Shown here: piece after piece, positions 1-64,000 of the stretch
Layout of the letters: the number at the start of each line of letters is the position of its first letter
Numbering within the stretch: the first letter of the stretch is position 1
Notes under the pieces: model-generated
Seen by the model: only the letters and a program-made list of their open reading frames with translations
The model's database searches: none
Told to the model about the DNA's origin: nothing
Position numbers and translations under genes: made by a program
DNA from: Thermoanaerobaculia bacterium
GTDB lineage: Bacteria; Acidobacteriota; Thermoanaerobaculia; UBA5066
NCBI GenBank assembly: GCA_038214715.1
Contig: JBBQRP010000001.1
Location: forward strand, 131,646-195,645
Length of the DNA: 64,000 bases
Direction of reading: 5' to 3'

Positions 1-21
1 GCGGCGCGCGCCGACGTCCAG

Positions 22-1320
22 ATGGAGATCCTCGACGCGATGGGCCGCCTCGCGGTCGCGGAGTCCTCCGTGCAGCCGCAGATCGCGACGATCTGCTCGC
101 GCGTCTCCCAGATGGCCCAGCTGGATCCGGCCGTGAGGGAGCGCGCCCGCCGGCTCGTCGGAAAGCTTTCCGGCGACGAGGCCCGCGACGCTCTCCCGGA
201 CATCGAGCCCGAGATGGAGACGGTGAATCTCGCGGGCAACATGGGCGCGCGGCTCGTGGAATTCCTCGCGGACACGGTCAAGCGCGGCGCGTCGGACCTC
301 CATCTCGCCACGGGATTCGTGCCCCACCGGAGAGTGCAGGGTCTCCTCGAGCCCGTGGATGCGCCGCCCATGACGCGCGCGCGCGCGACGCAGCTCATCC
401 GCGAGGTTCTCGACGAGTCCGAATGGAAGCGCCTCGAGCGCGAACGCCAGATCGACGTGTGCCTGAAGCTGCCCGGACTCGGCCGCTTCCGCGCGAACTT
501 CTACTCGCAGCGCGGTGGCTTCGACGCGTGCTTCCGCATCGTTCCGAAGACGATCCCGACGATCGAGGAGATCGGGCTCCCGGGCTCCCTCTCGGACGTC
601 CTGAAATTCACGCAAGGCCTCGTCCTCGTCACGGGCCCGTCGGGGTGCGGAAAGTCCACGACGCTCGCCGCGCTCATCGACCGGATCAACGAGACCCGCC
701 CGTGCCACATCATCACAGTCGAGGACCCGGTCGAGTTCGTCCACCAGAACAAAGAAGCGCTCGTGAACCAGCGCCAGGTGCCCCACCACACGGCGTCCTT
801 CGCGCGGGCGCTCAAGGCCGCCCTCCGCGAGGACCCGGACGTGATCCTCGTCGGAGAAATGCGCGACCTCGACACGATCTCCCTCGCGATCACGGCCTCG
901 GAGACGGGCCACCTCGTGCTCGGGACGTTGCACACGACAAACGCGCCCGCGACGATCGACCGCATCATCAGCTCGTTTCCGCCCGGCCAGCAGGGCCAGA
1001 TCCGCGTGATGCTCGCGGACTCCCTCAAGGCCGTCATCTCGCAGGCGCTCCTCCCGCGCCGCGGGTTCGCGGGACGCGTCGCGGCCTTCGAGATCCTGAG
1101 ATCCACGTCCGCCGTGGCCGCGCTCATCCGCGAAGGCAAGACGCACCAGCTCCCGTCGCAGCTCCAGACGGGCCAGAACGCCGGCATGATCACGATGGAC
1201 CAGTCGCTGATGAAGCTCTGCGAGGAGGGAAAGGTCGATCCCGAGCGGGCGCTCGAGAAGGCGCTCAAGAAGGAGCCGTTCGAGAAGCTCATGGCCGACG
1301 AGAGGCAGGCGCTCGAGTGA
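22..1320 (+). CDS. pilT: PilT/PilU-family type IV pilus retraction ATPase, paralog 1. It has a ~70-aa N-terminal extension, and the frame is open to the window start, so the true start may lie upstream.
   Basis: Walker A GPSGCGKST. Conserved PilT core: ITVEDPVEF, DPDVILVGEMRD, GHLVLGTLHT, LIREGK. Its stop TGA overlaps the GTG start of the next paralog. Confidence 0.85.
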   Translation: MEILDAMGRLAVAESSVQPQIATICSRVSQMAQLDPAVRERARRLVGKLSGDEARDALPDIEPEMETVNLAGNMGARLVEFLADTVKRGASDLHLATGFVPHRRVQGLLEPVDAPPMTRARATQLIREVLDESEWKRLERERQIDVCLKLPGLGRFRANFYSQRGGFDACFRIVPKTIPTIEEIGLPGSLSDVLKFTQGLVLVTGPSGCGKSTTLAALIDRINETRPCHIITVEDPVEFVHQNKEALVNQRQVPHHTASFARALKAALREDPDVILVGEMRDLDTISLAITASETGHLVLGTLHTTNAPATIDRIISSFPPGQQGQIRVMLADSLKAVISQALLPRRGFAGRVAAFEILRSTSAVAALIREGKTHQLPSQLQTGQNAGMITMDQSLMKLCEEGKVDPERALEKALKKEPFEKLMADERQALE

Positions 1321-2465
1321 GCACGACGCCTCCCGTCTCGATCGCGGACCGCGGGGCGAACCGGATCGACACGCTCCTCCGGATCGTCGTCGACAAGAAA
1401 GCCTCGGATCTCCACCTCGCCGTCGGCTCGCCGCCCATGATCCGCGTGGACGGCGACCTCACGCGCCTGAAGTGGAGGACCCTGACGGAGGAGGAATACG
1501 AAAGCCTCATCGCGCCGATCGCGCCCGAGAGGCCCTTCAAGGACTGGAAGGAAACGGGCGACGCGGACTTCGGGTACTCGATGGGCAAGATCGCGCGCTT
1601 CCGCGTGAACCTGTTCCGCCAGGAGCACGGCTCCGGCGCGGTCCTCCGGATGATTCCGCCGAAGGTGCTCTCGATCGAGGAGCTCGGCCTGCCTCCGATC
1701 GTCTCGAACGTCGCGCGCGTCTCGCGCGGGCTCGTCCTCGTCACGGGGCCGACGGGATCGGGCAAGTCGACGACGCTCGCGGCACTCCTCGACTGGATCA
1801 ACCGGACGCGCGCGTCGCACATCGTCACGATCGAAGACCCCGTCGAGTTTCTCCACACGCCCCAGAAGTCCCTGATTTCCCATCGCGAGCTGGGCTTCGA
1901 CACGCCGACGTTCGCGGGCGCGCTCAAGGCCGCTCTGCGCGAGGATCCCGACGTCGTGCTCGTCGGAGAGCTTCGCGACCTCGAGACGATGTCGATGGCG
2001 CTCCAGGCGGCGGAGACGGGGCTCCTCGTGTTCGGGACGCTGCACACGAACTCGGCCTCCAAAGCCGTCGATCGGCTCATCGACAGCTTCCCCGCCGAGG
2101 AGCAGGAACAGGTCCGCACCGTGCTCGCGGAGGTCCTGAAAGCCGTCGTCGCGCAGGTGCTCCTGAAGAAGAAGGGCGGCGGACGCGCGCCGTCGTTCGA
2201 GGTCCTCAGGGGATCCTCCGCGCTCTCGAACAGCATCCGGGAAGGCAAGACGAACATGATCTCGACGCTGATCCAGACGGGTCGGTCCGCGGGGATGATC
2301 GGCATGGACCAGTACCTCGCGGACCTCGTCGTCGGGGGTACGGTGGACTCCGAAGAGGCGTTCGAGAAGGCCCTCGACAAGGATCAGTTCCGGAGCCTGA
2401 TCGAGAAGCGGAAGACCGCTACCGCCCGCCCCGCTGCTCCCGGAGCGGGCGCCCTCGAACCCTGA
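1317..2465 (+). CDS. pilT: PilT/PilU-family type IV pilus ATPase, paralog 2. It has a short C-terminal tail and looks PilU-like.
   Basis: In-frame GTG at 1317 overlaps the upstream stop (GTGA). Translation reads VSTTPP...DLHLAVGSPPMIRVDG, then GPTGSGKSTT, IVTIEDPVEF, DPDVVLVGELRD, GTLHTNSA, SIREGK. The upstream part of the track ORF 423..2465 is out-of-gene frame noise. Confidence 0.85.
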   Translation: MSTTPPVSIADRGANRIDTLLRIVVDKKASDLHLAVGSPPMIRVDGDLTRLKWRTLTEEEYESLIAPIAPERPFKDWKETGDADFGYSMGKIARFRVNLFRQEHGSGAVLRMIPPKVLSIEELGLPPIVSNVARVSRGLVLVTGPTGSGKSTTLAALLDWINRTRASHIVTIEDPVEFLHTPQKSLISHRELGFDTPTFAGALKAALREDPDVVLVGELRDLETMSMALQAAETGLLVFGTLHTNSASKAVDRLIDSFPAEEQEQVRTVLAEVLKAVVAQVLLKKKGGGRAPSFEVLRGSSALSNSIREGKTNMISTLIQTGRSAGMIGMDQYLADLVVGGTVDSEEAFEKALDKDQFRSLIEKRKTATARPAAPGAGALEP

Positions 2466-2481
2466 GAGAGGGCGCGCCCGC

Positions 2482-4254
2482 TCAGTCGACGGACGGTAGC
2501 GTGAGGACGAACCGGGCGCCGAGGAGGCCGGGCGAGCGCTCGACCGTGACGGCGCCGCCATGGAGGAGCGCGATCTTCGCGACGAGGGCGAGACCGAGGC
2601 CCGTCCCGGTGTCCTTCGTCGAGTAGAAGGGGACGAAGAGCTTTCCGACGTCTGCCTCCGGAACGCCCGGCCCGTCGTCCTCGACCGCGATCCTCGCGAA
2701 GCCACCCGCGGCGCCTTCGCCGAGGAGAAGAACTCGGCCCGCCCGGCCGCCCGCGGCCGCGGCCTCGCAGGCGTTCTTCACGAGGTTCACGAGCGCGCGC
2801 CTCACGAGGGCCCCGTCGGCGACCGCGGGCTCGAACGCCCCGGAGGCTTCCACGCGGACGCCGGGAGTCAGGGCGCGCTGCTCCTCCGCGATCTCACGGG
2901 CGAGGGCGCCGAGGTCACAGGAGCCCGCCTCGAACGCCTCGGGCCGCGCGAAGAAGAGGAAATCTCCCGTCACGCGCGCCACGTGCTCGGCTTCGGCCTG
3001 GATCGCGTCGAGCTGGCGGCCGCGGGCCGCGGGGTCGGCCGTCTTCGCCGCCAGGCGCGCCCAGCCGAGAATCGTCCCGGTCGCGTTCCGGAACTCGTGC
3101 GCGATACCGGCCGACATCTCGCCGAGCGCCGCAAGCTCGCGGCGGGACGAGAGCTCCCGCTCGAGGCGCCGCGTATTCGTGCGGTCCTCGAGGAACAGAA
3201 GGACGCCCAGGACCGTCTTCCCGGAGTCGAGAATCGGGACGGCGGTCAGCTCGAGAAGCCGCGTGTCGGGGCCGGCTCCGATCGCGACCTCCCGCGAAAG
3301 AGTCGGCGTGCCGCGGCGCGCCGACTCCACGGCGGCGCGAACAGCTGGAATCGGAGAGAGCGTCGAGTCGGCGTCCGCGTCGACATCCCATTCCCGGAGG
3401 GCCAGGAGCTCGCGAGCGGGCCCGTTCGCCTGGGTGAGACGGCCGGCGGCGTTCACGACGACGAGGCCGCCCGGATGCGACCGGACGAGCGTCTCGGCCG
3501 TCACGGCGAGGTCGTCCGCGCGGCGCTGTTCGGAACGGCGGAGGTCCTCGAGCTCGGCGGTGCGTTTCTTGAGCTCCTCGACCGTCCGCTGGAACGTCGC
3601 GATCGCGGTCTCCGCCTCGTCACCGCCCCCGTGCCCGGCCGGCACGAGGCCGCCCGCGCCTCGGGCCGTCTCCGTGAGCGCGTCGATCGGCTCAGCGAGG
3701 CGTTTGAGAAAAGGCACCACGAGAAGGATGAGAACGCCGGCGGCAACCGGAAGGGCGACCGAGAGGATGCGCGCGTTGCGCCGCGCTTCCGCGATGGGGG
3801 TCCCGTCCCACGTGATTCTGAGAATCGCCGTGCCCCCGGGCAGGGCCACGAGAACCGAGGGAGCTCCGCTCTCGGCTCCCGCCACGACGGGCTCCTCCGC
3901 GGGCCGCTCCGCCGGCGGCAGGTTGAGGGGGGCGAGGCCCGCGTCCGGAAGGAACGGCGCGTCCGCGAGGCGCGCGAACCGCATGTCGTACAGGGCGGCC
4001 CCGCGCGCGTTCCGGTCTCGGAGCAGGCGCGAGACGCGCGCGTCCGCGACGAGCGCCCCCGCGGGATCCGGCTCGCGCGCGAGACGTTCCCCCACCTCTC
4101 CCGTCTCCGCCGTCAGGCGGCGGAGCGTCTCGCCGGCGCCCCACGCCGCGGTGTTCCGGAGCACGACGACCGCGGCCCCCGCGAGGAAGAGGAGCGTCGC
4201 GAGGCCGCCCACGATCACGAGGCGGACCTCGCGCTCGAACGGGCGCCCCGTCAC
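2482..4254 (-). CDS. Sensor histidine kinase: TM1, a ~150-aa periplasmic domain, TM2, HAMP, PAS, HisKA and HATPase_c. No cognate response regulator is adjacent.
   Basis: H-box IAHEFRNA. N/G1/F/G2 boxes: NLVKNACEA, DDGPGV, FVPFYSTK, GTGLGLALV. Two hydrophobic helices sit near the N-terminus. GTG start at 4254 overlaps the pilD stop. The 1050-aa track ORF is an artefact upstream of residue ~455. Confidence 0.85.
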   Translation of the reverse strand: MTGRPFEREVRLVIVGGLATLLFLAGAAVVVLRNTAAWGAGETLRRLTAETGEVGERLAREPDPAGALVADARVSRLLRDRNARGAALYDMRFARLADAPFLPDAGLAPLNLPPAERPAEEPVVAGAESGAPSVLVALPGGTAILRITWDGTPIAEARRNARILSVALPVAAGVLILLVVPFLKRLAEPIDALTETARGAGGLVPAGHGGGDEAETAIATFQRTVEELKKRTAELEDLRRSEQRRADDLAVTAETLVRSHPGGLVVVNAAGRLTQANGPARELLALREWDVDADADSTLSPIPAVRAAVESARRGTPTLSREVAIGAGPDTRLLELTAVPILDSGKTVLGVLLFLEDRTNTRRLERELSSRRELAALGEMSAGIAHEFRNATGTILGWARLAAKTADPAARGRQLDAIQAEAEHVARVTGDFLFFARPEAFEAGSCDLGALAREIAEEQRALTPGVRVEASGAFEPAVADGALVRRALVNLVKNACEAAAAGGRAGRVLLLGEGAAGGFARIAVEDDGPGVPEADVGKLFVPFYSTKDTGTGLGLALVAKIALLHGGAVTVERSPGLLGARFVLTLPSVD

Positions 4255-5429
4255 GGCAGGAGCCTCGGTGCCCAGGGGATTCCGCCCGCGATCGCTTCCC
4301 AGGCGCCGCGCCCGAGAACGAACGCCACGAGGGCGCCGCACGCGAGAAACAAGCCGAAAGGCACGTCGACCCGCGCGAGAAGGACGAGCAGCCCCCCGGG
4401 CGTGGGCACGGCGCGCACCGAGAGAACTCGGAAGAAATCGCCGCCGTCGTCCAGCACGAGCCGGCCGTACGCGGTCCCCTTCCCAAGACGGGCCCGCGAT
4501 CGCGCGAGCCTCACGAACGCGAGGAGGCGTCCGGCCGTCGGGACGTCCGCGCGGAGGCCGACGCCTTCGGGCGCCGCCCCCGGAATTTCCCGGTAGCGCG
4601 CCGAGGCGGAAAGCACGCGGCCGTCGTCGCCCACGAGAATGCCGGCGCGGGCCCCCGCCGCCCGGGCGGCACCGGACGACGCCCGCGCGCGCCGCGTCTC
4701 GACCGACCAGCGAAGGAGCCTCACGAGAGTCGCCCCGCCAGCGATGATCGTGCCCGCCAGCGAGGCGAAGAAGAGCGTCAGAAAAACGCCCGCGGGTCCC
4801 GTGAACGCTCCCGCCATCGCGAGCATCTTCACGTCTCCCCCGCCCATGCCCTCGATCCCGCGCACACGGGCGTACGCCCGCCGGACCGCTTCCAGGAAAA
4901 CCGCTCCGACGAGGGCTCCGACGCAGGCTTCGGCGAGGTGGCTCGTGAGGAGGCGGTGCACGAGGTCCGGGTCCTCTGACGCCGCGGCGCGGTCGCGGAG
5001 AGCCGCAAGGACGAGTCCGATGGCGAGCGTTCCGAGCGTCACCTCGTCGGGCAGCGTGCGCGACTCGAGATCGGCGGCCGCGAGGATCACGCAGGCAGCC
5101 CCGAGAAGGGCCGCCGAGGCCGCGACGAGAGAAGGCCCGTAAAGGATTCCCGCGGCGAGGAAGAGCAGCGCGACGAGAAGCTCGACGAGCGGATACCGGA
5201 CGCGGATGGGAGTCGCGCAGCGGCGGCAGCGGCCGCGGAGAAGGAGCCATGAAAGGATGGGAACGTTGTCGTAGAACGCGATCGGCGCCGCGCAGCCCGG
5301 ACAGCGCGAGCCCGGATGGACCACCGAGAGCCCGCGCGGCAGGCGGTGAATACAGACGTTCGCGAAGGAGCCCACGACGGCGCCGGTCACGAAGAAGAAG
5401 CTCAGGAGGAGGCCGTCCACGGCGCTCAC
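4251..5429 (-). CDS. pilD: Prepilin peptidase / N-methyltransferase (A24 family PilD) carrying an unusual ~150-aa C-terminal extension that ends in an extra TM helix.
   Basis: N-terminal Zn tetracysteine (CPGC...CRRC). Catalytic Asp motifs DLESRTLPD and GMGGGDVKM. The polytopic TM pattern is as expected. 392 aa versus a typical ~250-290. GTG start overlaps the stop of the upstream YfhO-like gene. Confidence 0.85.
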   Translation of the reverse strand: MSAVDGLLLSFFFVTGAVVGSFANVCIHRLPRGLSVVHPGSRCPGCAAPIAFYDNVPILSWLLLRGRCRRCATPIRVRYPLVELLVALLFLAAGILYGPSLVAASAALLGAACVILAAADLESRTLPDEVTLGTLAIGLVLAALRDRAAASEDPDLVHRLLTSHLAEACVGALVGAVFLEAVRRAYARVRGIEGMGGGDVKMLAMAGAFTGPAGVFLTLFFASLAGTIIAGGATLVRLLRWSVETRRARASSGAARAAGARAGILVGDDGRVLSASARYREIPGAAPEGVGLRADVPTAGRLLAFVRLARSRARLGKGTAYGRLVLDDGGDFFRVLSVRAVPTPGGLLVLLARVDVPFGLFLACGALVAFVLGRGAWEAIAGGIPWAPRLLP

Positions 5430-7720
5430 GGGCGGCTCCGTCCCGCGAGCGCCACGCCCGCGAGGAGGACGACCGCCGCGATCGAGATCCCCGCTCCGAC
5501 GCGGAAGGCGGCGGGTCGATACGCGAGATCGAGCCGATGGGCCCCCGCGGGAAGGAGAATCGCCGAGAGAGCGAGGTCCGCGCGGAGGAGAGGAACGCGG
5601 GTCCCGTCGAGGCGCGCTTCCCAGCCGCGCGCATGCGTGCGGGTGAGAACGAGGTAGCCCGGTTCGGAGGACTCCGCGTCGACGGTCAGGTGCTCCGGAA
5701 CGTCCAGGGCGATACGAGCGACCGAGAACGTTCGCACCGGGCGGGCCGGAGGCATTGGGCCCGCCGGAGGCGCGAGAAACACGACCGCCTCGGGGTCGAG
5801 GTCCGGCTGCGCGAGGGCCCGAAAGGCCGTGTCGTCGTCCGCTTCCCGCGCCGATCGTGCGAAGAACACGCGCCCTAGCGCGCGCGGCAGGCCATAGAGG
5901 GAGACTCCCCCTTCCCGCCGTTCGAGCCGGGCGCCTCCAAGCGACAACGGGAAGGGCGACACGACGTGCCGCACGTCCGCGAGCGAGAGGATCGTCTCGG
6001 CGTTTCCTCCCGCGAGAGCCGCGCCGAGGAAACGCGTGAGCCGCGGATTACCGATGGGGGACGGACTGCTCGCGGAAGCGAGACCGAACGGCAGATTCGT
6101 GTAACCGGACAGCGCCGCGCGGGCGCGAGCGGAGGCCGCTCCTCCCCATTCGCCTCCCGTGGCGCGCGAAAGAGCGGCGAGCGCCTCACCGTCGGACGCG
6201 ATCGGAAAGAAACGTCCGGGAACGCCGGCGAGCGCGGCCGCAGCCGGAGGGGGACTGCCGGACGCCGAGGGGGTGAAGAGGGACGCGTTCGCGGCGAGGA
6301 GCGGAACGGTCACGAGGGCGAGGAGAAGCACACCCGACACCGCGGGGCCGGGCCGGCCGGTCCATCTCAGGGAGGCGAGGACGAGCAGCCCCGCCGCCGA
6401 CGCGAGAAGAGCCGCGAGGGCCGGCGCTCCCGATGCTCTCCCCCCGGCGATGCCGAGGGCCAGGAGGGCGACCGCCACCGACCCGAGGACGAAGAGCGGA
6501 CCCGTCCGCGCCGCCGCCGCCGCGGGCACGCGCGCGTCGGTTTCGGCGTCGAAACCCCGCGGCCACGCGAACAGCCTTCCGTATCGCCAGCCGTCCAGGC
6601 CGGCGCCCGCGAGAGCCGCGAGCGCAAAGAGCGTGAGGACGAACCACCGCGCGGGAAACCGCACGCCGCGGGCGATCCCGAGGTCCCAGAGGACCGGTAG
6701 GATTCCGCCGGCCGAACCCGCTGCAAGGAGGAACCCCAGCACCGCGAGGAGCGCGAGGGAGAGCAGGAGGCGCGGGCGCGACGCGAGGCCCGCGCCCGCC
6801 CCCGCCGCGAGAACGAGCGCGAGCGGCGAAAGCGCGAGCGTCGCGAGGTATCCGCCACGTCCGGAAGAAGGGTGTCTCGTACGGGCGTCTTCGGGCGGGA
6901 GGACGAGGTCGACGAGGTCCGACGATCCGACGGGCCGCGCGAGCGCTTCGGCGCGCGTGACACCCGTGAGGCGGCCGGACGATGCGACGTAGTCGAGAAA
7001 CGGAAGCGCCGCGGCGGCCACGAGAGCCACACCGAGGAGAAGCCCTCCTCCGACGCGCAGCCAGGGCCGCCGCGATCGGCCCGCCGCGAACTCCTCGCGC
7101 CGGCCGGTGAGCGCGAACAGGCAGGCACACCCGGCGCCCGCGACCGCGAGCGCGGGCTCGCCGCCGAGGAAGGACAGGGCGAAGGCGGCCGCGAACCCCG
7201 CAACGGTCCCGCCTCCCACCGTGGTCCGCGCGGCCGCGAAGAGCCACGGGAGGAACGCGGCCGTCTCGAAATTGTTGTAGACGAGGACGAGGGAGAGGAA
7301 GGCGCCGCCGGTCGCGTACGTCGCCGCCCCGAGAAGCGCGCCGGCCCGCGACGTTCCGACGCCGAAGAGCCACGCCGCCATTCCGGAAGCCGCGACGACG
7401 AGGTGGAGCGCGATGCTCGCGAGGGGGCCCCAGGCTCCCGGGAGCTGGAAAACGAGATCCAGAGGGTAGAAGACGCCGCTCTGGAGCTGTGCGAGCCAGG
7501 GCTCCCCGCACCCCGAGAGCGGATTCCACAGCGGAACGCCGGAATGCCAGCGCGCGGCCGTGTAGGCCTTCATCGGCCAGAAAAAATCTGCGAGGTCGCC
7601 GCGAGCCGGAACGCCGGAGGAAAGGACACTCGGGAAAAGGAAAACCGCCGCGCAAAAGAGCCCAAGGGCGCCGCCGAGGAGCGCCGTCCGTCCCGTCGTC
7701 CCGCGGCCTTGCACCGTCAC
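5426..7720 (-). CDS. Large polytopic membrane protein, YfhO-like, a putative GT-C-fold glycosyltransferase. This is paralog 1 of 3-4 in the window.
   Basis: N-terminal TM helix followed by the first-loop motif GDLADFFWPMKAY (compare DLPFFFYPLKAH in the 60899..62989 paralog). More than 12 TM helices. The C-terminal ~150 aa are homologous to the C-termini of the other paralogs (W.ARLDG..VPL.RAD...A). Start 7720 (GTG) is uncertain because a terminator lies only ~13 nt upstream. Confidence 0.7.
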   Translation of the reverse strand: MTVQGRGTTGRTALLGGALGLFCAAVFLFPSVLSSGVPARGDLADFFWPMKAYTAARWHSGVPLWNPLSGCGEPWLAQLQSGVFYPLDLVFQLPGAWGPLASIALHLVVAASGMAAWLFGVGTSRAGALLGAATYATGGAFLSLVLVYNNFETAAFLPWLFAAARTTVGGGTVAGFAAAFALSFLGGEPALAVAGAGCACLFALTGRREEFAAGRSRRPWLRVGGGLLLGVALVAAAALPFLDYVASSGRLTGVTRAEALARPVGSSDLVDLVLPPEDARTRHPSSGRGGYLATLALSPLALVLAAGAGAGLASRPRLLLSLALLAVLGFLLAAGSAGGILPVLWDLGIARGVRFPARWFVLTLFALAALAGAGLDGWRYGRLFAWPRGFDAETDARVPAAAAARTGPLFVLGSVAVALLALGIAGGRASGAPALAALLASAAGLLVLASLRWTGRPGPAVSGVLLLALVTVPLLAANASLFTPSASGSPPPAAAALAGVPGRFFPIASDGEALAALSRATGGEWGGAASARARAALSGYTNLPFGLASASSPSPIGNPRLTRFLGAALAGGNAETILSLADVRHVVSPFPLSLGGARLERREGGVSLYGLPRALGRVFFARSAREADDDTAFRALAQPDLDPEAVVFLAPPAGPMPPARPVRTFSVARIALDVPEHLTVDAESSEPGYLVLTRTHARGWEARLDGTRVPLLRADLALSAILLPAGAHRLDLAYRPAAFRVGAGISIAAVVLLAGVALAGRSRP

Positions 7721-7732
7721 GATTCTAGGCCC

Positions 7733-7764
7733 GGAAAAGAAAAGAGCCCCCGTGAGGGGGCTCT
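7733..7764 (-). terminator. Rho-independent terminator downstream of the major pilin gene
   Basis: Perfect 9-bp GC stem AGAGCCCCC-GTGA-GGGGGCTCT, followed on the minus strand by CTTTTCTTTTC. Confidence 0.6.
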
Positions 7765-7790
7765 CGAAACGGGACTCAGAGGGAGGACGG

Positions 7791-8300
7791 TTACCGCTGA
7801 GCGCCCGCGGGGTACTGAAGGAACTGGCCGTTGACGAAGATGATGTCGTCGTTGAAGTCCGTCGTCTCGCCGCCGTTGTTCGTTCCGACGGCTCCGTTCT
7901 TCCCGTTGGACACGATGGCGTAGGCCTGCTGGTTGCTGCCGCCCGTTCCGTAGAGGAAGTAGGAACTCCACCCGTCGACGAGGGGGAGGAGACGGATGTA
8001 CGTCGGAGCGACCTGCTTGTTGAAGCCCGCGCCCGCGGCGCCGAAGGTGGATCCGGCGCCGGGAATCGTGAGACCCGAGGGGAGGGTCAGCGCGGCCGCG
8101 GCGGGATAGTGGTTGAAGTCGACGGCATACGCTTCGGCGGCGGTACCGGCGGAGCGCATGTCGGCCATCGTGCGCTTCTGCTTGGCACGCTGGATGGCAT
8201 TGAGCAGGTTGGGAATGGCGATCGCGACGATGATGCCGATGATCGCGACGACGATCAGCAGCTCGATCAGCGTGAAGCCTTTGCTGTTCCTCTTCTTCAT
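7791..8300 (-). CDS. pilA: Type IVa pilin (major pilin candidate)
   Basis: Class III leader MKKRNSKG|FTLIELLIVVAIIGI (G-1, F+1, E+5). 169 aa. Gly/Thr/Ser-rich C-terminal half. Strong SD AGGAGG 8 nt upstream. Dedicated terminator downstream. Confidence 0.9.
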   Translation of the reverse strand: MKKRNSKGFTLIELLIVVAIIGIIVAIAIPNLLNAIQRAKQKRTMADMRSAGTAAEAYAVDFNHYPAAAALTLPSGLTIPGAGSTFGAAGAGFNKQVAPTYIRLLPLVDGWSSYFLYGTGGSNQQAYAIVSNGKNGAVGTNNGGETTDFNDDIIFVNGQFLQYPAGAQR

Positions 8301-8333
8301 GAACGAAACCTCCTATGTTTCGGGGCGTTGCTT

Positions 8334-8347
8334 TCAAGACGCGTGCC
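8334..8347 (-). promoter_or_regulatory. Candidate sigma54-type -24/-12 promoter for pilA. The -12 element is imperfect (TTGA instead of TTGC).
   Basis: Minus-strand sequence is cGGCACgcgtcTTGAaa, ~37 nt upstream of the ATG. The same motif and spacing recur upstream of the second pilin. Confidence 0.35.
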
Positions 8348-8418
8348 GCTTTCCCCCGAGCCCGATTCCGGCTGGTTCAGGCAGAAATCGGGCCGAAACG
8401 GCGGTGGCGGGACGAATT

Positions 8419-8461
8419 TTTGTCGGGCGGCGCGGGACGCTCCGGCCATCGTTTGTCGGGC
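8419..8461. promoter_or_regulatory. 10-bp direct repeat TTTGTCGGGC (x2, 33 bp start-to-start), a candidate upstream activator site for the pilA promoter
   Basis: Exact copies at 8419..8428 and 8452..8461, each followed by a GC.GCG-like extension. They lie ~75-115 bp upstream of the -24 element, the usual position of bEBP (PilR-like) sites. Confidence 0.35.
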
Positions 8462-8475
8462 CGCTGCGGGGGTCC

Positions 8476-8964
8476 TCATCGCTGTGCGCCTTCCGGAAAC
8501 TGCACGAAAGTCCCGTCCACGAGGATGATGTCGGCGTTGAACGTCGTCGTCGCTCCGCCCGCGGGACTCGAATCCGGAATCCCGTCCGCTCCGGCCGAGC
8601 GCAGGGCGTAGTCCCTCTTCAAGGCGCTACCTCCGTAGAGATAGAACGAACTCCAGCCGTCGACGAGGGGAACGAGCCGGATGTAGGTGGGCTCGAGGGA
8701 GCCGGAGATCGCCCCGATCGGGGCCGTCGGAAGCGAAAGCCCGGACGGAAACGCGATGGCGGCCGAGGCCGGGTAGTTGTTCTGGTCCGCCGCATACGCC
8801 TCGACAGCCGTCGAGATCGTCTTCATGTCGGCCATCGTCCGCTTCTGTTTCGCGCGCTGGATCGCGTTGATCATGTTCACGATCGAGATCGCGACGATGA
8901 TTCCGATGATCGCGACCACGATCAGAAGCTCGATGAGCGTGAATCCCTTTCGACTTCTCGGCAT
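8476..8964 (-). CDS. Type IVa pilin, paralog 2
   Basis: MPRSRKG|FTLIELLIVVAIIGIIVAISIVNMINAIQRAKQKRTMADM. The N-terminal ~50 aa are near-identical to pilA and the C-terminus has diverged. SD GAGGGAG. The remaining 8965..10797 of the 773-aa track ORF is an artefact. Confidence 0.9.
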   Translation of the reverse strand: MPRSRKGFTLIELLIVVAIIGIIVAISIVNMINAIQRAKQKRTMADMKTISTAVEAYAADQNNYPASAAIAFPSGLSLPTAPIGAISGSLEPTYIRLVPLVDGWSSFYLYGGSALKRDYALRSAGADGIPDSSPAGGATTTFNADIILVDGTFVQFPEGAQR

Positions 8965-8997
8965 GCTCCCTCGTGACCCTGATTCCGAGGAACGGTA

Positions 8998-9012
8998 CTC
9001 AAGAAACGTGCC
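8998..9012 (-). promoter_or_regulatory. Candidate sigma54-type promoter for pilin paralog 2, with the same imperfect -12
   Basis: Minus-strand sequence is aGGCACgtttcTTGAg, ~37 nt upstream of the ATG. It parallels the pilA element. Confidence 0.3.
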
Positions 9013-9054
9013 TCGTCCGGGCGGGTCCGCGCGGGCCTTTAGAATGGGTCCAAC

Positions 9055-10590
9055 GTGATCCCCCGTCCGCCCTTCGCCTCGGCCCTCACTCTGGAGCAGG
9101 AACTCGCCGAATTCGAGATCCTGAAGCCGAGGCTCGCCGAAGTCTGGGATTCGATCTCCGGACGGGACGATCAGCCCCACACGTCGGTCGTCGTGCCCTC
9201 GCTCACTCTCGATCAGGCGGAGATGAGGAAGCTCGACGGCGCGAGCTTCTACGAGGAGAGGCTCCTCTTCCTCCTCATCCGCCTGCGCAACCCGCGGGCG
9301 CGCGTGGTGTTCGTGACGTCCCAGCCCGTTCACCCCCTCGTCCTCGAGTACTACTTCCAGCTCCTCGTCGGAATTCCCGCGAGCCACGCGCGCAGCCGGC
9401 TCACGCTGCTCTGCGCCCACGACGCCTCGCCCCGCTCGCTCACCGAAAAGATTCTCGAGCGGCCGCGCCTCATCGAGCGGATCCGGCAGGGGATCACCGA
9501 CCGGACGCGCGCGTATCTGACCGTCTTCAACTCGACGCCTCTCGAGCGGAAGCTCGCCGTCCTCCTCGGCATCCCTCTGAACGGCGTCGACCCCGCCCTC
9601 AACTCGAACGGGACGAAGTCCGGAAGCCGCCGGATCTTCCGCGATGCCGGCGTCGCGATGCCGGACGGATTCGAGGACCTGAGGGACGACGCGGACATCG
9701 AGGGCGCGCTCGTGGCGCTGAAGGAGCGGAAACCACATCTCCGCCGCGCCGTCGTGAAGCTGAACGACAGCTTCTCGGGCGAGGGAAACGCCGTGTTCCG
9801 TTATCCCGAAACCGGTCGCCTCGAAGAGGCCGTGCATGCGACGCTCCCGAACGTCGAGTTCTCGGTCCCCTGGGAGACCTGGGAGGACTACCACGGGAAG
9901 TTCCGGCGCATGGGCGGGATCGTGGAGGAATTCATCGAGGCTCCCTGCAAGATGTCGCCGAGCGTCCAGCTCCGCAGCGACCCTCACGGCAACGTCATCC
10001 CGATCTCGACCCACGACCAGCTCCTCGGCGGACCGAGCGGGCAGGTCTTCCTGGGCTGCCTCTTCCCGGCCGACGACGAGTACCGGATGCTCATCCACGA
10101 CGCCGCGATGCGCATCGGATCGGTCCTTGCGGGCAAGGGCGTCGTGAGCCGGTTCGCCGTGGACTTCCTCGTGACCCGCGAGGACTCCGCCTCTCCGTGG
10201 AAGGCGTGGGCCCTCGAGATCAACCTCCGGATGGGAGGCACGACGCACCCGTACCTCGCGCTGCAGTTCCTCACGGGCGGCCAGCTCGACGCGGCGACGG
10301 GTCTTTTCCACTCGCCTCGCGGATCGCCGAAGTTCTACCGCGCGACCGACAATCTCCGTTCCGACACGCTCCGCGGGCTCATTCCGGAGGACCTGATCGA
10401 GATCGTGACGATCAATTCCCTCCACTACAGCCACAACTCCGAGTCGGGCGTGCTGTTCCATCTCGTCGGCGCGCTCTCCGAGTACGGCAAGCTCGGACTG
10501 ACGGCCATCGGGAACACCCGCGAGGAGGTCGAGGCAATCTACGGCAAGACCCTGCGGATTCTCGATCACGAGGCCGGCAGGGGCCACTGA
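9055..10590 (+). CDS. ATP-grasp-fold protein of unknown specificity (putative carboxylate-amine / peptide ligase)
   Basis: 511 aa. C-terminal ATP-grasp hallmark WALEINLRMGG (E-x-N-x-R). A preceding Gly-rich and K/R-containing region is consistent with an ATP-grasp core. Ends 32 nt upstream of malQ on the same strand. Confidence 0.5.
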   Translation: MIPRPPFASALTLEQELAEFEILKPRLAEVWDSISGRDDQPHTSVVVPSLTLDQAEMRKLDGASFYEERLLFLLIRLRNPRARVVFVTSQPVHPLVLEYYFQLLVGIPASHARSRLTLLCAHDASPRSLTEKILERPRLIERIRQGITDRTRAYLTVFNSTPLERKLAVLLGIPLNGVDPALNSNGTKSGSRRIFRDAGVAMPDGFEDLRDDADIEGALVALKERKPHLRRAVVKLNDSFSGEGNAVFRYPETGRLEEAVHATLPNVEFSVPWETWEDYHGKFRRMGGIVEEFIEAPCKMSPSVQLRSDPHGNVIPISTHDQLLGGPSGQVFLGCLFPADDEYRMLIHDAAMRIGSVLAGKGVVSRFAVDFLVTREDSASPWKAWALEINLRMGGTTHPYLALQFLTGGQLDAATGLFHSPRGSPKFYRATDNLRSDTLRGLIPEDLIEIVTINSLHYSHNSESGVLFHLVGALSEYGKLGLTAIGNTREEVEAIYGKTLRILDHEAGRGH

Positions 10591-10622
10591 GCGGCGCTCC
10601 GGGCGCGGGATAGCATTCCCGG

Positions 10623-12143
10623 ATGGTCCGTACCGCCCGCCAAGCCGGCGTGCTCCTGCACCCGACCTCGCTGCCTTCCCAGTTCGGCGTCGGCGATCTC
10701 GGCCCGGCCGCCGACGCGTTCCTCGACTGGGCGTCCGAGGCGGGACTCGCGCTCTGGCAAGTCCTGCCGGCGGGCCCGACGGGCCCGCACCATTCACCCT
10801 ACGACGGCCTCTCCGCGTTCGCGGGAAACCCTCTCCTGATCTCTCCCGAGTGGCTCGTCGAGGAGGGCCTCCTTCCGGCGGGAGCCCTCGACGGCGCCCC
10901 GGACTTTCCAGTGGGGCGCGTGGACTGGGAGCGCGTCCTTCCGTTCCGGCGGCGCCTTCTCGAAGAATCCTTTCGCCACGCGCGCTCCCTCGGCGCGAAG
11001 ATCGAAGGCGAGATCGCGCGCTTCGCGGGGGCGCCTTCGCAGGCCGCGTGGCTTCCGGATTGGGTGCTCTTCGCGGCCCTGCGTGAAAAGAACGAATCCC
11101 GCGCCTTCATGGAATGGGATCCGGCGCTCGCGCTCCGCGAGGAAACCGCCCTCGCGGCGGCACGGGTCGATCTCGCCGAGGCGATCGCGTTCCACACGTA
11201 CACGCAGTTCCTCTTCTTCCGACAGTGGCAGCGCGTGAAGGCCGCGGCGAACGCGCGCGGCATCTCCATACTCGGAGACGTACCCATTTACGTCGCCGGG
11301 GACAGCGCCGACGTCTGGGCTCACCGGCGGCTCTTCGCGCTCTCCGAGGACGGGCGGCCCACCGTCGTGGCCGGCGTTCCGCCCGACGACTTCAGCGCGG
11401 ATGGCCAGCGGTGGGGCCACCCCCTGTACCGGTGGGACGTCCTCGCCGAGGAGGGCTACGACTGGTGGATCGAGCGCATCCGGCTGAATCTCCGGCTCGC
11501 GGACGCCGTTCGGCTCGATCATTTCCGCGGATTCTCCACCTACTGGGAGGTGCCCGCGTCGGCGGCGACGGCCCGCGAGGGGCGGTGGGTGAACGGACCG
11601 GGGCTGATGCTCTTCATGGCCATCCAGCACGCGCTCGGCGACGTCGGCCTCGTGGCCGAGGACCTCGGCGTCCTCACGGACGACGTGAGGAGGCTCCTCG
11701 AGGTTCTCGGCCTCCCGGGCATGAAGGTCCTCCAGTTCGCCTTCGGCGAGCTCGACAGCGAACACCTTCCGCACCACCACGTTTCCAACAGCGTCGTCTA
11801 TACGGGCACACACGACAACGACACGACCCGCGCCTGGTTCGCGGCACTTCCCGAAGACGCGAGGGCGCGCTTTTGCGACTATCTCGGGACGCCCGGCGAG
11901 GACGCCGCCTGGGACCTCATCCGCGCGGCGTACGCGTCCGTAGCCGACCGCGCAGTCGTTCCGATGCAGGACATCCTCAATCTCGGCGCGGAAGGCCGGA
12001 TGAACGTGCCCGGCCGCACGGGCCAGAACTGGGACTGGCGCGCCGCGAAGGACGCGTTCTCGCCCGAGGTCGCGGGCCGCCTCCGGCGCCTCGCGACGCT
12101 GACGGGACGCGCGGCCTCTCCGGAGAGCGCTTCGAGGCCCTAG
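10623..12143 (+). CDS. malQ: 4-alpha-glucanotransferase (amylomaltase, GH77)
   Basis: N-terminal signature GVLLHPTSLPSQFGVGDLG, ~500 aa, with typical GH77 spacing of conserved Asp/Glu regions. Confidence 0.9.
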   Translation: MVRTARQAGVLLHPTSLPSQFGVGDLGPAADAFLDWASEAGLALWQVLPAGPTGPHHSPYDGLSAFAGNPLLISPEWLVEEGLLPAGALDGAPDFPVGRVDWERVLPFRRRLLEESFRHARSLGAKIEGEIARFAGAPSQAAWLPDWVLFAALREKNESRAFMEWDPALALREETALAAARVDLAEAIAFHTYTQFLFFRQWQRVKAAANARGISILGDVPIYVAGDSADVWAHRRLFALSEDGRPTVVAGVPPDDFSADGQRWGHPLYRWDVLAEEGYDWWIERIRLNLRLADAVRLDHFRGFSTYWEVPASAATAREGRWVNGPGLMLFMAIQHALGDVGLVAEDLGVLTDDVRRLLEVLGLPGMKVLQFAFGELDSEHLPHHHVSNSVVYTGTHDNDTTRAWFAALPEDARARFCDYLGTPGEDAAWDLIRAAYASVADRAVVPMQDILNLGAEGRMNVPGRTGQNWDWRAAKDAFSPEVAGRLRRLATLTGRAASPESASRP

Positions 12144-12233
12144 AGAGGCGAGTCCGAAGCGTTGGTCTGGGCGCGCCAAAACGTCGGACAATTCCCATTG
12201 CACCCCCGCAACTGCAACGAGGGTTGCCGCAAC

Positions 12234-13973
12234 TCAGGGGGACGGGGGTCGCTTCTCCATCGCGATGTACGCGCCGTCGCCCGTCCTCTGACCCGGGCCC
12301 GCACCATCGTTGATGATGCCGTAAGCTGCCCACGAGTGTCCAAACACATCCTTTGGGTGATTGATCTTCACCCACCCGTTCCGGACTCCCTTGAGGGCGA
12401 GGATGTTGTTGACCTGCTTCCACTCGAACGGGTTCACCGTGACGATCTCCGGCGTTCCCGCCGGCGCGCCGCCGGCGTCCCCGTCGTAGACCTGCAGCTG
12501 AAGCTCGGACGGCCCATCCAGCGTCCGGGCGTCGTCGGTGAAGTTTAAGACCGCCACGTTGGAGCGGTTGTTCTCGTCGGCCCGGAGTCCGAAGATGTAG
12601 CCGTCGTCGCCGAAGGCGGCCTGGTTCGCCACGAGCTCGGGAGTGAAGAGCCCGAACTGGCCCCCCTGCGCCGCGGGAGACTGCGATGCGGTTCTGGCGC
12701 CGGCGTACGTCTCGCGGACGTCGGAGTCCGGGATCTCGACGTAGACGCTTCCGACGAAGCTGCCGGAGCCCGCCGGGGCGAGGGACGCGCCGTTGTCGCG
12801 AAGGAACTGAATGGCATTGGGGATGATCCGTTGCTCCGCCGGGCCGAGAGTCAAGGCAACGACTCCCGACCCGCCGGCCGGATTTACCGACTCGTGGTAG
12901 TTCAGGCGGAAGACCTGCGAGTGGTTTGCGCTGTTGGAGAGGAGCAGCTCGCTGCGAAACGCCCCGGCTTCCACGATGACGGGGATGTTCACAAAGCCGC
13001 CGACGGTGAAGTCACCGCTCACCGGGTTGATATACGAACCGTCGTTGGTGATGTTGTCGTTGATGACCCCATAGGCACGCCCGGGGCAGCCGTCCGCCCC
13101 GAGACACGGGGCAGTCACCTCGACCCAGCCGTTCGAGAAGCCGCTCTCGCCGAAGGAGACCTGCGCCCAACCGAGGGGACCCACGGTGAGCGCCTCGCGA
13201 AGCACCTTCGACTGCCCGTCGCCGCTTCCGGAGAACGCGATGATATTGAAGTCTACCGGGGTCGACGGGCTCGAATTGAACACGGCCACGTTCGAACGGT
13301 CGGTCGCGTTCGCGCGGAGTCCGAAGATCCTGGGAATGCCCGGGGAGACCTGCTCCGTCGGATTCAGGCCGCGATATGCCAGGCCGGCGCTCCCGACGGG
13401 TTGGGGCGCGCCGGTCGCGGTCGTCGTTCGGGCGGTCGCGGAGATCAGCTCCTGAGGCGAGACGCCCTCGAAGGTGACGAGGAGCGTGCCCCCCTGCTGG
13501 CCCGAGCTTCCGGCCGGGATCGGCAGCCCCTTCCCACGGAGGTAGGCGAGGACGTCGGGGATGACGAGCTGCCGTCCCCGCACGAGCGTGTCGGGGACGG
13601 TGCCGGAGCCGGTCCCGAGCGAGGCGGTGTAGCGGAGCGTGACACCCACGGTGTTCGGCTCCGCGTTCGTCAGGGATAGCTCCGTCGTGAAGTGGGCAGT
13701 GCCGGAGAAGACATCCAGCACGATGGGCACGAGGCGAGAGGTAGTGTCGGCGACGAGAGGATGGTTCAGGAGGATCAGGCACGCGAGGAGCGCGAGTGCG
13801 AGGAACCGGCTACGCCGAAAGGCCGAGAAGCTTCCTGATCCGCCCGGGATCTGGGTCGCCGAGTCCGCAGCGAGGGGCGTGCCCGCCGAGGCGTTTCGAG
13901 CCGCCGGAATCGCGACGGCACGAAACGCGAGAGGGAACGGGCGGATCGAACAGACGGTCGCGCGGATACGCAT
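12234..13973 (-). CDS. Secreted protein made of two tandem copies of an unrecognised ~230-aa domain. It is a paralog of the C-terminal module of the 19913..23425 protein.
   Basis: Signal-like region FRRSRFLALALLACLILLNHPLVA (possibly Tat-type, with a long n-region). Internal repeats share ARTTTAT/ARTASQS, GLRA(N/D)..(D/N)RSNVAV(F/L)N, GWV(E/K)(V/I), AYG(V/I)IND. The start at ATG 13973 is the only in-frame start upstream and is uncertain. Confidence 0.75.
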   Translation of the reverse strand: MRIRATVCSIRPFPLAFRAVAIPAARNASAGTPLAADSATQIPGGSGSFSAFRRSRFLALALLACLILLNHPLVADTTSRLVPIVLDVFSGTAHFTTELSLTNAEPNTVGVTLRYTASLGTGSGTVPDTLVRGRQLVIPDVLAYLRGKGLPIPAGSSGQQGGTLLVTFEGVSPQELISATARTTTATGAPQPVGSAGLAYRGLNPTEQVSPGIPRIFGLRANATDRSNVAVFNSSPSTPVDFNIIAFSGSGDGQSKVLREALTVGPLGWAQVSFGESGFSNGWVEVTAPCLGADGCPGRAYGVINDNITNDGSYINPVSGDFTVGGFVNIPVIVEAGAFRSELLLSNSANHSQVFRLNYHESVNPAGGSGVVALTLGPAEQRIIPNAIQFLRDNGASLAPAGSGSFVGSVYVEIPDSDVRETYAGARTASQSPAAQGGQFGLFTPELVANQAAFGDDGYIFGLRADENNRSNVAVLNFTDDARTLDGPSELQLQVYDGDAGGAPAGTPEIVTVNPFEWKQVNNILALKGVRNGWVKINHPKDVFGHSWAAYGIINDGAGPGQRTGDGAYIAMEKRPPSP

Positions 13974-14207
13974 CACGGGATCTCCTCGCTGAAGCGGCTC
14001 GCTCGTCCGCGGCCGGGCATTTGAAGGTGAGGTCACAGCCCCAAGCGGGATCCGTGGAGCCTGAAGGGATCGTACCCTTACACAAAGACTCAATCTCAAT
14101 TATTCCCGCTCCTGTAGGGGGCGTTCTCCGCCGCGGCGCACCGCGAGCTTCTCGGGCCGGAATGAAGCTCTGACGCTCGCGCACGGAATTCCCGCCGGGT
14201 CGACTCC

Positions 14208-14831
14208 GTGAAATCATGTGGGAGAGACGCTCCGGGAGGTCGTCCTCACTTGGTTCGAACGATTCGCGAAGCTCCTCGGGACGGGACCGCCGCGAGCGGG
14301 GCGTATCCCGCCGTCGACGAGCGGGATATCGTCCTGAAGGACGGAACGTCGATTCACCTCAGGCCGATCCGGGAGGGAGACGAGGCGGGCCTCTTCGGGC
14401 TCTACGACCGGCTCTCGGAGGAGAGCCTCTATTTTCGCTTCTTCGCGGTGCCCGACAAGGACGTCGGCAAGGCCGCCTATCTGACCCACGTGGACTACAG
14501 AAAACGGTACGCGATCGTGGCCGAGACGGCCGGCGCCATCGTGGGGGTCGCCCGGTGGGAGACCCTGGCGGAGCGGCCGGGTCACGCGGAAGTGGCGTTC
14601 ACCGTCGCCGACGATCACCAGGGGCGCGGCCTCGGCAGCCTCCTCTTCCGGCGTCTCGCCGAGCTCGCGCGCGAGCGCGGCTTCACGGTCTTCGAGGCCG
14701 AAGTCCTGAAGAACAACGAGCGCATGCTGCGAGTCTTCGAGCGCACCGGACTCCCGACGGGGACGCGGGACCAGGGGACCATCCTCACGATCCTCATGGC
14801 GCTCGATCCTCTCGCCGCTCCACCGGCCTGA
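14208..14831 (+). CDS. GNAT-family N-acetyltransferase
   Basis: Acetyl-CoA motif QGRGLGSLLFRRLAELARERGF. The ~200-aa fold pattern fits. The true start may be ~30 aa downstream of 14208. Confidence 0.8.
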   Translation: MKSCGRDAPGGRPHLVRTIREAPRDGTAASGAYPAVDERDIVLKDGTSIHLRPIREGDEAGLFGLYDRLSEESLYFRFFAVPDKDVGKAAYLTHVDYRKRYAIVAETAGAIVGVARWETLAERPGHAEVAFTVADDHQGRGLGSLLFRRLAELARERGFTVFEAEVLKNNERMLRVFERTGLPTGTRDQGTILTILMALDPLAAPPA

Positions 14832-14863
14832 TCCTCGGCCGGTATCCCTATACTTGCCGCGCG

Positions 14864-16003
14864 GTGGCCGCGGAACCACTTCCGAAACGCGTCGGCCGGT
14901 ACGAGATCGTCCGCTTGCTCGGCCGGGGCGGGATGGGCGAGGTCTACCTCGCGTCGGACTCGGCGCTCGGCCGCCGCGTCGCGATCAAGATCCTCCCCGC
15001 GGCGCTCCAGAGCGACGCGAAGATGCGCGGGCGTTTCATGAACGAGGCGCGCGCCGTCGCGGCCCTGAACCACCCGAACGTGATCACGATCCACGATCTC
15101 GCGACGACGGACGCGCGCGACACGGGATTCCCGTCCGAGGCGCTCTACCTCGTGCTCGAGTATCTCGAGGGAGAGGGCCTCGACGAGATCATGGACCGGC
15201 GCCGGCTCTCGACCACGGAATGCCTGGACATCGTCATCCAGGCGCTCGAGGGCCTGCGGGTCGCGCACCAGAACCGGATCCTCCACCGCGACGTCACGCC
15301 GTCGAACATCATGCTCGCCCCGAGCGGCCACGTGAAGGTGCTCGACTTCGGGCTGAGCAAGATCCTCGCGGAGGGAGCCCGCGACACATCGCGCTCCCAT
15401 CGCCAGACGGGCGAGGGAATGATCGTAGGCACGCTCGACTATCTCTCTCCCGAGCAGGCTCTCGGGAACCCTCTCGACGAGCGGTCGGACCTGTTCTCCG
15501 TCGGCATCGTCTTCTATCAGATGCTGGCGGGCGTGCACCCGTTCTCCGGAGCGAGCGTGACCCAGATGGTCGCGAAGATGATGACGAAGGAGGCGGACCC
15601 CTGGCCGGAGCCCGACCTCATCCCCGACTCCCTGAAACAGATCGTCGCGCGCGCCCTCCGCAAGGAGCCCGCGGACCGTTACGGCAGCGCCGGCCAGATG
15701 ATCCTCGACCTCGTCGTCGCGCGCCGCGAGCTCCACGCGAGGCCCGCCCGCGGCGTCGTGACCCGCGAAGTCCCCGCGGCCGCTCCGCCGCCTCCCACCG
15801 CCGTCGCCGATTCCACGGCGCCGCTCCGGCGGCCGCGCTCTTCGGCCGCGGCGGTCACGAGCGAGATGCGCGCGCCGCGGAAAGGTCCTCTCCTTCTCCT
15901 CCTCGGCGCGAGCCTCGTCCTGATCGCCGGAACCGCGCTCTTCGCGACCCGGGGCTGCGGCCGTTTCCAGACGCTCGCGCCCCCTTCCGCGCCCGCCCGC
16001 TGA
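14864..16003 (+). CDS. Hanks-type Ser/Thr protein kinase with a C-terminal Pro-rich linker and a single TM anchor
   Basis: GRGGMGEVY, VAIK, HRDVTPSNIM, DFGLSK, GTLDYLSPE. TM segment LLLLLGASLVLIAGTALFA near the C-terminus. A GTG start at 14864 follows the GNAT stop. The 5-prime part of track ORF 14216..16003 is an artefact. Confidence 0.8.
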   Translation: MAAEPLPKRVGRYEIVRLLGRGGMGEVYLASDSALGRRVAIKILPAALQSDAKMRGRFMNEARAVAALNHPNVITIHDLATTDARDTGFPSEALYLVLEYLEGEGLDEIMDRRRLSTTECLDIVIQALEGLRVAHQNRILHRDVTPSNIMLAPSGHVKVLDFGLSKILAEGARDTSRSHRQTGEGMIVGTLDYLSPEQALGNPLDERSDLFSVGIVFYQMLAGVHPFSGASVTQMVAKMMTKEADPWPEPDLIPDSLKQIVARALRKEPADRYGSAGQMILDLVVARRELHARPARGVVTREVPAAAPPPPTAVADSTAPLRRPRSSAAAVTSEMRAPRKGPLLLLLGASLVLIAGTALFATRGCGRFQTLAPPSAPAR

Positions 16004-16138
16004 CCCGGCGACGGGCCGGAGTCCGGCGGGTTCCCGGGCAAACGGGATCGTCGATCTTGAGATAGGCTTCGCACGAACTTCACATCTCGCGCGCCAACCG
16101 GTTCCGATCATTCCGACTGTTCGAAGGAGGATTCTCGA

Positions 16139-19093
16139 ATGTCTCGATCGTCCCGCTCTCTCCTGGTTCTCACCGCGGTCCTTGCCGTGGCCCTCGCGTG
16201 GCCCGTCGCCCCGCTCCTCGCGCAGAGCAGCGCGGGCTCCATCTCGGGCACCGTGTCGGACGCCGCCGGCGGACCTCTTCCCGGGGCCAGCATGACCGCT
16301 AAAAACGTGAAGACGGGCGCCTCGAGAACGACCGTTTCGAACGCGGCGGGAGCGTTCAACTTCCCCATCCTGGCCGTCGGCGTCTACACCGTCACGGCGG
16401 ACCTCTCCGGATTCGGCTCGGCCGCCAAGAACAGCGTCGAGCTGAACGTCGGAGGAGACGTCTCGCTCAGGTTCGTGCTCGCGCTCTCGAGCGTGAAGTC
16501 GGCCGTCACCGTCACCGAAGAAGCGCCCCTCATCGAGACGACGCGCACGCAGCAGAGCGACGTCGTGAACGAGCACTTCATCGCGAATCTCCCCACGAAC
16601 GGACGCAACTTCATCGACTTCGTCCTCACGACTCCCGGCGTCACGAAAGACCCGCGCCTCGGGGACATCAGCTTCGCCGGCCAGCGCGGCACACTGAACA
16701 GCCTCGTCATCGACGGCGCCGACAACAACAACACGTTCTTCGGGCAGGCTCTCGGCCGCACCGGCTCCGGCCGCGCGCCGTACCAGTTCAGCCAGGACGC
16801 CGTCAAGGAGTTCCAGGTCAATCGCAACGCCTACACGGCGGAGTACGGCCGCGCGGGCGGCGCGGTCATCAACGTCGTCACGAAGTCGGGCACGAACGAG
16901 TTCCACGGGAGCGCGTTCGAGTTCTTCCGTGACAAGGGCATGAACGCGAACGACTACATCAACGTGATCAACGGACGCGACAAGAGCAACTACCACTACA
17001 ACCAGTTCGGCGCGAGCCTCGGAGGCCCGATCCTCCGCGACCGGCTCTTCTTCTTCGCGAACTACGACGGACAGCGCAACACGAACGGGCAGCCCGTGAT
17101 CCTCTCGACGGGGGCGCTGCCGACGGACGCGAACACGGTCGCCGGCCTCGCGAAGCTCACCGCCGTCGCGGGTCCGTACGACCGCGGCCAGAACCAGGAC
17201 GTCTTCCTCCTGAAGGCCGACTACGACGCCGGCTCGTCCGCGCACGTGTCGGTCCGCTACAACCGCCAGGACTTCACGGGCGTCAACAACGAGAACGGCG
17301 GCACGACCCAGTCCGTCACGCACTCGGGCAACTCGCTCGTCAAGACCGACACGGTCACGGCCTCCGTCACGAACTCCTTCACGCCGACGCTGTTCAACGA
17401 GCTCCGTGGCCAGTACGCGAAGGACTCCGAGCCCGGCCTCGCGAACAGCGCCGACCCCGAGGCGCTCATCCAGGACGTCGGCAACTTCGCCTTCACGATC
17501 GGACGGAACAACTTCAGCCCGCGCGAGACGACGATCACGCGCTACCAGATCGCCGACGCCGCGACCGTTCTGTTCGGCAACCACGCGCTCAAGGGTGGGG
17601 TCGACTTCAACCGCGACCTCATCCTGAACTGGTTCCCGGGCAATTTCTCGGGCAGCTACACCTTCAATTCGATCGCGTCCTACAACCTCGGACAGCCCAT
17701 CCGGTTCGTGCAGGCCTTCGGCGGGCCCGGCACGAGCGGCCCGTACACGAACCCCGACCTCTCCGAGATCGGCCTCTTCCTGCAGGACGAGTGGCGCCCG
17801 ATCCCGAACGTCACGGTCAACCTCGGCGTGCGCTACGACAAGCAGGGCATCGCGCAGCCCACGGTGAGGAACCCGGACGCGCAGCTCCTCGCGGCCGGCA
17901 TCGACACGAGCGTCGTTCCCGAGGACACGAACAACGTCGGCGTCCGGCTCGGATTTGCCTGGACCCCGAAGGGGCACGACGGAACGGTCGTGCGAGGCGG
18001 GTACGGCATGTTCTACGGCCGGACGCCGTCGATCATGATCGGAACGGCCATGTCGAACAACGGCGTGAACGTCCAGACGCTCACGTTCACGGGCGCGCAG
18101 ATGCCCGCCTATCCGAACATCTTTCCCTCGATTCCGACGGGCGTCGTGCTGCCGAAGCCCACGATCTTCGTCTTCGATCCGAACTTCGAGAACCCGCTCG
18201 TCCATCAGGCGAGTCTCGGGATCGAGCACGCGCTGTCGAACGACTACTCGGTCGGCTTCTCGTACCTGTACGTCAAGGGCACGAAGCTCCAGCGCTCGAC
18301 GGACGTCAATGTCGGGTCGCCCTCGACCGTCAACTTCACGGACATCGCCGGCAACGTCTATCCGATCACCCGCTACGGCGTCGACCGCCCCTTCGCGAAC
18401 TTCGCGCGCGTGATCCAGTTCCAGAGCACGGCCGAGTCCAACTACAACGGCGTGACTCTCGAGCTCAACAAGCGCTTCTCGAACAACTGGCAGGCGCGGA
18501 TCGCTTACACGTTCGGCAAGGTCCTCGACACGAAGCCCGACGCCACCTCGGTCGTCCCGGGCGGCGGCGACGACGCGAAGCAGGCCTCCGACCCGAAGAA
18601 CTTCCAGGCGGACTACGCCCCGGGAGACGCCGACCAGCGCCACCGCCTCGTCCTCTCGGCCTACTGGAGCCTTCCCTACTACCGGAACGCCGGCGGCCTC
18701 GAGCAGGCGCTCTTCGGCGGATGGTCGCTGTCGGGGATCGTGACGCTCGCGAGCGGCCAGCCCTACTCGCCGATCCTCTCGCCGCTCTCGGACCTCAACA
18801 ACGACGGAAACAACCGCAACGACCGCGCTCCTGGGTTCTCGCGCAACTCGTTCAACTACCCGACGTTCTTCTCGATCGACCCGCGCCTCACGAAAGACGT
18901 GCCCATCGGCTCCGTGACGCTCCAGGTCATCCTCGAGGCCTTCAACGTCTTCAACCGCTCGAACGTCGTGAGCGTGAACCAGGGCTACTACGGCGTGAAC
19001 GGGACCGCGCTCACGCCGCTCGCGAGCTTCGGCGCGCCGACGACGTCGTTCGGGCCCCGTATCCTCCAACTCGCCGCGAAGGTGATCTTCTGA
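16139..19093 (+). CDS. Outer-membrane TonB-dependent-receptor-like beta-barrel protein with an N-terminal carboxypeptidase-regulatory-like (CarboxypepD_reg) domain
   Basis: Signal peptide. GTVSDAAGGPLPGASMTAKNVKTGA....TVSNAAGAFNF is a CarboxypepD_reg-like beta-sandwich. Long beta-strand-rich body. C-terminal ...AAKVIF ends in an aromatic residue. Strong SD GAAGGAGG. Confidence 0.85.
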   Translation: MSRSSRSLLVLTAVLAVALAWPVAPLLAQSSAGSISGTVSDAAGGPLPGASMTAKNVKTGASRTTVSNAAGAFNFPILAVGVYTVTADLSGFGSAAKNSVELNVGGDVSLRFVLALSSVKSAVTVTEEAPLIETTRTQQSDVVNEHFIANLPTNGRNFIDFVLTTPGVTKDPRLGDISFAGQRGTLNSLVIDGADNNNTFFGQALGRTGSGRAPYQFSQDAVKEFQVNRNAYTAEYGRAGGAVINVVTKSGTNEFHGSAFEFFRDKGMNANDYINVINGRDKSNYHYNQFGASLGGPILRDRLFFFANYDGQRNTNGQPVILSTGALPTDANTVAGLAKLTAVAGPYDRGQNQDVFLLKADYDAGSSAHVSVRYNRQDFTGVNNENGGTTQSVTHSGNSLVKTDTVTASVTNSFTPTLFNELRGQYAKDSEPGLANSADPEALIQDVGNFAFTIGRNNFSPRETTITRYQIADAATVLFGNHALKGGVDFNRDLILNWFPGNFSGSYTFNSIASYNLGQPIRFVQAFGGPGTSGPYTNPDLSEIGLFLQDEWRPIPNVTVNLGVRYDKQGIAQPTVRNPDAQLLAAGIDTSVVPEDTNNVGVRLGFAWTPKGHDGTVVRGGYGMFYGRTPSIMIGTAMSNNGVNVQTLTFTGAQMPAYPNIFPSIPTGVVLPKPTIFVFDPNFENPLVHQASLGIEHALSNDYSVGFSYLYVKGTKLQRSTDVNVGSPSTVNFTDIAGNVYPITRYGVDRPFANFARVIQFQSTAESNYNGVTLELNKRFSNNWQARIAYTFGKVLDTKPDATSVVPGGGDDAKQASDPKNFQADYAPGDADQRHRLVLSAYWSLPYYRNAGGLEQALFGGWSLSGIVTLASGQPYSPILSPLSDLNNDGNNRNDRAPGFSRNSFNYPTFFSIDPRLTKDVPIGSVTLQVILEAFNVFNRSNVVSVNQGYYGVNGTALTPLASFGAPTTSFGPRILQLAAKVIF

Positions 19094-19097
19094 GCCT

Positions 19098-19787
19098 TCA
19101 ACGCCCCAGGATCGCCAGGATCTCCTCGTAGTCTCCCGGGAGATGGGCCTCGACCTCGAGGCCCATCTCCGGGATTTCGACGCGCAGGGCGTGTAGCAAC
19201 GGGCGTGTCAGCCGCGCGAGCGCTTCGCGCAGCGGACGGTCGCGGACGCCATGCCAGCGCGTCGCGCCTCCGTAGAAGTCGTCGCCGGCGATCGGATGGC
19301 CCATCGCGGAAAGGTGGACCCGGATCTGGTGCGTGCGGCCCGTCTCGGGGTGGAGCGAGAGGTCGGCGAGCGACGCATACCGCCGGAGAGTCTCGTACCG
19401 GGTGACGGAAGGCTTCCCGGCGGCCTCGACGCGCATCTTGCGTCCGTCCTTCGGGTCGCGCGCGAGGGGACGATCGATCCTGCCGTTCGCGGGCGCGGGA
19501 TGGCCCCAGACGAGCGCGCGATACGTCTTGCGGGCGCGGCGCTCCTGGAAGGCGAGACTGAGCGTCCGGTGAGCGGCGGTCGACTTCGCGAGAAGGACGA
19601 CGCCCGAGGTTCCGGCGTCGAGCCGATGCACGAGGAGCGGAAGAGCCTGCGGGAGGGACTCGCCACAGGAGGCGTAAAGCCGCCGCACGGCGTCCTCCGC
19701 CGACTTGCCTTCCTTCGAGGACGTCGCCATCGAGACACCCGCGGGTTTGTCGAGGGCGACGACGTCGGCGTTTTCGAAGAGGCCCAC
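19098..19787 (-). CDS. rluA: RluA-family 23S rRNA/tRNA pseudouridine synthase (no S4 domain)
   Basis: Catalytic HRLDAGTSGVVLLAKS and THQIRVH motifs. 229 aa. Confidence 0.85.
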   Translation of the reverse strand: MGLFENADVVALDKPAGVSMATSSKEGKSAEDAVRRLYASCGESLPQALPLLVHRLDAGTSGVVLLAKSTAAHRTLSLAFQERRARKTYRALVWGHPAPANGRIDRPLARDPKDGRKMRVEAAGKPSVTRYETLRRYASLADLSLHPETGRTHQIRVHLSAMGHPIAGDDFYGGATRWHGVRDRPLREALARLTRPLLHALRVEIPEMGLEVEAHLPGDYEEILAILGR

Positions 19788-19912
19788 GCCGCTTTATGTC
19801 ACAAGCGCCGTCGCGAGAACGTCACGACGACATCCCGGCGGGATCTCTTTTCCCACTGCGAGAGAGTCTCATGTGAAACGATATCCCGTATACCCGAGCA
19901 CACCCGAGGAGG

Positions 19913-22900
19913 ATGCGCATGTCGTTCAGACGCAGGCTGATCAGCACGGCCGTCGCCGCGACCTTGCCACTCTTTCTCGCGGGCCCGGGATGCCCGCCGC
20001 CGGCAGCCGACCCCTGCTCGAACGCAAGTGGAGATCTTCCCTGCGGCCAGGAGACCGGGGACGTAGCCGTCGTCTACCACGACCCGGACGATCCCGACAA
20101 TCCGGATGGCGTCGCCTTCAATGGGTCGAACCCGGGCTCCGAGTTCTACGTTTCGACGGGTGAAGACGGGAATGGGGAGGTCGAAGTAGTAATCACCGAC
20201 GTGGAGGATTTCGGCGTGGACGCCGTCCTCAAGGCATTCACGTCCTTCGGGACCGGGTTTGTCGCGGTCGGCGGCAAGATCGAATTCGTCGACCTGCGAG
20301 ACGGCTCCCACAGGGAACTGTCCTGCCCGGAGACCGGCTTCGGGAACCAGGCGACGTGCGTCAGTCCCGTCGACGATGACATGTGTTTCGTCGGGGTCCA
20401 GAGCACGACAGGCATTCCAACGGCAGGCGGTTACCTGTGCAGCGTGAGCGCCGGCGTCTGCTCGAGCGTGAACGGTCTCGCCGCCAGCGGCGGGTTCGGC
20501 GATGGGTCGACTTCCTGCACGACCGCCGACGCCGCGCCGACGGGGAATATCCGCACCGCCCTCGTCTTGCATCAGGTTCTCCTTGCCGGGACCGCAGCGA
20601 ACGGCGTCTACAAGAGCACGGACGCGGGCCGAAACTGGACGCGCATCACGGCGGGCCTCCCGGGCTTTCTGGGCGTGTATCGGTTCGCCCGCTCCGGAAA
20701 TTCGTTCGTGATCGGCACGGGCTCGGGGATCTACCGGAGCACCGATCAAGGCTCGTCCTGGACAAAAATCACGTCCGGCGTGCCCTCGGTCGCCGTCCCC
20801 GACGTCCGCGCCGCCGGCGGGGCTCTCTACGCGGTCGTCAGCGCGATCACACCGAACGTGTACAAGAGCACGGACGGGGGCGCGTCGTGGCAACCCACGG
20901 GCCCAGGCATCTCGGCGACTCGCGTGTATGGTCTGACATCGAATCGCAGAGCCATCTTCGCCGCCACGAACGGAGGGGTCTTCAAGAGCAAGGACGCCGG
21001 GGCATCGTGGCAGCTCTGGGGGAAGGGTATCGCGGCCGCGAGCATCACCCGGATGTACGTCTCGGGCAGCACGATCTTCGCGGGCGCGTTCGGCTCGAAG
21101 AGCGGCGTGAGCCGCTCGACCGATTTCGGCCAGACGTGGACGCCCTCCACCGGGCCGATCGCGTACAAGATCATCCGGGCTCTCTGGGCGTCGGGCAATA
21201 CGGTGCTCGCAGCCGGAGAGGGCGGGTACTTCAAGAGCACCGACAACGGCGTCAGCTTCACCTCGACGGTCCCCGTCGGGCTGCCGACGAACGGCACGTA
21301 CGTCTACGCCTTCACGCCGGTCGGCGCGACGCTCCTCGCCACGATGAGCACAGGCGGCGTATACAGGAGCACGAACGGCGGCGACTCGTGGGCGCCCTCC
21401 AGCTCCGGCCTCCCGCCCGACGTGAATGCTTTCTCGATGGCCGTGAGCGGAAGCACGGTGATCCTGGGATCGAGGAACCTCGTCTATCGGAGCGTCGACG
21501 GCGGCGCGACGTGGACCGCGGCGGGCGCACCCGCGCCTTCACAGACCTTCCTCGTTTACACGCTCCTCTATGACGGGAGCACCCTTTACGCCGGAACCTA
21601 TGGGACGGGCGGCACGGCGACACAAGGTCTCTTCCGCAGCAACGACAACGGCTCCACGTGGACCCGGGTCTCAAACGGCATTCCCTCCAACACGGATGTC
21701 TGGTCCCTCGCGGCCGCGGAGGGACGTCTCTTCGCGGGGACGCGGAACGGCCTCTTCGTTTCGAACGACGGCGGGGGCTCGTGGCAGAGCTTCGGCGGCC
21801 GTCTCGCGAAGCACTCAATCTTCGCCCTTGCGGCGGGGCCGTCAGGCGTCTCCGCCGTCGATTCGCCCGGCGACAGAGGCGCAGCCGAGCTCGGCGCCTC
21901 CGCGACCCGCCTTTACGTCGGGACCGACAGCTCGGGCATCTTCAAGCCCCTCGTTTCGACGCGAACCCAGCGCCTCGTGCCGATCGTTCTCGACGTCGAC
22001 AACGGGAGCGGCGCGCACTTCACGACCGAACTCGATCTCACGAACCGGGGCACGACGCCGGCGGCCCTCACATACCTCTACACGGGCTCGATCGGCTCGG
22101 GCTCGGGCTCGGGAAGTGAGGCACTGGCACCCGGCCAGCAGCTCGTCGTGGCCGATGCGATTTCCTACCTGCGCGGGAAGGGAGTCCCGATTCCCTCGGG
22201 CAACGTCGGCGGAACGCTCCTCGTCACGTTCGACGGCGTTTCGGACCCGAGCGTCGCCTCGGTGACCGCGCGGACCACCACCGCCACGTCCGCGCCCCAG
22301 CCCGCGGGCGCCGCAGGCCTTGCGTACGCGGCTCTCGATCCCAACACCGAGGGTGCCCGGGGTCTTCTTTCACTCTACGGATTGCGTTCGAATTCCCAGG
22401 ATCGCTCGAATGTCGCCGTCTTCAACACGTCCGGGCAGCCGGTCACCCTCAGGGTCACCGCCTCGAACGGAAACGGGACGGGTGCGACCGCCGTCATCGA
22501 TGCGTCCACGACGCTTCCGCCCTACGGATGGAAGCAGTACACGCGGATCCTCGAGGGTCCGGCCTATTCGACCGGCTGGGTCAGCGTCGAGCGATTGTCG
22601 GGCGTGGGCGCTTTCGGCGCATACGGCGTGATCAACGACAACGGAACGAGCGACGGGTCGTACGTCCTGCCGGTGGGGGGCTCCGGCCTGGGAGACTATT
22701 TGAACGTCCCGGTTCTCGTCGAAACGCCTTCGTTCGTGTCGGAGCTCGTCCTGACGAACGCGAGCGCGGTCGCGGCGACGTTCGCACTCACGTACGCCGA
22801 GTCGCTTGCGCCCGGGGGCGGAGTCGGCGGGACCGCGAGTATCGCCGTCCCGGCGAGAACCCAGCTCATTTTCCCCGGCGCCATCGCGGAGCTTCGCGGG

Positions 22901-23425
22901 CGCGGGGTGTCGATCGGCGCCGCCGGCGCGGCGAGTTACGCCGGCTCGCTCCACGTCGTCCCGACGGGCGCCCCCGTCGCGCAGCTCTTTGCGGGAGCCC
23001 GCACCGCTTCGCAGTCGCCCGCGGGAGGGCAATTCGGCCTGTTCACACCCGCGTTCTATCCGGGCTCGGAGGCGAACGGCTCGGCGTACGTCTACGGCTT
23101 GCGCGCCGACCCCACAAACCGGTCGAACGTCGCCGTCATCAACACCGCGCAAGGCTCGCCGGTCGGCCCGATCACGCTGCAGCTCCAGGCCTACGACGGT
23201 GATACGGGCGGAAATACTTCGGGCGCTGCGGACTCCGTGACGCTGCAGCCGGGTCAGTGGAGTCAGGTCTCCGGCTTCCTCGGAAACAAGGGCGTGAAAA
23301 ACGGCTGGGTCAAGATCACGCGGACGAGTGGCACGGCGCCATGGATCGCCTACGGCGTCGTGAACGACGGCGGCGGCCCGGGCCAGCGCACGGGCGACGG
23401 GGCCTACGTTCCCATGACGCGCTGA
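19913..23425 (+). CDS. Large secreted protein: signal peptide, Cys-rich N-terminal region, ~10 BNR/Asp-box repeats (beta-propeller), then a C-terminal tandemly duplicated unknown ~230-aa module
   Basis: S-x-D-x-G-x-(T/S)-W repeats (YKSTDAGRNWTRI, YRSTDQGSSWTKI, FRSNDNGSTWTRV and others). The C-terminal 21955..23425 is paralogous to 12234..13700 (RLVPIVLDV, ARTTTATSAPQP, GLRSNSQDRSNVAVFN, GARTASQSP.GGQFGLFTP, GLRADPTNRSNVAVIN, GWVKIT, AYGVVNDGGGPGQRTGDGAYVPM). Confidence 0.85.
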   Translation: MRMSFRRRLISTAVAATLPLFLAGPGCPPPAADPCSNASGDLPCGQETGDVAVVYHDPDDPDNPDGVAFNGSNPGSEFYVSTGEDGNGEVEVVITDVEDFGVDAVLKAFTSFGTGFVAVGGKIEFVDLRDGSHRELSCPETGFGNQATCVSPVDDDMCFVGVQSTTGIPTAGGYLCSVSAGVCSSVNGLAASGGFGDGSTSCTTADAAPTGNIRTALVLHQVLLAGTAANGVYKSTDAGRNWTRITAGLPGFLGVYRFARSGNSFVIGTGSGIYRSTDQGSSWTKITSGVPSVAVPDVRAAGGALYAVVSAITPNVYKSTDGGASWQPTGPGISATRVYGLTSNRRAIFAATNGGVFKSKDAGASWQLWGKGIAAASITRMYVSGSTIFAGAFGSKSGVSRSTDFGQTWTPSTGPIAYKIIRALWASGNTVLAAGEGGYFKSTDNGVSFTSTVPVGLPTNGTYVYAFTPVGATLLATMSTGGVYRSTNGGDSWAPSSSGLPPDVNAFSMAVSGSTVILGSRNLVYRSVDGGATWTAAGAPAPSQTFLVYTLLYDGSTLYAGTYGTGGTATQGLFRSNDNGSTWTRVSNGIPSNTDVWSLAAAEGRLFAGTRNGLFVSNDGGGSWQSFGGRLAKHSIFALAAGPSGVSAVDSPGDRGAAELGASATRLYVGTDSSGIFKPLVSTRTQRLVPIVLDVDNGSGAHFTTELDLTNRGTTPAALTYLYTGSIGSGSGSGSEALAPGQQLVVADAISYLRGKGVPIPSGNVGGTLLVTFDGVSDPSVASVTARTTTATSAPQPAGAAGLAYAALDPNTEGARGLLSLYGLRSNSQDRSNVAVFNTSGQPVTLRVTASNGNGTGATAVIDASTTLPPYGWKQYTRILEGPAYSTGWVSVERLSGVGAFGAYGVINDNGTSDGSYVLPVGGSGLGDYLNVPVLVETPSFVSELVLTNASAVAATFALTYAESLAPGGGVGGTASIAVPARTQLIFPGAIAELRGRGVSIGAAGAASYAGSLHVVPTGAPVAQLFAGARTASQSPAGGQFGLFTPAFYPGSEANGSAYVYGLRADPTNRSNVAVINTAQGSPVGPITLQLQAYDGDTGGNTSGAADSVTLQPGQWSQVSGFLGNKGVKNGWVKITRTSGTAPWIAYGVVNDGGGPGQRTGDGAYVPMTR

Positions 23426-23431
23426 GCCGGA

Positions 23432-23905
23432 TCAGTTCACGTTCGACATGACGACGCGGGATTCCGCGTACGTGACGCGCGACGCGATGCGGCGCTTCTT
23501 CACCGTCCTCGTCTCGAGGAGAACGGTGCGGCCCGCCGACAGGTCCTCCGGGACGGACGAGTCTTTTGCGAGACGGAATTTCACGAGGTGTCCCGCGGGC
23601 GTCTTCACCGTGATCGATCTCCCTTTCTCGTATCCCGTCACCGTGGACGCGGCCGGCCGCGAGAGCGAGACCGTCCCGCCCCGGGCGATCCCGGACTTCA
23701 GGTGCGCGTGCCCCGCGGCGGGCGAGGCGGCGAGCGGCGGCGCGGAGACCGTCGGCCCCTCCTCCTGCGGCGCCGCCGGGGCCGGAGCAGCCATCTCGAC
23801 CGGGGCAACAGGCGGACGGAAATTCTCCGCGCAGAGGGGCGCCGCGGCCATCGCCAGTACCGCCGCCGCGATCAGGAACACGAGCAGTCCCGACGGTTGC
23901 CGCAT
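23432..23905 (-). CDS. Small secreted protein: signal peptide, Ala/Pro-rich linker and a conserved C-terminal ~60-aa domain
   Basis: Signal peptide MRQPSGLLVFLIAAAVLAMAAA. The C-terminus EKGRSITVKTPAGHLVKFRLAKD..AGRTVLLE is homologous to the adjacent gene. Confidence 0.6.
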   Translation of the reverse strand: MRQPSGLLVFLIAAAVLAMAAAPLCAENFRPPVAPVEMAAPAPAAPQEEGPTVSAPPLAASPAAGHAHLKSGIARGGTVSLSRPAASTVTGYEKGRSITVKTPAGHLVKFRLAKDSSVPEDLSAGRTVLLETRTVKKRRIASRVTYAESRVVMSNVN

Positions 23906-23917
23906 CGGCCGCGTCCC

Positions 23918-24565
23918 TCAGCGGACCGGGGACTCTGCGGCGGAGAACTTGGATTTCCGCGGGGCTTTCGGCCGGCGAGCCTTCGTCACGCGGTCGGCGC
24001 TCATTCCGTTCGAGGGCGCGCGCAGGGGGATCCGCAGCACGACCTTGTCGCCCGCGGCCAGCCCGCCATAAACGAACGCGTCTTTCGCGAGCGCCACCGT
24101 GCGCTCGACTCCGGCCTTCTCGACGATCGTGACGGAGACTCCCTTCTCGAATCTCTTCACGGTTCCCCGCAAAGATAGATAAGCCGCCTTCACCTCCGCG
24201 GGACCCGTGGGTCCCGAGGGGGCCTGCGCGGCGGGCACCGCGATGCCGGGGCCCGCCGCCGGGGACGCTCCCGGCGTCGCGCCCGCCGCGGACGGAGTCG
24301 GCGCCGACGGATCCACGGCGCCCCGGTTCGTCCGCACGTACCCTTCCGAGTCCGTCGGCATCGAGCCGCTGGGCCTTGCGACGCCTTCCTTGTTCGGCTG
24401 GTCGGGCAGCGACGGCGCGACGACGTGTTCCTCGGCCGGCGACGGCGCGAGCGAGGGACGGTCTGGCGTCGGAGCCGGCGTCTGCGCCCGCGCGGGAGTG
24501 GCGACGGCCGCGGCGGCGGCGGCGGCGGCCGCGAATACCAGAACGGCGGCGCGGTACAACTTCAT
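23918..24565 (-). CDS. Small secreted protein, tandem paralog of 23432..23905
   Basis: Internal ATG 24565 gives MKLYRAAVLVFAAAAAAAAAVATPARA (signal peptide). C-terminal EKGVSVTIVEKAGVERTVALAKD..AGDKVVLR. The upstream part of the track ORF is an artefact. Confidence 0.6.
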   Translation of the reverse strand: MKLYRAAVLVFAAAAAAAAAVATPARAQTPAPTPDRPSLAPSPAEEHVVAPSLPDQPNKEGVARPSGSMPTDSEGYVRTNRGAVDPSAPTPSAAGATPGASPAAGPGIAVPAAQAPSGPTGPAEVKAAYLSLRGTVKRFEKGVSVTIVEKAGVERTVALAKDAFVYGGLAAGDKVVLRIPLRAPSNGMSADRVTKARRPKAPRKSKFSAAESPVR

Positions 24566-24742
24566 GTGCGAATTGTAGTCTTCGGCGCGCGTTCTGGTCA
24601 CTGCGTGGCACAGATCCCCTCGCGCCCGGGTCAGGGGTTCCTGAGCGAGAACGTCACGACGACGTTCAGCGCCACGGCGGATGCGCGCGCGCCGTTCAAA
24701 AGGGGTGCGCATCGGCGCAGTCGGTTCCCGGGGAGCCTCCGC

Positions 24743-26470
24743 TCAGATCGCTTCGTGCGAGATGGAGTCGCTGCTGATCGTGCACAGCGCTTCCCCCTGG
24801 ATCGGACCCTCCGCGACGGTGACGCAGTTTCGGCCGGCCTCCTTCGCTCGGTACAGCGCCGCGTCGGCGGCCCGGAGGAGAGCCGCGGCCCCCGGTGTCT
24901 GATGGGGTCCCGGTTCGTGAACGGCGAGCCCGATCGAGACCGTCGTCCCGCACTCGACGCCCGGAATGCGTATGTCCGCGACGGCCGCACGGGTCCTTTC
25001 GCAGCAGCGGTAGGCCTCTTCGCGCGAGATCTCCGGCAGAAGCAGGACGAACTCTTCCCCACCGAATCGCACGGCGAGGTCGGTCGCGCGCACGCACTCA
25101 CAAAGGCGCTCCCCCATCGCGATGAGCAGCCGGTCGCCCGCAAGATGCCCGAATCGGTCGTTGAAGTCCTTGAACCGGTCGAGATCCAGCACGGCGAGGG
25201 CGACCGCGCGTTTCGAGCGCCGGCTCCGGGCGAGCTCGAGCGCGATCCGGTCGAAGAGGCCGGTGCGATTTGGAAGGCCTGTCAGGGGGTCCGTGGCCGC
25301 GGCCGCGCGCAGGCGCGCCATCCGGTCCGCGACGACCGACAGGAACAGGACGGAGAACACGAGGAACGAGAGCCCGACGTATCGCGTCCTCACGCCCCAT
25401 GGAATGATCCCGAAGTCCTGTGTCATGTCGCGGAGAGCCGCGACGAAGATGCACCCGAACCCCACGAGAACGATCACCGCGTAGGGCGCCCGCCGGCGCA
25501 CCTTCCGGCCGAGAACCTGGATCACACGGACTCCGGACGCGATCACGGTCGCGTAGCAAAGCGGCAGGAGATGGTAGAGGTCGTCCACGCGCGGGAGCAC
25601 GAAGGCGACGACCATCCCGGCAAACTGGAGAGCGAGAAGGGCCCGGATCCAGCGCGGCAGCTTCAGGACGAAAAAATAGTGGAAGAAAAGGGTGAAGAGC
25701 ATGGACAGCGCGAACACGAGAGCGACGTTCGCGCGGAATATGAACGAGAGTGATACGCCGAACCGCGACCAGACCGAGAGCCACGAGACGACGTACGCGG
25801 CAACGCCCGCGGTCAGGAGGAAGAACAGCAGGAATTCACGCTGCCGGCGGTCCCTCAGGTAGACGAAGAGCGCGAAGAGTCCGAGCGAGAAGATGGCCGC
25901 CGCCACGAGGGCGAGCGGCGCCTCGAACATCGTGCGGTCCCAGCACGCTTCGGAAACCGTGTCGATTGCGGGAGCGGCGGTCAATCCTCCGCCGCGGGGG
26001 CCCGCGTTGAAGACGCGGATCGCGAGCACGTGTTCCCCCGGGACGATCGTGATCGCGGGCGGTAGCTCGTAAAGTCGCGCCTGAAGCGTCCCTTTGTCGT
26101 ACGCGGGAGGGAACGCGCCGGTGCCGCCCACTCTCACGCCGTCGAGAAACGTCTCGTCGACGTCGCGGATCTGGGAGCAGGTGAAGGCGAGCGAGTGCGC
26201 ACGTACCGCGGGCGACAGGGAGAACCGGAACCGGTACCAGGCGTAGCCGTGCGGGGCGACGCCGGCCTCCTGCCAGGATCCCGGGACCCGGATCGGACGG
26301 AAGGAAAGGGCGTCGAGGCCCGCGACTCCGCCCGGAGCGTCTCCGGTCGCGAACTCGGCAGCCGACGACAGGTCCGCGCGCAAGCCGTCCACGAGGAGCG
26401 GCGGGGAGCCCGCGCATAAGGGCAGCGAGGCGCCGAGCGCCAGCACGAGACTCCCAATGCACGCGCGCAT
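24743..26470 (-). CDS. Diguanylate cyclase with an N-terminal 7TMR-DISM sensor (extracellular DISMED2-like domain plus 7 TM) and a C-terminal GGDEF domain
   Basis: Signal peptide, a ~170-aa extracytoplasmic domain, seven hydrophobic helices, then RFGGEEFVLLLP (active GGEEF) with the rest of the GGDEF core. Confidence 0.9.
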   Translation of the reverse strand: MRACIGSLVLALGASLPLCAGSPPLLVDGLRADLSSAAEFATGDAPGGVAGLDALSFRPIRVPGSWQEAGVAPHGYAWYRFRFSLSPAVRAHSLAFTCSQIRDVDETFLDGVRVGGTGAFPPAYDKGTLQARLYELPPAITIVPGEHVLAIRVFNAGPRGGGLTAAPAIDTVSEACWDRTMFEAPLALVAAAIFSLGLFALFVYLRDRRQREFLLFFLLTAGVAAYVVSWLSVWSRFGVSLSFIFRANVALVFALSMLFTLFFHYFFVLKLPRWIRALLALQFAGMVVAFVLPRVDDLYHLLPLCYATVIASGVRVIQVLGRKVRRRAPYAVIVLVGFGCIFVAALRDMTQDFGIIPWGVRTRYVGLSFLVFSVLFLSVVADRMARLRAAAATDPLTGLPNRTGLFDRIALELARSRRSKRAVALAVLDLDRFKDFNDRFGHLAGDRLLIAMGERLCECVRATDLAVRFGGEEFVLLLPEISREEAYRCCERTRAAVADIRIPGVECGTTVSIGLAVHEPGPHQTPGAAALLRAADAALYRAKEAGRNCVTVAEGPIQGEALCTISSDSISHEAI

Positions 26471-26526
26471 TTGCGCGATCTTCTCGCGAAAGGCAACGGC
26501 GGATCAACCCGGGAAAGACCCGAGCC

Positions 26527-28002
26527 TCAGGCGGTCTCCGGCTCCCGCGGCGCGCCGCGCCGATCGGGGAACCTCTGCGTCACGGCGAGGTTGACGAGCG
26601 CGAGGACAAGGAGCACCGCGAAGACGGGGAGAAGCGACTGCTCGAGCGCGAGCCGCATCTCGCGGGGAACATGCCCCTCCGTCAGGAGGGAGCCGGCCGA
26701 GTCGGCCGCGGCTCCCATCCGGTGCGTCAGGCCAGTCGCCAGGATTCCGCCGAGGGCTCCGACGCCGAGCGACCCTCCGACCGTGCGGAAGAACGGAACG
26801 AGGCTCGTCGCGACTCCCCGGCGACGCTCGTCGACGACGTTCTGGATCGCGAGGACCTGTGAGAGGGAGGACGGGCCGAGTCCGGCCCCGATGAGGCCGC
26901 AGGCCGCGCTGATCGCCGCCACGGGGGCGTCGAACCGAGCGGCCACGAGGAGCCCCACGAAGCCCACGAGAATCAGGAGGGCGCCCGCGCGCGCCGTCTT
27001 CCGGAAACCGAAGCGGACGATGATCCGCGCCGCGATCGCCGCCGAGATCGCCCAGAAGAGAACGAGCGGGGTGATGACCGCGCCGGCCGCTCCCGCCGTA
27101 CCCCCGCGCGCGCCCTGCACGAAGAGAGGTACGAACGTGTCGACTCCGTAAATCGTCGTTCCGAGAAGGATCCCGCCGACGTAAGGAGCCGCGGTGTCCG
27201 CGTGCCGGAAGAGCTCCGGAGGAATGAGAGGGTGCGTTCTCCGGGACTGCAGCCTCGCGAAGAGTCCGAGCAGCGCGAAGCCCGCGAAACCGAGGGCGAC
27301 CCGCGCCAGGCTCCCGAGGGCGCCCGCTCCCGCCTTCTCGAGCACGGCGAAAAGGAGAGCGACGATGCCGAGCGCGAGCGTCAGGGCACCCGCGACGTCG
27401 ATGGGGTCGGTTCCCGGCTTGCGCGATTCGATCATTTTCGTCCCGACGAGGAAGAGGGCGACGATGCCGAGCGGGACGTTGATCGTGAAGATCGAGCGCC
27501 ATCCGAAGGAGACCGTCAGGAACGCGCCGAGGAGCGGGCCCACGAGGCTCGCGAAGCCCCATACACCGCTGAAGAACGCCTGCACCCGCGCCCGCTCTTC
27601 CAAGGAATAGAGATCGCCGGACACGGTGAGCGCGATCGGCACGAGGCCGCCCGCCCCGAGCCCCTGGAGGCCGCGGGCGACGATGAGCTGCGGCATCGAC
27701 CGGGCGAGCGCGCACGCCACCGCCCCGACGAGGAACACGATCGTCGCGCCCATCAGGATGCGCCGCCGGCCGTAGATGTCCGCGAGCCGCCCGTAGATCG
27801 GCATCGTGATCGTGGAGGCGAGGAGGTAGATCGAGAACACCCAGGAGTAAAGAGGCAGACCGTGGAGCTCTCCGATGATCGTCGGCATGGCCGTCGACAC
27901 CACCGTCGACTCGAACGACGAAAGAGCCGTCACGAGAAGGAGGGCGAGCGTGACCGCGCGGCGGCGCGCGGGGTCGAAGCGGGGCGCCACGGCGGACGAC
28001 AT
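26527..28002 (-). CDS. MFS transporter (14-TM drug:H+ antiporter type)
   Basis: Motif A-like GRLADIYGRRRIL. GLQGLGAGGL. About 14 predicted helices. Confidence 0.9.
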   Translation of the reverse strand: MSSAVAPRFDPARRRAVTLALLLVTALSSFESTVVSTAMPTIIGELHGLPLYSWVFSIYLLASTITMPIYGRLADIYGRRRILMGATIVFLVGAVACALARSMPQLIVARGLQGLGAGGLVPIALTVSGDLYSLEERARVQAFFSGVWGFASLVGPLLGAFLTVSFGWRSIFTINVPLGIVALFLVGTKMIESRKPGTDPIDVAGALTLALGIVALLFAVLEKAGAGALGSLARVALGFAGFALLGLFARLQSRRTHPLIPPELFRHADTAAPYVGGILLGTTIYGVDTFVPLFVQGARGGTAGAAGAVITPLVLFWAISAAIAARIIVRFGFRKTARAGALLILVGFVGLLVAARFDAPVAAISAACGLIGAGLGPSSLSQVLAIQNVVDERRRGVATSLVPFFRTVGGSLGVGALGGILATGLTHRMGAAADSAGSLLTEGHVPREMRLALEQSLLPVFAVLLVLALVNLAVTQRFPDRRGAPREPETA

Positions 28003-28237
28003 GGGCGCGCGAGAGTAGCAGGCGACCTTCGTTATGAGGGTCGGCGGCCGGTTCTGGTCCGTCTACATTCCTGGGCCGGCGGCCGGCGACGGTGTAGAGG
28101 ACGACGCTCGCAAGAACCAGGAGGGCGCGCCGCGGTCGCGAGCCTTTCGTCGACGGAGAAGTCCATCGGTGCGGGGAAAGCTACCATTTCCGCACGGGAC
28201 CGTCCGGGGCTCTAGAATCCCCCGCGCGGAGGGGCGC

Positions 28238-28948
28238 ATGGAGCTCAAGGGACGGGTCGTCCTCATCACGGGCGCGGGGCGCGGAATCGGACGCGCGATG
28301 GCGCACGCTTTCGCGGCGGCGGGGGCAAAAGTAGCTCTGCTCGGCAAGACGAAGAAGAACCTCCTCGAGGTCCAGAAGGAGCTCAAGGACTCGGACGTCC
28401 CGACCGTCGTCCTCGCGGCGGACGTCTCCGACGAGGGCGCGGTCTCGCGGGCCGTCGCGGCCGCCGAGCAGCAGCTCGGACCCGTGGATGTCCTCGTGAA
28501 CAACGCGGGGATCTTCGTGATGGCGCCGGTCGAGAAGATGGATACGCTCGCCTTCGAGCGAACGCTCGCCGTCAACCTGCGCGGCCCGTTCCTCATGTCG
28601 CGCGCCCTGCTGCCCGGTATGAAGGCGCGCAAGCGGGGCCACATCGTGAACATCTCCTCGACCGCGGGGCGGCGCGGATTCGCGGGTGGCAGCGCGTATT
28701 GCGCGTCGAAATTCGGGCTCGCGGGCCTCACGGAGGCGATGCGGTACGAAGTCCGCACCTCCAACGTCCGGGTCACCTGCGTCTACCCGTCCACAGTGAA
28801 CACGGACCTCGCGAAGAAGGGCGGGTTGGATTTCGCGGAGGATCGCGTGATCCAGCCCGAGGACGTCGCGGCGGCGGTCGTCGCGCTCGTCGCGATGGAC
28901 GACCGCGCAATGCCGACGAGCCTCGAGATCTGGCAGACGAATCCGTGA
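28238..28948 (+). CDS. Short-chain dehydrogenase/reductase (SDR)
   Basis: TGAGRGIGRA Rossmann motif, NNAG, S...YCASK catalytic triad/tetrad spacing. Start at ATG 28238. The upstream part of the track ORF is not coding. Confidence 0.85.
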   Translation: MELKGRVVLITGAGRGIGRAMAHAFAAAGAKVALLGKTKKNLLEVQKELKDSDVPTVVLAADVSDEGAVSRAVAAAEQQLGPVDVLVNNAGIFVMAPVEKMDTLAFERTLAVNLRGPFLMSRALLPGMKARKRGHIVNISSTAGRRGFAGGSAYCASKFGLAGLTEAMRYEVRTSNVRVTCVYPSTVNTDLAKKGGLDFAEDRVIQPEDVAAAVVALVAMDDRAMPTSLEIWQTNP

Positions 28949-29718
28949 CGCGCCCCGCCGCGGGGGCGAGGCCGCACACGGCCGGCGCGGCGCCCCACGC
29001 GAAGGGCACGTCGCGCCCCCGTCCCCGCCACCACCACGTCGAGGCGCACTTCTCGGGCTCGGAAACGGTACGCGACGTGGTCCTCGGGATGTCCGACGGC
29101 CTCACGGTTCCCTTCGCGCTCGCGGCAGGCCTCTCGGGCGCGGTCGCGAGCTCCCGCGTGATCCTCGTGGCGGGCGTGGCCGAGCTGGCCGCGGGAGCAA
29201 TCGCGATGGGTCTCGGCGGATACCTCGCCGCCAAGAGCGAGACGGACACCTGGCACAGCGAGCTCAAACGGGAATACGACGAAGTGAAGGACGTCCCCAC
29301 CGAGGAGCAGGAAGAGGTCCGCAAGGTCTTCCGCGGATGGGGCCTCGAAGGAAGCACTCTCGAGGCGGCGACACACGCCGTCTGCGCCGATCACGACCGC
29401 TGGGTGGACTTCATGATGCGCGAGGAGCTCAACCTCTCGGAGCCCGACCCGAAGAGGGCCCGCGTGTCGGCGCTCACGATCGGGGGGTCGTACGTCGTCG
29501 GCGGCGCGATCCCGCTCGCGCCCTACCTCCTCGGGATGCCCGTCACCCGGGCGCTCGCCGTGTCCGTCGTCGTCACGCTCATCGCGCTCGCCATTTTCGG
29601 GGCGTTCAAGGGGAAGCTGACGGGGCGCCCGCTCGTGAGCGAAGCGCTCCGGACCGTCCTCGTCGGCGCGCTCGCGTCGGGAGCGGCGTACACTCTGGCG
29701 CGCCTGATTTCGGGCTGA
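28945..29718 (+). CDS. VIT1/CCC1-family (DUF125) membrane transporter (Fe/Mn)
   Basis: SETVRDVVLGMSDGLTVPFALAAGLSGA and a C-terminal 3-TM block. GTG start overlaps the SDR stop. Start is uncertain. Confidence 0.75.
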   Translation: MTRPAAGARPHTAGAAPHAKGTSRPRPRHHHVEAHFSGSETVRDVVLGMSDGLTVPFALAAGLSGAVASSRVILVAGVAELAAGAIAMGLGGYLAAKSETDTWHSELKREYDEVKDVPTEEQEEVRKVFRGWGLEGSTLEAATHAVCADHDRWVDFMMREELNLSEPDPKRARVSALTIGGSYVVGGAIPLAPYLLGMPVTRALAVSVVVTLIALAIFGAFKGKLTGRPLVSEALRTVLVGALASGAAYTLARLISG

Positions 29719-29875
29719 CCGCGCCTCGCGGACCATCGGGTTGAGACGCAGCCTCAAGAGGGTGATCCGTTTGCACCATTGAGGAAGCGGGCGCCTCCCC
29801 GCACTCTCCAGCGCACCCGAAGGACCGGTCCCGGGAGCGGACTCCCCGCCCGGCCCGCGGAGAAGCGAGGCCACG

Positions 29876-31648
29876 ATGCCGAAACGAGAGATCACGATCG
29901 CCATGGTCGGCGCCGGCGGTGACGGAATCGTCACGATGGGCGACGTCCTGTCGCAGGCCGCCGCGCGCGACGGCCTGAACGTCCTGAAGACCGAAGCCTA
30001 CGGACCCCAGATCCGGGGCGGAGAGTCCTCGTGTGTCGTCAGGATCAGCGCGGACCCCATCTACGAGTCGGGGGACGGCGCGGACGTCCTCGTCGTCTTC
30101 AGCTGGGCCGACTTCAGCCGCTTCAAGGGAGAGTGCACGCCCGCGAAGAACGCGGTCGTCCTCTCGGACGATGCCGATCCCGTCGCCCGCACCCGCGAGG
30201 ATCTCGGCCTCTCCGCCGACGCGGTCTTCCTCAAGCTGCCGTTCGGAAAGCTCTCGACGGAGTCGGGCGCGAAGGGCTCGAAGAATCTCGTCGGCATGGG
30301 CGTCCTCACGGCGCTCTTCGGGCTCCCCGTCGACACACTCCGCCGGGCGGTCGTGTCCCGATTCGGGCGGAAAAAGGCGGCCGTGGGAGAAGGCGCGCTG
30401 AAGGCGTTCGAGGCCGGACTCCTCCTCGGCCAGTCGCTGCCGCAGATGCCGGAGCGGCGCCTTGGATTCACCCCGGGACCGGCGAAGCTCATCATGTCGG
30501 GCAACGAGGCGACGGCGATCGGCGCGCTGCACGCGGGCTGCCGTTACTTCGCGGGCTACCCCATCACACCCTCGACCGAGATCCTCATGTTCCTGGACGA
30601 GTGGCTCCCGAAGATGGGCGGTTCCCTCGTGCAGACCGAAGACGAGCTCTCCGCGATCGGCGCGGTCCTCGGCGCGTCCTTCGCGGGCGAGAAGGCGATG
30701 ACGGCGACGTCCGGCCCCGGCCTCTCCCTCATGACCGAGATGCTCGGCCTCGCTTCCATGGCCGAGCTTCCCTGCGTCGTCGTGAACGTGCAGCGCGGGG
30801 GTCCATCCACCGGACTCCCCACGAAGAGCGAGCAGTCGGACCTTTTCCAGGCGGTCTACGCGGGGCACGGCGACATGCCGCGCGTCGTCCTCGCCTGCTC
30901 GGACGTCGAGGACTCCTTCCACACGACGGTCGACGCGTTCAATATCGCCGAGGAGTACCAGATCCCCGTCATCGTCCTCTCGGACCAGCTCGTCGCGGGA
31001 AGGCGCGAGACGTTCGATCCGGCGTCCCTCGTCCACGAGGTCCGCGAGCGGCGGCTTCCGTCCGCCGGGGATCTGGCCGATTACAAGAGGTACCGCGAGA
31101 CGGCCGACGGCGTCTCGCCGATCGCGCGCCCGGGCGTCAAGGGCGGGATCTACCAGACGAACGGGCTCGAGCACGACGAATCGGGCAGCCCCGGATCCGG
31201 TTACGACCTTCACGAGGAGATGAACGCGAAGCGCTATCGCAAGCTCGGCCCCATCCGCGACGCCTACACATTCCACCGCCGGTACGGCCCGCCCCACGCG
31301 GACGTCGGTATCGTGTGCTGGGGATCGTCGAAGGGCGCGGTGCGCGAGGCGGTCCGGCGCGCGAACGAGCGGGGAGAGAAGGTCGCCGCGTTCGTGCCCC
31401 AGATGATCTATCCGTTCCCGAAGAAGGAGTTCGAGGCCTTCCTGGAATCCGTCGAGCAGGTCCTCGTCGTCGAGCTCTCGTATTCCGCGCAGTTCTACAA
31501 GTACCTGCGCTCGTTTCTCGATTTCCCGAAAGGACGCACGCGCGTCTACAAGAGGTCGGGCGGAAAGAACCTGACCGTTGCCGAAGTGGACGCGGAGATC
31601 GTCGCGCTCCTCGCGTCTGGTCGCGCCACTGAAAAGGTGTCCGCATGA
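29876..31648 (+). CDS. korA: 2-oxoacid (2-oxoglutarate-type):ferredoxin oxidoreductase, alpha subunit (fused gamma+alpha)
   Basis: MVGAGGDGIVTMG...EAYGPQIRGGES (gamma-type N-terminus) followed by alpha-type domains. 590 aa. ATGA overlap with the beta subunit. Confidence 0.9.
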   Translation: MPKREITIAMVGAGGDGIVTMGDVLSQAAARDGLNVLKTEAYGPQIRGGESSCVVRISADPIYESGDGADVLVVFSWADFSRFKGECTPAKNAVVLSDDADPVARTREDLGLSADAVFLKLPFGKLSTESGAKGSKNLVGMGVLTALFGLPVDTLRRAVVSRFGRKKAAVGEGALKAFEAGLLLGQSLPQMPERRLGFTPGPAKLIMSGNEATAIGALHAGCRYFAGYPITPSTEILMFLDEWLPKMGGSLVQTEDELSAIGAVLGASFAGEKAMTATSGPGLSLMTEMLGLASMAELPCVVVNVQRGGPSTGLPTKSEQSDLFQAVYAGHGDMPRVVLACSDVEDSFHTTVDAFNIAEEYQIPVIVLSDQLVAGRRETFDPASLVHEVRERRLPSAGDLADYKRYRETADGVSPIARPGVKGGIYQTNGLEHDESGSPGSGYDLHEEMNAKRYRKLGPIRDAYTFHRRYGPPHADVGIVCWGSSKGAVREAVRRANERGEKVAAFVPQMIYPFPKKEFEAFLESVEQVLVVELSYSAQFYKYLRSFLDFPKGRTRVYKRSGGKNLTVAEVDAEIVALLASGRATEKVSA

Positions 31649-32538
31649 GCGAAGCCGTGACCCTCCCCGAACCGATGCCCCTGGAATTCAAGCCCGCCGA
31701 TTACAAGACCGATCTCAAGCCCGTCTGGTGCGCCGGTTGCGGCGACTTCGGCGTCCTGACCGGTCTCTATCGCGCGCTCACCGAAATGCAGGTCAAGCCG
31801 TGGGAGACCGTCGTCGTCTCGGGGATCGGCTGCTCCTCGCGCCTCCCGGGCTACGTCGACACGTACGGCGTGAACAGTCTGCACGGCCGGGCGCTTCCGC
31901 TCGCGGCGGGCGTCAAGGTCGCGCGTCCCGACCTCACGGTCATCGCGGTGGGTGGAGACGGCGACGGAATCGCGATCGGCGGCAACCACTTCATGCACGC
32001 CGCGCGGCGGAACCTCGACGTCACGTACCTCATCATGGACAACGAGATCTACGGGCTGACGAAGGGGCAGGCGGCTCCGACGACTCCCGCGGGCGACAAG
32101 ACGAAGTCGACTCACTACGGCAATCCGGAGCCTTCGGTCGACCCGTGCGAGTTCGCGATCTCGTTCGGCGCGACGTGGGTCGGGCGGGCATTCTCGGGAG
32201 ACCTCAAGGGAACCGTCGAGCTCATGGTGAGCGCCCTCTCCCACAAGGGATTCGCGTTCCTGAACATCATGTCCCCCTGCGTCACGTGGCGCGGCGACGA
32301 CCAGTTCAAGGCGCTCAAGGCGAAGCAGCGGCGAATTCCCGAAGGCCACGACGCCTCGTCACGGGCCGCGGCGCTCGCCTACACGCGCGAGACGGAGTTC
32401 GTCACGACCGGAATCCTCTACGCCGTCTCTCAGCCCACTCTTCTCGACCGCCTCGCGACCGTCAAGAAGAGCGCGCTCGCGGGCAAACCGCAGTCGACGG
32501 TCGCCGACATCATCAAGAGCTTTCAGCCGTCGTTCTGA
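31645..32538 (+). CDS. korB: 2-oxoacid:ferredoxin oxidoreductase, beta subunit (TPP-binding)
   Basis: CAGCGDFGVL, GIGCSSR, the TPP-binding motif GDGDGIAIGGNHF, and NEIYGLTKGQ. Confidence 0.9.
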   Translation: MSEAVTLPEPMPLEFKPADYKTDLKPVWCAGCGDFGVLTGLYRALTEMQVKPWETVVVSGIGCSSRLPGYVDTYGVNSLHGRALPLAAGVKVARPDLTVIAVGGDGDGIAIGGNHFMHAARRNLDVTYLIMDNEIYGLTKGQAAPTTPAGDKTKSTHYGNPEPSVDPCEFAISFGATWVGRAFSGDLKGTVELMVSALSHKGFAFLNIMSPCVTWRGDDQFKALKAKQRRIPEGHDASSRAAALAYTRETEFVTTGILYAVSQPTLLDRLATVKKSALAGKPQSTVADIIKSFQPSF

Positions 32539-32559
32539 CGGCGCTTCGCCACGGGGCTT

Positions 32560-32593
32560 GGGCCGCGAATCGCGCGGCCCTTTTCTTTTCTCC
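32560..32593 (+). terminator. Rho-independent terminator after korB
   Basis: GGGCCGCG-aatc-gCGCGGCCC stem followed by TTTTCTTTTCTCC. Confidence 0.6.
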
Positions 32594-32611
32594 TATCCGT
32601 TCATGCCGGGA

Positions 32612-33346
32612 TCACTTCGCCGTCCATTCCCGGAGCCGTGCCGGGGGCGTCGGTGTCGGAGCGAGGACATTCACGCTGGTCGTCGCTTTCCGGAGCGACG
32701 TTACGACCGCAAGCACCTGGACGGTCCTGGTTTGGGAAACCCCGTGCTCGTTGCGGATCTGCACACCGAACGAACCGATCTTGCGGAGACCAGCGGGCCA
32801 CGTGAACGGCTGCCTGCCGTAGTTGAAGACCCCGCCGACCTGGACGCCGTCAACCCAGATCGTCGACTTCGTGACCCAGTTGTCGCCGGTCAGCCAGAGA
32901 TTCCAGCGCGCCTCGTCCGCTCCCTGAATCCGGATCTGGTCAGGCTGCACGGGATTGAGGGTCGGAGGGTCGGAGGTGACCTTCACGGAGAAGACGTTCG
33001 AGGCGATGCCGTCGCGTTTGATCATGAACTCGAGTGCGCCCGGTGAATTGAGAAGCGGAAGCGAGTCCATCCAGGCCTCGATGTGCGTGCCGGCGATGCC
33101 GCCGATCAGGACCGTCTGGAACGGGAGGTTCTGCCGACGCACGTAAAGGGACCAGCGACCGGGATCCATGGGTCCGGAGGGCCAGAAGTCCCGGCCGTAG
33201 ACAATCACGCCGACAGACTTCTGCGTCGAGAACGTCGAGAGCTGGGCCGGGTTCAGTCCCGTGATGACGGGGGGCGCGGCCAGGAGGGAAGCCGGAAAGA
33301 CCAGGAGCGACACGAGCGCCACTCCGCACGTGACGACGCACTTCAT
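32612..33346 (-). CDS. Secreted hypothetical protein with IPT/TIG-like beta-sandwich repeats
   Basis: Signal peptide MKCVVTCGVALVSLLVFPASLLAAP. PVITGLNP.Q... and PTLNPVQPDQIRIQG resemble IPT/TIG starts. Confidence 0.6.
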   Translation of the reverse strand: MKCVVTCGVALVSLLVFPASLLAAPPVITGLNPAQLSTFSTQKSVGVIVYGRDFWPSGPMDPGRWSLYVRRQNLPFQTVLIGGIAGTHIEAWMDSLPLLNSPGALEFMIKRDGIASNVFSVKVTSDPPTLNPVQPDQIRIQGADEARWNLWLTGDNWVTKSTIWVDGVQVGGVFNYGRQPFTWPAGLRKIGSFGVQIRNEHGVSQTRTVQVLAVVTSLRKATTSVNVLAPTPTPPARLREWTAK

Positions 33347-33474
33347 CTGGGTCCCTCGTTTCTCTATCTCGTTCGAGTTGAGGTCATGTCACAAGCTCCC
33401 GGCGGCTCGTCCTCCTGTCGGATAATTACGAGATCAACTCGCCTGTTCCGCTCAATGGCTTCTAGAGTGATGCC

Positions 33475-34926
33475 TCAGCGCCCCCGCATCTCGTAGACGA
33501 AGCCCATGCCGGGGGTCTTCTTCGCCTCGAGCTCGGCACGGAATGCGCGCGCGGCGACCACGTCCGGGAATTCGCCCGCGACGACGCGATACCAGACGCC
33601 TTTGTCTCCGAGGTCGACCTCGACGGCGCGCGCGGTCGTCCTGAGCGCCGCTCCGAGCTTCTGCGCCTCCTTCGCGGCGCTCGCGCGGTCCTTCGTCGAC
33701 GAGAAATGGATGACGTAAACGGTGGGCTTTCCGCTCCAGTCCGGCGTCAGGAGAACGGCCGCCTTCCCGCGCGGCACGACGGGCGCGGGCTTCGCCGAAG
33801 GAGCCCCTGGCTTCGCCGAAGGAGCCGCCGGTTTCGCGACAACCGGAGCGGCGGTCGGGATCGCGGCGGGTACGGCCGTCGGCACTGGAGTTGGCTCGGC
33901 ACTCCTCGCCGCGACGGCTGGAGCAGGCTTCACGATCGCGTTCCGGAAAACGAATTCCCTCACGGCCCATGCGAGGAAGGCCCCGACCAGGGCGACGAGC
34001 GCGATCGCAACGATCCACCCTCTCAGTCCCGACCGGACGGCCGGAGGAGGAGGCTCATCGGCCGCCTTGAAGTGGAATTCCTCGATCGCCGGCTGTTCGG
34101 CGTCGTCCTCGAACACTTCGTCGAGAGGCGGGATCTCCGAGAAGGAGAGGGCCGCCGGCTCGTCGTGCACGTCGGGAGTCGCCGGAGCTTCCGGCTCCCG
34201 CGGATGCACGAGCGGAATCGAGGGAGCGGAGGCGACCGCCGGCCGCTCGAGCGGCGTCGGGGCGTCCTCCGGAAAATCGAACGAGAGCTCCGGTGCCGAA
34301 GGTGTCGCGTCGGGTATGTACGTGACCGGCGCGGGCGCGCCCGGAACCGGCACGGACTGCGGACGCGGCGGCACGAACGCGCCTGGCGCGAACGTGAGCG
34401 GTCGGAGAGGCTGTCCGCGCTCCCGCACGGATTCGATCGGCGCCGAGATCTCGGCGGGACCGCGCGACCGATGCGGGATCGGCAGGATCGCCGACCGGAA
34501 CGGCGCGTCCTCGGGCTGGATCGGGAGATCCTTCTCCCAGTTGAGATCCGAGCGGGACGCGAGATCCTGAAAAGGATCGTCGACGCCCGCGGCTTTCGGC
34601 GGCCCCGCCGGCGCGTCGCGCGCCGGAATCGGGCGCGCGGGGAAAACGGGCATCGGCGGCGGCGGAGCCTCCGAAACGGGAGTCCCGCTCCCATCTCTTT
34701 CGAGCTGCAGGCGCGCCCGTTTCACGAGAACGTCCAGCGGTGCGGCCTCGAATCCCTGCTTCACCTTCGCGAGCTCTTCGCCAACGACACCGCGCGCCGC
34801 CTTGAAGAGGACGGCCGGGTCCGCCGAGACGACCTTCGCGAGCTCCCGTACGACGTCCGTGACGGACGGCAGCATCCTCTTCCTCGGCCCGGGGTCGCGC
34901 GGAAAACCCGTGTCGAGCGGACTCAT
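33475..34926 (-). CDS. SPOR-domain protein: cytoplasmic N-terminal region, long Pro-rich linker, single TM, C-terminal peptidoglycan-binding SPOR domain
   Basis: TM helix GWIVAIALVALVGAFLAWAV. C-terminal YVIHFSSTKDRASAAKEAQKLGAAL...GVWYRVVAGEFPDVVAARAFRAEL fits the SPOR fold pattern. ATG start overlaps the upstream actin-like gene stop (ATGA). The upstream part of track ORF 33475..35307 is an artefact. Confidence 0.75.
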   Translation of the reverse strand: MSPLDTGFPRDPGPRKRMLPSVTDVVRELAKVVSADPAVLFKAARGVVGEELAKVKQGFEAAPLDVLVKRARLQLERDGSGTPVSEAPPPPMPVFPARPIPARDAPAGPPKAAGVDDPFQDLASRSDLNWEKDLPIQPEDAPFRSAILPIPHRSRGPAEISAPIESVRERGQPLRPLTFAPGAFVPPRPQSVPVPGAPAPVTYIPDATPSAPELSFDFPEDAPTPLERPAVASAPSIPLVHPREPEAPATPDVHDEPAALSFSEIPPLDEVFEDDAEQPAIEEFHFKAADEPPPPAVRSGLRGWIVAIALVALVGAFLAWAVREFVFRNAIVKPAPAVAARSAEPTPVPTAVPAAIPTAAPVVAKPAAPSAKPGAPSAKPAPVVPRGKAAVLLTPDWSGKPTVYVIHFSSTKDRASAAKEAQKLGAALRTTARAVEVDLGDKGVWYRVVAGEFPDVVAARAFRAELEAKKTPGMGFVYEMRGR

Positions 34927-35942
34927 GAGGAAAGGGGCTCCCAGTCTCCCTCGGGCGCGTCGAGCGCGATCGCGAGGCCCCCGTTCGAACCGGCGAAGAC
35001 GGGATCGTCGACGGTGCGGACCCGCCCGCCGCCGAGCTCGCCGAGCGTCTTCTCGAGCGCGGTCGCGAGGCCAGGGAGCTGCGAGCCCCCTCCCGCGAGA
35101 ACGATGTTGCGCTGCACCTTTTCCTGGTACTCGGGCTCGACCTTCGAGAGGAGGTCGAGCATCGTCTCGGCGATGGGGCCGACGACGCTCTCGCAGGCTT
35201 TCTTCATCTCTGCCGTGATGTCGACGTCCGCCGGCTTTCCCTTCACGGGGAACCGCACGACGACCGGGCCGGGCGGATTCCCGACGAAGCTGTGCTTTTC
35301 CTTCCACTCCCGGACCATGTGGATCGAGAAGCGACCGTCGGGATTCTTCGCCTTCACGAGCGTCATGAGCTGCTCGTCGATCGAATCGCCCGCGTGCGTG
35401 AGCGTGCGCTGGTCTTCGTCCGTCGGATAGCGTCCGTTCATCACGCAGAAATCCGTCGTTCCGGCGCCGATGTCGATGACCATCGTGTGGAGGAGCGCGT
35501 CCATCCCGTACGCGACCGCGAATGGCTCGGACACGATGAGGAGGGCGTCCGCGATTCCCTTCACGGCCGTCCTCAGGTGCTGCCGCGACACGCGCAGGGC
35601 CTCGGCGGGAACCCCGACGACGGCGTGCACGGCCTGGCCTTCCTTGCGGCCCGCGAGGGAGATGAGGTGTTTCAGGAGCTCGTGAACGGCTTCTTCGTCC
35701 TTCGCGGAGCCCTGCTTGATGAGACCGCGCTCGAGCGGCCGGTGCAGGTCGAGCATCGGGCGGTTCTCGAGAGCCTCGGCGCCGAACAGGATCGGCTTTT
35801 TCACGACCTTGCGGGCCACCATGTCGAGGGGCCAGCCTACGTAGCTCTCCACGACGTGGTGCGCGCCGTTCGAGGCCGTGATCGAGCTCCGCGAAGTGCC
35901 GAGATCGATCCCGACGTGGAGAACGTCTTTCTTCCCGCTCAT
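34923..35942 (-). CDS. Actin-like ATPase of the MamK-like branch (MreB/ParM superfamily)
   Basis: Phosphate-1 VGIDLGTS, phosphate-2/connect IDIGAGTTDFC, adenosine motif NIVLAGGGSQLPGL. Blocks YVGWPLDM, IVSEPFAVAYGMD, KEKHSFVGNP, VKGKPADVDITAEMKKACE, EPEYQEKVQRN and DDPVFAGSNGGLAIAL match my recollection of MamK better than MreB or FtsA. 339 aa. Confidence 0.8.
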   Translation of the reverse strand: MSGKKDVLHVGIDLGTSRSSITASNGAHHVVESYVGWPLDMVARKVVKKPILFGAEALENRPMLDLHRPLERGLIKQGSAKDEEAVHELLKHLISLAGRKEGQAVHAVVGVPAEALRVSRQHLRTAVKGIADALLIVSEPFAVAYGMDALLHTMVIDIGAGTTDFCVMNGRYPTDEDQRTLTHAGDSIDEQLMTLVKAKNPDGRFSIHMVREWKEKHSFVGNPPGPVVVRFPVKGKPADVDITAEMKKACESVVGPIAETMLDLLSKVEPEYQEKVQRNIVLAGGGSQLPGLATALEKTLGELGGGRVRTVDDPVFAGSNGGLAIALDAPEGDWEPLSS

Positions 35943-35943
35943 G

Positions 35944-36936
35944 TCAACTCCGTCTGGAGGGCGGATGGTTCCGCGCCTCCGCGTACGCGAGGATTCCGTT
36001 CGAAAGGGCCTGCGCGATCTGCTGACGATAACCGGAATCCTTCAAGTGTCTCGCTTCATCGTCGTTCGACACGGTCGAGACCTCCGCGAGAATGCCGGGC
36101 ATTTCCGTCGCGATGAGGACGACGAAGGGCGCGCTCCTCACGCCGCGGTCCTTCAGCCGGGGGACGACGGGCCTGAGAAAAGTCACGAGCCCGCCCTGCA
36201 CGGACTCCGCGAACTTCCGGGACTCTCCCTGCCGGGAGTCCGCGAGGACCCCCTCCAAAAGGCGCCGGAAGTCCGCCATCGTGTAGCCGGAGGAGCGGTT
36301 CTCGTCGCCCGCGAGCTGCTGCACGTGCGGGTCGGTGGTGGTCCCGAGGAAGTACGTCTCGACGCCGCGCGTCTCTTTCACCGACGGGAGCGAGTTCACG
36401 TGGATCGAGACGAAGAGGTCGGACTTCCGCGCGTTCGCGAAGAGGACCCGGTCCTTCAGGGAGAGCGTCGCGTCGACCTCGCGCGTCAGCGACACGGCGA
36501 CGTTCTCGGCGACGAGAAGGTCCCTGAGGCGGCGCGCGACGTCCAGCGTCACGTCCTTTTCCTTCACGCCGCACGCGATCGCGCCGGGGTCCGCCCCGCC
36601 GTGTCCGGGATCGATCACGACGGACCGCACTTCGAGCCGGAAGAGGGAAGGTTCGAGGCCGTCCGGTGCATTGATGACGCTCACGGGCGCCGCGGGCGCC
36701 GCGGACGGAGACGACACGACGAGAAAGTCCGTTCGTTCGCCCCGTCCCGTCGTCAGGGCGTTGATCGAAAGGAAGAGCGCGAGCGGCACGACGATGAAGA
36801 CGGACGTGCGGAACAGCGCGCGGCGGAACCTGTCCGAACGCCTCAGGCCCTTCGGGAGCCGGCCCTCGATGACGTCCCGGTTCTCGCGGATCGCGTCCTT
36901 GAGGATTGACTGCCGGAGCCGGTTCGCTTTCGTCAT
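35944..36936 (-). CDS. N-acetylmuramoyl-L-alanine amidase (Amidase_3, AmiC-like) with an N-terminal TM anchor
   Basis: Zn ligands in VIDPGHGGADPGA and SIHVNS. Followed by ETYF, then the catalytic Glu region. N-terminal helix VFIVVPLALFLSINAL. Confidence 0.85.
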   Translation of the reverse strand: MTKANRLRQSILKDAIRENRDVIEGRLPKGLRRSDRFRRALFRTSVFIVVPLALFLSINALTTGRGERTDFLVVSSPSAAPAAPVSVINAPDGLEPSLFRLEVRSVVIDPGHGGADPGAIACGVKEKDVTLDVARRLRDLLVAENVAVSLTREVDATLSLKDRVLFANARKSDLFVSIHVNSLPSVKETRGVETYFLGTTTDPHVQQLAGDENRSSGYTMADFRRLLEGVLADSRQGESRKFAESVQGGLVTFLRPVVPRLKDRGVRSAPFVVLIATEMPGILAEVSTVSNDDEARHLKDSGYRQQIAQALSNGILAYAEARNHPPSRRS

Positions 36937-36986
36937 GGAGCTCCCAAAAAGGGTAGCACCTGCACCCCGGAGCCGCCCCTAAAGGC

Positions 36987-37793
36987 TCAGAAGAGAGGGG
37001 CTTTCCCGATCGGGACGCGCAGGGACCGGGTCGCATCGGGGCGCGGCGCGACGGGCGGCCCCTTCGACTGGAGGAGAAACCGGGTCGCGGGCTGTGCCGG
37101 GCTCTTCAGGACCGTCTCGGGAGCGCCCTCCTCGGCGACGACACCGTCGGCGAGAACGACGACGTGCGTCGCGAAGTCGAGCACGAAATCCACGTCGTGC
37201 GTCGCCACGACGAGCGTCCTTCCCTCCGCGATGAGCCCCTCGAGCGAGCGCCCGAGCTCGTTGCGTCGCGCCGGATCGAGGGACGCCGTGGGCTCGTCCA
37301 TGAGGAGGAGCGGCGGCTCCATCGCGAGCGCTCGCGCGATGGCGACCCGCTGGGCTTCTCCGCCGGACATCTCGCGGGGGAACGCCTTCGCGAGATGGGG
37401 CACGCCGAGCGTGCCGAAGAGCTCGAGGGCGCGCGCGTCCGCGGCCTCCCTCGGTCGCCTCGCGACGTAGACGGGCGCAAGCGCGACGTTCTCGAGAGCC
37501 GTCAGATGCTCGAAGAGCCCATGGTACTGGAACACCATCCCGACCCGCGACCGGAGGGCCCGGAGCGCGGCTCCCGGCGGCAGCGCGCCCGCCGCGAGAG
37601 GCACGCCCGATACGTCGATGGCTCCTTCGTCGAACGCCTCGAGGCCGACGACCGTGCGGAGGATCGTCGTCTTGCCGCAGCCCGAGAGGCCCATGAGCGC
37701 AACGAGCTGGCCCGTGGGGACGGTCAGGTCGACTCCCTTGAGGACGCGCGTCGCCCCGCGCGAAAGCGTGAGGCCGCGAATCGTGAGCGCGGG
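36987..37793 (-). CDS. Polar amino-acid ABC transporter ATP-binding protein
   Basis: Walker A GLSGCGKTT, signature LSGGEAQRVAIARAL, Walker B LLLMDEPTASLD, H-loop. 268 aa. Confidence 0.9.
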   Translation of the reverse strand, partial: PALTIRGLTLSRGATRVLKGVDLTVPTGQLVALMGLSGCGKTTILRTVVGLEAFDEGAIDVSGVPLAAGALPPGAALRALRSRVGMVFQYHGLFEHLTALENVALAPVYVARRPREAADARALELFGTLGVPHLAKAFPREMSGGEAQRVAIARALAMEPPLLLMDEPTASLDPARRNELGRSLEGLIAEGRTLVVATHDVDFVLDFATHVVVLADGVVAEEGAPETVLKSPAQPATRFLLQSKGPPVAPRPDATRSLRVPIGKAPLF

Positions 37794-37798
37794 AGCCG

Positions 37799-39274
37799 TC
37801 ATGCCGAAGGCGCCCTCCAGCGCCCCTCGAGCCGCCGAGCGAGGCGCGACAGCGGCAGCGACATCGCGAGATAAAGCGCAGCGCAGAGCGCACCCGGAAG
37901 CGCCCAGCTCGCGATGTTCGTGGCGAAGATGGCCGTCTGCTTCGTGAGCTCGACGACGGTCACGACCGAGACGAGCGAGGAGTCCTTCAGGAGCGCGACG
38001 AAGTCGTTCGTCATGGGGGCGAGCGCGAGCCGGAACGCCTGCGGCCCGCGCACGAGTCTCAGGACCTGCCCTTCCGTCAGACCCAGCGTGCGCGCCGCCT
38101 CGAGCTGCGACCTCGGCACCGCCTCGAGGGCGCCGCGGTAGATCTCGCTCTCGTACGCGGCGTAGTTCAAGCCGAGGCCCAGGAGCGCCGCGACGAAGGC
38201 AGGAAGCCTGACGAATTCGGAAAGGCCGTAGTAGAGGACGAAGAGCTGGAGCAGGACCGGCGTCCCGCGCATGAGCTCGACGTACACGGTGAGGAGGAAC
38301 CTCACCGGAGCATTGCCGTACACCCGCCCGCTCGCGATGGCGATCCCCATCACCACCGCGAGCGCCATCGAGAGGCAGGACAGCACGATGGTGACGAGCG
38401 ACGCTTTCAGGAGCGACGGGAGATAGAGGAGAACGAGAGAGAAAGATTTCCGAGAGGGAGAAGAAGGGAGGGGCGTCAAAGCAATTCGCTTTTCTTCGTT
38501 TGCCTCGAACGCAGCCTGCTCGTCGTCCCAGACGTTCCACTTCTCGAAGATCTTCCGCAGCGTGCCGTCGCGCATCCTCTCCATCAGGATCGCGTCGACG
38601 CGGTCCCTCAGCGCTGCGCTCTCCCGCGCGAGAACGCCGACGTAGCGCCCCGTCGTGACGGCCCCTGGCTGGATCGCGAGACCCGGCACGCGCTTCACCG
38701 ACCGGGCCGCGAGGACGTGGTCGAGGAGAACGGCGTCCAAGCGGCCACCCGCGAGATCCTCGTACGGATGGACGTCGTCGTCGTAGGAGACGGGCTCGAG
38801 CCCCTGCGCCGTGGCCGCCGCGACGAGCGTGTCGTAGGCGATCGTGCCCGAGAGCGTGCCGACCTTCCGGCCCCTGAGGTCCGAGAGCGTGCGAAAGCGC
38901 GAGGCGTCTCCCGCGCGCACCGTCAGTACCTCGCGGAACTCGAAGTAGGGCCGCGTCACCGAGAGGGCCTTCCGGCGCTGGGGCGTGTCCTCGACGCCCG
39001 AAAAGCCGATCTCGAAGTCGCCGCGGGCGACGGACTGGTCGATCGTCTGGTACGCCACCTGAACGAAGAGCGGCTTTTTCCCGACGCCGAGCGCGAGGGC
39101 GGACGCGATCTCGACGTCGAAGCCGCGCACCTTCGAAGGATCGGCCGGGTCGGCCTCGACGAAGGGCGCACCGCCCTCCGCGTCGCCGCCCCATCGGAGA
39201 ACGCCCGGGTCCGGTTGCGCCGCGCGTGCCGCGCCCGCGAGCAGAAGGATCGCGGCGGCGACGGCCCGGGTCAC
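37799..39274 (-). CDS. Fused periplasmic substrate-binding domain (SBP_bac_3-like) plus ABC permease (polar amino-acid type)
   Basis: Signal peptide VTRAVAAAILLLAGAARA, then a ~230-aa SBP-like domain, then a TM block with the EAA loop EAARTLGLTEGQVLRLV. GTG 39274 overlaps the psd stop. The alternative ATG 39337 would overlap psd by 66 nt. Confidence 0.8.
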   Translation of the reverse strand: MTRAVAAAILLLAGAARAAQPDPGVLRWGGDAEGGAPFVEADPADPSKVRGFDVEIASALALGVGKKPLFVQVAYQTIDQSVARGDFEIGFSGVEDTPQRRKALSVTRPYFEFREVLTVRAGDASRFRTLSDLRGRKVGTLSGTIAYDTLVAAATAQGLEPVSYDDDVHPYEDLAGGRLDAVLLDHVLAARSVKRVPGLAIQPGAVTTGRYVGVLARESAALRDRVDAILMERMRDGTLRKIFEKWNVWDDEQAAFEANEEKRIALTPLPSSPSRKSFSLVLLYLPSLLKASLVTIVLSCLSMALAVVMGIAIASGRVYGNAPVRFLLTVYVELMRGTPVLLQLFVLYYGLSEFVRLPAFVAALLGLGLNYAAYESEIYRGALEAVPRSQLEAARTLGLTEGQVLRLVRGPQAFRLALAPMTNDFVALLKDSSLVSVVTVVELTKQTAIFATNIASWALPGALCAALYLAMSLPLSRLARRLEGRWRAPSA

Positions 39275-40128
39275 GGCCGGAAGGCTCCGAGGCGCTCCCC
39301 CGTCTTCACGGGTCCGAGGCCGCGGGAAGGCTCCCACTCCGGCGCCCTCTCTCCCCCCACGAGGAGGACGACCGTCGACCCGAGCTCGAACGCGCCGAGG
39401 TCGTCACCGGGCGCGCACGCAAGATCCGCGACGGGAAGACGCCCGCGCTTCGGCAGCGCCCGGCCCCCCAGCCAGCGCGGATCGACGACGACGCCCCCGA
39501 CGTGGGTCGCGGCGACCATGACCGCGGCGACGAGAAGGCCCTCGGCCTCGCGCACCCCTCGCGCGATCCAGTAGGCCCGCCGGTTCCGCACGTAGAGCCG
39601 CGGCGTCGCGGCCGTGGACGCCGCGTTGACCGGCCAGAGCTCCCCTTCCACGCGCCCGACGGCGACGCACGCGCCGGAGACCGGGACGTGGATGCGGTGA
39701 TAGTCCCGGGGCGCGAGATAGAGCGTCTGATAGTGAGCGGAGGAAAGCTCCGCGGCGAGGGGATCGCCGTCGAGAAGGTCGAGGAGCCCGTACGAAAGGC
39801 CCTTCGCCTGGAGGAGAGCACCCTCCGCGACCCGGCCGGACGCGATGACGCTCCCGTCGACGGGAGAGTTGATGCCCCCGGCGGCGGCGGGCGCCTGCGG
39901 CCGCAGATCCGGCCGGAGCCGTCGCGTGAAAAAATCGAGAATCGACTCGTATTCGGTGACGTCCTTTTCGGCCTCGCCGAGGTCCGCGCCGACGGCGGCG
40001 GCGAACCGGCCCAGAAGGGGGTGGCGCAGGGCTTTCGGAAGGCGCAGCCGGGCGAGTGCGCCGACGGCCGCGGAACCTGCCTTCTTCGGGTAAAGGAACA
40101 GGAGGTTCAGCGAGAGCGGCACGGGCAT
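39271..40128 (-). CDS. psd: Phosphatidylserine decarboxylase proenzyme
   Basis: N-terminal MPVPLSLNLLFLYPKK (compare E. coli LSLQYILPK). Self-cleavage motif FELGSTVVLL (LGST). The upstream 29 aa of the track ORF overlap the pckG leader and were rejected. Confidence 0.85.
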   Translation of the reverse strand: MPVPLSLNLLFLYPKKAGSAAVGALARLRLPKALRHPLLGRFAAAVGADLGEAEKDVTEYESILDFFTRRLRPDLRPQAPAAAGGINSPVDGSVIASGRVAEGALLQAKGLSYGLLDLLDGDPLAAELSSAHYQTLYLAPRDYHRIHVPVSGACVAVGRVEGELWPVNAASTAATPRLYVRNRRAYWIARGVREAEGLLVAAVMVAATHVGGVVVDPRWLGGRALPKRGRLPVADLACAPGDDLGAFELGSTVVLLVGGERAPEWEPSRGLGPVKTGERLGAFRP

Positions 40129-40213
40129 GTCCCAACCGTACCAGACGCAAGCCCCTGTGCTAACTTCCGCTACAGAAATCGTCGGCCGACGCGGCGCGCC
40201 GAAAGGAACTCCC

Positions 40214-42028
40214 ATGAGCTCACTTCTGACGCAAGCCTCGCTCAGCGGCCCCCTTTCGAAGAATCCTCATCTCCTCGCCTGGATCGAAGAATGCGTCCGC
40301 CTCACGAAACCCGACCGCGTCGTCTGGTGCGACGGCTCCGTCGCCGAGAAGGACGCGCTGACGAAAGAGGCTGTCGCTCTCGGAATTCTGATTCCCCTGA
40401 ACCAGGAGAAGCTGCCGGGCTGCTACCTCCACCGCTCGAATCCGAACGACGTCGCGCGCGTCGAGCACCTCACCTTCATCTGCACGAAGTCGAAGAACGA
40501 GGCGGGCCCGACGAACAACTGGATGGAGCCGGGTGACGCGTACCGCAAGCTCGGAGCCCTCTTCGACGGCTCGATGCGCGGCCGCACGCTGTACGTCGTG
40601 CCCTACGTCATGGGACCGATCGGCTCGCCGCTCGCGAAGATCGGCGTCGAGCTCACCGACAGCATCTACGTCGTCCTGAACATGCGCATCATGACGCGGA
40701 TGGGGCAGCCGGCCCTCGAAATGCTCGGCGCGTCGGACGACTTCAACCGAGGCCTCCACTCCACGCTCGACGTGAACCCGGAGCGCCGGTTCATCTGCCA
40801 TTTCCCCGAAGACAACACGATCTGGTCGATCGGGAGCGGCTACGGCGGGAACGTCCTCCTGGGAAAGAAATGCCTCGCGCTGCGCATCGGGTCCTACCTC
40901 GGCAGCCGCGAGGGCTGGATGGCCGAGCACATGCTCCTCATGGGCGTCGAAGACCCGCGCGGCGAGACGACCTACGTCGCCGCCGCGTTTCCGAGTGCGT
41001 GCGGCAAGACGAACTTCGCGATGCTCATTCCCCCGCGGCGGTTCCACGGCTGGAAGGTCTGGACCGTCGGCGACGACATCGTGTGGATGCGTCCGGGCAC
41101 CGACGGACGGCTCTGGGCGATCAACCCCGAGAACGGCTACTTCGGCGTGGCCCCCGGGACGAACGACGCGACGAATCCCACGGCGATGCGCACGATCAGC
41201 CGAGACACTCTCTACACGAACGTCGCGATGACGAAAGACGGCGACGTGTGGTGGGAGGGAAAGACCGCTGAGGCTCCCGACGAGCTCATCGACTGGCAAG
41301 GACGCCCGTGGAAAAAGGGCTCGACCGAGAAAGCCGCTCACCCGAACAGCCGTTTCACGGCCCCGATGGCGAACAACCCCGCGCTCTCGCCCCGCGCAAA
41401 CGACCTGCAGGGCGTGCCCGTCTCGGCGCTCGTGTTCGGGGGCCGGCGCAGCGACACGGTGCCGCTCGTCATGCAGTCTTTCAACTGGGCGCACGGCGTC
41501 TACCTCGGTGCGACGATGGGCTCCGAGACGACCGCCGCCGCGACCGGCAAGGTCGGCGTCGTCCGCCGAGACCCGATGGCGATGCTCCCCTTCTGCGGTT
41601 ACGACATGGGGAACTACTTCGGCCACTGGCTGGACATGGCGACCCGCATCCATCTCCTCCCGAAGATCTTCCAGGTGAACTGGTTCCGCAAAGGCGCGGA
41701 CGGACGATTCCTCTGGCCGGGCTTCGGCGACAACATGCGCGTCCTCAAGTGGATCATCGACCGCGCGCACGGACGCTCCGGGGCGCGGGAGACGGAATTC
41801 GGCTGGGTGCCGAAACAGGACGACTTCGACCTCTCAGGCCTCAATGTCCCGCTCGAGGACGTCGAGGAGGCCGAGTCGATCGACCGGGCCGCGTGGAAGC
41901 GCGAGCTCGTCGACCAGGAGGAGTTTTTCCGGAAGCTCGCGGCCACGATGCCGAAGGAGCTCGTCCTTCAGCGGGACCTCCTGATCGCGCGCCTCGAGCG
42001 CTACGAAAGGCTCAACCCGGGGATCTGA
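40214..42028 (+). CDS. pckG: Phosphoenolpyruvate carboxykinase (GTP)
   Basis: Kinase-1a FPSACGKTN. PEPCK-GTP blocks: YVVPYVMGPIGSP, SIGSGYGGN, WMAEHMLLMG. 604 aa from ATG 40214. Confidence 0.9.
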   Translation: MSSLLTQASLSGPLSKNPHLLAWIEECVRLTKPDRVVWCDGSVAEKDALTKEAVALGILIPLNQEKLPGCYLHRSNPNDVARVEHLTFICTKSKNEAGPTNNWMEPGDAYRKLGALFDGSMRGRTLYVVPYVMGPIGSPLAKIGVELTDSIYVVLNMRIMTRMGQPALEMLGASDDFNRGLHSTLDVNPERRFICHFPEDNTIWSIGSGYGGNVLLGKKCLALRIGSYLGSREGWMAEHMLLMGVEDPRGETTYVAAAFPSACGKTNFAMLIPPRRFHGWKVWTVGDDIVWMRPGTDGRLWAINPENGYFGVAPGTNDATNPTAMRTISRDTLYTNVAMTKDGDVWWEGKTAEAPDELIDWQGRPWKKGSTEKAAHPNSRFTAPMANNPALSPRANDLQGVPVSALVFGGRRSDTVPLVMQSFNWAHGVYLGATMGSETTAAATGKVGVVRRDPMAMLPFCGYDMGNYFGHWLDMATRIHLLPKIFQVNWFRKGADGRFLWPGFGDNMRVLKWIIDRAHGRSGARETEFGWVPKQDDFDLSGLNVPLEDVEEAESIDRAAWKRELVDQEEFFRKLAATMPKELVLQRDLLIARLERYERLNPGI

Positions 42029-43289
42029 CCGCGCCGGTTCGGAGCTCGTCGGTCGCGAGGAGCTCCGCGATCACGCGCATACGCGGATAGTGACCGAGCC
42101 CCAGCTTTTTCGTGAAGAACGCGAGGGGCTCGGGCTCCGGTTCGCGTGCGAGAACGAGGCCGTACGCGCGTCGGACCGCCTCGCGGTCGCTCAAGCCCCG
42201 CAGGTGATCCGCCATTCCCCGCATCACGGCCCCGAGATCTCCTCGCGCGAGGTCCCCGAGGCGGGCCCGGAGCCGCTCTTCCGCGGCCGCGGACAGCCGG
42301 GGTACCGCCGGTGTAAGGCGCGCGCGGAGCTCCCCGCTCGACGCGATGGTGTCGATCCAGTCCCGCGCGCTCTCGAGCCCGCGTTCGACCACTCCCCGGT
42401 TGTACTCGAGCTCCTCGGCGAGCGGCTCGCGTGCGAGGACGGCCCGGAATGTCTCCCTCACGAACGCGTCGGCTCCGCGCGGCGCCCACCATTCGACGAA
42501 GGGCTCGAGGGAGAGCCGAAGCGCCGGGAGGTCCACGCGGATCGTCTCGCGAGAGGCCGCCGTGAGCCTCTCGTTCAACCCTTCGAGCTCGATCCTGTCC
42601 ACGAATCGAGGGACGACTCGGACGGCCGGGGACGTGCCGGGCGCCGCCGAGGTCGTCCAGAGATAGTGGGTGCCGTCGCCCCATTGCCGCGCGACCTCGA
42701 GCCCCGCGCCTTCCACGAGCGCTCGGACCTCGCCCGAATCCAGCGTGAGTCCCTCGTAGGTGCCGGGCGCGTATCGCCCGCGCCGCCTCACGCGGCCATC
42801 CACCTGAAAGTGGAAGACGCCCCCCGGCCTGAGGACGCGGGCTGCTTCCCGGACGTAGGTCTCGATCGCTTCGAGCTCCGGGATGTGCTGAAAGACGATG
42901 TACGAGAAGACGAAATCCCGGCTGGTGTCCGCGATTCCCGACAGTGTTCCTTCGACCTCCTCGAAGCGCGCGTTGGGGAGGTCCGCGCACGCCCGCCGTG
43001 CCTCCCCGACCATTCGCGGCGAGATGTCGACGCCGACCACGCTCCTCACGCGTGCCGCGAGCGGCCGGGCGAGCCGGCCGATCCCGGACCCGATCTCGAG
43101 CGCATCGGCGTCCGGTTGAAGCTCCACCTCGGAGAGGATCAGCGCCTCGAGCTCCTCCGCGCCGGACCGCCAGAAGCTCCCCGCGTCCGCCGTCCCGCTC
43201 GCGATGAAAAAGCGCGCGTCCTCCTCGGCCCGCAGGTCCCAGTCCCGTCGCATCCGTTCCGCAAGCGACATCGCCGTTCCGGTCTTCAC
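42012..43289 (-). CDS. Class I SAM-dependent methyltransferase with two C-terminal DUF4214-like repeats
   Basis: Motif I LEIGSGIGRLARPLA and the post-I VVGVDISPRMV. Two ~45-aa repeats resembling DUF4214 (FVRETFRAVLAREP...GELR and AVRRAYGLVLAREP...DELR). Its 3-prime end overlaps the pckG 3-prime end by 17 nt. Confidence 0.75.
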   Translation of the reverse strand: MKTGTAMSLAERMRRDWDLRAEEDARFFIASGTADAGSFWRSGAEELEALILSEVELQPDADALEIGSGIGRLARPLAARVRSVVGVDISPRMVGEARRACADLPNARFEEVEGTLSGIADTSRDFVFSYIVFQHIPELEAIETYVREAARVLRPGGVFHFQVDGRVRRRGRYAPGTYEGLTLDSGEVRALVEGAGLEVARQWGDGTHYLWTTSAAPGTSPAVRVVPRFVDRIELEGLNERLTAASRETIRVDLPALRLSLEPFVEWWAPRGADAFVRETFRAVLAREPLAEELEYNRGVVERGLESARDWIDTIASSGELRARLTPAVPRLSAAAEERLRARLGDLARGDLGAVMRGMADHLRGLSDREAVRRAYGLVLAREPEPEPLAFFTKKLGLGHYPRMRVIAELLATDELRTGAVRSPG

Positions 43290-43678
43290 GCCCGCGGTCC
43301 GGCGGGAACCGCCGCGATCGCGGCGATCTCGACCTGCCAGCCGCCGTGGAACTCGTTCACCGGAACGATCGCGCGGGCGGGGCGGCTCTCGCCAAGGACG
43401 CGCGCGTAGACTTCGTTGACGCGTCCCCAGAACGTGGCGTCCGACACGTAGACGGTCATCTGGAGAATCTGCGAGAGGTCGCTTCCCGCGGCTTCGACGA
43501 TGGCCTTCACATTCAGGAGGGCCCGCTCGGTCTGTTCCTCCACGGTGCCCGGCGGCTCTTCCGGCCGCGCGGGGTCCTTGCCCAGCTGTCCCGCGACGAA
43601 CACGAGGCCCCCGTGGACGACGCCCTGGGAATAGTGGCCCGCCGGCGCGGGCGCGCCTTTCGTGAAGACGACGTCCAC
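43286..43678 (-). CDS. ridA: RidA/YjgF/TdcF-family reactive-intermediate deaminase
   Basis: VVFTKGAPAPAGHYSQGVVHGGLVFVAGQLG, ~130 aa. GTG start 2 nt after the pip stop. The upstream part of the track ORF is an artefact. Confidence 0.8.
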   Translation of the reverse strand: MDVVFTKGAPAPAGHYSQGVVHGGLVFVAGQLGKDPARPEEPPGTVEEQTERALLNVKAIVEAAGSDLSQILQMTVYVSDATFWGRVNEVYARVLGESRPARAIVPVNEFHGGWQVEIAAIAAVPAGPRA

Positions 43679-43679
43679 G

Positions 43680-44627
43680 TCAGAGCCGCTTCTTGAACGC
43701 TTCCGTCGCGTCCACGAGCGCGCTCGAAATCCCGGGCTCGTCCGCCGCGTGGCCCGCCGCGGGCACCACGACGAGCCGGGCCTCGGGCCAGGCGGCCGCG
43801 AGGTCCCACGCGGCTTGCATCGGGCAGACGAGGTCGTAGCGGCCCTGCACGATGACACCCGGCAGCGCGTGCAAGCGTGGCGCGTCCTTCAGGAGCTGAT
43901 CGTCGTTCGTGAGGAAGGATCCGTTGATGAAGTAATGGGCCTCGATCCGCGCGAGCGCGATTTCTTTCGGAAGCTCCTCCGGATCCGGACGCTTCGTATC
44001 GGGCAGCACGTAGCTCGCGACCCCCTCGAACGCGTTCCAGGAGAGTGCCGCGGCGGCCTGCTCGGCCTCGTCGTCGGACGTGAGCCGCCTGTAGTACGCC
44101 CGCAAGAGAGATCCACGCTCCCGCATCGTCAGCGGCTCGACGAACGCGTCCCAGGCGTCCGGCCAGATACGGCGCACGCCGTCCACGAAACTCCAGTCAA
44201 GCTCGGATTTCCGGCCGAGGAAGATCCCACGGAGGATGAGGCCCGTGACGCGCTCGGGGTGGCGCTCGGCGTAGGCGAGGCCGAGCGTCGAGCCCCACGA
44301 GCCACCGAACACGAGCCACTTTGAAATGCCGAGGTGCGTGCGGATCCGCTCGGTGTCCGCGACGAGATCCCACGTCGTGTTCTCCCGCAACTCTCCGAGC
44401 GGCGTCGACTTCCCCGACCCCCGCTGGTCGAAGAGAACGACCCGCCAGAACGACGGGTCGAAGAAACGCCGGTGCATCGGGGAGACGCCGGCCCCCGGTC
44501 CGCCGTGGAAGAAGACGACCGGAGGACCCGCGGGGTTTCCAGCCTCCTCGACGTGCAACTCGTGGAGGTCCGACACGCGCAGCCGGAACGTCCGGAAAGG
44601 CTCGAGCTCCGGAAACAACGTCGTCAT
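43680..44627 (-). CDS. pip: Proline iminopeptidase (S33 alpha/beta hydrolase)
   Basis: VVFFHGGPG and nucleophile elbow GGSWGS. Prolyl-aminopeptidase N-terminus MTTLFPELEPF. 315 aa from ATG 44627. Confidence 0.85.
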   Translation of the reverse strand: MTTLFPELEPFRTFRLRVSDLHELHVEEAGNPAGPPVVFFHGGPGAGVSPMHRRFFDPSFWRVVLFDQRGSGKSTPLGELRENTTWDLVADTERIRTHLGISKWLVFGGSWGSTLGLAYAERHPERVTGLILRGIFLGRKSELDWSFVDGVRRIWPDAWDAFVEPLTMRERGSLLRAYYRRLTSDDEAEQAAAALSWNAFEGVASYVLPDTKRPDPEELPKEIALARIEAHYFINGSFLTNDDQLLKDAPRLHALPGVIVQGRYDLVCPMQAAWDLAAAWPEARLVVVPAAGHAADEPGISSALVDATEAFKKRL

Positions 44628-44661
44628 GGCCCGATTATGCCGGGGCCCCGACGCTCTTCCG

Positions 44662-46179
44662 TCATTCGATCCCGAAGAACGTGCGGATCGCCGCGAGCGT
44701 GAGCGGCTGCGACTTTTCGACCCTCTGGCGCTGCGTTTCCTCTGAGAGTCCCTCGCGGACCGCGGAAAGTGCGACGTCCCTCTGGGAGACCAGCTTCGAG
44801 ATGGCCTCGGCAACCGCGGGCCGCTTCTCGAGAATCTCCCGGAAGTGGCTCTTCTCGACGCGCCAGGCCTCGGTATCCGTGAGAGCGACGACCGCCGCCG
44901 TCCGTGGCTGCCCCGTGAGGAGGCCCATCTCGCCGAAGAAGTCGGGCGCGGCGAGAGTCGCCACGGCGCGCGGCTCCGATCCGTCCACGGACACCCGGAC
45001 CTCGACCCGGCCCTTCGTGAGCACGTAGAGATGGTGGCCCTCCGCACCTTGCATGACGAGCGATTCCCCCGCCGCGAACGGCGTGAAGGAGATCGTGGCC
45101 GCGAGGTGCTCCCTCTCTTCCGGCGTCAGGGGCGAGAAGATCGACACGCGTTCGAGCAGGACGCGTCGGGCCTCCTTCTCGGCCTCGGCGGCGCGGGCGC
45201 GGCTTCCGGCGTCATCGGGTGTGAGCAGGACGTGGCGCACCGGGAACGAGATCGCAATGTCGGCTCGGCGCAACGCGAACCAGATCCGCGTCCTCACGAT
45301 GGAATCGGTCGGGTCGGCGTGGAACATGTCCGTCAGCCAGTAGCGCACCGCGAAGCGCGATGAGCTCTCGGCGAAGTCGACGAAGACGCAGTCGGGCCGC
45401 GGCTCGTCGTCGACGCCGGGGATGTCGTCGCGCCGCAGCACTTCCTCGATCCGGGCGATGACCTGCGTCGGCGCCGCGTTCGAGTCGACGTTGACGTAGA
45501 CCCAGCGGCGCTCGGTGTCGACGGCGCCCATGCCGCGGCCGCGCACGACGACCACGCCCTTCATGAAGAGCGCGTTGGGCACGACGACCAGGTCGCGATT
45601 GCGCGTCTCGATCGACGTCTGCCTCCAGCCGATCTCCCGGACGAGGCCCGTGGTCTCGCCGAAGGTGACCCAGTCACCGGCGCGCACGGACCCGTCGAGC
45701 TGCAGCGCCAGCCCTCCCATGACGTTTCCGAGCGTGTCCTGAAGGGCCCATCCGAGGATCGCCGTGAGGACCGCCGACGTCGCGACGATCCCGACGACCT
45801 CGACGTGGCCGGAAGACAGCACGCCTAGAGTCGCCGCGATGCTGCCGGCGGCGATCGCGAGGTCGCGCAGGATGCGCGGCGGGCGCATCCTCACGAGCGG
45901 AAGGAGAACGTCGAAAAGGAGCGTCCCGAAGAGCGCGACCGCGGCGATGGCGGCGATCGCCCGACCTGTGAGATCGAGTCCCGCGGCGGATCCCACGAGA
46001 CCGAGCTCGGGGGCGAGGTGAGCGGCTCCGTGCACGCCGAATCCGAGCGTCCCGAGAAGCAGGACCCGGAGCACCCGGCGCCTCTCGCGGCGATCGGCGA
46101 TCGCCACGAACAGCGCGGCCGCGCCGAACGCGAGAGCATCCCGAAGAACGGCGTGCGAAAGGAACGGCTCGGAGGGCAA
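44662..46179 (-). CDS. MscS-family mechanosensitive channel fused to a C-terminal cyclic-nucleotide-binding domain
   Basis: Four N-terminal TM helices. MscS pore helix region GNVMGGLALQLDGSVRAGDWV. C-terminal cNMP-binding FGEMGLL with the beta-roll pattern. Confidence 0.85.
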   Translation of the reverse strand: MPSEPFLSHAVLRDALAFGAAALFVAIADRRERRRVLRVLLLGTLGFGVHGAAHLAPELGLVGSAAGLDLTGRAIAAIAAVALFGTLLFDVLLPLVRMRPPRILRDLAIAAGSIAATLGVLSSGHVEVVGIVATSAVLTAILGWALQDTLGNVMGGLALQLDGSVRAGDWVTFGETTGLVREIGWRQTSIETRNRDLVVVPNALFMKGVVVVRGRGMGAVDTERRWVYVNVDSNAAPTQVIARIEEVLRRDDIPGVDDEPRPDCVFVDFAESSSRFAVRYWLTDMFHADPTDSIVRTRIWFALRRADIAISFPVRHVLLTPDDAGSRARAAEAEKEARRVLLERVSIFSPLTPEEREHLAATISFTPFAAGESLVMQGAEGHHLYVLTKGRVEVRVSVDGSEPRAVATLAAPDFFGEMGLLTGQPRTAAVVALTDTEAWRVEKSHFREILEKRPAVAEAISKLVSQRDVALSAVREGLSEETQRQRVEKSQPLTLAAIRTFFGIE

Positions 46180-46209
46180 GAGACCGCGATTATGCCCGGA
46201 GACCGGACG

Positions 46210-47358
46210 TTAAGCCTCGCGCGCGACGCTCACCATCGGCCGGCCCGAAAGGTTGATCGCGGGAACGAGCGAAGAGGCGACGGCGACCAGGAGCGCGAGA
46301 GACGCGACGACCGCGATCATCGTCGTGTCCGCCCTCAGGAGAGCGCCAATGCCCGCGAACTGCGAGTCGGAGATCGCTCTCTCGACGAGCCGCGCGAAAA
46401 GGCTCATGAACCCCACCGCGAGAATCCCGCCTGCCGCCCCGAAGAACGCCCCCTCGAGGACGAGGAGCTGGAGCACGGTCTTCCGCGGAAACCCGAGGAT
46501 GCGCAGGAGAGCGGCCTCACCCCGCCTCTCGCGGGCCGACATCGCGAGCGTGTTGCTCGTGATGAGGAAGAGAGTGAAGGCCGTCGCGAGGCCGATTCCG
46601 CCCAGGAGCGTTTGGACGTTGCCGAGCATGTCCATGAACATGAGCTGCCACTGCTTCTCGCTCATTGCCCGGATCGGCACGGGCGCGCTGTCGAACCGGC
46701 GCTCGATCTCGGCCGTCACGCGCGAGACGTCGGGGCGCGACTTCGCGAGAATCCAGTACATCCCGACCTGTCCCGCGTCGCCCGTGACGTTTTCGAAGTA
46801 CTTCCGGTGGACGTAAAGCCCGTTGTCGAGCTTGTACGTCATGACACCGCGGATCGTGGTCTCGAGAACGCCGCCGGGCACGGGCGCCTTGAGGACGATC
46901 CGGTCGCCGATCTTCCAGCCGTGCTGCTTTGCGAGGATCGGACCGATGACGGAGCCGGTCGGGTCGGCTTTCCACGCGGCGACCTGGTCGGGCGGAATCT
47001 TCGCTTCCTTGTAGACCTCGAGGAACGCGTCCGCGGGGGCCGACGAGAGCGGCACCTGGTTCTCCGGGCGGTCGTTCTGCCAGAACGCCATCAGGAAATC
47101 GAAGGGACAGACGCGCTGGATGCCGGGCACGTCCTCGAGCTTCGCGAGGTACGCCATCGGGAGCTTCTCGAACATCGACGTCTTCGCCATGACCATCGCG
47201 CGGCTGCCCATGTTCTCGGACCAGTCTTTCTTGAGCGCCCCGTTCACGAGGTAAAGGAAACCGACGAGGCCGGCGGAGAGCCCGATCGCAACCGCCGTGA
47301 GCGCGCTCCTTAGCGGGCGGCTCGTGACGTGACGGAACGCGAGTCGGACGGGCGTCAT
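46210..47358 (-). CDS. FtsX/MacB-type ABC transporter permease. It has an N-terminal TM, a ~230-aa periplasmic domain and a C-terminal 3-TM FtsX block. No partner ATPase is adjacent.
   Basis: Topology and C-terminal FtsX-like helices (LLGGIGLATAFTLFLI ... ILGF). ATG 47358 overlaps the upstream stop. The track ORF 46210..48150 is a composite. Confidence 0.8.
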   Translation of the reverse strand: MTPVRLAFRHVTSRPLRSALTAVAIGLSAGLVGFLYLVNGALKKDWSENMGSRAMVMAKTSMFEKLPMAYLAKLEDVPGIQRVCPFDFLMAFWQNDRPENQVPLSSAPADAFLEVYKEAKIPPDQVAAWKADPTGSVIGPILAKQHGWKIGDRIVLKAPVPGGVLETTIRGVMTYKLDNGLYVHRKYFENVTGDAGQVGMYWILAKSRPDVSRVTAEIERRFDSAPVPIRAMSEKQWQLMFMDMLGNVQTLLGGIGLATAFTLFLITSNTLAMSARERRGEAALLRILGFPRKTVLQLLVLEGAFFGAAGGILAVGFMSLFARLVERAISDSQFAGIGALLRADTTMIAVVASLALLVAVASSLVPAINLSGRPMVSVAREA

Positions 47359-48419
47359 GCGGGTACCGAGAGCCTGGACCCGGAGATCGTTTCGATGAAC
47401 CCGGAGCCAAACGCCTGGGACGGCGTCTTCACGCCGGGCCCGACGTCCCCCGCGAGAACGCGCTTCGCGATCGCCACGGAGGTCTCTGCGGTCAGCGCGT
47501 AACCCTCGAGCGTCTCGAGGGTGCCCGTGACGGCGGTCTCGCCGGCCGGGCCGCCCCTCGTGACCCGTCCCCACAGGAACGAGCGCTCGCGGGCGCGCTC
47601 TTCCACCGTCGGACCCTTCACGCGCCGTTCGATGCGTTTCATCAGGAAGGACTGGACGAACGGGAGACCGAGGAGCGGCGCGAGAGGCCGCATGCGCCTC
47701 GCGGTCGCGACCGCCGAGGACGGGACCGCCATGTAGACCTCGATATTGGGAATGCCGGTCGAGCGCCACGCGGTCGCGAGGTCGCCCCAGGGGATCGTCA
47801 TAGCGAGGCGCGGGCCGGGAAGCGGAGCCTCCATCGTCTTCCAGGCCGAGGGCACGGCGACGAGCTTCCCGCCCTGGCGCACGAGCCCACCCTTGTGCGC
47901 GCCCTCGACCATCGTCTTCATCGTCCCCGCGCTCGGCTTGAAGCCGCGAAAGGCGAGCGTGAGGCTCTCCGCTCCCGGGAGCGCCTTCGAGAGCGCCGCC
48001 GCCAGGCAGTCCGAAGGCACGACGTCGAACCCCGTGCCCGGAAGAACGGGAATCCCCGCGGCCTTCGCGTCCGCGTCCCGCGCGAATGCCGCCTCGAAGA
48101 CGGCGACTTCTCCCGTGATGTCGAGATAGGCTGTCTTTGCGGTGAGGCACGCCTCGAGGACCGGCGGACTCGTCTTCGAGAACGGACCCGCGGCGAGGAG
48201 CAAGGCAGAGAAGGGTTCGAGAAGGCGTGCGACGGTACCCGGATCCTCGAGGCCGAAGCAGAGGCTCGGGAGCCCGTGCTCTTTCGCGAGCGGCTCGACG
48301 GCTTCCGCGCGGCGGCCCGCGAGGACGGGCCGGAGCCCTTCGCGAAGGGCGACCTCGAGGATGAGCCGGCCCGTATAGCCATTCGCTCCGTAGAGGAGGA
48401 GCCCCGCCTTGGCGGTCAT
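47355..48419 (-). CDS. Saccharopine-dehydrogenase-like NAD(P)-binding protein
   Basis: Rossmann N-terminus LLLYGANGYTGRLI and a ~350-aa Sacchrp_dh-like layout. ATG start overlaps the COG0523 stop. Confidence 0.8.
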   Translation of the reverse strand: MTAKAGLLLYGANGYTGRLILEVALREGLRPVLAGRRAEAVEPLAKEHGLPSLCFGLEDPGTVARLLEPFSALLLAAGPFSKTSPPVLEACLTAKTAYLDITGEVAVFEAAFARDADAKAAGIPVLPGTGFDVVPSDCLAAALSKALPGAESLTLAFRGFKPSAGTMKTMVEGAHKGGLVRQGGKLVAVPSAWKTMEAPLPGPRLAMTIPWGDLATAWRSTGIPNIEVYMAVPSSAVATARRMRPLAPLLGLPFVQSFLMKRIERRVKGPTVEERARERSFLWGRVTRGGPAGETAVTGTLETLEGYALTAETSVAIAKRVLAGDVGPGVKTPSQAFGSGFIETISGSRLSVPA

Positions 48420-49804
48420 GCGGGATCGCCTTCGGCGGCGCCCGGCGCGTCCGCCAGCTTCACGCCGCAGACGTTCGTCAGGTCGCGGCAGGCGTCGACC
48501 TCGTCCTCGGCGCCGAGGGCGCCTTCGTCGGGGAGGACGTACCGGAAGGCGCCCTCGGAGGGAAAGACGATTCCGTTCTCGAGGACGCGGCGGGGGCCGC
48601 CGACGCCGAAGAGTCCGGCGTCCATCACCAGCCACATCCAGTCCGCTTCGCGCGTGAGGCCAGCGTGCGCCAGCACGTCGCCGAGGCGAAACGCGGGGAT
48701 GGAAGCGTCTACTGTGAAAGAGGGAGAAGAGAGAGAAGACTGCTTAGAAAGGGACCGGGCGAGAGCCTCGAAGCCGCGCGGGTCGAATGCCCGCGTCTGG
48801 CCGGCTCCGTCCTCGAGCATCAAGAGCGGCGCGTCCGCGGGTACGAGCGCATCGGCCAGCGCTCTTTCCCATTCGAAAAAGTCTTTTTCTTCCGGGTCCT
48901 TGAGGATGACGTCCACCCGGCTGTCCCGCCGCCAGGACGTCTCCGCCTCTGTCAGCCGCCCTCCGGCGATCTCGAAGACGCGCCAGCCCGCCGTCGTGTG
49001 AAAGAGACCCTTCGCACGCGCGACGCGGCCAACGGTGAGCGTTCCCTCGCGGAGCGCCCCGAGCGCGGCGAAGAGGCGGTCCGTGTCGAAGATCCTCTCC
49101 GGCGGGTGCGATATGCCTCTGCCGACGTGTCCTTCGGAGGAATCCGGACCTCCATGAGAGTGGTGTGTCGCCGACGCCTCGAGGAGGGTGGGAGCGGCGG
49201 AGGTGGCGGGTCGCTCGAGATCCCAGACTTCGTCCGGGAGCACCCCGTGAGAAGCTCGCACGATCAGCAGCTTCGGCGGTGCCAAGGAGCGAGCGAACTC
49301 TTCACTTCTGAGAATCTCTTCCTCCGAAGCGAGGTCGCACCGATTGATCACGAGGATGTCTCCGGTGTCGACCTGATCCCGGAAGACGGAGCTCTCCGCA
49401 TACGCTTTCGCGAGATCCTGCTGCGGGTCGAGCATCGTGATGACCGGGCGGACGTCGAAGCGGTTCGCCCAACGCGGGCCGCGCAGGAGGTCGACGAGCT
49501 CGGAGGGTCTCGCGAGGCCGGTGGGCTCGAGGACGAAGCGCGTCGGGGCGACGAGGTCCGAGACCTCCTCCAGAGACGCCTCGAGGTCCGCCATCGCCGT
49601 GCAGCAGACGCAGCCGCCCGGCACCTCCTTGAGTACACAGCTCGCGCAGTCCGAGAGGAGGGCGCCGTCCACGCCGAGCGTCCCGAACTCGTTCACGACG
49701 ACCGCGATCCGCTCCCGGTCGGCCCGCCTCTCGAGGAGATCCTTCAACGCGGTCGTCTTCCCGGCGCCCAGAAAGCCCGAGAGGACGTGTACGGGTATCT
49801 TCAC
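48416..49804 (-). CDS. COG0523-family (CobW/YjiA/ZigA-like) metallochaperone GTPase with a ~140-aa C-terminal extension
   Basis: P-loop GFLGAGKTT and the metal-binding GGCVCC (CxCC). 462 aa. Confidence 0.8.
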   Translation of the reverse strand: MKIPVHVLSGFLGAGKTTALKDLLERRADRERIAVVVNEFGTLGVDGALLSDCASCVLKEVPGGCVCCTAMADLEASLEEVSDLVAPTRFVLEPTGLARPSELVDLLRGPRWANRFDVRPVITMLDPQQDLAKAYAESSVFRDQVDTGDILVINRCDLASEEEILRSEEFARSLAPPKLLIVRASHGVLPDEVWDLERPATSAAPTLLEASATHHSHGGPDSSEGHVGRGISHPPERIFDTDRLFAALGALREGTLTVGRVARAKGLFHTTAGWRVFEIAGGRLTEAETSWRRDSRVDVILKDPEEKDFFEWERALADALVPADAPLLMLEDGAGQTRAFDPRGFEALARSLSKQSSLSSPSFTVDASIPAFRLGDVLAHAGLTREADWMWLVMDAGLFGVGGPRRVLENGIVFPSEGAFRYVLPDEGALGAEDEVDACRDLTNVCGVKLADAPGAAEGDPA

Positions 49805-49868
49805 GGGATCATCCTACCGCCGAAGTTTTCGGCCCGGACGGACCGCTCCTTCCCTTAAGATTCGCGCG

Positions 49869-51824
49869 ATGTCGACAGGCGCCGCCGTCTCCAGGAGCCC
49901 GCGGGTTCCGAAACCCTCACGCGTCCGCGTTCCCGAGAAGTTTCCCGATGCCGAGAAAGTCTATGGCATCGAGAACTGGGGCAAGGGATTCTTCTCCGTC
50001 TCGGACGACGGCAACCTCCTCGTCCACCCCACCCGCGAGAACCACCGATTCGTGGACCTCAAGGGCGTCATCGACGACGTCGCGCTCCGCGGAATCTCGA
50101 CTCCGGTCGTCGTGCGGTTCCCGCAGATCCTCGATCAGGCCGTCAAGGAGCTGAACGAGGCGTTCCTCCACGCGATCAAGGAGTACGAGTACGACGGCGT
50201 CTTCCGCGGCGTCTTCCCGATCAAGGTGAATCAGAAGAAGGTCGTCGTGCGCGAAATCATCCAGTCGGGCCGCAAGTACGGCTACGGGCTGGAGGCGGGC
50301 AGCAAGCCGGAGCTCCTCGCGGCGCTCTCGCAGGACCTCGGACCGGACTGCCTCATCACGACGAACGGATACAAGGACGACGCCTTCATCAAGCTCGCGC
50401 TGAACGGTCTCCGGATGGGCAAGACGGTCGTCCTGATCCTCGAAAAGGTGTCGGAGCTCGAGCGCATCCTCGACGTCGCGAAGAAACGCGGCGTCAAGCC
50501 GCTCATCGGCATGCGCAGCAAGCTGTACGCGCGCGGTTCCGGCAAGTGGGCGAAGTCGGGCGGCGAAGCCGCGAAATTCGGCCTCACGACGACCGAGATG
50601 CTCGAGGCCGTCGAGATCCTCCGCCACCGGAAGATGCTCGACAGCCTCGTCATGATCCACTTTCACATCGGCTCGCAGATCACGGACATCCGCAAGGTCA
50701 AAAACGCGATCAAGGAAGCGGGCCGGGTCTACGCGAAGCTCTACCGCTCAGGCGTCGAGGTGAAATTCCTGAATCTCGGCGGCGGCCTCGGGGTCGACTA
50801 CGACGGAAGCAAGACCGCGTTCGACTCCTCCATGAACTACACCGTGCAGGAATACGCGAACGACATCGTCTACACGATCAAGTCGATCTGCGACGAGGAG
50901 AAGGTCCCCGTCCCGACGCTCGTCACGGAGTCGGGACGCGCGATCACGGCGTACCACTCGGTCCTCGTCACGAACGTCCTCGACGTGGCCGACCGGATCG
51001 AGCAGGGCCGCACCGTGAAGCTCGACGGCGACGAGAACCACGTCGTGCGCGAACTCTACGACGTGTGGCAGGGCATCACGGCGAAGACCATGCGCGAGAG
51101 CTACCACGACGCGCTCCAGTACAAGGAAGAGCTCTTCACGCTCTTCAACCTCGGCTATGTGTCCCTCGAGGACCGGAGCAAGGGCGAGATCCTCTACTGG
51201 AACATCTGCGACCGGATCCGCCGGCACCTCCACACCCTCAAGGACGTTCCGGAGGAGTTCGAGCAGCTCGAGGTCATGCTCGCGGACAAATACGTCATGA
51301 ACTTCTCCGTGTTCCAGTCCCTGCCGGACGTCTGGGCGATCGACCAGCTCTTCCCGATCCTCCCGATCCATCGTCTCCGGGAGCGGCCCACCGAGCACGG
51401 CACGCTCGCAGACATCACCTGCGACTCGGACGGAAAGATCGAGAAGTTCATCGACCTCCGCGACATCAAGGAGGCGCTGCCGCTTCACGTCTTCCACAAG
51501 GGCACTCCGTACTACATCGGGTTCTGCCTCGTCGGGGCCTATCAGGACGTCCTCGGCGATCTGCACAACCTGTTCGGCGAGGTGCACGAGGTGCTCGCGA
51601 GCGTCGACGACGACGGGCGGACGCGCATCCAGGACGTCCTCCCGGGAGAGTCGTGCGAGCGCGTGCTCTCCTACATGAATTACGACAAGGATGAGATCCT
51701 CGACGGCATCTGGCGGCAGCTCCGGCGCGCGACCGAGCGCAAGAGGGTCAAGGAGCCCGAGGCGAAGGCGATCGCGAAGGACTTCGAGCAGGTTCTGGCG
51801 CAATACACATACCTCGAGGACTAG
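49869..51824 (+). CDS. speA: Biosynthetic arginine decarboxylase (PLP-dependent)
   Basis: WGKGFFSV..., FPIKVNQ (PLP Lys), GLEAGSKPEL, and C-terminal SpeA-specific blocks. ATG 49869 is in frame. The track ORF start 49437 lies in the divergent intergenic region. Confidence 0.9.
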   Translation: MSTGAAVSRSPRVPKPSRVRVPEKFPDAEKVYGIENWGKGFFSVSDDGNLLVHPTRENHRFVDLKGVIDDVALRGISTPVVVRFPQILDQAVKELNEAFLHAIKEYEYDGVFRGVFPIKVNQKKVVVREIIQSGRKYGYGLEAGSKPELLAALSQDLGPDCLITTNGYKDDAFIKLALNGLRMGKTVVLILEKVSELERILDVAKKRGVKPLIGMRSKLYARGSGKWAKSGGEAAKFGLTTTEMLEAVEILRHRKMLDSLVMIHFHIGSQITDIRKVKNAIKEAGRVYAKLYRSGVEVKFLNLGGGLGVDYDGSKTAFDSSMNYTVQEYANDIVYTIKSICDEEKVPVPTLVTESGRAITAYHSVLVTNVLDVADRIEQGRTVKLDGDENHVVRELYDVWQGITAKTMRESYHDALQYKEELFTLFNLGYVSLEDRSKGEILYWNICDRIRRHLHTLKDVPEEFEQLEVMLADKYVMNFSVFQSLPDVWAIDQLFPILPIHRLRERPTEHGTLADITCDSDGKIEKFIDLRDIKEALPLHVFHKGTPYYIGFCLVGAYQDVLGDLHNLFGEVHEVLASVDDDGRTRIQDVLPGESCERVLSYMNYDKDEILDGIWRQLRRATERKRVKEPEAKAIAKDFEQVLAQYTYLED

Positions 51825-51961
51825 GCTGGGCGTCTCCGATTCGCGCCGAGTTTTTTCGAAATGCAGCAAACACCTTTCGTTCGGCCGCGCATCGCGCGGA
51901 AGTCTCCCGGCATCGTTCTTGATATTCCCCTTCTAAGAAACCTGTCTTAGGAGGTATCGAC

Positions 51962-52876
51962 TTGAATCTCTCTCTCCTTCTTGCGCTCGCCGCCCTCGCC
52001 ACTGCCGTCCCGGAACACGCGCCCGATCCCGCTACGGCTGCCGTCGTCGCCGCCGCCCGTTCGGCGGAGGGAACCTCGGGTGCCGTCGTCGGTCTTTCCG
52101 TCCTTCACCTCGAGACCGGCCGGCGGGCGTCCGCGCACGGGGCCGAGCCTTTCCAGATGGCGAGCGTCTTCAAGATTCCCGTCGCGATCGCGGCTCTCTC
52201 TGCGGTCGAGAAGGGCACTCTGAAACTCGAAGACGAGGTGGAGATCCGGCCGGCGGACCGACGCCGCGTGGGGCCGATCGACGACGGATGGACGCCGGGA
52301 ATGAAGGTCTCCGTGTCGCGCATGGTCGACGTCATGCTCGTCGACAGCGACAACACGGCCGCCGACAAGCTCATCGCGCTCCTCGGCGGCCCGGCCGCGG
52401 TCGAGAAGGCCCTCACGGCGCGAGGCGTGACGGGCATCAGGATTTCCCTCGACGAGAAGGGCATGGGCATCGCGATGAAGAGGAATCGTGCGGCGTTCGA
52501 AAGGGGCTCCCGGAACGGGGCGAGCCCCGACGCGATCGCCGTGCTCCTCGCGCGTCTCTTCAAGGGCGAGCTCCTGACACGTCGGGCGACGGACCGGATC
52601 CTCGACGCGATGCGCCGGTGCGCGACGAGCGCCCGGCGCCTCCGGGCGGGCCTGCCGCGGGGCGCCGAGCTTCGCGACAAGACAGGGACGGTCGGCTCGT
52701 GCGCGAACGACGCGGGGATCCTGACGCTCCCGGACGGCACGCACCTCGTCCTCGCGGTCTTCACGCGGGGCGGGACGGACGCCGCGACCCGCGAAGCGGC
52801 CATCGCGTCGGTCGCGCGCGCGGCCTGGGAAACCTTCGCCGCGGGCGGGAAGCCGGCCGCGGTCACGCTCCGGTAA
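51962..52876 (+). CDS. Class A beta-lactamase-like serine hydrolase (secreted)
   Basis: S-x-x-K SVFK, SDN (DSDNTAAD), KTG (DKTGT). Signal peptide. TTG start with AGGAGG SD in an AT-rich patch. The omega-loop ExxLN is not canonical. Confidence 0.8.
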   Translation: MNLSLLLALAALATAVPEHAPDPATAAVVAAARSAEGTSGAVVGLSVLHLETGRRASAHGAEPFQMASVFKIPVAIAALSAVEKGTLKLEDEVEIRPADRRRVGPIDDGWTPGMKVSVSRMVDVMLVDSDNTAADKLIALLGGPAAVEKALTARGVTGIRISLDEKGMGIAMKRNRAAFERGSRNGASPDAIAVLLARLFKGELLTRRATDRILDAMRRCATSARRLRAGLPRGAELRDKTGTVGSCANDAGILTLPDGTHLVLAVFTRGGTDAATREAAIASVARAAWETFAAGGKPAAVTLR

Positions 52877-52913
52877 ACGGAACGACCCGCGTCGCCTGTA
52901 TTACGATCAGGGG

Positions 52914-53558
52914 GTGGAGCCCCTCGCCGTCACCGTGCTGTGGCGCCACCCCCTCGTCGTGGCCGAGATCCGGAAATGCCTCGAGGGACCGAAGTTCGAC
53001 GTGAGGGACATCCGGATCGTGGCGGGCGCCCCCGCCCTGCCCGATGCGGCCCCTCGTGCCGAATCGCAGCTCGTCATCGTCGACGCGGACGACGACGTGG
53101 CGTCCGCTCTTCCCGTCCTCGAGCGGCTCGCGGAGCTTCACGCCGCGGCGCGAACGCTCGTCCTCGCGGAAGCGTTCGAGGACGAACCGCAAGCGTTTCA
53201 TCTGCTTCGCGCGGGCGTGAAGGGCTTCCTCGCGTACGCGGAGATGACGGAGCGCCTGCCCCAGGCGCTCGATGCCGTCGCGCGGGGAGGCTTCTGGGTT
53301 CCCCGGTCTCTTCTGTCGCGGTTCGTCGAGTCCACCGTGAAGGCCGGCAGCCGCGCGCGTCCGGCGCGGAGGGCCGATCTCACACCGAGGGAGAGCGAGA
53401 TCCTCGAGGACCTGCTGCTCAATCTCGCGAACAAGGAGATCGCGAAGCGGCGGAACCTCTCGAGCCGGACGATCAAGTTCCACGTGTCGAACGTCCTCGC
53501 GAAATACGGCGTCAAGCGGCGCGCAGACCTGCTCCTCCTCTCGTTTCCGGGGCGCTGA
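52914..53558 (+). CDS. LuxR/FixJ-type transcriptional regulator with a degenerate receiver-like N-terminal domain
   Basis: C-terminal HTH LTPRESEILEDLLLNLANKEIAKRRNLSSRTIKFHVSNVLAKYGV. The N-terminal domain lacks the acidic pocket and MP..G motif of a canonical REC. Confidence 0.75.
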   Translation: MEPLAVTVLWRHPLVVAEIRKCLEGPKFDVRDIRIVAGAPALPDAAPRAESQLVIVDADDDVASALPVLERLAELHAAARTLVLAEAFEDEPQAFHLLRAGVKGFLAYAEMTERLPQALDAVARGGFWVPRSLLSRFVESTVKAGSRARPARRADLTPRESEILEDLLLNLANKEIAKRRNLSSRTIKFHVSNVLAKYGVKRRADLLLLSFPGR

Positions 53559-53639
53559 ACTCTTCGCTCTCCGCTCGCGGGCGCGCGATTGTCCTCGATC
53601 GTACGCGCCGCCAGCGGGCGGTTGCGGTAGATTCCGCGC

Positions 53640-54200
53640 GTGGTCGAATCCCTGACGACGCCCTACCTCCTGCTCGCTGCCCCCGTGATGCTGGATCCGA
53701 ATTTCTCGAAGACCGTCGTGGTCATGGGTCATCACACGCGGGAGGGAGCGCTGGGATGGATCGTCAATCGCCTGCTCGGCGAGCCTGCCGTCAAGCTTCT
53801 CGCGCCTCCCCTCGACGTCGCCGTCCACCCGGAGACCCCTCTTCGCCTGGGCGGGCCCGTCCTCACGAACGGGCTCGTCGCCCTTTTCGAGCACGCCGTC
53901 GCGGGCGTCGAATCCGTGGAGATGGCTCCGGGTCTGCGCGTGTCGGCTGCCGCCGAGATCCTTCCGAAACTCTTCACCGCGCCGCCGTCGTCGGGCACGC
54001 CCGGACTCCTCGTCATGGGGTATTCCGGCTGGGACGCCGATCAGCTCGAGAACGAAATGGAGCTCGGCTCCTGGCTCGTCCTCCCCTGGGAGCCGGAGCT
54101 CGTCTTCACGAACGACGTGAACAACCTCTGGGAGCGCGCTCTCGCGCGCCTCGGCGTCGACCCCGCGTCCGTCTCGTCGTCGTCCACGGGCGTGAGCTGA
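53640..54200 (+). CDS. YqgE/AlgH-family (UPF0301) protein
   Basis: DPNFSKTVVVMGHHTREGALGWIVNR matches the family N-terminus. 186 aa. Confidence 0.8.
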   Translation: MVESLTTPYLLLAAPVMLDPNFSKTVVVMGHHTREGALGWIVNRLLGEPAVKLLAPPLDVAVHPETPLRLGGPVLTNGLVALFEHAVAGVESVEMAPGLRVSAAAEILPKLFTAPPSSGTPGLLVMGYSGWDADQLENEMELGSWLVLPWEPELVFTNDVNNLWERALARLGVDPASVSSSSTGVS

Positions 54201-54201
54201 C

Positions 54202-55008
54202 GTGAACGAGCTCACGGAGCTCGTCCTGCGCCACGGCGTCGGATTCGTCTTCCTGAACGTGCTCCTTCAGCAGCTCGGGATCCCCGTCCCGGCGGTCCCG
54301 ACGCTCCTCGTTGCCGGTGCGCTCGCGGCCGACGGAAAGCTGCCCTTCGGGATGCTCCTCGCCGCGGCGTTTTTCGCGACCGTCGCGGCGGACACGGTGT
54401 GGTTCCTGCTCGGCCGGCGCTACGGGCAGAGAGTCCTCAAGACGCTGTGCCGGATGTCCCTCTCTCCCGATTCATGCGTGCGTCAGACCGAGGGGCTGTT
54501 CGACAGCTGGGGTCTGACCTCGCTCCTGTTCGCGAAGTTCGTGCCGGGCTATTCCACGGTCGCGCCCCCCCTCGCGGGAGCCGCCGGCGCGACGCTGCCG
54601 AGGTTCCTCCTGTTCACGTCCGGCGGAACCTTCCTGTGGGCCGGGAGCGCGCTGACGCTCGGCCTCTTGTTCCATGGCACGATCGATCGCGTCCTGTCGT
54701 TCCTCGCGAGTCTCGGCAGCGGCGCCCTTTCGATCGTCGCCGGGGCGCTCGCCCTCTACATCGGCCTCAAGTGGGCGCAGCGCCGCCGCTTCTACCGGTT
54801 CCTCCGGATGGCGCGCATCCGGGTCGGAGATCTCCGGCGTCTCATGGACGAAGGCCAGTCGCCCCTGATCGTGGACGTGCGCTCGAGCAACGCGCGGGCG
54901 CGCGACACGCGTCGGATTCCTGGGGCGATCGTCGTGAACATCACGGAGCTGGACGAGAAGATCTCGCACCTGCCCACGGAGCGGGAGATCGTTCTCTACT
55001 GTACGTGA
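54202..55008 (+). CDS. DedA-family membrane protein fused to a rhodanese-like domain. The ORF stops at an in-frame TGA inside the rhodanese active-site loop (YCT*). See the continuation feature below.
   Basis: DedA core LLQQLGIPVPAVPTLLVAGALA. C-terminal rhodanese N-half PLIVDVRSSNARARDTRRIPGAIVVNI...EREIVLYC, then the TGA. Confidence 0.8.
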   Translation: MNELTELVLRHGVGFVFLNVLLQQLGIPVPAVPTLLVAGALAADGKLPFGMLLAAAFFATVAADTVWFLLGRRYGQRVLKTLCRMSLSPDSCVRQTEGLFDSWGLTSLLFAKFVPGYSTVAPPLAGAAGATLPRFLLFTSGGTFLWAGSALTLGLLFHGTIDRVLSFLASLGSGALSIVAGALALYIGLKWAQRRRFYRFLRMARIRVGDLRRLMDEGQSPLIVDVRSSNARARDTRRIPGAIVVNITELDEKISHLPTEREIVLYCT

Positions 55009-55176
55009 CCCAATGAAGCCTCGGCGGCCCGTGTGGCACGCCTTCTCATGGATCGCGGGTTCACCCTCGTGAGGCCTCTCGAGGGCGGTCTCGACGCGTG
55101 GGAGGAGGCCGGTTACGAAATCGAGGCGGACCGGATCCCGATCAGCCCCTCGGGATCATTCCCGCCCGCGCCCTGA
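55009..55176 (+). other. In-frame continuation of the rhodanese domain after the TGA (PNEASAARVARLLMDRGFTLVRPLEGGLDAWEEAGYEIE...). This is either read-through by selenocysteine, or a pseudogene remnant.
   Basis: Same frame as 54202..55008. The sequence aligns with the rhodanese C-half (..AA..L...GF.V..L.GG..AW...G) and loop length is preserved if TGA is decoded. A GC hairpin lies 15 nt downstream. Confidence 0.6.
55023..55042 (+). other. SECIS-like hairpin candidate immediately downstream of the in-frame TGA
   Basis: GGCGGCC-cgugu-GGC(A)CGCC. A 7-bp stem with a bulged A and a GU-containing apical loop, centred ~25 nt 3-prime of the UGA. Confidence 0.3.
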
Positions 55177-55199
55177 TTCACTCGAGGTGGATCTGGCCC

Positions 55200-55610
55200 T
55201 CAGGCCCGTTCCCAGATCTCGTCCACGACGACGTCCGGATGCAACGAGCGCCTCACGGGGCAGGTCTTCCCCGCGTGGACGAGTCTCTCGAAGTCGGCGT
55301 CGCCGCAGGGAGAGGAAATCCGGTACCGCGCGACGAGCCTCGCGATGCGACGGGGTGGGTCCTGCGTCATCTGCTTCTCGATCTCGAACGTCACGCCCGT
55401 CACGGGGATGCCGCAGCGCACCGCGTACAGGCTCAGAGTCGTCGTCGCGCACGCGCCAAGAGAGGCGGCGCAAAGATCCGTCGGAGAGAACCGGCTTCCA
55501 TCGCCGCCGTTGTCCTTCGGCGCCGTCGTGTCGATCAGCGCGCCGGAGGGGCCGTGCCGGAGTTCAGTGCCGGTCGGGGAGGAAAGTCTGCCGGAGATGA
55601 GGACGCTCAT
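55200..55610 (-). CDS. OsmC/Ohr-family peroxiredoxin-like protein
   Basis: Cys-pair region LCAASLGACATTTL and ...CGDADF. 136 aa. Confidence 0.85.
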   Translation of the reverse strand: MSVLISGRLSSPTGTELRHGPSGALIDTTAPKDNGGDGSRFSPTDLCAASLGACATTTLSLYAVRCGIPVTGVTFEIEKQMTQDPPRRIARLVARYRISSPCGDADFERLVHAGKTCPVRRSLHPDVVVDEIWERA

Positions 55611-55624
55611 GGAAAGAGTCTAGT

Positions 55625-56506
55625 TCAGGGAGCCGCTCCGGCGGGCGGCAGCGGCCACACCGGCAGGGCGAGGAGATCCTCGGGGTTCACACGCGCCGCC
55701 CGCAGCTTCGCGCCCCAGTGAAGATGTGGGCCCGTGACGCGGCCCGTGTGCCCGGCCGCGCCCAGCCGGCTGCCCTTCTCCACGTCGGCACCTTCTTTCA
55801 CGTCGATCCGCGACAGGTGGAAGTACTGGGTGAAGAGTCCCGCCCCGTGGTCGATGAGAACGGTCCCGCCGCTGAAGTAAAAGTCCCCCGCGAGCGCGAC
55901 ACGGCCGTTCCCCGCCGCAAAGACGGGCGTCCCTTCGGCCGCGGCGAGGTCGAGGCCGGCGTGGACGCTTTTCGTCTTGCCGTTGTATACGCGGCGGGCT
56001 CCGAAGTTTCCGTTCGAGATCGCCTTAACGGGCCGCGAAAACGACGTGAAGAGGCGCGTGGGCGCTCCGCGCCGGTAGGCTTCGGCGATCCGCGCCTGCT
56101 CGGCCTTCACGCGCTCGATCTCCTCTTTCGGGACTTCCACGAACCGCGGATCGACGGACAGCTTCTGGACCCGGAAGATTCCGGCTCGGATCTCGAGCTT
56201 CCACGGGAACCGGATCGATTCATCCGGCGATTCGAACGAAAGAGGGCGTGGGCCGGTCGGCGCGGCCAGGTCCACGGGGAGGAGTCCCCGGAAGACCGTC
56301 CCCGAGGCCGCGCGCTCGAGCGCCGTTCGTATTTCCCCGTCGACCATGACGAGGGCCGCGAGAGGGCGCTCGCTCGCGACGGTGACGAGAACGACGTCAC
56401 CCTGCCGCGGGGACGCGATGGACGCGGTCACCGTGATCCCCGGGGAGGGGGCGGGGCCAGCGCCGGAGGCGATGAGCGCCGCGAGGAGCAGGGAAGCGAG
56501 GCTCAC
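55625..56506 (-). CDS. M23-family (LytM-type) metallopeptidase, secreted
   Basis: HAGLDLAAAEGTPV (HxxxD), ...GHTGRVTGPHLHW (HxH). Signal peptide VSLASLLLAALIASGAG. GTG 56506 overlaps the acylase stop. The track ORF 55625..57118 is a composite. Confidence 0.85.
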   Translation of the reverse strand: MSLASLLLAALIASGAGPAPSPGITVTASIASPRQGDVVLVTVASERPLAALVMVDGEIRTALERAASGTVFRGLLPVDLAAPTGPRPLSFESPDESIRFPWKLEIRAGIFRVQKLSVDPRFVEVPKEEIERVKAEQARIAEAYRRGAPTRLFTSFSRPVKAISNGNFGARRVYNGKTKSVHAGLDLAAAEGTPVFAAGNGRVALAGDFYFSGGTVLIDHGAGLFTQYFHLSRIDVKEGADVEKGSRLGAAGHTGRVTGPHLHWGAKLRAARVNPEDLLALPVWPLPPAGAAP

Positions 56507-58779
56507 GGGACGAAGGTCCCGGTCTCGCGGGCGGACCTCGCGAGACGCGTCGCCGCCCCGGACGAATCGCCGTCCCGCCAGTAGCGCAGCTGGTCGAAGC
56601 GGTGCCGGGAGCCCACGTGCCCCGAGACGCCGAACGGGACGACGAGCGTCGTGTCGCCCGGCGCGCCCCAGTCCACGATGAAGCGCATCGACTGCCCGAA
56701 CGTCGGGGAGGCGACGCGCACGACGCCCGTCGCGCCCTGCTGTGCGAAGGAGGGCGGATCGAAGAGCCACGAGAGTCCGGGAACGCGGCCGAGCGGATGG
56801 CGCACGCGGAGGCGGTTCGCCTCGCCCCACCGGAGTCGTCCCTCGTCCTTCCCGTACTTCGCTTCGAGCTCGCGGGTGGCGGCGTCCCATGCGCCCTTCA
56901 CGAACGATCCCTTCGGGCCGAGGCCGGCGCGGACGTACGCCGCGTCGTCCGCGCGCGCGAGATCGAGAGCGCGATACTCGGGGAGCCCGAAATCGGGAGC
57001 GACGCGCCAGGCACGGAGAGCCCGCTCTCCGAGAGCCCGGCGGAACACGCGCGCGACGAGGAATGTTGCGGACCCTTCCTCGGCGCGCCCGTCCCACCCA
57101 CGGAAGCGCGCGCTCCAATCGCCCGGAAGAAGCGGCGCAAGAGCCTCCATCGTGGCCGCGAGCGTGGGCGAGGCCGTATCGAGCTGGATGGCCTCGATCG
57201 CCGCGCGGTCCAGCTTGCGTCCCGCACGCGCCGACTCCTCGAGCAGCGTTGCGATCCGGCGCGCGCGCGTGGGCGACGGCCAGTCCGCGCCGAGGGAGTG
57301 CGGCCAGCTCGTCCCCGCCACGCGCTGGTTCGCCGTCGCGATAAAACCCTCACGCGGATTCACGGTGCGGGGCATCTCGCCCTGAGGCACGAACCCGCGC
57401 CAGTCGTTCCCGGCGTCCGACCCGTCGTAGGGAATGCTGCCGTCCGTGCCGGGTCGACGGATCGGAACGAGCCCGGTCGCGCGCCAGCCGATGTTTCCGC
57501 TGGCGTCGGCCCAGACGACGTTCTGTCCCGGGCCCAGGAAACCGTCGAGCGCGCGCTCGACTCCCGCCGGATCGCCGGCTCTCATCACGTTCGAGGACGG
57601 GAGCCTCAGGTTCGCGGGATCGAGGGCGACCCACTTCAGCGCGAGGTTTCCCGTCACGAGCGGGCCGTGCGAGGTGGTTCTCACGACGAGCCGCTCGGGC
57701 GCGCGCCCCCGGATCCGGATCGTCTCCTCGCGCTCCACGAGCTTTTCCCAACCCGCGCCGCGCCGCGCCTTGCCGTCCACGATCGTTTCCCGGTAGAGGT
57801 CCTGGACGTCCGAGCCGAGGCTCGTGAACGCCCACGCGACGCGCTCGTTCCGTCCGATCGTCACGCCCGGCAGACCGGGCAGAGTGACTCCCTCGACGGC
57901 GTGTCCCCCGACGACGAAGCGCATCGGGAGCCAGATGCCCGGCGCGTTGAGCCCGAGATGCGGGTCGTTCGCGAGAATCGGCTTTCCGCTCTTCGTGAGC
58001 GCTCCCGAGACGGCCCAGTTGTTCGACCCCGCCCGCTCGTCCCGGTCGTCCGACCCCCAAAAGCCGAGCGCCGGAGACGCAGCGGCGACGAGATCCGGCA
58101 GCGCGGGGAGCTCGGGCTTTTCGCCATCCGGTACGAGCAGGACGTCGTCCGCCGTGTAGGGAGACGTGAGAAAACGGCGGATCGAGGGCGGCCGCGCGAG
58201 AAGGCGTTCGGTGGCGGCCTCTCGCTTCCACGTCGTGGAGAGCTCCTCGCACATCATGAGGAGCACGCGTATCGAGTCGGCCTCCGTGTAGCGCCCGGGG
58301 GTCAGCCGGAGAAGCGCGAACTCGAGCCCCCAGCGGCCCTTGTGCGAGTCGAGAAACGCGTTGATGCCGTCGGTCAGGGCGAGCACGTCCGCCCTCTCGT
58401 CCACGGGGAGGAGCGGGACGGCGGCGTCCGCGACGCGCGCGAACCCGTATGTCCGATGGAGGCGGTCCGACGCGAGGGCGGCGGATCCAAACACCTCGGA
58501 CAGCTCACCGCCCGCGAGACGCCGCTGCAGCTCCATCTGGAAGAGCCGCTCCCGGGCCGTGAGATAGCCCTGCACCCGGTACGCATCCCCGGCATCGGCC
58601 GCGGTGATCGTCGCGACGCCGCGGTCGTCGAACGCGACGGAGACTGTTCCGTGCAATCCCGGAATTTTCGGGAATGCGAGATCCGGGAGGCTGCGGAAGA
58701 CTAAAACACCGAGAGTCGCGCCGGCGACGAGAAGAAGGGCGAGGATCGCCGCGAAGGCGCCCGCGAGCGCACGCTTCAT
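56503..58779 (-). CDS. Penicillin-acylase-family Ntn hydrolase (S45). An AHL-acylase-type function is possible.
   Basis: Signal peptide. Nucleophile motif GSNNWAVSG. ~750 aa with the typical alpha-spacer-beta layout. Confidence 0.85.
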   Translation of the reverse strand: MKRALAGAFAAILALLLVAGATLGVLVFRSLPDLAFPKIPGLHGTVSVAFDDRGVATITAADAGDAYRVQGYLTARERLFQMELQRRLAGGELSEVFGSAALASDRLHRTYGFARVADAAVPLLPVDERADVLALTDGINAFLDSHKGRWGLEFALLRLTPGRYTEADSIRVLLMMCEELSTTWKREAATERLLARPPSIRRFLTSPYTADDVLLVPDGEKPELPALPDLVAAASPALGFWGSDDRDERAGSNNWAVSGALTKSGKPILANDPHLGLNAPGIWLPMRFVVGGHAVEGVTLPGLPGVTIGRNERVAWAFTSLGSDVQDLYRETIVDGKARRGAGWEKLVEREETIRIRGRAPERLVVRTTSHGPLVTGNLALKWVALDPANLRLPSSNVMRAGDPAGVERALDGFLGPGQNVVWADASGNIGWRATGLVPIRRPGTDGSIPYDGSDAGNDWRGFVPQGEMPRTVNPREGFIATANQRVAGTSWPHSLGADWPSPTRARRIATLLEESARAGRKLDRAAIEAIQLDTASPTLAATMEALAPLLPGDWSARFRGWDGRAEEGSATFLVARVFRRALGERALRAWRVAPDFGLPEYRALDLARADDAAYVRAGLGPKGSFVKGAWDAATRELEAKYGKDEGRLRWGEANRLRVRHPLGRVPGLSWLFDPPSFAQQGATGVVRVASPTFGQSMRFIVDWGAPGDTTLVVPFGVSGHVGSRHRFDQLRYWRDGDSSGAATRLARSARETGTFVP

Positions 58780-58804
58780 GCGGCGGCGGGGACCATCGAC
58801 GGCA

Positions 58805-59371
58805 TCAGCCCTTCTTCTTCGGGGCGCCCTGTTTCGCGAGGGGCTCGACCCACATCTCTTCGACGCGGCGCTGCTGGTTCTCGGACATTCCCATACGGTA
58901 GCGAAGCCGGATGCCGCACTGGGGTACCAGCCAGGACGACACGCCCGGATCGGACGCCACGGGAGTTCCCTTGCCGTAACGTTCGAGAATGCCCTCGTAG
59001 AGCCCCGACGGCGGGTCGAGAAGATAGTGAAGGGCCACGACCTTCGCGTCCATCGCCTCCGACGAATAGGTGACGTCCACCGTCCACGGGCGGCCCTCGG
59101 GAGTGTGGTGCACCTTCAGGTCACGAACGACCGTCTTCCTGGAGGGCTCGTGCAGCGCCATACGCTCGAAGGAGAACGCGCGGGTCTGCCCGACCTCGAG
59201 GCCGGCGAGCCCGGGACAGGGGGGCGGCGTCGGTTGTGCCGCCGGGGCACTGGACGGCGCGGCGGAACCGGGCCCCGTCTCTTTCGTCTGGACCTGGATC
59301 TGCGCGGCGGCCGGAAGCGACGCGAACGCCGCCAGCGAAAGGCTCGTGAAAAGGACAAGGGAAGCTTTCAT
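58805..59371 (-). CDS. Small secreted hypothetical protein
   Basis: Internal ATG 59371 gives MKASLVLFTSLSLAAFASLPAAAQ (signal peptide) followed by a Pro-rich linker. The upstream part of the track ORF is an artefact. Confidence 0.55.
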   Translation of the reverse strand: MKASLVLFTSLSLAAFASLPAAAQIQVQTKETGPGSAAPSSAPAAQPTPPPCPGLAGLEVGQTRAFSFERMALHEPSRKTVVRDLKVHHTPEGRPWTVDVTYSSEAMDAKVVALHYLLDPPSGLYEGILERYGKGTPVASDPGVSSWLVPQCGIRLRYRMGMSENQQRRVEEMWVEPLAKQGAPKKKG

Positions 59372-59471
59372 CGAAACTCCTGAACGGGATGCCCGGCCGT
59401 GCCGGCACCGGATCCCTCGAAGACGCGAGGAGCGTGCCAGATCGAAAATCAAAGTGTACCAGCCGGCTCCG

Positions 59472-60902
59472 TCAGGGGGTCGTCGCGAACTCGAGGAGGA
59501 CGCGTCTCATCCGTTCGATCCCGTCCATGAAGTAGGGCAGGAGGATGTACTCGTTCTCGTGGTGAATCGTCGACGCCTCGTAGATGCTCACCGCGAACGG
59601 AGAAACTCCGTAGACCCTGAGTCCCCGATCGCGGATGAAGGCCGCGGACGTGGCCTGTCCGCTGAGGATGTAGGGCCCGACCGGCGCGTTCTCGGGATCG
59701 AGACCGAACACGTCCGCGACGGCACGGTAGGCCTTTCCCTCGGTGGGGCTCGCGACGCAGTCGTGGGTCTCGAGAACGCGGTGGAGCGTGAAGCCCCTCG
59801 CGCGGATCCAGCCCTCGAGTTCGGCACGGGCGGACGCGACGGAGCTCCCGGGGAGGAGCGTCCGCACGGCCCGAATCGTGAAACCCTCCGGCGTCTTCTG
59901 GATGGAGCCCACGTAAATGCTGTCCTTGAGGAGGGACCTGTAGACCTCCGGAACGTCCTTCCAGGCATCCGCCCCGGGTGCGAGCTTCTCGGCGCCGTCC
60001 ATCATGTAGCGCCCCCAGACGTCGGAGCGGGACGGCGCGATGAACTTCAGGAACTCGCGAACGGCCGGGACCAGCCGGACGGCCTGCTCGGAATCGCGCA
60101 GCTTCAGGAACTCGCGAAAATCCTCGAGCGGCTTCGAGTCCCTCGACACCACATCGACGGACAACACAGCTTTCTGCATCGTCTCGATACCGAAGCGCTC
60201 GATGTGGCCGGACTTCACCTCGTTCACGCCCCCTTCGTTGAAGACGTCCGTGACGCCGGCGATGAGGTCCGGACGGTGATCGAGAAGCCATCCGACGCCG
60301 AGGTCGTCCCGAAAGGTCTCCTCGCCGGACTCGGCGATGAAGACGACGTCCCGGAGCGGAACGAGCCCGGCACGCGCGAGCGACGCCATCGCGAGGAGAT
60401 TCGCGACCGTCTGACCCTTCATGTCGAGCGTCCCGCGCCCGTACAGGCGGTCTCGCTCGATGCCGGTCCCGCGCTCAGCGGCGAACGGGGGCTTCGTCCA
60501 CGCGGCGGCGTTGCCCGCTGGAACGACGTCCACGTGATTGAGGAGCGCGAGCGCGCCGCCGGGCATCCGTCCCCGAAGGCGCGCCACGAGGATCGGGCGC
60601 TCCGGGTCGTCACCGGTGATCGTCACGGGAATCCCCTCGCACGCCAGCGTGCGCGCGAGAAATTCGACCGCGGGGCGGGTGATTCCCGGCGGGTTCGAGG
60701 TGTCGAAGCGCACGTACTCGGAGAGAAGCCTCACGGCCTCGGTCTTCATCGCGGCGTCCGATTCGATATCGAGACGGCGGATTGCGAGCGGCGCCGAGAG
60801 CCGCGAGACGAGGAAGGGGATCGCCCAAAGTGCGAGACCCGCGAAGACGACCGCACCGCCATACAGCGAAAGCCTTCGCTTCGCGTTCCGAGAGATCGTC
60901 AT
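59472..60902 (-). CDS. M20-family metallopeptidase (ArgE/DapE/CPG2-like) with an N-terminal TM anchor
   Basis: HVDVVP, GTLDMKG, ESGEE metal-binding motifs. N-terminal helix LYGGAVVFAGLALWAIPFLV. ATG 60902 overlaps the upstream stop. The track ORF 59472..61496 is a composite. Confidence 0.85.
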   Translation of the reverse strand: MTISRNAKRRLSLYGGAVVFAGLALWAIPFLVSRLSAPLAIRRLDIESDAAMKTEAVRLLSEYVRFDTSNPPGITRPAVEFLARTLACEGIPVTITGDDPERPILVARLRGRMPGGALALLNHVDVVPAGNAAAWTKPPFAAERGTGIERDRLYGRGTLDMKGQTVANLLAMASLARAGLVPLRDVVFIAESGEETFRDDLGVGWLLDHRPDLIAGVTDVFNEGGVNEVKSGHIERFGIETMQKAVLSVDVVSRDSKPLEDFREFLKLRDSEQAVRLVPAVREFLKFIAPSRSDVWGRYMMDGAEKLAPGADAWKDVPEVYRSLLKDSIYVGSIQKTPEGFTIRAVRTLLPGSSVASARAELEGWIRARGFTLHRVLETHDCVASPTEGKAYRAVADVFGLDPENAPVGPYILSGQATSAAFIRDRGLRVYGVSPFAVSIYEASTIHHENEYILLPYFMDGIERMRRVLLEFATTP

Positions 60903-62989
60903 GGAATCCGTCGCCGCGCGACGAGGATACCCGCCAGAGAGAGAGCAGCGAGCAGGGAGATCACGGAACCGATCTTCACCCACCGCGTGTCGGGCCGCAA
61001 ACGCAGGGAATGGCGTCCGGGTGGGACGTCCACTCCCGCGAACCCGAACGCGAGGCGAAAGGCGCTGACCCTTCGGCCGTCGAGGGTCGCGTCCTCGACG
61101 GCGTCCCGCAGCCGGTAGAGCATGAGGAACCCGTGTTCGGGCCCCGGGACCTCGACTTCGAGAGTGAGAGCCGAAGGGCGGTCCGCAACCGAGAGAATGC
61201 GCCCGACCGAGGGCGCCTCGGAGAGCCCCGGCACCGGCTCGTCGACGTACGCCGTGTCGACGGGAAATCCGTCCTTCAGAAGCCTCCTGAAGACTTCCGG
61301 AGCGTTGTCGGACGCCACGAGGCGCGCCGCGAAACGGTACGGCGGCACCGCATCCACGATCCTTTCGAGCGTCGGACCGAAGCGTCCGTCCGCATCCGGG
61401 GCGGTGCGCACGACCGCCGCGACACCCGCACCCCGGACGAAGAGCCGCGCGAGCGCGGGTGACTCCGGAACGGCTCGGGCGAGCATCCGCTCCCACTCGT
61501 AGGCTTCCATCGGGAGCGAGAGGTCGTAGTCGACCTCGAACTGGTATCCGACGCCGAAGAGGGACGCGTAGGCGGGAAGGAGCGACTGCCGCGCGACGCG
61601 CCCCGACACGGCGAGATCGCGCGTGTCATAGACGGGGACCGGGGCGTACAAATCCTGATAAAAGAGGCGCGGCGGAGGCGCGCCTTCGGGTAGCGGAAGG
61701 AGCGGGGCGAGGAGCGCGGGGGCGCGCTCGAGCACCGCCGCGTCGTCCATCAGAACGAGGCCCCGCGCGATCCCTTCGCGGTCCGCGAGAACCGCAACCG
61801 CGAGAAGAGGCAGCACGATCCTGAGGCCGCGGGGCGAGAGGAAGCGGGTCAGCGCCGACAGGCCGAGTGCGGCGACCCACGCGAAACCGAAGCCGGCGAG
61901 GATCAGGTGCCGCTCGGGGTAACGGATCCAGGAGAGAGGCGGGACGAGCCGCGTCGCGATCCCGAAGGCCGGCGTCGCGTCGCCGAGCGCGAGGAGAACG
62001 CCGAAGAGAACGAGAATCCAGGCCGCGAACCGACCCGGCCCCCTGACGAAGAGGCCCGCGAGGACGAGAAGCCACGCGACGCGGCCCGGCGTCACCGACG
62101 GAAGCCACGGATAGTGCGGAACTCCCGGGGCCCGGGTGGCGACCGTCCAGTCGGCAACGCGGCCGTCCACCGCGAGATCCGGCAGACGCGCCATCTCGAA
62201 CGGGGTGAGTGCGCCCCCCGCGAACGACCGCCCGAGCTCCGGCGAGCGGCTGCTGCGTGCGGCGGCGACGAAACCCGGAACGACGGAGACCGCGGCGAGC
62301 GCGGCGGCCACGAGAGCGCTCGCGAGGAGCGCCCCGACAGGACGGAGCGTCTGGCGGACCCCGCCGCCTTTCTCGCGCGCCACGAAGACGATCGCGATCG
62401 CGAGGAAGGCGGCATAGAGGACGAATTCGGGAGCCGTCGCGAGCAGGATGAACGCCGCGACCACCGCCACGGCCGCCGCCGGCCGAATGCCGGGAGACCG
62501 CACGAGGTCGAACGTGAAAGCGGCGAACCAGGGCAGCAGCGAGAGAGCGGACAGCGTGGGCGGAAACGGGGCGACGGAAACTGCGATTCCGCCCAGGGTG
62601 AAGACGAGGCCCGCGACGGCGGCGGCCTCGCGGGACAGTCCGAGGCGGCGCGAGAACGCCGCGAAACCGGCGAGTGCGAGAGCGAGATGGAGGACGATCC
62701 ACGCCTTCATCGCGGCTCCGAGCGGAAGGATCAGGAAAAGAGCGTTCGCGGGGTCGAACGGAGCGGCCGAGGGACCGCCGAGGAGCGGGGCTCCTCCCCA
62801 CCGGAAGCGGTCGATCCACGGCAGCTCTCCCCGCAGGACCGCCTCGGCGAGGTGAGCCTTCAGAGGATAGAAAAAGAAAGGAAGGTCTCGTCCGACGGGA
62901 ACGCGCGAGCCGAGGAATTCCCGCAACGGAAAGAGCGCGAGGAAAAGCGCGCCGGCGAGAGGAAGCGAGCGGCGGAGCCGGTCGTTCAC
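60899..62989 (-). CDS. YfhO-like polytopic membrane protein (putative GT-C glycosyltransferase), paralog 2
   Basis: N-terminal TM, then GRDLPFFFYPLKAH. More than 12 TM. The C-terminal domain is related to paralogs 1 and 3. ATGA overlap with paralog 3. Confidence 0.7.
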   Translation of the reverse strand: MNDRLRRSLPLAGALFLALFPLREFLGSRVPVGRDLPFFFYPLKAHLAEAVLRGELPWIDRFRWGGAPLLGGPSAAPFDPANALFLILPLGAAMKAWIVLHLALALAGFAAFSRRLGLSREAAAVAGLVFTLGGIAVSVAPFPPTLSALSLLPWFAAFTFDLVRSPGIRPAAAVAVVAAFILLATAPEFVLYAAFLAIAIVFVAREKGGGVRQTLRPVGALLASALVAAALAAVSVVPGFVAAARSSRSPELGRSFAGGALTPFEMARLPDLAVDGRVADWTVATRAPGVPHYPWLPSVTPGRVAWLLVLAGLFVRGPGRFAAWILVLFGVLLALGDATPAFGIATRLVPPLSWIRYPERHLILAGFGFAWVAALGLSALTRFLSPRGLRIVLPLLAVAVLADREGIARGLVLMDDAAVLERAPALLAPLLPLPEGAPPPRLFYQDLYAPVPVYDTRDLAVSGRVARQSLLPAYASLFGVGYQFEVDYDLSLPMEAYEWERMLARAVPESPALARLFVRGAGVAAVVRTAPDADGRFGPTLERIVDAVPPYRFAARLVASDNAPEVFRRLLKDGFPVDTAYVDEPVPGLSEAPSVGRILSVADRPSALTLEVEVPGPEHGFLMLYRLRDAVEDATLDGRRVSAFRLAFGFAGVDVPPGRHSLRLRPDTRWVKIGSVISLLAALSLAGILVARRRIP

Positions 62990-64000
62990 GCGCGCGTCTC
63001 CCGGCGGAACAGGAATCCGAACGCGAGCACCGACGCGAGAGAGAGCGCGCCGCCCGCGAGGAACGCGGGGTTCCGGTAGAAGAAAAGGATCTCGTGGTCA
63101 CCCCGCGGCACGTCGACCGCCATCTGGAATGCGTCCGCGGGACGGACGGGGATCTCCCGTCCGTCGAGGCGGGCGTGCCAGTTCGGATCGAACGTGCGCC
63201 CCACGAAGAGAACGGCCGCGGGGAGATTCACCCGCGCCCGCAGCCTCAGGGCCGAGGAGCGGCGCTCTCCGACGTCGAGCACCCCGGCCCCCGCGGGAAG
63301 AAGGGAAAGCTCGCGGCGCGCACCCAGGAGACGCAGGATCCGGTCACCGCCGGATCGGCCGACCTCGACCGCTCCGGCGGGATCGGGAGCCGGAGCCGGC
63401 GTTCTCACGACGGTCACGCCGAGAACCCGGAGACGCGCGGCCTTTGCGTCTCCCCACGGGAGAGCGGCCAAAGAGCGCGCGAAGCGCACGGAGGGCGCCG
63501 CCGTCATTCGGTCGACGTCGTTCTCCCCTGCGTACCGGAGTCCGAACGCGACGCCGGCCGCCGGATGCAGGGAATCGAATCCTCCGGCCTCGCGGGTGCG
63601 CCGTGCGACCGTCGCGGGGTCGTCCGCACCGTCGTCGTAGAAACGACCGGCCCCGGCCTCGGCGCGCACCAGCGCGACCTCGGGAGTCACGCGCCGATAG
63701 AGATCGGGCGGGCCTGCGGGGCACGTCCCCGCGACGCGCCTCGCCGCATCCGCGAGGAAAAGAAGAGCAAGGATTGCCGCGAAGAGCGAGACGGGCAGCC
63801 GGTTCCGCGAGACGAGCCAGCCGAGTGCGACAACGAGGACGAGAGTCAGACTCCCCAGAAGGAAGAGGGGCCGGAGGAGCGAGGACACGGCCCCCGCCGG
63901 AGTGTCGCCCGCGCCCAGCCCCAGCGCCCACAGACCCCTTCTCAGAGAGTCCTCGGCGCCGATCGAAAGAGCGAGAAGCGCGCCGCAAAGGAGAGCCGTG
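62986..64000 (-). CDS. YfhO-like membrane protein, paralog 3. Only the C-terminal part lies in the window. The frame is open to the window end.
   Basis: Its C-terminus WHARLDGREIPVRPADAFQMAVDVPRGDHEILFFYRNPAF aligns with the paralog 1 C-terminus WEARLDGTRVPLLRADLALSAILLPAGAHRLDLAYRPAAF. No in-frame stop up to 64000. Confidence 0.6.
   Translation of the reverse strand, partial: TALLCGALLALSIGAEDSLRRGLWALGLGAGDTPAGAVSSLLRPLFLLGSLTLVLVVALGWLVSRNRLPVSLFAAILALLFLADAARRVAGTCPAGPPDLYRRVTPEVALVRAEAGAGRFYDDGADDPATVARRTREAGGFDSLHPAAGVAFGLRYAGENDVDRMTAAPSVRFARSLAALPWGDAKAARLRVLGVTVVRTPAPAPDPAGAVEVGRSGGDRILRLLGARRELSLLPAGAGVLDVGERRSSALRLRARVNLPAAVLFVGRTFDPNWHARLDGREIPVRPADAFQMAVDVPRGDHEILFFYRNPAFLAGGALSLASVLAFGFLFRRETRA

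Follow-up and report, generated by a model that had tools for sequence, protein, structure and literature searches.

A 764-aa membrane protein encoded between two type IV pilin genes and the prepilin peptidase gene pilD, in the 64-kb stretch of Thermoanaerobaculia DNA analysed here (the window), is a divergent YfhO-family GT-C protein. The best explanation, to which we give slightly better than even chances, is that this YfhO-like protein is functionally part of the type IV pilus system and O-glycosylates pilins from a polyprenyl-phosphate sugar. An earlier note on this DNA had put the gene forward as a candidate pilin glycosyltransferase; GT-C similarity and recurring pilD and pilin neighbourhoods support that proposal, and from them we infer the glycosylation itself. 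The features concerned are the following:

8999..9012, minus strand: sigma-54-type promoter-like element GGCACGTTTCTTGA, upstream of pilin2
8476-8964, minus strand: pilin2, a type IV prepilin of 162 aa, with leader MPRSRKG, then FTLIELL, and a GspG-like globular part (Pfam N_methyl and T2SSG)
8334..8347, minus strand: sigma-54-type promoter-like element GGCACGCGTCTTGA, upstream of pilA1, 34-47 nt before the ATG at 8300
7791-8300, minus strand: pilA1, the proximal type IV prepilin, 169 aa, candidate acceptor (Pfam N_methyl and T2SSG)
7732..7765, minus strand: intrinsic terminator between pilA1 and the YfhO-like gene (hairpin 7765..7742 and T tract)
5426-7720, minus strand: predicted YfhO-like GT-C membrane glycosyltransferase, 764 aa, start GTG 7720
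7433..7621, minus strand: first periplasmic loop, residues 34-96 (hydropathy, charge and model), carrying Asp42 and a PLWNP...G.P...YP motif
7595-7597, minus strand: codon of the family-invariant Asp42, in the first periplasmic loop
5513..6274, minus strand: beta-rich periplasmic domain, residues 483-736 (~250 aa), between the last two TM helices (AF2 secondary structure)
4251-5429, minus strand: pilD, prepilin peptidase/N-methyltransferase, 392 aa (Pfam A24_N_bact 1.2e-33, Peptidase_A24 1e-18)
2482-4254, minus strand: AtoS/ZraS-like sensor histidine kinase with 2 TM helices, PAS, HisKA and HATPase domains (Pfam, NCBIfam)
22-1320 and 1317-2465 (together 22..2465), plus strand: two PilT/PilU-family type IVa pilus retraction ATPases, convergent with the operon

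The minus-strand order in the window sequence is pilin2, pilA1, intrinsic terminator, YfhO-like gene, pilD and histidine kinase, and the ORF positions and Pfam domains bear out the gene order and coordinates claimed previously. The stop of the YfhO-like gene and the start of pilD share GTGA (5426..5429, minus strand), and a GTGA overlap likewise joins the pilD stop to the kinase start, for which GTG 4254 is the best placement; by these stop/start overlaps, the YfhO-like gene, pilD and the kinase gene form an operon with translational coupling. At locus L055, too, there is a 4-nt overlap. The pilD product has an extra stretch of ~130 aa ahead of its last TM helix. The two PilT/PilU-family ATPases, whose genes also overlap by GTGA (1317-1320), score 444.8 and 439.6 bits with TIGR01420, where the cutoff is 319.1.

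The pattern GGCACG-N4-TTGA is matched twice in the 64 kb, at GGCACGTTTCTTGA and GGCACGCGTCTTGA, compared to 0.16 matches expected, and the sigma-54-type element recurs 5' of pilin genes in most related loci; AGGAGG lies ahead of the pilA1 start codon. The terminator is strong, with a 10-bp stem including 7 GC pairs followed by the T tract, and hairpin and T tract are retained in nearly all orthologous loci with differing stem sequences. Because only ~20 nt separate the terminator from GTG 7720, there would be no room for a separate promoter of the YfhO-like gene.

Pfam PF09586 (YfhO, GT-C clan) matches the 764-aa protein at 28.5 bits, which equals the gathering cutoff, and the match is limited to residues 678-746 in the C-terminal ~70 residues, while the only NCBIfam hits, PgfM2/PgfM1, cover the C-terminal 60-70 residues at 24 bits against cutoffs of 1400-1500. 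A full-length alignment to a Pfam-YfhO protein has 24% identity (E 2e-36), some of the 242 close homologues are annotated as 'YfhO family protein', and a profile search retrieved 63,903 relatives. When the AF2 model (pTM 0.77) was compared with solved structures using Foldseek, all matches were GT-C enzymes (AftD with E 1.9e-6, ArnT, EmbB/C, STT3 and Pmt), with AftD, ArnT and Emb as the best. The predicted topology is N-in with ~14 TM helices and a periplasmic loop 1 (hydropathy, charge and model). GT-C similarity, on which the earlier note had made its proposal depend, is thus present by Pfam YfhO, homologue names, Foldseek, topology and the first-loop Asp.

The D-L-x-D-F-F motif that had been described in the first loop is found there as G41-D42-L43-A44-D45-F46-F47, 9 residues past TM1, but only half of it is conserved: Asp42 is kept in 112/113 diverse relatives (99%), and Asp45 in 19%. 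The same loop contains W65 and G72 (100% each among the 113 relatives) and Y85 (97%), and its model confidence is low, with a pLDDT of 40-60. Across the 113 relatives D42, W65, G72, H106, P158, R250, R354, R503 and W700 are all retained, and this family-wide conservation argues for an active enzyme.

The arrangement around the gene is conserved in dozens of loci and is far beyond chance. Within the clade, 54 Thermoanaerobaculia/Holophagales-type loci with a YfhO-like gene were compared. Wherever the flank extends far enough, the next gene downstream is pilD, which starts at the end of the YfhO-like gene or within tens of bases after it, and the kinase is conserved 3' of pilD in related loci. 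Pilins and terminator are directly upstream in ~39/54 loci, down to 45% identity, and pilin2 orthologues were found in 38 loci. The pilins are not adjacent to the YfhO-like gene in six Holophagales-like loci (L038 has an rRNA operon upstream), so that pilD, not pilin, is the invariant partner in the clade.

Beyond the clade, a prepilin gene lies no more than 6 kb away in 5/10 distant YfhO-like representatives. In a second sample, 60 loci of an independent metagenomic YfhO-like subfamily (~26% identical), a same-strand prepilin gene ends <1 kb upstream in 41/60, compared to a background of a single prepilin motif across 243 kb of more distant flanking sequence; Ser+Thr makes up a median of 31% of these upstream pilins, and a terminator is present in 17/41 of the pilin-to-YfhO-like intergenic regions. 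Two distant loci (L058 and L060) have Wzy_C genes together with YfhO-like genes and pilins, and no pilus genes were found at the distant relative P0148 or on several short contigs. Co-occurrence in other genomes, which had been suggested as a test, is therefore seen with pilD and pilins in the 54-locus clade set and with pilins in distant lineages.

With regard to the candidate acceptors, pilin2 matches NCBIfam GspG at 73.8 bits, under the cutoff, and PilA_Myxo at its N-terminus, and the nearest solved relatives of the pilA1 product are Geobacter PilA-N, Thermus PilA4 (6xxd) and GspG (5wda). The alpha-beta loop of the pilA1 product has a 'PSGLT' motif with conserved S75 and T78, and the Thermus PilA4 O-glycosylation sites S66 and S71 align <=1 residue from these two. 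The description of the pilin C-terminal halves as Ser/Thr/Gly-rich is only mildly true: the window pilins have 13% and 17% S+T, which is no notable Ser/Thr richness, and 16% and 12% Gly, with the Gly/Ser/Thr content coming partly from the GspG-like Ca-loop/DGW motif and not from a disordered Ser/Thr tract. This composition counts against the pilin-glycosylation reading, as do the marginal Pfam match, the first-loop model confidence, the status of pilD as invariant clade partner and the lack of any donor-synthesis gene (GtrB-like GT-A, GtrA flippase or other) among those window ORFs that were scanned.

Pseudomonas is known to carry pilin-terminator-glycosyltransferase cassettes, and the pilin-terminator-accessory layout seen here matches them, in agreement with the likeness to pilA-tfpW that had been pointed out (PMC11841053). 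TfpW, the GT-C pilin arabinosyltransferase of P. aeruginosa group IV, is like the YfhO-like protein in its conserved acidic motif in the first periplasmic loop and in the lipid-linked donor that the latter would use. By its description, TfpW differs in having 646 aa, 11 predicted TM helices, a C-terminal TPR domain and a decaprenyl-P-D-Araf donor from a dedicated gene cluster, whereas the YfhO-like protein has ~14 TM helices, a beta-rich domain before the final TM helix, the Pfam YfhO signature and no TPR, and its gene is coupled to pilD with no donor genes nearby.

Other examples come from the YfhO family itself, where PgtC2 and PgfM1 O-glycosylate Ser/Thr of many membrane-associated, membrane-anchored proteins on the extracytoplasmic side of the membrane using Und-P-sugars (PMC12041528). 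PgtC2 (S. pyogenes/S. pneumoniae) and PgfM1/PgfM2 (S. mutans) share their Pfam family with the YfhO-like protein, which may likewise transfer a single sugar from Und-P-sugar; unlike it, they are Gram-positive proteins with a GtrB/PgfS GT-A partner and long disordered Ser/Thr-rich tails as acceptors. The YfhO-like gene belongs to an Acidobacteriota-type diderm and lies in a pilus locus, with no GT-A partner close by. The B. subtilis GT-C protein YfhO also has many TM helices, with a large extracytoplasmic domain inserted ahead of the final one, but its acceptor is LTA (CsbB-YfhO GlcNAc system) and its gene shares an operon with that of CsbB, the GT-A partner. The substrates for which YfhO is best known are thus teichoic acids rather than proteins (PMC5836110), a further point against a pilin acceptor. 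'Component 27', a large bacterial 'YfhO' family with a GT-C fold and no known function, clusters away from canonical YfhO (representative A0A7X7MB17; Durairaj et al., Nature 2023, PMC10584680); compared by description, the weak Pfam YfhO matches of our protein fit it, although that paper gives neither genomic context nor a pilus link. The pilin O-oligosaccharyltransferases TfpO/PilO, PglL and TfpM are often encoded beside pilA as well, but have a Wzy_C/O-antigen ligase-like fold and transfer preassembled Und-PP-oligosaccharides; the YfhO-like protein has no Wzy_C domain by Pfam.

An active GT-C enzyme with a non-pilin acceptor, such as a lipid, exopolysaccharide or cell-wall-linked polymer, is an unlikely alternative, in which gene order kept by descent, or regulation shared with surface behaviour, explains the position in the pilus locus. 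It would parallel the founding characterised member YfhO on LTA and ArnT on lipid A, the best structural matches (ArnT, AftD and Emb) act on lipids or glycans, and it would suit the Holophagales-like loci without pilins upstream, P0148 and the short contigs without pilus genes, and pilins that are not Ser/Thr-rich. This is opposed by the pilin adjacency in independent distant subfamilies (41/60 and 5/10), by a pilD-coupled operon flanked by pilins and pilT genes, and by the finding of no polysaccharide or lipid-modification genes near the YfhO-like gene.

Somewhat less probable still is a general periplasmic protein O-glycosyltransferase with the scope of streptococcal PgtC2/PgfM1 or Neisseria PglL, for which pilins are one class of membrane-anchored or secreted substrates. 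The breadth of PgtC2 and PgfM1 fits this, as does the gene staying beside pilD where pilins have moved away, and PilD has several substrates, including major pilins, minor pilins and pseudopilins. The tight pilin-terminator-GT cassette, however, is typical of pilin-dedicated accessory enzymes, and in the metagenomic subfamily the Ser/Thr-rich protein is the upstream pilin itself; sequence alone does not separate this reading from the favoured one. A non-catalytic accessory or scaffold for pilus assembly, comparable to TfpY/TfpZ and binding pilins or PilD with a retained GT-C fold, is very improbable. In its favour, some accessory genes 3' of pilA are not glycosyltransferases and coupling to pilD could hint at a complex; against it, the YfhO-like protein keeps every residue that is invariant across the family, the first-loop Asp among them, and 764 aa with ~14 TM helices is unlike the 3-TM TfpY (PMC11841053).

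For pilin glycosylation, the favoured reading, we propose that each pilin gene is driven by its own sigma-54-type promoter and that, at the strong terminator past pilA1, a fraction of transcripts would read through into the coupled yfhO-like/pilD/kinase operon, therefore giving little enzyme relative to pilin. Prepilins would sit in the inner membrane, anchored through the N-terminal helix, and expose the globular domain to the periplasm, while PilD would cleave the leader and methylate on the cytoplasmic side. The putative active site, centred on Asp42 of the first periplasmic loop, would transfer a sugar from a polyprenyl-phosphate-sugar donor to Ser/Thr of the pilin globular domain, with the conserved alpha-beta-loop residues S75/T78 as candidate sites, and would do so ahead of filament assembly.

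A literature search found no paper tying YfhO-type proteins to pilins, consistent with the earlier suggestion that such a family is undescribed as a pilin partner. Given a GT-C gene between pilins and pilD, and distant relatives just downstream of pilins in many uncultured bacteria, the YfhO-like protein probably represents a kind of pilus-subunit glycosylating enzyme that has not yet been described.

The gene order that the earlier note had proposed for the minus strand, running pilin2, pilA, terminator, YfhO-like gene, pilD and kinase, proved correct when it was re-derived from the sequence and from Pfam matches. The window has a G+C content of about 70%, and every close relative is a MAG that carries the label Thermoanaerobaculia, Acidobacteriota or Holophagales. 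The elements of the locus are as follows:

8476-8964, minus strand: pilin2, a prepilin gene; 162 aa, class III signal (KG/FTLIELL), Pfam N_methyl and T2SSG, NCBIfam GspG below cutoff
7791-8300, minus strand: pilA1, the prepilin gene proximal to the YfhO-like gene; 169 aa, class III signal (KG/FTLIELL), Pfam N_methyl and T2SSG, NCBIfam GspG below cutoff
7765..7742, minus strand: terminator hairpin with T tract; 10-bp stem, 7 GC
5426-7720, minus strand: YfhO-like gene; ORF of 764 aa
4251-5429, minus strand: pilD; 392 aa, Pfam A24_N_bact (1.2e-33) and Peptidase_A24 (1e-18)
start GTG 4254, 3' of pilD, minus strand: kinase; PAS-HisKA-HATPase (Pfam)

The hairpin and its T tract occupy the 70-nt gap between pilA1 and the YfhO-like gene. 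The YfhO-like stop and the pilD start overlap as GTGA, as do the pilD stop and GTG 4254, which opens the kinase frame, and because both junctions are GTGA overlaps, the three genes form one translationally coupled unit. Two genes convergent with this operon score above the 319.1-bit cutoff of the PilT/PilU model TIGR01420, at 444.8 and 439.6 bits, and are likewise GTGA-joined. PilD itself carries about 130 extra residues (~231-360) that follow the A24 peptidase domain and precede its final TM helix, a stretch that is kept across the clade of Thermoanaerobaculia/Holophagales-type orthologues (tblastn covers residues 1-392) and is absent from the 262-aa PilD of a more distant locus, L055. Beyond the two pilT genes of a related locus, L012, come the genes (19247-21973) of two large N_methyl proteins, 291 and 468 aa long, which are probably minor pilins; their equivalent would fall left of the window start, and the pilus locus therefore reaches outside the window.

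Divergent from the pilins on the plus strand lie a gene for an ATP-grasp protein (9055-10590; IQCH-like ATP-grasp and PGM1_C, BesA-like according to NCBIfam) and another gene labelled malQ from its translation (10623-12143), both of which keep this position in the majority of related loci, as far as the 45% identity level. Two minus-strand ORFs of the window with good coding signal, 12234-14099 (621 aa) and 60899-62989 (696 aa), match no Pfam family at E<=1e-4. Ahead of each of the two pilin genes is the element GGCACG-N4-TTGA (8334-8347 and 8999-9012, minus strand), which has exactly two matches in the 64 kb, where 0.16 would be expected, and which stands at the same place before the pilins of most related loci. 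This element looks like a sigma-54-type promoter, a reading that agrees with the AtoS/ZraS-like class of the downstream kinase; next to that kinase there is neither a response regulator gene nor one for an enhancer-binding protein.

Judged by its sequence, the 764-aa protein belongs only marginally to the YfhO family, as its match to PF09586 (YfhO, GT-C clan) scores 28.5 bits against a gathering cutoff of 28.5 and covers residues 678-746 only (HMM positions 766-835). NCBIfam gives weak C-terminal matches to PgfM2 and PgfM1, which are streptococcal protein glycosyltransferases. The close homologues (n=242) are called 'YfhO family protein' or 'hypothetical' where a name is given, and a precomputed PF09586 match exists in 119 of the 120 homologues listed. 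Distant pilin-linked relatives reach 35-79 bits on PF09586, again at the C-terminus; two of these proteins, P0150 and P0151, score 48-79 bits, and P0150 (48 bits) aligns end to end with residues 19-764 at 24% identity (E 2e-36). A family profile built from 22 close homologues and searched at E<=1e-3 collected 63,903 clusters at 50% identity, with scores falling sharply from above 790 bits in the orthologous clade to 311 bits or less in all others; searched by sequence with the same profile, the solved structures gave no match.

The GT-C fold suggested in the earlier note was borne out by structure comparison, since the high-probability Foldseek matches of the AF2 model (pTM 0.77, mean pLDDT 72) in the PDB were all GT-C enzymes, namely AftD (E 1.9e-6), ArnT, EmbB/C, STT3 and Pmt. 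AF2 helices, hydropathy and positive-inside charge together place the N-terminus in the cytoplasm and give about 14 TM helices, with a first periplasmic loop at residues 34-96, where model confidence is low, and a beta-rich periplasmic domain at residues 483-736 between TM 459-482 and TM 737-759. This C-terminal architecture is like that of Bacillus subtilis YfhO, in which a large extracytoplasmic domain lies between the last two TM helices (PMC5836110). The 'DLxDFF' motif of the first loop, which had been taken as typical of GT-C catalytic loops, is present in this clade, but as a family feature only its first Asp holds: of 113 diverse relatives that were aligned, 112 have D42 and 19% have D45, and a catalytic DxxD that includes D45 was dropped on this ground. 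Both the topology, with GT-C enzymes having 8-14 TM helices, and D42 as a conserved acidic residue of the first extracytoplasmic loop are as expected of the GT-C superfamily. Also nearly invariant among the 113 are W65, G72, Y85-P86, H106, P158, R250, R354, R503 and W700. The broad alignment of 30 sequences (A2) offered no block of sufficient conservation for a scan of the collection, for which a tighter subfamily alignment (A3) was used. From its sequence and model, the protein is a divergent and probably active YfhO-like GT-C enzyme.

Its gene context was followed through the clade with one genome per species, giving 54 loci in which neighbours were identified by tblastn with the window proteins. 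In every locus with a downstream flank the YfhO-like gene lies directly 5' of pilD, usually followed by the kinase and two pilT genes. Of the 45 loci with an upstream flank, about 39 have between one and three pilin genes immediately before the YfhO-like gene. In these pilin-bearing loci the YfhO-like proteins show 45-79% identity, and the hairpin and T tract after the proximal pilin are kept almost everywhere with differing stem sequences. Six Holophagales-like loci with full flank (L032, L037, L038, L039, L042 and L046) have no pilin within 3 kb upstream; together with the constant pilD, they make pilD the invariant partner in the clade and the pilins usual, not obligatory. In L038 a complete rRNA operon (16S, two tRNAs, 23S, 5S; 4636-9805) ends about 100 nt before the YfhO-like gene, the only one of the six in which an rRNA operon was confirmed in the pilin position. 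Another locus, L007, has its proximal pilin tandemly duplicated (587-1770, with identical matches at 587-1078 and 1279-1770), giving three upstream pilin genes.

Beyond the clade, a prepilin gene lies near the YfhO-like gene in five of ten distant representatives (profile scores of 195-311 bits, 23-33% identical). The locus of P0138, from another Thermoanaerobaculia lineage, has a pilin, the YfhO-like gene, pilD with a 4-nt overlap, and T2SSE, while that of P0150 has two Wzy_C-TPR genes, two YfhO-like genes and two pilins. P0151 stands at the end of the series PilS kinase, pilin, Wzy_C, GT4, radical SAM and YfhO-like, P0158 has a pilin 49 nt upstream and three YfhO-like paralogues after it, P0221 follows a pilin and an M20 peptidase, and P0143 has a PilB-like ATPase at 3 kb. 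The loci of P0148, P0141, P0187 and P0250 showed no pilus genes, three of the four lying on contigs no longer than 5.5 kb. Scanning metagenomes with the P0158 subfamily yielded 80 loci, of which the 60 with at least 700 nt upstream were counted; a same-strand type IVa prepilin gene ends within 1 kb upstream in 41 of them, against a background of one prepilin motif in 243 kb of far flank. A clear hairpin with T tract is found in 17 of 41 distinct intergenic regions, and pilD is rarely nearby (3/42). From these cross-lineage surveys, the general feature is a pilin, often a terminator, and then a YfhO-like GT-C, with the pilD coupling special to the Thermoanaerobaculia group.

In another lineage a pilin is followed by two to three tandem YfhO-like paralogues (L061 1468-10008, L067 2260-7007, L089 1525-8804), which may reflect the stepwise addition of several sugars. 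In L058 (1-5025) and L060 (2138-3496), Wzy_C genes with or without TPR, which we take to be of the type of pilin or general O-oligosaccharyltransferases, share loci with YfhO-like genes and pilins, so that two kinds of enzyme for pilin modification may coexist in some organisms.

The window pilins, as candidate acceptors, resemble Thermus PilA4 and GspG. Because of the T2SSG/GspG matches they were also considered as T2SS pseudopilins; this was set aside, as the locus is flanked by two bona fide PilT/PilU ATPases and additional minor pilins, and as Thermus type IV pilins share the GspG-like domain. S75 and T78 are conserved in a 'PSGL(T/S)' motif common to both paralogues and align within one residue of S66 and S71, which are O-glycosylated in Thermus PilA4, making them candidate glycosylation sites by sequence comparison; which transferase acts on Thermus PilA4 is not stated in the papers on that pilin. 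The C-terminal halves of the pilins had been described as rich in Ser, Thr and Gly, which does not hold for Ser/Thr (13-17%). The pilins of the metagenomic subfamily (L066-L145) are short, about 116-121 aa when mature, with a median of 31% Ser+Thr beyond residue 60; in many of them two Cys lie close to the C-terminal end.

Pilins awaiting use sit in the inner membrane, their globular domain facing the periplasm. It has been described that, on the membrane's outer face, YfhO-type GT-C enzymes take C55-P-monosaccharides as donors (PMC5836110), that PgtC2 and PgfM1 of the YfhO family O-glycosylate Ser/Thr of membrane-anchored proteins (PMC12041528), and that Pseudomonas pilin accessory glycosyltransferases are expressed by terminator read-through after pilA (PMC11841053). 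Since this chemistry, the placement of the pilins and the read-through cassette all match the anatomy seen here, the YfhO-like enzyme would most likely O-glycosylate the window pilins, a prediction made by analogy. The case is weakened by the modest Ser/Thr content of the pilins, the marginal Pfam match, the low-confidence first loop and the lack of donor-synthesis or flippase genes (Glycos_transf_2, GtrA, Wzx) among the ORFs of the 64-kb window, which were called by GC3 and scanned by hand for families. The genes of such GT-A/flippase partners may lie in another part of the genome; in one distant relative (L063) a GT2 gene adjoins the YfhO-like gene.

It is possible that the acceptor is instead a non-pilin envelope molecule and that the position in a pilus locus is inherited synteny, but this is less likely because adjacency to pilins recurs independently. 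A general protein O-glycosyltransferase with pilins among its substrates would look the same in sequence as the main reading and is given a lower probability than it, and a non-catalytic accessory role is unlikely given that the invariant residues are retained.

With pilin O-glycosylation as the preferred reading, the locus works like the pilA-tfpW and pilA-tfpO cassettes in its layout, and its linkage to pilin genes is conserved among relatives. While TfpO/PglL are of the Wzy_C type, the window protein has no Wzy_C match even at E<=10. TfpW is set apart by its description (about 11 TM helices and a C-terminal periplasmic TPR domain), whereas here Pfam matched no TPR domain, and the C-terminal part is made up of a beta-rich insert with a TM helix after it. 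The partner genes expected of a three-component system of a GtrB-like GT-A, a GtrA/GtcA flippase and a GT-C were not found among the ORFs scanned in the 64-kb window. Synechocystis sll1696, which lies downstream of pilA1-pilA2 and is implicated in PilA1 glycosylation, was rejected as a homologous precedent, because the whole pilA1-pilA2-sll1696 transcript of only ~1.8 kb makes Sll1696 far too small for a GT-C.

The known roles of the YfhO family are teichoic-acid glycosylation and streptococcal protein glycosylation, and the proposal that such a family is new in a pilin role agrees with the full-text literature searched (most subscription journals being outside its coverage), in which no paper joins YfhO-type proteins with pilins or type IV pili. 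The cassette type is known; what is predicted to be new is a family not previously described in this role and the unusual coupling to a prepilin peptidase. Glycosylation of pilins influences the stability of pili, adhesion, and resistance to phages specific for pili, and to our knowledge its enzymes are known only from a few proteobacterial models, TfpO/PglL/TfpM and TfpW. Tentatively, YfhO-like GT-C enzymes might constitute a third class of glycosyltransferases dedicated to pilins, phylogenetically widespread and additional to TfpW and to the Wzy_C-type TfpO/PglL/TfpM, with pilin-terminator-glycosyltransferase cassettes in many uncultured soil and sediment bacteria and with the Thermoanaerobaculia enzyme coupled to the prepilin peptidase translationally, perhaps physically.

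A large 'YfhO-like' family with no assigned function was pointed out in 2023 with no context analysis (PMC10584680). If the YfhO-like proteins encoded beside pilins are pilin glycosyltransferases, a sizeable part of a very large family of membrane proteins (63,903 clusters in the profile search; flagged as 'dark' in PMC10584680) would gain a testable function, pilin glycosylation would extend to Acidobacteriota and other environmental phyla, and protein glycoengineering would gain new single-enzyme tools. With its conserved GTGA coupling to PilD, the enzyme would be a first case of a glycosyltransferase genetically locked to a prepilin peptidase. Should these enzymes be such a third class, this would be the first function for part of the dark family noted in 2023, and in Thermoanaerobaculia pilin leader cleavage and glycosylation would be held in one stoichiometric module.

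Follow-up and report, generated by a model that had tools for sequence, protein, structure and literature searches.

The Vibrio cholerae protein RbmA is a biofilm matrix scaffold composed of two tandem FnIII-type sandwiches. CBM tandems and SLH domains are multivalent, non-catalytic units of secreted proteins. A third system is ASRT/ASRAH, the Anabaena sensory rhodopsin transducer superfamily, with the Thermotoga protein TM1070 (PDB 1NC7) and the Pfam entry DUF1362; its domains are small eight-stranded beta-sandwiches made up of two four-strand repeats. The members of this superfamily, including TM1070, are predicted to bind sugars, and those found outside the cell form dyads or tetrads. In ASRAH domains strand 2 ends with a near-invariant Asn, and TM1070 is a tetramer (PMC2739507).

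We describe here a two-repeat module of about 500 residues carried by two predicted exported proteins, A and B, which are encoded on opposite strands of the window (the whole 64 kb stretch of DNA analysed). The module represents a genuine, previously unannotated domain family, albeit of a familiar kind. RbmA is comparable in being a secreted, stand-alone pair of tandem beta-sandwiches, similar in size to one repeat, and may be a functional analogue of protein A, but it has no sequence similarity to the module and no fused domains. CBM tandems (CBM22-1/CBM22-2) and SLH domains resemble the module as duplicated sandwich or repeat units placed on either end of diverse secreted enzymes. They differ from it in giving no sequence match and no structural match to a whole repeat, and the module is joined chiefly to propellers, Ig-like domains, proteases and lipase-like hydrolases rather than to glycoside hydrolases. 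The C-terminal sorting domain of T9SS, in Bacteroidota, is also a lineage-specific beta-sandwich that ends many unrelated secreted proteins, one genome encoding dozens of them; however, it is strictly C-terminal and only about 80 aa long, whereas the module is N-terminal or internal in about 20 per cent of the proteins. Finally, the strand–Asn–turn–strand motif of the module (..VAVFN.S..PV.) resembles that of the E-set/CARDB/NPCBM_assoc (NEW3) group of CARDB-type sandwiches, but the NPCBM_assoc matches are far under gathering scores and do not recur in the module family.

Proteins A and B and their shared module

The features of the two proteins are reported in table 1.

Table 1. Coordinates of proteins A and B and of their repeats and putative subdomains in the window.
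Feature	Position	Strand	Description	Basis
Protein A	12234..13973	minus	579 aa; probable signal peptide and stand-alone two-repeat module; stop codon 12234..12236	ORF list
N-terminal 75 aa of A	13749..13973	minus	n-region of ~52 aa, then FRRSRFLALALLACLILLNHPLVA	read from sequence
Repeat 1 of A	13011..13745	minus	module residues 1–245	HMM domain 119–364
Putative subdomain a1 of A	13356..13745	minus		strand pattern and pLDDT dip at 131–140
Putative subdomain b1 of A	13011..13355	minus		strand pattern and pLDDT dip at 131–140
Repeat 2 of A	12237..13010	minus	module residues 246–503; ends in GPGQRTGDGAYIAM	HMM domain 365–621
Putative subdomain a2 of A	12621..13010	minus		our own split
Putative subdomain b2 of A	12237..12620	minus		our own split
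Protein B	19913..23425	plus	1170 aa; signal peptide, Cys-rich region, BNR/Sortilin-type beta-propeller, C-terminal two-repeat module	
BNR/Asp-box beta-propeller of B	20570..21892	plus	residues ~220–660	Pfam stretches within 226–626
Repeat 1 of B	21962..22675	plus	residues 684–921	HMM match, E 3e-100
Repeat 2 of B	22676..23422	plus	residues 922–1170; ends in GPGQRTGDGAYVPMTR	HMM match, E 6e-118

The open reading frame of protein A is identical in sequence to an NCBI protein (P0001). A GAGGAG Shine–Dalgarno motif lies 8 nt upstream of its start codon (ATG 13973), and a shorter start was rejected since no ATG, GTG or TTG is present between 13973 and the hydrophobic core and domain. The n-region, described as unusually long in the first-pass annotation, thus seems to be real. 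The N-terminus is probably a Sec-type signal peptide, cleaved near VA/DT. It had also been read as possibly Tat-like because of the motif RRSRFL, a reading that is not supported here. Tat signals have the form S/T-R-R-x-F-L-K before a moderately hydrophobic h-region; in the corresponding sequence of protein A, FRRSRFLALALLACLILL, two residues separate RR from FL, against one in the consensus, and the core is strongly hydrophobic. Moreover, no RR is conserved in 11 close relatives of A (79–91% identical), whose signal peptides are ordinary, Sec-like and 25–42 aa long.

Protein B is possibly a lipoprotein (Cys27). The BNR partner recognized in it at first reading was found again by Pfam (Sortilin-Vps10, 8e-20; BNR, 2e-13), and the protein matches an NCBIfam model of the F510_1955 type at 1.3e-41, under the cutoff of the model.

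The claim that A shares its two repeats with the C-terminus of B is well founded: residues 113–616 of A (counted from the TTG at 14099) align with residues 678–1170 of B at 50% identity (E 2e-118). The tandem duplication was likewise borne out, although the duplicated unit measures about 245 aa rather than the 230 aa originally given. The four copies (A1, A2, B1 and B2) were aligned over 238–257 aa, with identities of 54 per cent for A1/B1, 50 per cent for A2/B2, 38 per cent for B1/B2 and 31 per cent for A1/A2. Every motif block listed previously is present in this alignment, and the GPGQRTGDGAY tail is an insert found in repeat 2 only. A1 can also be aligned with B2 (29% identity, E 3e-18), and the family profiles of the two repeats match each other over 230 columns (hhalign probability 100%, E 6.5e-48). 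A six-frame HMM scan of the window revealed no fifth copy, in agreement with the number first reported. The comparison of a with b subdomains by hhalign gave weak matches, all in register (the best being a2–b2, with P 1.2e-4 and a probability of 55%); these are suggestive of an internal homology between a and b subdomains but do not amount to proof.

Database searches and predicted fold

No match spanning a repeat was found in Pfam, NCBIfam, the PDB sequences or Foldseek databases (PDB and BFVD), which places the domain outside the described families, as the first-pass annotation had supposed. The module of protein A matches no Pfam or NCBIfam model at E≤1. For that of protein B the only match at this level is NPCBM_assoc, in repeat 1 (residues 839–875, E 0.031), with 14.9 bits for a cutoff of 24.4. 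Among 30 family members, no recurrent Pfam family was found at E≤10, and NPCBM_assoc appears, below threshold, in a single one (E 0.018). The family profile and the subdomains a2 and b2, used as queries against the PDB sequences, gave nothing. Some homologues, one of them consisting of the module only, carry a precomputed match to PF25839; it is absent from a fresh scan at E≤0.1 and was therefore set aside as faint.

The AF2 model of the two repeats of A has a pLDDT of 92.4 and a pTM of 0.91, and that of repeat 1 alone, which is all-beta, a pLDDT of 94.4 and a pTM of 0.91. The module is thus predicted to adopt a compact all-beta fold. Judging by secondary structure, each repeat looks like two beta-sandwich subdomains, which would make four sandwiches per module. 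When these models were submitted to Foldseek, the check proposed at first reading, no solved structure covered a whole repeat (TMq ≤0.24), and the best matches were generic: macroglobulin domains, transglutaminase C-terminal barrels, Fabs, pilins and phage tail proteins. RbmA ranks with the best matches of repeat 1, at E 1e-3 to 5e-3 and a probability of up to 0.66, but TM-scores of only 0.18–0.24 and an rmsd of about 19–20 Å indicate that its domain arrangement differs from that of the repeat. A CBM22 tandem is also present among the matches for repeat 1 (E 9e-3, probability 0.60).

The only PDB match with a probability of 1.00 is a local one, to TM1070 (1nc7), and covers one subdomain. The TM-scores for 1nc7_B and 1nc7_D are 0.71 and 0.65 on the target (116 aa), with an rmsd of 3.4–4.0 Å and E of 0.023–0.041; TM1070 is absent from the best 50 Foldseek matches obtained with repeat 1 of A alone. 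A likeness to the ASRT/ASRAH sandwich may extend to a conserved Asn that ends the second predicted strand of each of the four subdomains (N27, 99%; N271, 98%; N157, 78%; N401, 73%), a putative equivalent of the ASRAH Asn. By contrast, the module lacks the SHEshChhN signature, and no Trp conserved in at least 90 per cent of sequences is found in the first predicted strand of any of the four subdomains, whereas ASRAH domains have a conserved Trp at the start of strand 1. There is no sequence similarity either: the Pfam ASRT model matches none of the 30 members at E≤10, and no PDB sequence match to 1NC7 or 2II7 was obtained.

The conserved polar and aromatic positions of one repeat are found again in the other. 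The majority of the highly conserved residues fall in predicted strands, and their conservation could therefore be purely structural. This distribution, together with the generic tandem beta-sandwich arrays found by Foldseek, would suit an inert stalk or spacer of Ig-like sandwiches, projecting or stabilizing functional domains and having no ligand of its own. We regard such a role as improbable. Spacer repeats usually vary in copy number, whereas the module has exactly two repeats in 241 of 244 proteins; paralogues of differing architecture are still 40–50% identical; charged and polar residues such as R150, Q195, D235, E259, E266 and R351 are invariant; and the predicted structure is compact rather than of the beads-on-a-string type. 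The conserved stand-alone proteins described below also argue against a stalk.

Distribution, architecture and domain partners of the family

Acidobacteriota abound in soils, sediments and wastewater; most of them are uncultured, and little is known of the biology of their surface. The family comprises 2822 clusters (50% identity) at E≤1e-3, of which 807 are retained at E≤1e-30. Its supposed lineage specificity is supported: of 80 loci, 78 bear an Acidobacteriota, Thermoanaerobaculia or Holophagales label, and the named sources are nearly all MAGs of these groups. There are several paralogues per genome, with as many as about 11 loci in one MAG.

The module occupies the C-terminus of 154 of 229 proteins and, in 40, lies at the N-terminus behind the signal peptide; another 26 are stand-alone forms, and in the remaining 9 it is internal. 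An apparent signal peptide is present in 172 of the 229 proteins with an N-terminal region. The partners are mutually unrelated and show no enrichment for carbohydrate-active enzymes. Among them are propellers and Ig-like or other domains (Kelch, NHL/SGL, BNR/Sortilin, PKD, TIG, CARDB, DUF11 and BACON) and enzymes (Peptidase_S8, S9/S15-type alpha/beta hydrolases, PGAP1, LCAT, PhoX and FGE-sulfatase). This diversity and the signal peptides fit the accessory extracellular module envisaged at the outset. The stand-alone relatives of A, conserved at 79–91% identity across MAGs, indicate that the module works on its own.

The frequent C-terminal position raises the question of whether the module serves in sorting or secretion, in the manner of the T9SS C-terminal domain, and marks a whole exoproteome for a dedicated machine by which these Acidobacteriota would export proteins across the outer membrane or attach them to it. 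The great variety of unrelated cargo domains, the restriction to one lineage with many paralogues per genome and the sharp end of the module, which stops exactly 5 residues after GDG[AS][YFW] in 82 of the 198 proteins containing this motif, all speak for such a function. We nevertheless consider it unlikely. Other domains follow the module wherever it is N-terminal, and it is internal in a further set; it is several-fold larger than known sorting domains; the stand-alone forms are conserved without cargo; no NCBIfam sorting-domain model matches it; and no conserved machinery gene adjoins the module loci. The search for a conserved neighbour gene, glycosyltransferases included, gave none in two long-contig contexts or in the flanking-ORF clusters of the 80 loci, where the only recurring neighbours are extra paralogues (8 of 80 loci).

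Putative role of the module

We tentatively propose that the module is a non-catalytic, bivalent glycan-binding unit that holds exoproteins at the cell surface or in the matrix. Each repeat would have one binding site. The candidate residues are, in subdomain a, E22, N27, R70, R106 and T107 and, in subdomain b, D149, R150, N152, W193, Q195, W207, Y225, N229, T233 and D235, each with its repeat-2 equivalents. The ligand would be a glycan peculiar to the lineage, located in the cell envelope or the extracellular matrix, so that enzymes and binding proteins exported by Sec would stay attached to the surface or biofilm of the producer; stand-alone forms such as protein A would be lectin-like matrix or scaffold proteins. 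Export of the module proteins past the periplasm is assumed here. The link to carbohydrates is weak, being drawn from the local match to TM1070 and from the similarity with RbmA and the CBM22 tandem. The range of partner domains, in which carbohydrate-active enzymes are not enriched, and the lack of a conserved glycosyltransferase neighbour at the loci covered speak against the proposal, as does the location of most highly conserved residues in strands.

A catalytic role for the module appears unlikely, as the same conserved motifs are kept in both repeats, a situation typical of binding modules rather than of one active site. The corresponding alternative is that the module is itself an unrecognized enzyme, such as a hydrolase or lyase of beta-sandwich fold, the other domains being its accessories. 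Invariant Asp, Glu, Arg, Asn and Tyr residues, the stand-alone forms and a very weak match to the PL28 ulvan lyase (E 0.1, 2 of 30 members) could be explained in this way. However, the module resembles an accessory domain in being fused to true enzymes (S8, alpha/beta hydrolases, PhoX), and it has no significant sequence or fold match to any catalytic family, which makes an enzyme very unlikely.

The module could also be the recognition or attachment domain of an undescribed sorting or surface display system specific to Acidobacteriota, with the four covalently linked ASRT-like sandwiches as a docked unit. Its role would then be like that of the T9SS C-terminal domain or of PEP-CTERM/exosortase, and it would mark the displayed exoproteome of Thermoanaerobaculia- and Holophagales-type bacteria. 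We hold this to be quite doubtful.

Whichever its role, the module, which current annotation misses, marks many and varied secreted enzymes and binding proteins of Acidobacteriota. The family model and the domain boundaries should improve the annotation of thousands of 'hypothetical' proteins and flag the exoproteome. If true, tethering to a lineage-specific glycan or a dedicated display would explain how degradative enzymes are kept at the cell surface. The module could, in addition, serve as a display or affinity tag.

Some architectures have further particularities. Where the module is N-terminal (P0079, P0036, P0010, P0025 and P0115 types), the C-terminal tail has no Pfam match. In two proteins, in which the module would lie close to the membrane, a C-terminal transmembrane helix and a basic tail directly follow the module.

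A tandemly duplicated domain in two exported proteins

The tandemly duplicated domain that the first-pass annotation had described in two secreted proteins is real, and BLASTP, a four-way alignment and profile comparison agree on this. Protein A consists of a signal peptide and a stand-alone module of two repeats (A1 and A2); protein B is a BNR-propeller protein (Pfam: Sortilin-Vps10, 8e-20; BNR, 2e-13) ending in the same module (B1 and B2). Residues 113–616 of A, counted from an upstream TTG at 14099, and residues 678–1170 of B are 50 per cent identical (BLASTP, E 2e-118), and repeat 1 of A matches repeat 2 of B (29%, E 3e-18). Identities in the four-way alignment are 31 per cent for A1/A2, 38 per cent for B1/B2, 54 per cent for A1/B1 and 50 per cent for A2/B2. 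Profiles of repeats 1 and 2, built from 93 family members, align over 230 columns (hhalign, probability 100%, E 6.5e-48). The conserved motif blocks listed previously are all recovered in the four-way alignment, where the GPGQRTGDGAY insert is confined to repeat 2; the repeat length, estimated at about 230 aa, proved to be about 245 aa (238–257). A six-frame HMM scan finds exactly four copies in the window, two in A and two in B.

Features of the window discussed in the text
Feature	Position	Strand	Details
Type II secretion/type IV pilin-like pseudopilin	~8476..8960	-	N_methyl 9e-9, T2SSG 5e-8
Protein A	12234..13973	-	579-aa ORF; identical to NCBI protein P0001 of the collection
n-region and signal-peptide core of A	13749..13973	-	n-region ~52 aa, unusually long
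Outer-membrane barrel, 984 aa	16139..19093	+	CarboxypepD_reg 5.5e-19, OMP_b-brl_4 1.7e-126; TonB-dependent-receptor-like
Protein B	19913..23425	+	1170-aa ORF; Sortilin/BNR propeller matches at residues ~226-626
Cys-rich region of B, residues ~27-215	19991..20560	+	between signal peptide and BNR propeller
Small ORF	23432..23905	-	just downstream of B, opposite strand
Small ORF, adjoining the former	23918..24712	-	just downstream of B, opposite strand
7TMR-DISM sensor with GGDEF diguanylate cyclase domain	24743..26470	-	GGDEF 8e-43

Save for an adjoining GTG (13976), the only start codon 5′ of the hydrophobic core of A is ATG 13973, with a good Shine–Dalgarno sequence (GAGGAG) 8 nt upstream; the long n-region is thus likely to be genuine here. 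In close relatives of A (79–91% identical), the signal peptides are ordinary ones of 25–42 aa, and the N-termini are unconserved and without a conserved twin arginine. RRSRFL in A, previously taken as possibly Tat-like, has a spacing unlike S/T-R-R-x-F-L-K, and the h-region is strongly hydrophobic. The Tat reading is not supported, and by default this N-terminal sequence is read as a Sec signal.

Predicted fold and database comparisons

Searches of Pfam, NCBIfam and PDB sequences bear out the view that the domain lies outside known families. At E≤1, the module in A and B matched nothing in Pfam and NCBIfam save NPCBM_assoc, below threshold (B residues 839–875, E 0.031); no family recurred among 30 diverse members scanned at E≤10. 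Neither the family profile, compared with 177 635 PDB sequences at E≤10, nor single subdomains gave any match to PDB sequences.

With the 93-sequence alignment as input, AlphaFold2 gives a confident model of the complete 503-aa module (pLDDT 92.4 on average, pTM 0.91), which is all-beta save for one short helix per subdomain; repeat 1 modelled alone gave pLDDT 94.4 and pTM 0.91. From the strand pattern and dips in pLDDT, we infer that each repeat comprises two sandwiches, subdomain a (~125 aa, 8–9 strands) and subdomain b (~105–125 aa, 8 strands). The second strand of every subdomain has a conserved Asn at its end and then a tight turn: N27 in a1 (FTTELSLTN, 99% conserved), N157 in b1 (DRSNVAVFN, 78%), N271 in a2 (FRSELLLSN, 98%) and N401 in b2 (NRSNVAVLN, 73%), numbered along the module. 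Profiles of a and b align weakly, yet always in register (hhalign, best P 1.2e-4), which suggests that the module may be an ancient fourfold repeat.

Foldseek comparison of the whole module with the PDB returned only generic multi-sandwich proteins (query TM 0.08–0.19). Repeat 1 alone matched transglutaminase C-terminal barrels, V. cholerae RbmA, Fabs and a CBM22 tandem, at TMq 0.24 at best and rmsd 17–20 Å, and BFVD matches were equally generic. The sole specific match, a local one obtained with the whole module as query, is Thermotoga TM1070 (1nc7; probability 1.00, E 0.023, TM 0.71 relative to the target of 116 aa). This protein is a member of the ASRT/ASRAH superfamily, whose domains are eight-stranded sandwiches with a near-invariant Asn ending strand 2 and predicted sugar binding; solo forms are tetrameric and extracellular forms are dyads or tetrads (PMC2739507). 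Because the match is without sequence support and did not recur with repeat 1 as query, this relationship is a lead only.

Distribution, architecture and proposed role of the family

When 1.84 billion representatives were searched exhaustively with a profile, 2822 clusters matched at E≤1e-3, of which 807 reached E≤1e-30; almost all the matches listed cover the whole module. GTDB species genomes contain 174 stretches encoding relatives. The best 80 of these 174 loci are all from MAGs, and 78 carry the label Acidobacteriota, Thermoanaerobaculia or Holophagales, in agreement with the proposed lineage specificity; the other two MAGs, labelled Acidimicrobiia and Acidithiobacillales, may be mis-binned. 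The module is a genuine, large, unannotated domain family of clear anatomy and taxonomic range, a ‘DUF’-type discovery. Among the best 80 loci, several MAGs account for between 3 and about 11 each, and eight loci have a second paralogue ≤4 kb away, like the A/B pair. Such tandem or near-tandem paralogues in other MAGs occur at loci L014, L019, L037, L072, L076 and L082; L056 and L072 overlap on one contig.

Exactly two repeats are present in 241 of 244 proteins, and signal-peptide-like N-termini in 172 of 229 (crude hydrophobicity test). Partners include propellers (Kelch, NHL/SGL/SBBP, BNR/Sortilin, Vgb_lyase-type), enzymes (Peptidase_S8, S9/S15-type and PGAP1/LCAT-type alpha/beta hydrolases, PhoX, FGE-sulfatase) and PKD, TIG, CARDB, DUF11, BACON, He_PIG and TSP3 domains. 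In 154 of the 244 the module is C-terminal; in 40 it comes directly behind the signal peptide and is followed by further domains, in 26 it stands alone and in nine it lies internally, while 15 are fragments. A sorting or display signal is unlikely, as the N-terminal, internal and stand-alone modules speak against a pure C-terminal tag. In two members, P0071 and P0102, a C-terminal hydrophobic helix and basic tail directly follow the module (..LLTLIASGLVAVVLVGRRSS.. and ..MTILLAILLVSLLVVFFRTKR); such a tail resembles a membrane anchor or a sortase/exosortase-type signal and would place the module beside a membrane. Other homologues (P0079, P0104 and relatives) have an N-terminal module and a recurrent C-terminal domain of ~275 aa (..IGYGHTSHGSQ..VVVWSWCGQADTGD..FVYMTGH..) that has no Pfam match and may be a second unannotated domain, possibly catalytic.

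The module is conserved, compact, duplicated, all-beta and carried by exported proteins; it combines promiscuously with unrelated enzymes and binders, also occurs solo and is confined to a single phylum. Non-catalytic modules that serve in binding or retention typically have these traits. We tentatively propose, by analogy, that the module would be bivalent and would bind a lineage-specific glycan of the envelope or matrix, keeping exoproteins on the surface of the producing cell or within its biofilm, and that stand-alone proteins such as A would be lectin-like proteins or scaffolds, in analogy to RbmA. A specific ligand is favoured over an inert stalk or passive spacer, which we doubt, because the number of repeats is constant at two, both repeats have invariant polar and aromatic residues in common and the predicted shape is compact. 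That the module is itself an enzyme is very unlikely, given motifs duplicated in both repeats and fusion to real enzymes. The family falls among the familiar beta-sandwich accessory modules of bacterial secreted proteins and is, for specialists, useful and moderately interesting, short of surprising; it would be notable if a display or sorting system specific to Acidobacteriota used the module as its handle, for which we see a slim chance.

Genes around A and B

No neighbouring gene is conserved at module loci. The genes between A and B are unrelated (GNAT acetyltransferase, Ser/Thr kinase, outer-membrane barrel and RluA-type pseudouridine synthase), and the position of the barrel is probably coincidental, since its adjacency to module genes is unconserved at homologous loci. 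The T2SS-type pseudopilin gene lies ~3 kb from A, the match being the C-terminal end of a long ORF (8476..10797). The Cys-rich region of B has no Pfam match; judged from its sequence, B is possibly a lipoprotein, with candidate Cys27 behind ..FLAGPG in an atypical lipobox.

The two small ORFs have no Pfam match and share a C-terminal motif of ~43 aa (44% identity, E 1e-5), TV..(Y/F)EKG.S(I/V)T...AG....LAKD..V...L.AG..V.L; they may form a small paralogous family, and the first has a signal-peptide-like N-terminus. The 7TMR-DISM/GGDEF gene is close to the genes for secreted proteins; such proteins typically act in surface or biofilm regulation.

Follow-up and report, generated by a model that had tools for sequence, protein, structure and literature searches.

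The conserved unit at this locus is a pair of genes, a peptidoglycan amidase followed by a MamK-like actin, which recurs in two actin clades and at least three phyla. We favor the view that the pair forms a chromosomal module through which a cytoskeleton directs peptidoglycan cleavage, a view to which we give about an even chance of being right. An amidase-linked MamK-like actin points to an undescribed cytoskeleton that steers wall cutting; we found no description of an amidase-actin module in the published literature. The locus lies in a window of 64,000 nucleotides from a Thermoanaerobaculia bacterium (Table 1). An earlier, sequence-only reading of the window had noted an amidase, an actin and a SPOR-domain protein here, and had suggested a filament that positions wall hydrolysis, with the SPOR protein as candidate adaptor. 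The observation is confirmed and the interpretation is partly supported.

Table 1. Features of the amidase-actin-SPOR locus (positions in the window; residues are those of each protein).
Feature	Positions	Strand	Basis
Peptidoglycan amidase, 330 aa, AmiA/B/C-type Amidase_3 with regulatory insert	35944..36936	-	Pfam, alignments
Amidase N-terminal conserved cytoplasmic motif, residues 5-26, NRLRQSILKDAIRENRDVIEGR, candidate actin-docking helix	36859..36924	-	Column entropy
Amidase hydrophobic segment, residues 40-62, signal-anchor or export signal	36751..36819	-	Kyte-Doolittle
Amidase regulatory insert, autoinhibitory-helix type, residues 200-250	36187..36339	-	Alignment with AmiA/AmiB/AmiC insert
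MamK-like actin-fold ATPase, 339 aa, amidase-linked clade	34923..35942	-	NCBIfam, PDB search, AF2, tree
Bitopic SPOR protein, 483 aa, start overlaps actin stop (ATGA)	33475..34926	-	Pfam, AF2
SPOR protein, cytoplasmic N-terminal three-helix domain, residues 18-80	34687..34875	-	AF2, alignment
SPOR protein, Pro-rich disordered cytoplasmic linker, residues 81-300	34027..34686	-	pLDDT <60
SPOR protein, transmembrane helix, residues 301-328	33943..34026	-	AF2 helix, pLDDT 80-90
SPOR protein, periplasmic SPOR domain, residues about 390-470	33517..33759	-	Pfam, AF2

The three co-directional reading frames are all present where the earlier reading had placed them. The amidase and actin genes are separated by a single nucleotide (TGA c ATG), not by the two originally counted. 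The overlap of the actin stop with the SPOR start is real, and the ABC ATPase gene upstream does lie 50 nt away. The ATG used as the SPOR start is a column kept in homologues, and the alternative Met18 is not conserved in the same proteins. No division (fts) or elongation (mre) genes are found near the locus. A VIT1-type iron transporter gene lies in the window, about 4 kb from the actin locus.

The pairing is far beyond chance. An Amidase_3 gene lies directly upstream of the actin in all 78 Thermoanaerobaculia-type GTDB loci, at an actin identity of 62-91%, and in all 76 metagenome loci that represent a second clade; two actins of that clade were checked and share 48% and 54% identity with the one in the window. 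Only loci with upstream sequence are counted, and 154 of 154 informative cases thus agree; two singletons (P0124 and P0156) show the same order. In about 60 of 81 loci, stop and start overlap or are no more than 5 nt apart, and the spacing in the second clade runs from -20 to +20 nt. The named hosts are Thermoanaerobaculia/Acidobacteriota, Desulfobulbaceae, Syntrophobacteraceae and Defluviicoccus. Genes on either side of the pair show no relation between loci, leaving the amidase as the sole conserved neighbor of the actin; in Defluviicoccus the pair is followed by feoAB. Other MamK-like clades have different neighbors (a che cluster, a coiled-coil protein, or none in the BeeR-like case), and the amidase link is thus specific to the clades described here. 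Of the three-gene arrangement proposed earlier, the amidase-actin pair is found in every informative locus and the SPOR gene is only accessory.

The amidase is an Amidase_3, as previously identified (Pfam E 7.6e-47). E. coli AmiA (8C2O) and AmiC (4BIN) and Bartonella AmiB (3NE8) can each be aligned with it continuously, the regulatory insert included, whereas the insert-less amidases CwlV and LytH align only to about residue 200. None of H112, E126, H179, N181, E285 and E212 varies among 67 homologues, and the catalytic site is, by these residues, intact. The insert, in which E212 falls, has an entropy of 1.36 bits, on a par with the catalytic core. The Pfam scan of the protein gave no AMIN domain and none other besides Amidase_3. 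What the amidase has instead is a short N-terminal motif, with a consensus of about RLKRxxLRxAVxENL. Its mean column entropy is 1.66 bits, approaching the 1.3-1.4 of the catalytic domain and well below the 2.45-2.74 of the basic patch, hydrophobic segment and periplasmic linker beside it (lower values meaning higher conservation). N19 is invariant in 67 sequences. The motif recurs across phyla (NRLRQSILKDAIRENRDVI, VRLKSTILRGVYNENLRI, GRRAILHRVFENNLGI, KIRQDILRGVYEENL), in amidases adjoining MamK-like actins of Desulfobulbaceae, Defluviicoccus and other metagenome loci, and in 54 of the 61 complete amidase N-termini of the second clade. The motif may dock on the actin.

The pair could also be co-regulated without contact. 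The actin would then be a general morphogenetic protein that replaces MreB or FtsA in these lineages or is their paralogue, with envelope genes merely co-expressed and the amidase tail serving a divisome protein or an activator. Clustering of cell-wall genes is common, these actins are publicly annotated as 'rod shape-determining protein MreB', and a SPOR-amidase link in the periplasm would be enough to account for the co-occurrence of those two. Simple co-regulation, however, rarely preserves an adjacency as strict as this one, mostly abutting or overlapping across phyla as other neighbors change, and the tail motif is found in the actin-linked amidases. The MreB profile scores 72 bits against a cutoff of 293, and no mreCD, rodA or rodZ genes are nearby. 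We regard co-regulation without contact as unlikely, at roughly one chance in five.

How the amidase is held depends on its hydrophobic segment (best 19-mer Kyte-Doolittle 2.13; uncharged stretch of 21 residues). Membrane anchoring, as claimed earlier, is plausible by this hydrophobicity, but a cleavable Tat/Sec-type signal is also possible, and cleavage would leave the mature enzyme untethered. The N-terminus would then be an extended signal n-region, and the actin would handle the precursor, for example by localized delivery to the translocon or by holding it, and would not tether the mature enzyme. In E. coli, AmiA and AmiC are exported by the Tat route. In 55 of 70 homologues an RR pair precedes the hydrophobic core by no more than 10 residues, and the window amidase has FRRALF and a possible INA/L cleavage site; the core is short and contains proline. 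Against this, the stricter RRx-hydrophobic-hydrophobic pattern occurs in only 11 of the 70, there is no family-wide AxA site, and the segments are as hydrophobic as transmembrane anchors (median 1.9). Furthermore, it would be unusual for a signal n-region to be kept over 20 residues and across phyla. Export coupling appears improbable.

The actin is MamK-like and not MreB, FtsA or ParM, as had been proposed; profiles, PDB search, AF2 with Foldseek, and the tree agree on this. Besides the MreB score given above, the NCBIfam search gave 375.5 bits for MamK (cutoff 400), 219 for BeeR (cutoff 530) and 21 for FtsA, and no ParM match. Against PDB sequences, MamK 5LJW scores 255 bits, BeeR 156 and MreB about 50; the alignment with MamK of AMB-1 is gapless over 333 residues at 38.7% identity. 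The AF2 model (pLDDT 91.6) is matched in Foldseek by MamK 5LJV (TM 0.92/0.95), BeeR (0.88) and MreB (0.79), and it superposes on filament MamK at TM 0.92 and rmsd 1.6 Å. The nucleotide-binding motifs are in place (DLGTS, VSEPFAVAYG, DIGAGTTD and LAGGGS) and are those of MamK. In the tree, the window actin has a clade of its own (bootstrap 197/200 and 148/150), with BeeR as a separate clade (195/200). The clade adjoins MamK sensu stricto in 3 of 200 bootstraps. The earlier match must be qualified: the protein falls outside MamK sensu stricto and just under the NCBIfam cutoff. The neighbor-joining tree unites the amidase-linked groups as one clade in only 16% of replicates. The earlier reading hung on the actin not grouping with MreB or FtsA and on the arrangement recurring in related genomes; no such grouping is seen, and the arrangement is conserved.

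Among characterized actins, MamK (5JYG, 5LJV, 5LJW) is the closest homologue. Like MamK, the window actin lacks a helix for binding the membrane directly, and adaptor proteins would be needed. The partners differ, MamJ and MamY for MamK and a peptidoglycan amidase here. Changing A278 of MamK to Asp blocks polymerization; the equivalent residue is Glu274 in the window actin and varies among A, S, Q and E in relatives. BeeR (PDB 8R2N), a three-stranded tubular actin of Verrucomicrobiota with unknown function (PMC11929497), is likewise a MamK-related actin of non-magnetotactic bacteria and is the second-best match by sequence and structure. It has a disordered N-terminal extension of 30-50 residues that the window actin lacks, and a BeeR-like locus has no amidase neighbor. 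The Bbp actin, compared by description only, has a MamK fold, occurs in non-magnetotactic bacteria alongside MreB, and belongs to a small conserved operon of actin, hypothetical protein and Kelch-domain protein, in which amidase and SPOR genes are lacking.

The kinship with MamK also raises the thought that the filament positions an organelle or cargo, magnetosome-like or other, the amidase being incidental or a relic. The VIT1-type and feo genes could be read in the same sense, but they are common housekeeping genes and not conserved neighbors, which the amidase alone is. The position outside MamK sensu stricto speaks against it too, as does the scan of about 35 window ORFs, which gave no mam or mms match and bears out the earlier remark that nothing else here suggests magnetosomes. 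Organelle positioning is very improbable. Segregation proteins of mobile elements account for many of the divergent bacterial actins, but an Alp/ParM-like plasmid or phage actin lying by chance next to an amidase can practically be dismissed, since tblastn found no match in 72,556 plasmids or 50,697 phages, the ParM profile is silent, no ParR-like gene or centromere is present, and the related loci lie amid housekeeping genes of the chromosome, the contigs being 0.28-5 Mb long.

The third protein was rightly described as bitopic with a SPOR domain (Pfam E 8e-7, 29.7 bits against a cutoff of 21, residues 401-469; hydrophobic stretch at residue 303, modeled by AF2 as a transmembrane helix). The domain is modeled as strand-helix-strand-strand-helix (pLDDT about 75), and in Foldseek it weakly resembles the RlpA SPOR domain 6I09 (probability 0.72). 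Those of its 135 homologues with a named source are all from Thermoanaerobaculia or Acidobacteriota. The cytoplasmic three-helix domain (helices 22-32, 37-56 and 64-78; pLDDT >90) has many invariant columns in 44 homologues and no significant fold match; an iterated HMM detects it in 19/19 subclade loci with downstream sequence. The linker keeps short motifs (DDPF, WEK, APFRSA.LP.P), with conserved P118, F119, W130-K132 and A141-A146. Within the window's subclade, 13 of 24 loci have the SPOR gene directly after the actin. In the sister group of Thermoanaerobaculia a SPOR gene adjoins the actin at one locus of 59, and in the second clade at 23-26 of 80. Missing beside most pairs, it is not essential to the module. 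In the second clade the partner is a pseudo-receiver-TM-SPOR protein, in which another residue takes the place of D57 in 24 of 25 sequences. The two SPOR fusions are independent, with non-homologous cytoplasmic domains. An amidase with its own motif need not rely on the SPOR protein as adaptor; a better description of the SPOR protein is an optional second partner that spans the membrane.

Cytoskeleton-directed cleavage could proceed as follows. The actin, as its family membership suggests, would polymerize beneath the cytoplasmic membrane. The amidase, co-translated with it, would present a 20-residue cytoplasmic helix followed by a membrane-spanning segment; docking of the helix on the filament would set where the enzyme sits and cuts. 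SPOR domains bind denuded glycan strands, the product of amidases. The SPOR protein, where present, may therefore tie the filament to glycan sites already processed, giving a self-reinforcing focus of cleavage.

The role may be septal splitting and daughter-cell separation, by likeness to the FtsA-FtsN-AmiB/C loop of E. coli. There, a cytoplasmic actin-fold protein, a bitopic protein whose N-terminus is cytoplasmic and whose periplasmic SPOR domain binds denuded glycan, and autoinhibited Amidase_3 enzymes (AmiA/B/C) that yield denuded glycan follow the same three-part logic. The window module differs in having a MamK-like actin and all three genes in one operon. FtsN has a short cytoplasmic peptide in place of the 300-residue cytoplasmic region here, and the E. 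coli amidases have an AMIN domain or a plain Tat signal in place of the tail and membrane segment. MreB-RodZ (2WUS) similarly couples a filament to periplasmic wall enzymes via a bitopic protein that binds the actin in the cytoplasm. MreB, however, binds the membrane itself and guides synthases (RodA/PBP2), whereas the window module has a hydrolase and an actin far below the MreB cutoff. At one related locus, L048, an HTH-like-TM-SPOR protein even follows the actin.

The window has a G+C content of about 69%, and its nearest database relatives are Thermoanaerobaculia metagenome-assembled genomes (MAGs) of the phylum Acidobacteriota. Six co-directional genes lie on its minus strand: psd, a fused solute-binding/permease ABC gene, an ABC ATPase gene, and the genes for an amidase, an actin-fold protein and a SPOR-domain protein. 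A sequence-only reading had described the last three as a tightly coupled set, 50 nt downstream of the ABC transporter and psd on the same strand. All three were found on the minus strand between 33475 and 36936, and the spacing from the ABC ATPase to the amidase is 50 nt. The ATGA overlap shared by the actin stop and the SPOR start is also as described; the gap after the amidase is 1 nt (TGA c ATG) and not the 2 nt stated. The NCBI call of the SPOR protein begins at Met18 (P0271, 466 aa). The overlap start is better supported, since the overlapping ATG is kept in homologues where Met18 is replaced. As a promoter and terminator scan of 32400-40600 gave no informative sites on the minus strand, the operon boundaries were drawn from spacing. 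Two candidates for additional members of the unit were rejected. psd and the amino-acid ABC genes are kept in the locus whose actin is 88% identical to that of the window (L001), but an AAA_5 gene and the nuo operon take their place in the locus at 81% identity. The 244-aa ORF downstream of the SPOR gene, where local G+C is slightly lower, is missing at that place in L001.

Genes and loci discussed in the text; positions are those of the window unless a fetched locus (L) is named
Feature	Position	Strand	Remarks
Amidase gene	35944-36936	-	Amidase_3
Actin-fold gene	34923-35942	-	MamK-like
SPOR gene	33475-34926	-	Pfam SPOR
244-aa protein	32612-33346	-	Signal peptide, no Pfam match; 128 nt downstream of SPOR gene, same strand
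VIT1/CCC1-type iron/manganese transporter	28699-29718	+	About 4 kb from SPOR gene; syntenic in L001
Type IV pilus/T2SS-type genes (PilB-like ATPase, prepilin peptidase, pilin-like)	22-1320, 4251-5429, 7791-8300		
GGDEF protein	24743-26470		
Pseudo-receiver(REC)-TM-SPOR genes, examples	L125:5043-6014, L175:5031-6674, L153:5037-6269		About 20 more loci
HTH-like-TM-SPOR gene	L048:3732-4568		After actin; cytoplasmic YYRWKAKY-type HTH-like domain; single Acidobacteriota locus
Amidase-actin pair, then feo genes	L096:8379-11517 / L097		Defluviicoccus sp. CP058705.1
Amidase C-terminus and actin in one stop-free frame	L052:5392-7053		One Thermoanaerobaculia MAG
Chemotaxis cluster with actin P0134	L090:1-4507		CheA/CheW, CheC, CheD, actin, hypothetical, CheC

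Among NCBIfam profiles the actin scores highest with MamK (NF040964, 375.5 bits), just under the curated cutoff of 400, in a full-length alignment (residues 8-338 to profile positions 1-331 of 335). BeeR follows at 219 bits (NF053558, cutoff 530), then MreB at 72 (NF010539, 72.4 bits vs. a cutoff of 293; TIGR00904, 57.6 vs. 366) and FtsA at 21, and no ParM profile matched. The order is the same against PDB sequences, where MamK gives 255 bits over 333 gapless residues at 38.7% identity, BeeR 156 bits and MreB about 50. The AlphaFold2 (AF2) model (pLDDT 91.6) predicts a MamK-type actin fold: its best Foldseek match is the MamK filament 5LJV (E 1e-38, TM 0.92/0.95, rmsd 1.6 A), ahead of BeeR (0.88) and MreB (about 0.79). 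The nucleotide-binding motifs are intact, and the equivalent of the MamK catalytic Glu (VSEPF) is present. By inspection, the sequence has no N-terminal amphipathic helix or C-terminal membrane-targeting sequence, and the disordered N-terminal extension of 30-50 aa found in BeeR is missing, the first strand starting at residue 7. Glu274 stands at the position of MamK A278, where substitution by Asp blocks polymerisation; this position varies in relatives. Public annotations call these actins 'rod shape-determining protein MreB', a label that the profile scores do not support; several more distant relatives (of the second clade described below) are annotated by NCBI as 'MamK family actin-like protein'. 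No mre genes were found in the window, and when the window and 91 fetched loci (0.96 Mb) were searched for a true MreB, the only matches were the MamK-like genes themselves, at 54-64 bits.

The pairing of the actin with the gene upstream of it is strict. In a scan of a genome collection, 80 loci had actins with 62-91% identity to that of the window; they are labelled mostly Thermoanaerobaculia or Acidobacteriota, with a few Methylomirabilota, Binatia and others. An Amidase_3 gene stands directly upstream of the actin in every one of the 78 loci with upstream sequence, and in about 60 of 81 loci the amidase stop is at most 5 nt from the actin start or overlaps it. The flanks of the pair vary among these relatives. 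More distant actins, represented by P0124 (50% identity) and P0156 (42%), likewise have the amidase directly upstream. The relatives of P0124 make up a large second clade (Desulfobulbaceae, Desulfobacterales, Syntrophobacteraceae, Defluviicoccus). The amidase overlaps the start of the actin gene, with unrelated genes around the pair, both in Desulfobulbaceae contigs and on the Defluviicoccus chromosome CP058705.1. A metagenome scan of the clade (80 loci) found the amidase in 76 of 76 loci with upstream sequence, at -20 to +20 nt. Complete or nearly complete assemblies with the pair include OY970224.1, CP058705.1 and contigs of 2.4-5 Mb. Other MamK-like lineages have other contexts (a che cluster, a coiled-coil protein). 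An origin of the actin in mobile elements was rejected, as tblastn against plasmid and phage collections gave no match. In the Defluviicoccus chromosome the pair is followed by feoA-feoA-feoB-feoC, genes of ferrous iron uptake; the NCBI record splits this amidase into two genes, and a Logan contig has it intact. The single amidase-actin frame of one MAG (L052) is probably an assembly frameshift and not a real fusion.

Trees were built by neighbour-joining (NJ), the first with 75 taxa and 200 bootstraps. All MamK-like sequences split from MreB in 200 of 200 replicates, and thus the grouping with MreB that would have told against the sequence-only reading was not seen. With the profiles, the PDB search and the structural model in agreement, its view of the actin as MamK-like, and not MreB, FtsA or ParM, stands. 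The window protein groups with its relatives in a separate clade (197/200), and magnetosomal MamK (154/200) and BeeR (195/200) each form another. As the window clade adjoins the MamK core (the AMB-1 group) in only 3 of 200 replicates, the window actin is, by its sequence, MamK-like but outside MamK sensu stricto. Adding ten second-clade members left the picture unchanged, and the smallest clade uniting both amidase-linked groups contains MamK in 15 of 150 replicates.

A link to magnetosomes was considered and rejected. Pfam searches of about 35 window ORFs and of syntenic loci returned housekeeping genes only and no mam-type domains, in keeping with the earlier remark that nothing else here suggests magnetosomes. 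A VIT1/CCC1-type iron/manganese transporter gene lies on the other side of the SPOR gene, separated from it by 2-oxoacid:ferredoxin oxidoreductase genes. Genes of this type are common, and this one has no accompanying magnetosome genes.

The amidase matches Pfam Amidase_3 (E 7.6e-47, 160 bits vs. a cutoff of 27), and neither an AMIN domain nor any other Pfam domain was detected in it. It aligns unbroken, regulatory insert included, with E. coli AmiA (8C2O) and AmiC (4BIN) and Bartonella AmiB (3NE8); insert-less amidases align with it only to about residue 200. The zinc ligands H112, E126 and H179, the catalytic E285, and E212 in the regulatory insert are all invariant in 67 homologues. The enzyme thus appears to be of the AmiA/B/C type with an insert of the autoinhibitory-helix type, and autoinhibition is predicted.

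The N-terminus of the amidase, which forms a conserved tail on the cytoplasmic side, is more unusual. The amidases start with a motif of about 20-26 residues (NRLRQSILKDAIRENRDVIEG in the window), followed by Pro-Pro-Arg, a basic patch, a hydrophobic segment, a variable linker and the catalytic domain. Over 67 sequences the mean column entropy of the motif is 1.66 bits, near the 1.3-1.4 of the catalytic domain and well below the 2.45-2.74 of the adjacent segments, and Asn19 is invariant. The motif is recognisable in amidases of other phyla (VRLKSTILRGVYNENLRI, GRRAILHRVFENNLGI, QRQAVLRAVGEDNRAL, KIRQDILRGVYEENL); of 61 complete second-clade N-termini, 54 carry it. The hydrophobic segment may serve as a signal-anchor, or it may belong to a long Tat-like signal. 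RR precedes it in 55 of 70 sequences, but the canonical RRx-hydrophobic-hydrophobic is found in only 11 of the 70, and its hydrophobicity is at the level of an anchor. Should the N-terminus act as a signal that is cut off, the tail may be lost with it.

In the SPOR protein, Pfam SPOR is found at residues 401-469 (29.7 bits vs. a cutoff of 21); an NCBIfam search with the whole protein gave no match. The AF2 model, from a 44-sequence alignment, has a three-helix N-terminal domain (residues 20-80, pLDDT >90), then about 220 disordered Pro-rich residues, a transmembrane (TM) helix at 301-328, a Pro/Ala-rich linker and the SPOR fold. Foldseek found a weak match of the model to the RlpA SPOR domain and no significant match for the three-helix domain. 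With this one predicted TM helix between the N-terminal region and SPOR, the protein would cross the membrane once with its N-terminus in the cytoplasm, since SPOR must reach the peptidoglycan. The disordered cytoplasmic linker carries near-invariant motifs (DDPF, WEK and APFRSA.LP.P, residues 110-155), candidate docking sites for further partners.

The SPOR gene is accessory to the amidase-actin pair, yet recurrent. The gene neighbourhood described in the sequence-only reading is conserved throughout in its amidase-actin part and, for its third member, only in some lineages. HMMs of the SPOR and N-terminal domains place a window-type SPOR protein after the actin only in the window subclade (actins at least 73% identical); by the N-domain HMM it is present in all 19 subclade loci with downstream sequence, those labelled Methylomirabilota excepted. 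The family has 135 matches, and all those with a named source are Thermoanaerobaculia or Acidobacteriota. In the group at 62-68% identity the actin is followed by a NUDIX, hydrolase, LigA or prephenate dehydrogenase gene, or by a gene running in the other direction. Another type of SPOR protein immediately follows the actin in 23-26 of the 80 second-clade loci, which form a subclade there. It consists of an N-terminal receiver domain, an acidic linker, a TM helix, a linker and SPOR (Pfam Response_reg and SPOR). The phospho-acceptor Asp57 is replaced in 24 of 25 of these, which makes the domain a pseudo-receiver, probably a binding module. A third kind, in locus L048, has an HTH-like head and is reminiscent of RodZ. 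The different SPOR proteins behind the pair in separate lineages indicate that genes for bitopic SPOR proteins with conserved cytoplasmic heads were placed there independently at least twice, perhaps three times.

In open-access papers and bioRxiv, two reports deal with MamK-related actins outside magnetotactic bacteria. BeeR of Verrucomicrobiota assembles into a three-stranded tube, with no known function (PMC11929497). Bbp, from large bacteria, is encoded in an operon with a hypothetical and a Kelch-domain protein (PMC10580974); compared by operon description, the window actin differs in having an amidase and a SPOR protein as neighbours. Neither BeeR nor Bbp is linked to an amidase, and a BeeR-like locus that we checked had no amidase neighbour and no obvious partner. 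A search of the same sources for MamK or MamK-like proteins together with amidase, SPOR or Acidobacteria turned up no account of the amidase-actin(-SPOR) module.

We propose that the actin would polymerise beneath the membrane and that the amidase tail would dock on the filament, as would the cytoplasmic heads of SPOR proteins where these are present. The filament would position or cluster an autoinhibited amidase of the AmiA/B/C type. SPOR domains bind denuded glycan, the product of amidases; in the three-gene version, cleavage would thus be concentrated where processing is already under way. To the proposed physical coupling we give an even chance. The sequence-only reading had likewise envisaged a filament that positions wall hydrolysis, with the SPOR protein as adaptor; the outline survives, but the emphasis shifts to the amidase-actin pair and the amidase tail, the SPOR protein becoming an optional second partner. 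The process served is most probably septal splitting or daughter-cell separation, a choice that the neighbourhood does not fix. The FtsA-FtsN-AmiB/C loop of E. coli shares the feedback logic of the three-gene version, although the parts here are non-orthologous.

Of the known bacterial actins, MreB guides wall synthesis, FtsA anchors the divisome, ParM and the Alps segregate DNA, and MamK aligns organelles. If the proposal is true, controlling from within the cell where peptidoglycan is cut would be a new job for an actin, and part of the MamK-like proteins outside magnetotactic bacteria would gain a testable function, which BeeR and Bbp do not have. It would also provide, in poorly studied phyla, a way of targeting amidases other than through AMIN or FtsN, and thousands of 'rod shape-determining protein MreB' entries could be corrected. 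The tail motif and the three kinds of SPOR heads are ready reagents for interaction tests. A broader generalisation, which we think somewhat more apt to fail than to hold, is that Thermoanaerobaculia, Desulfobacterota and some Alphaproteobacteria share a widespread branch of the MamK/BeeR superfamily that has gone unrecognised. This branch would grip a peptidoglycan amidase at the cytoplasmic helix of its N-terminus and so steer hydrolysis of the wall, not its synthesis or cargo, and SPOR adaptors specific to each lineage, with three-helix, pseudo-receiver or HTH heads, would close a product-sensing feedback loop. Holding an amidase may also be a role of the family outside magnetosomes, one from which magnetosomal MamK may have been recruited.

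The type IV pilus/T2SS-type and GGDEF genes of the window are unrelated to the amidase-actin finding. Outside the window, a MamK-like C-terminal domain is also found in a clade of proteins of 500-1230 aa (P0129, P0135-P0137, P0139, P0142-P0149, P0161). These were rejected as amidase fusions, the preceding 200-900 residues having no Pfam domains. Finally, the actin P0134, 43% identical to that of the window, is encoded inside a chemotaxis cluster, which suggests another cargo for the superfamily.
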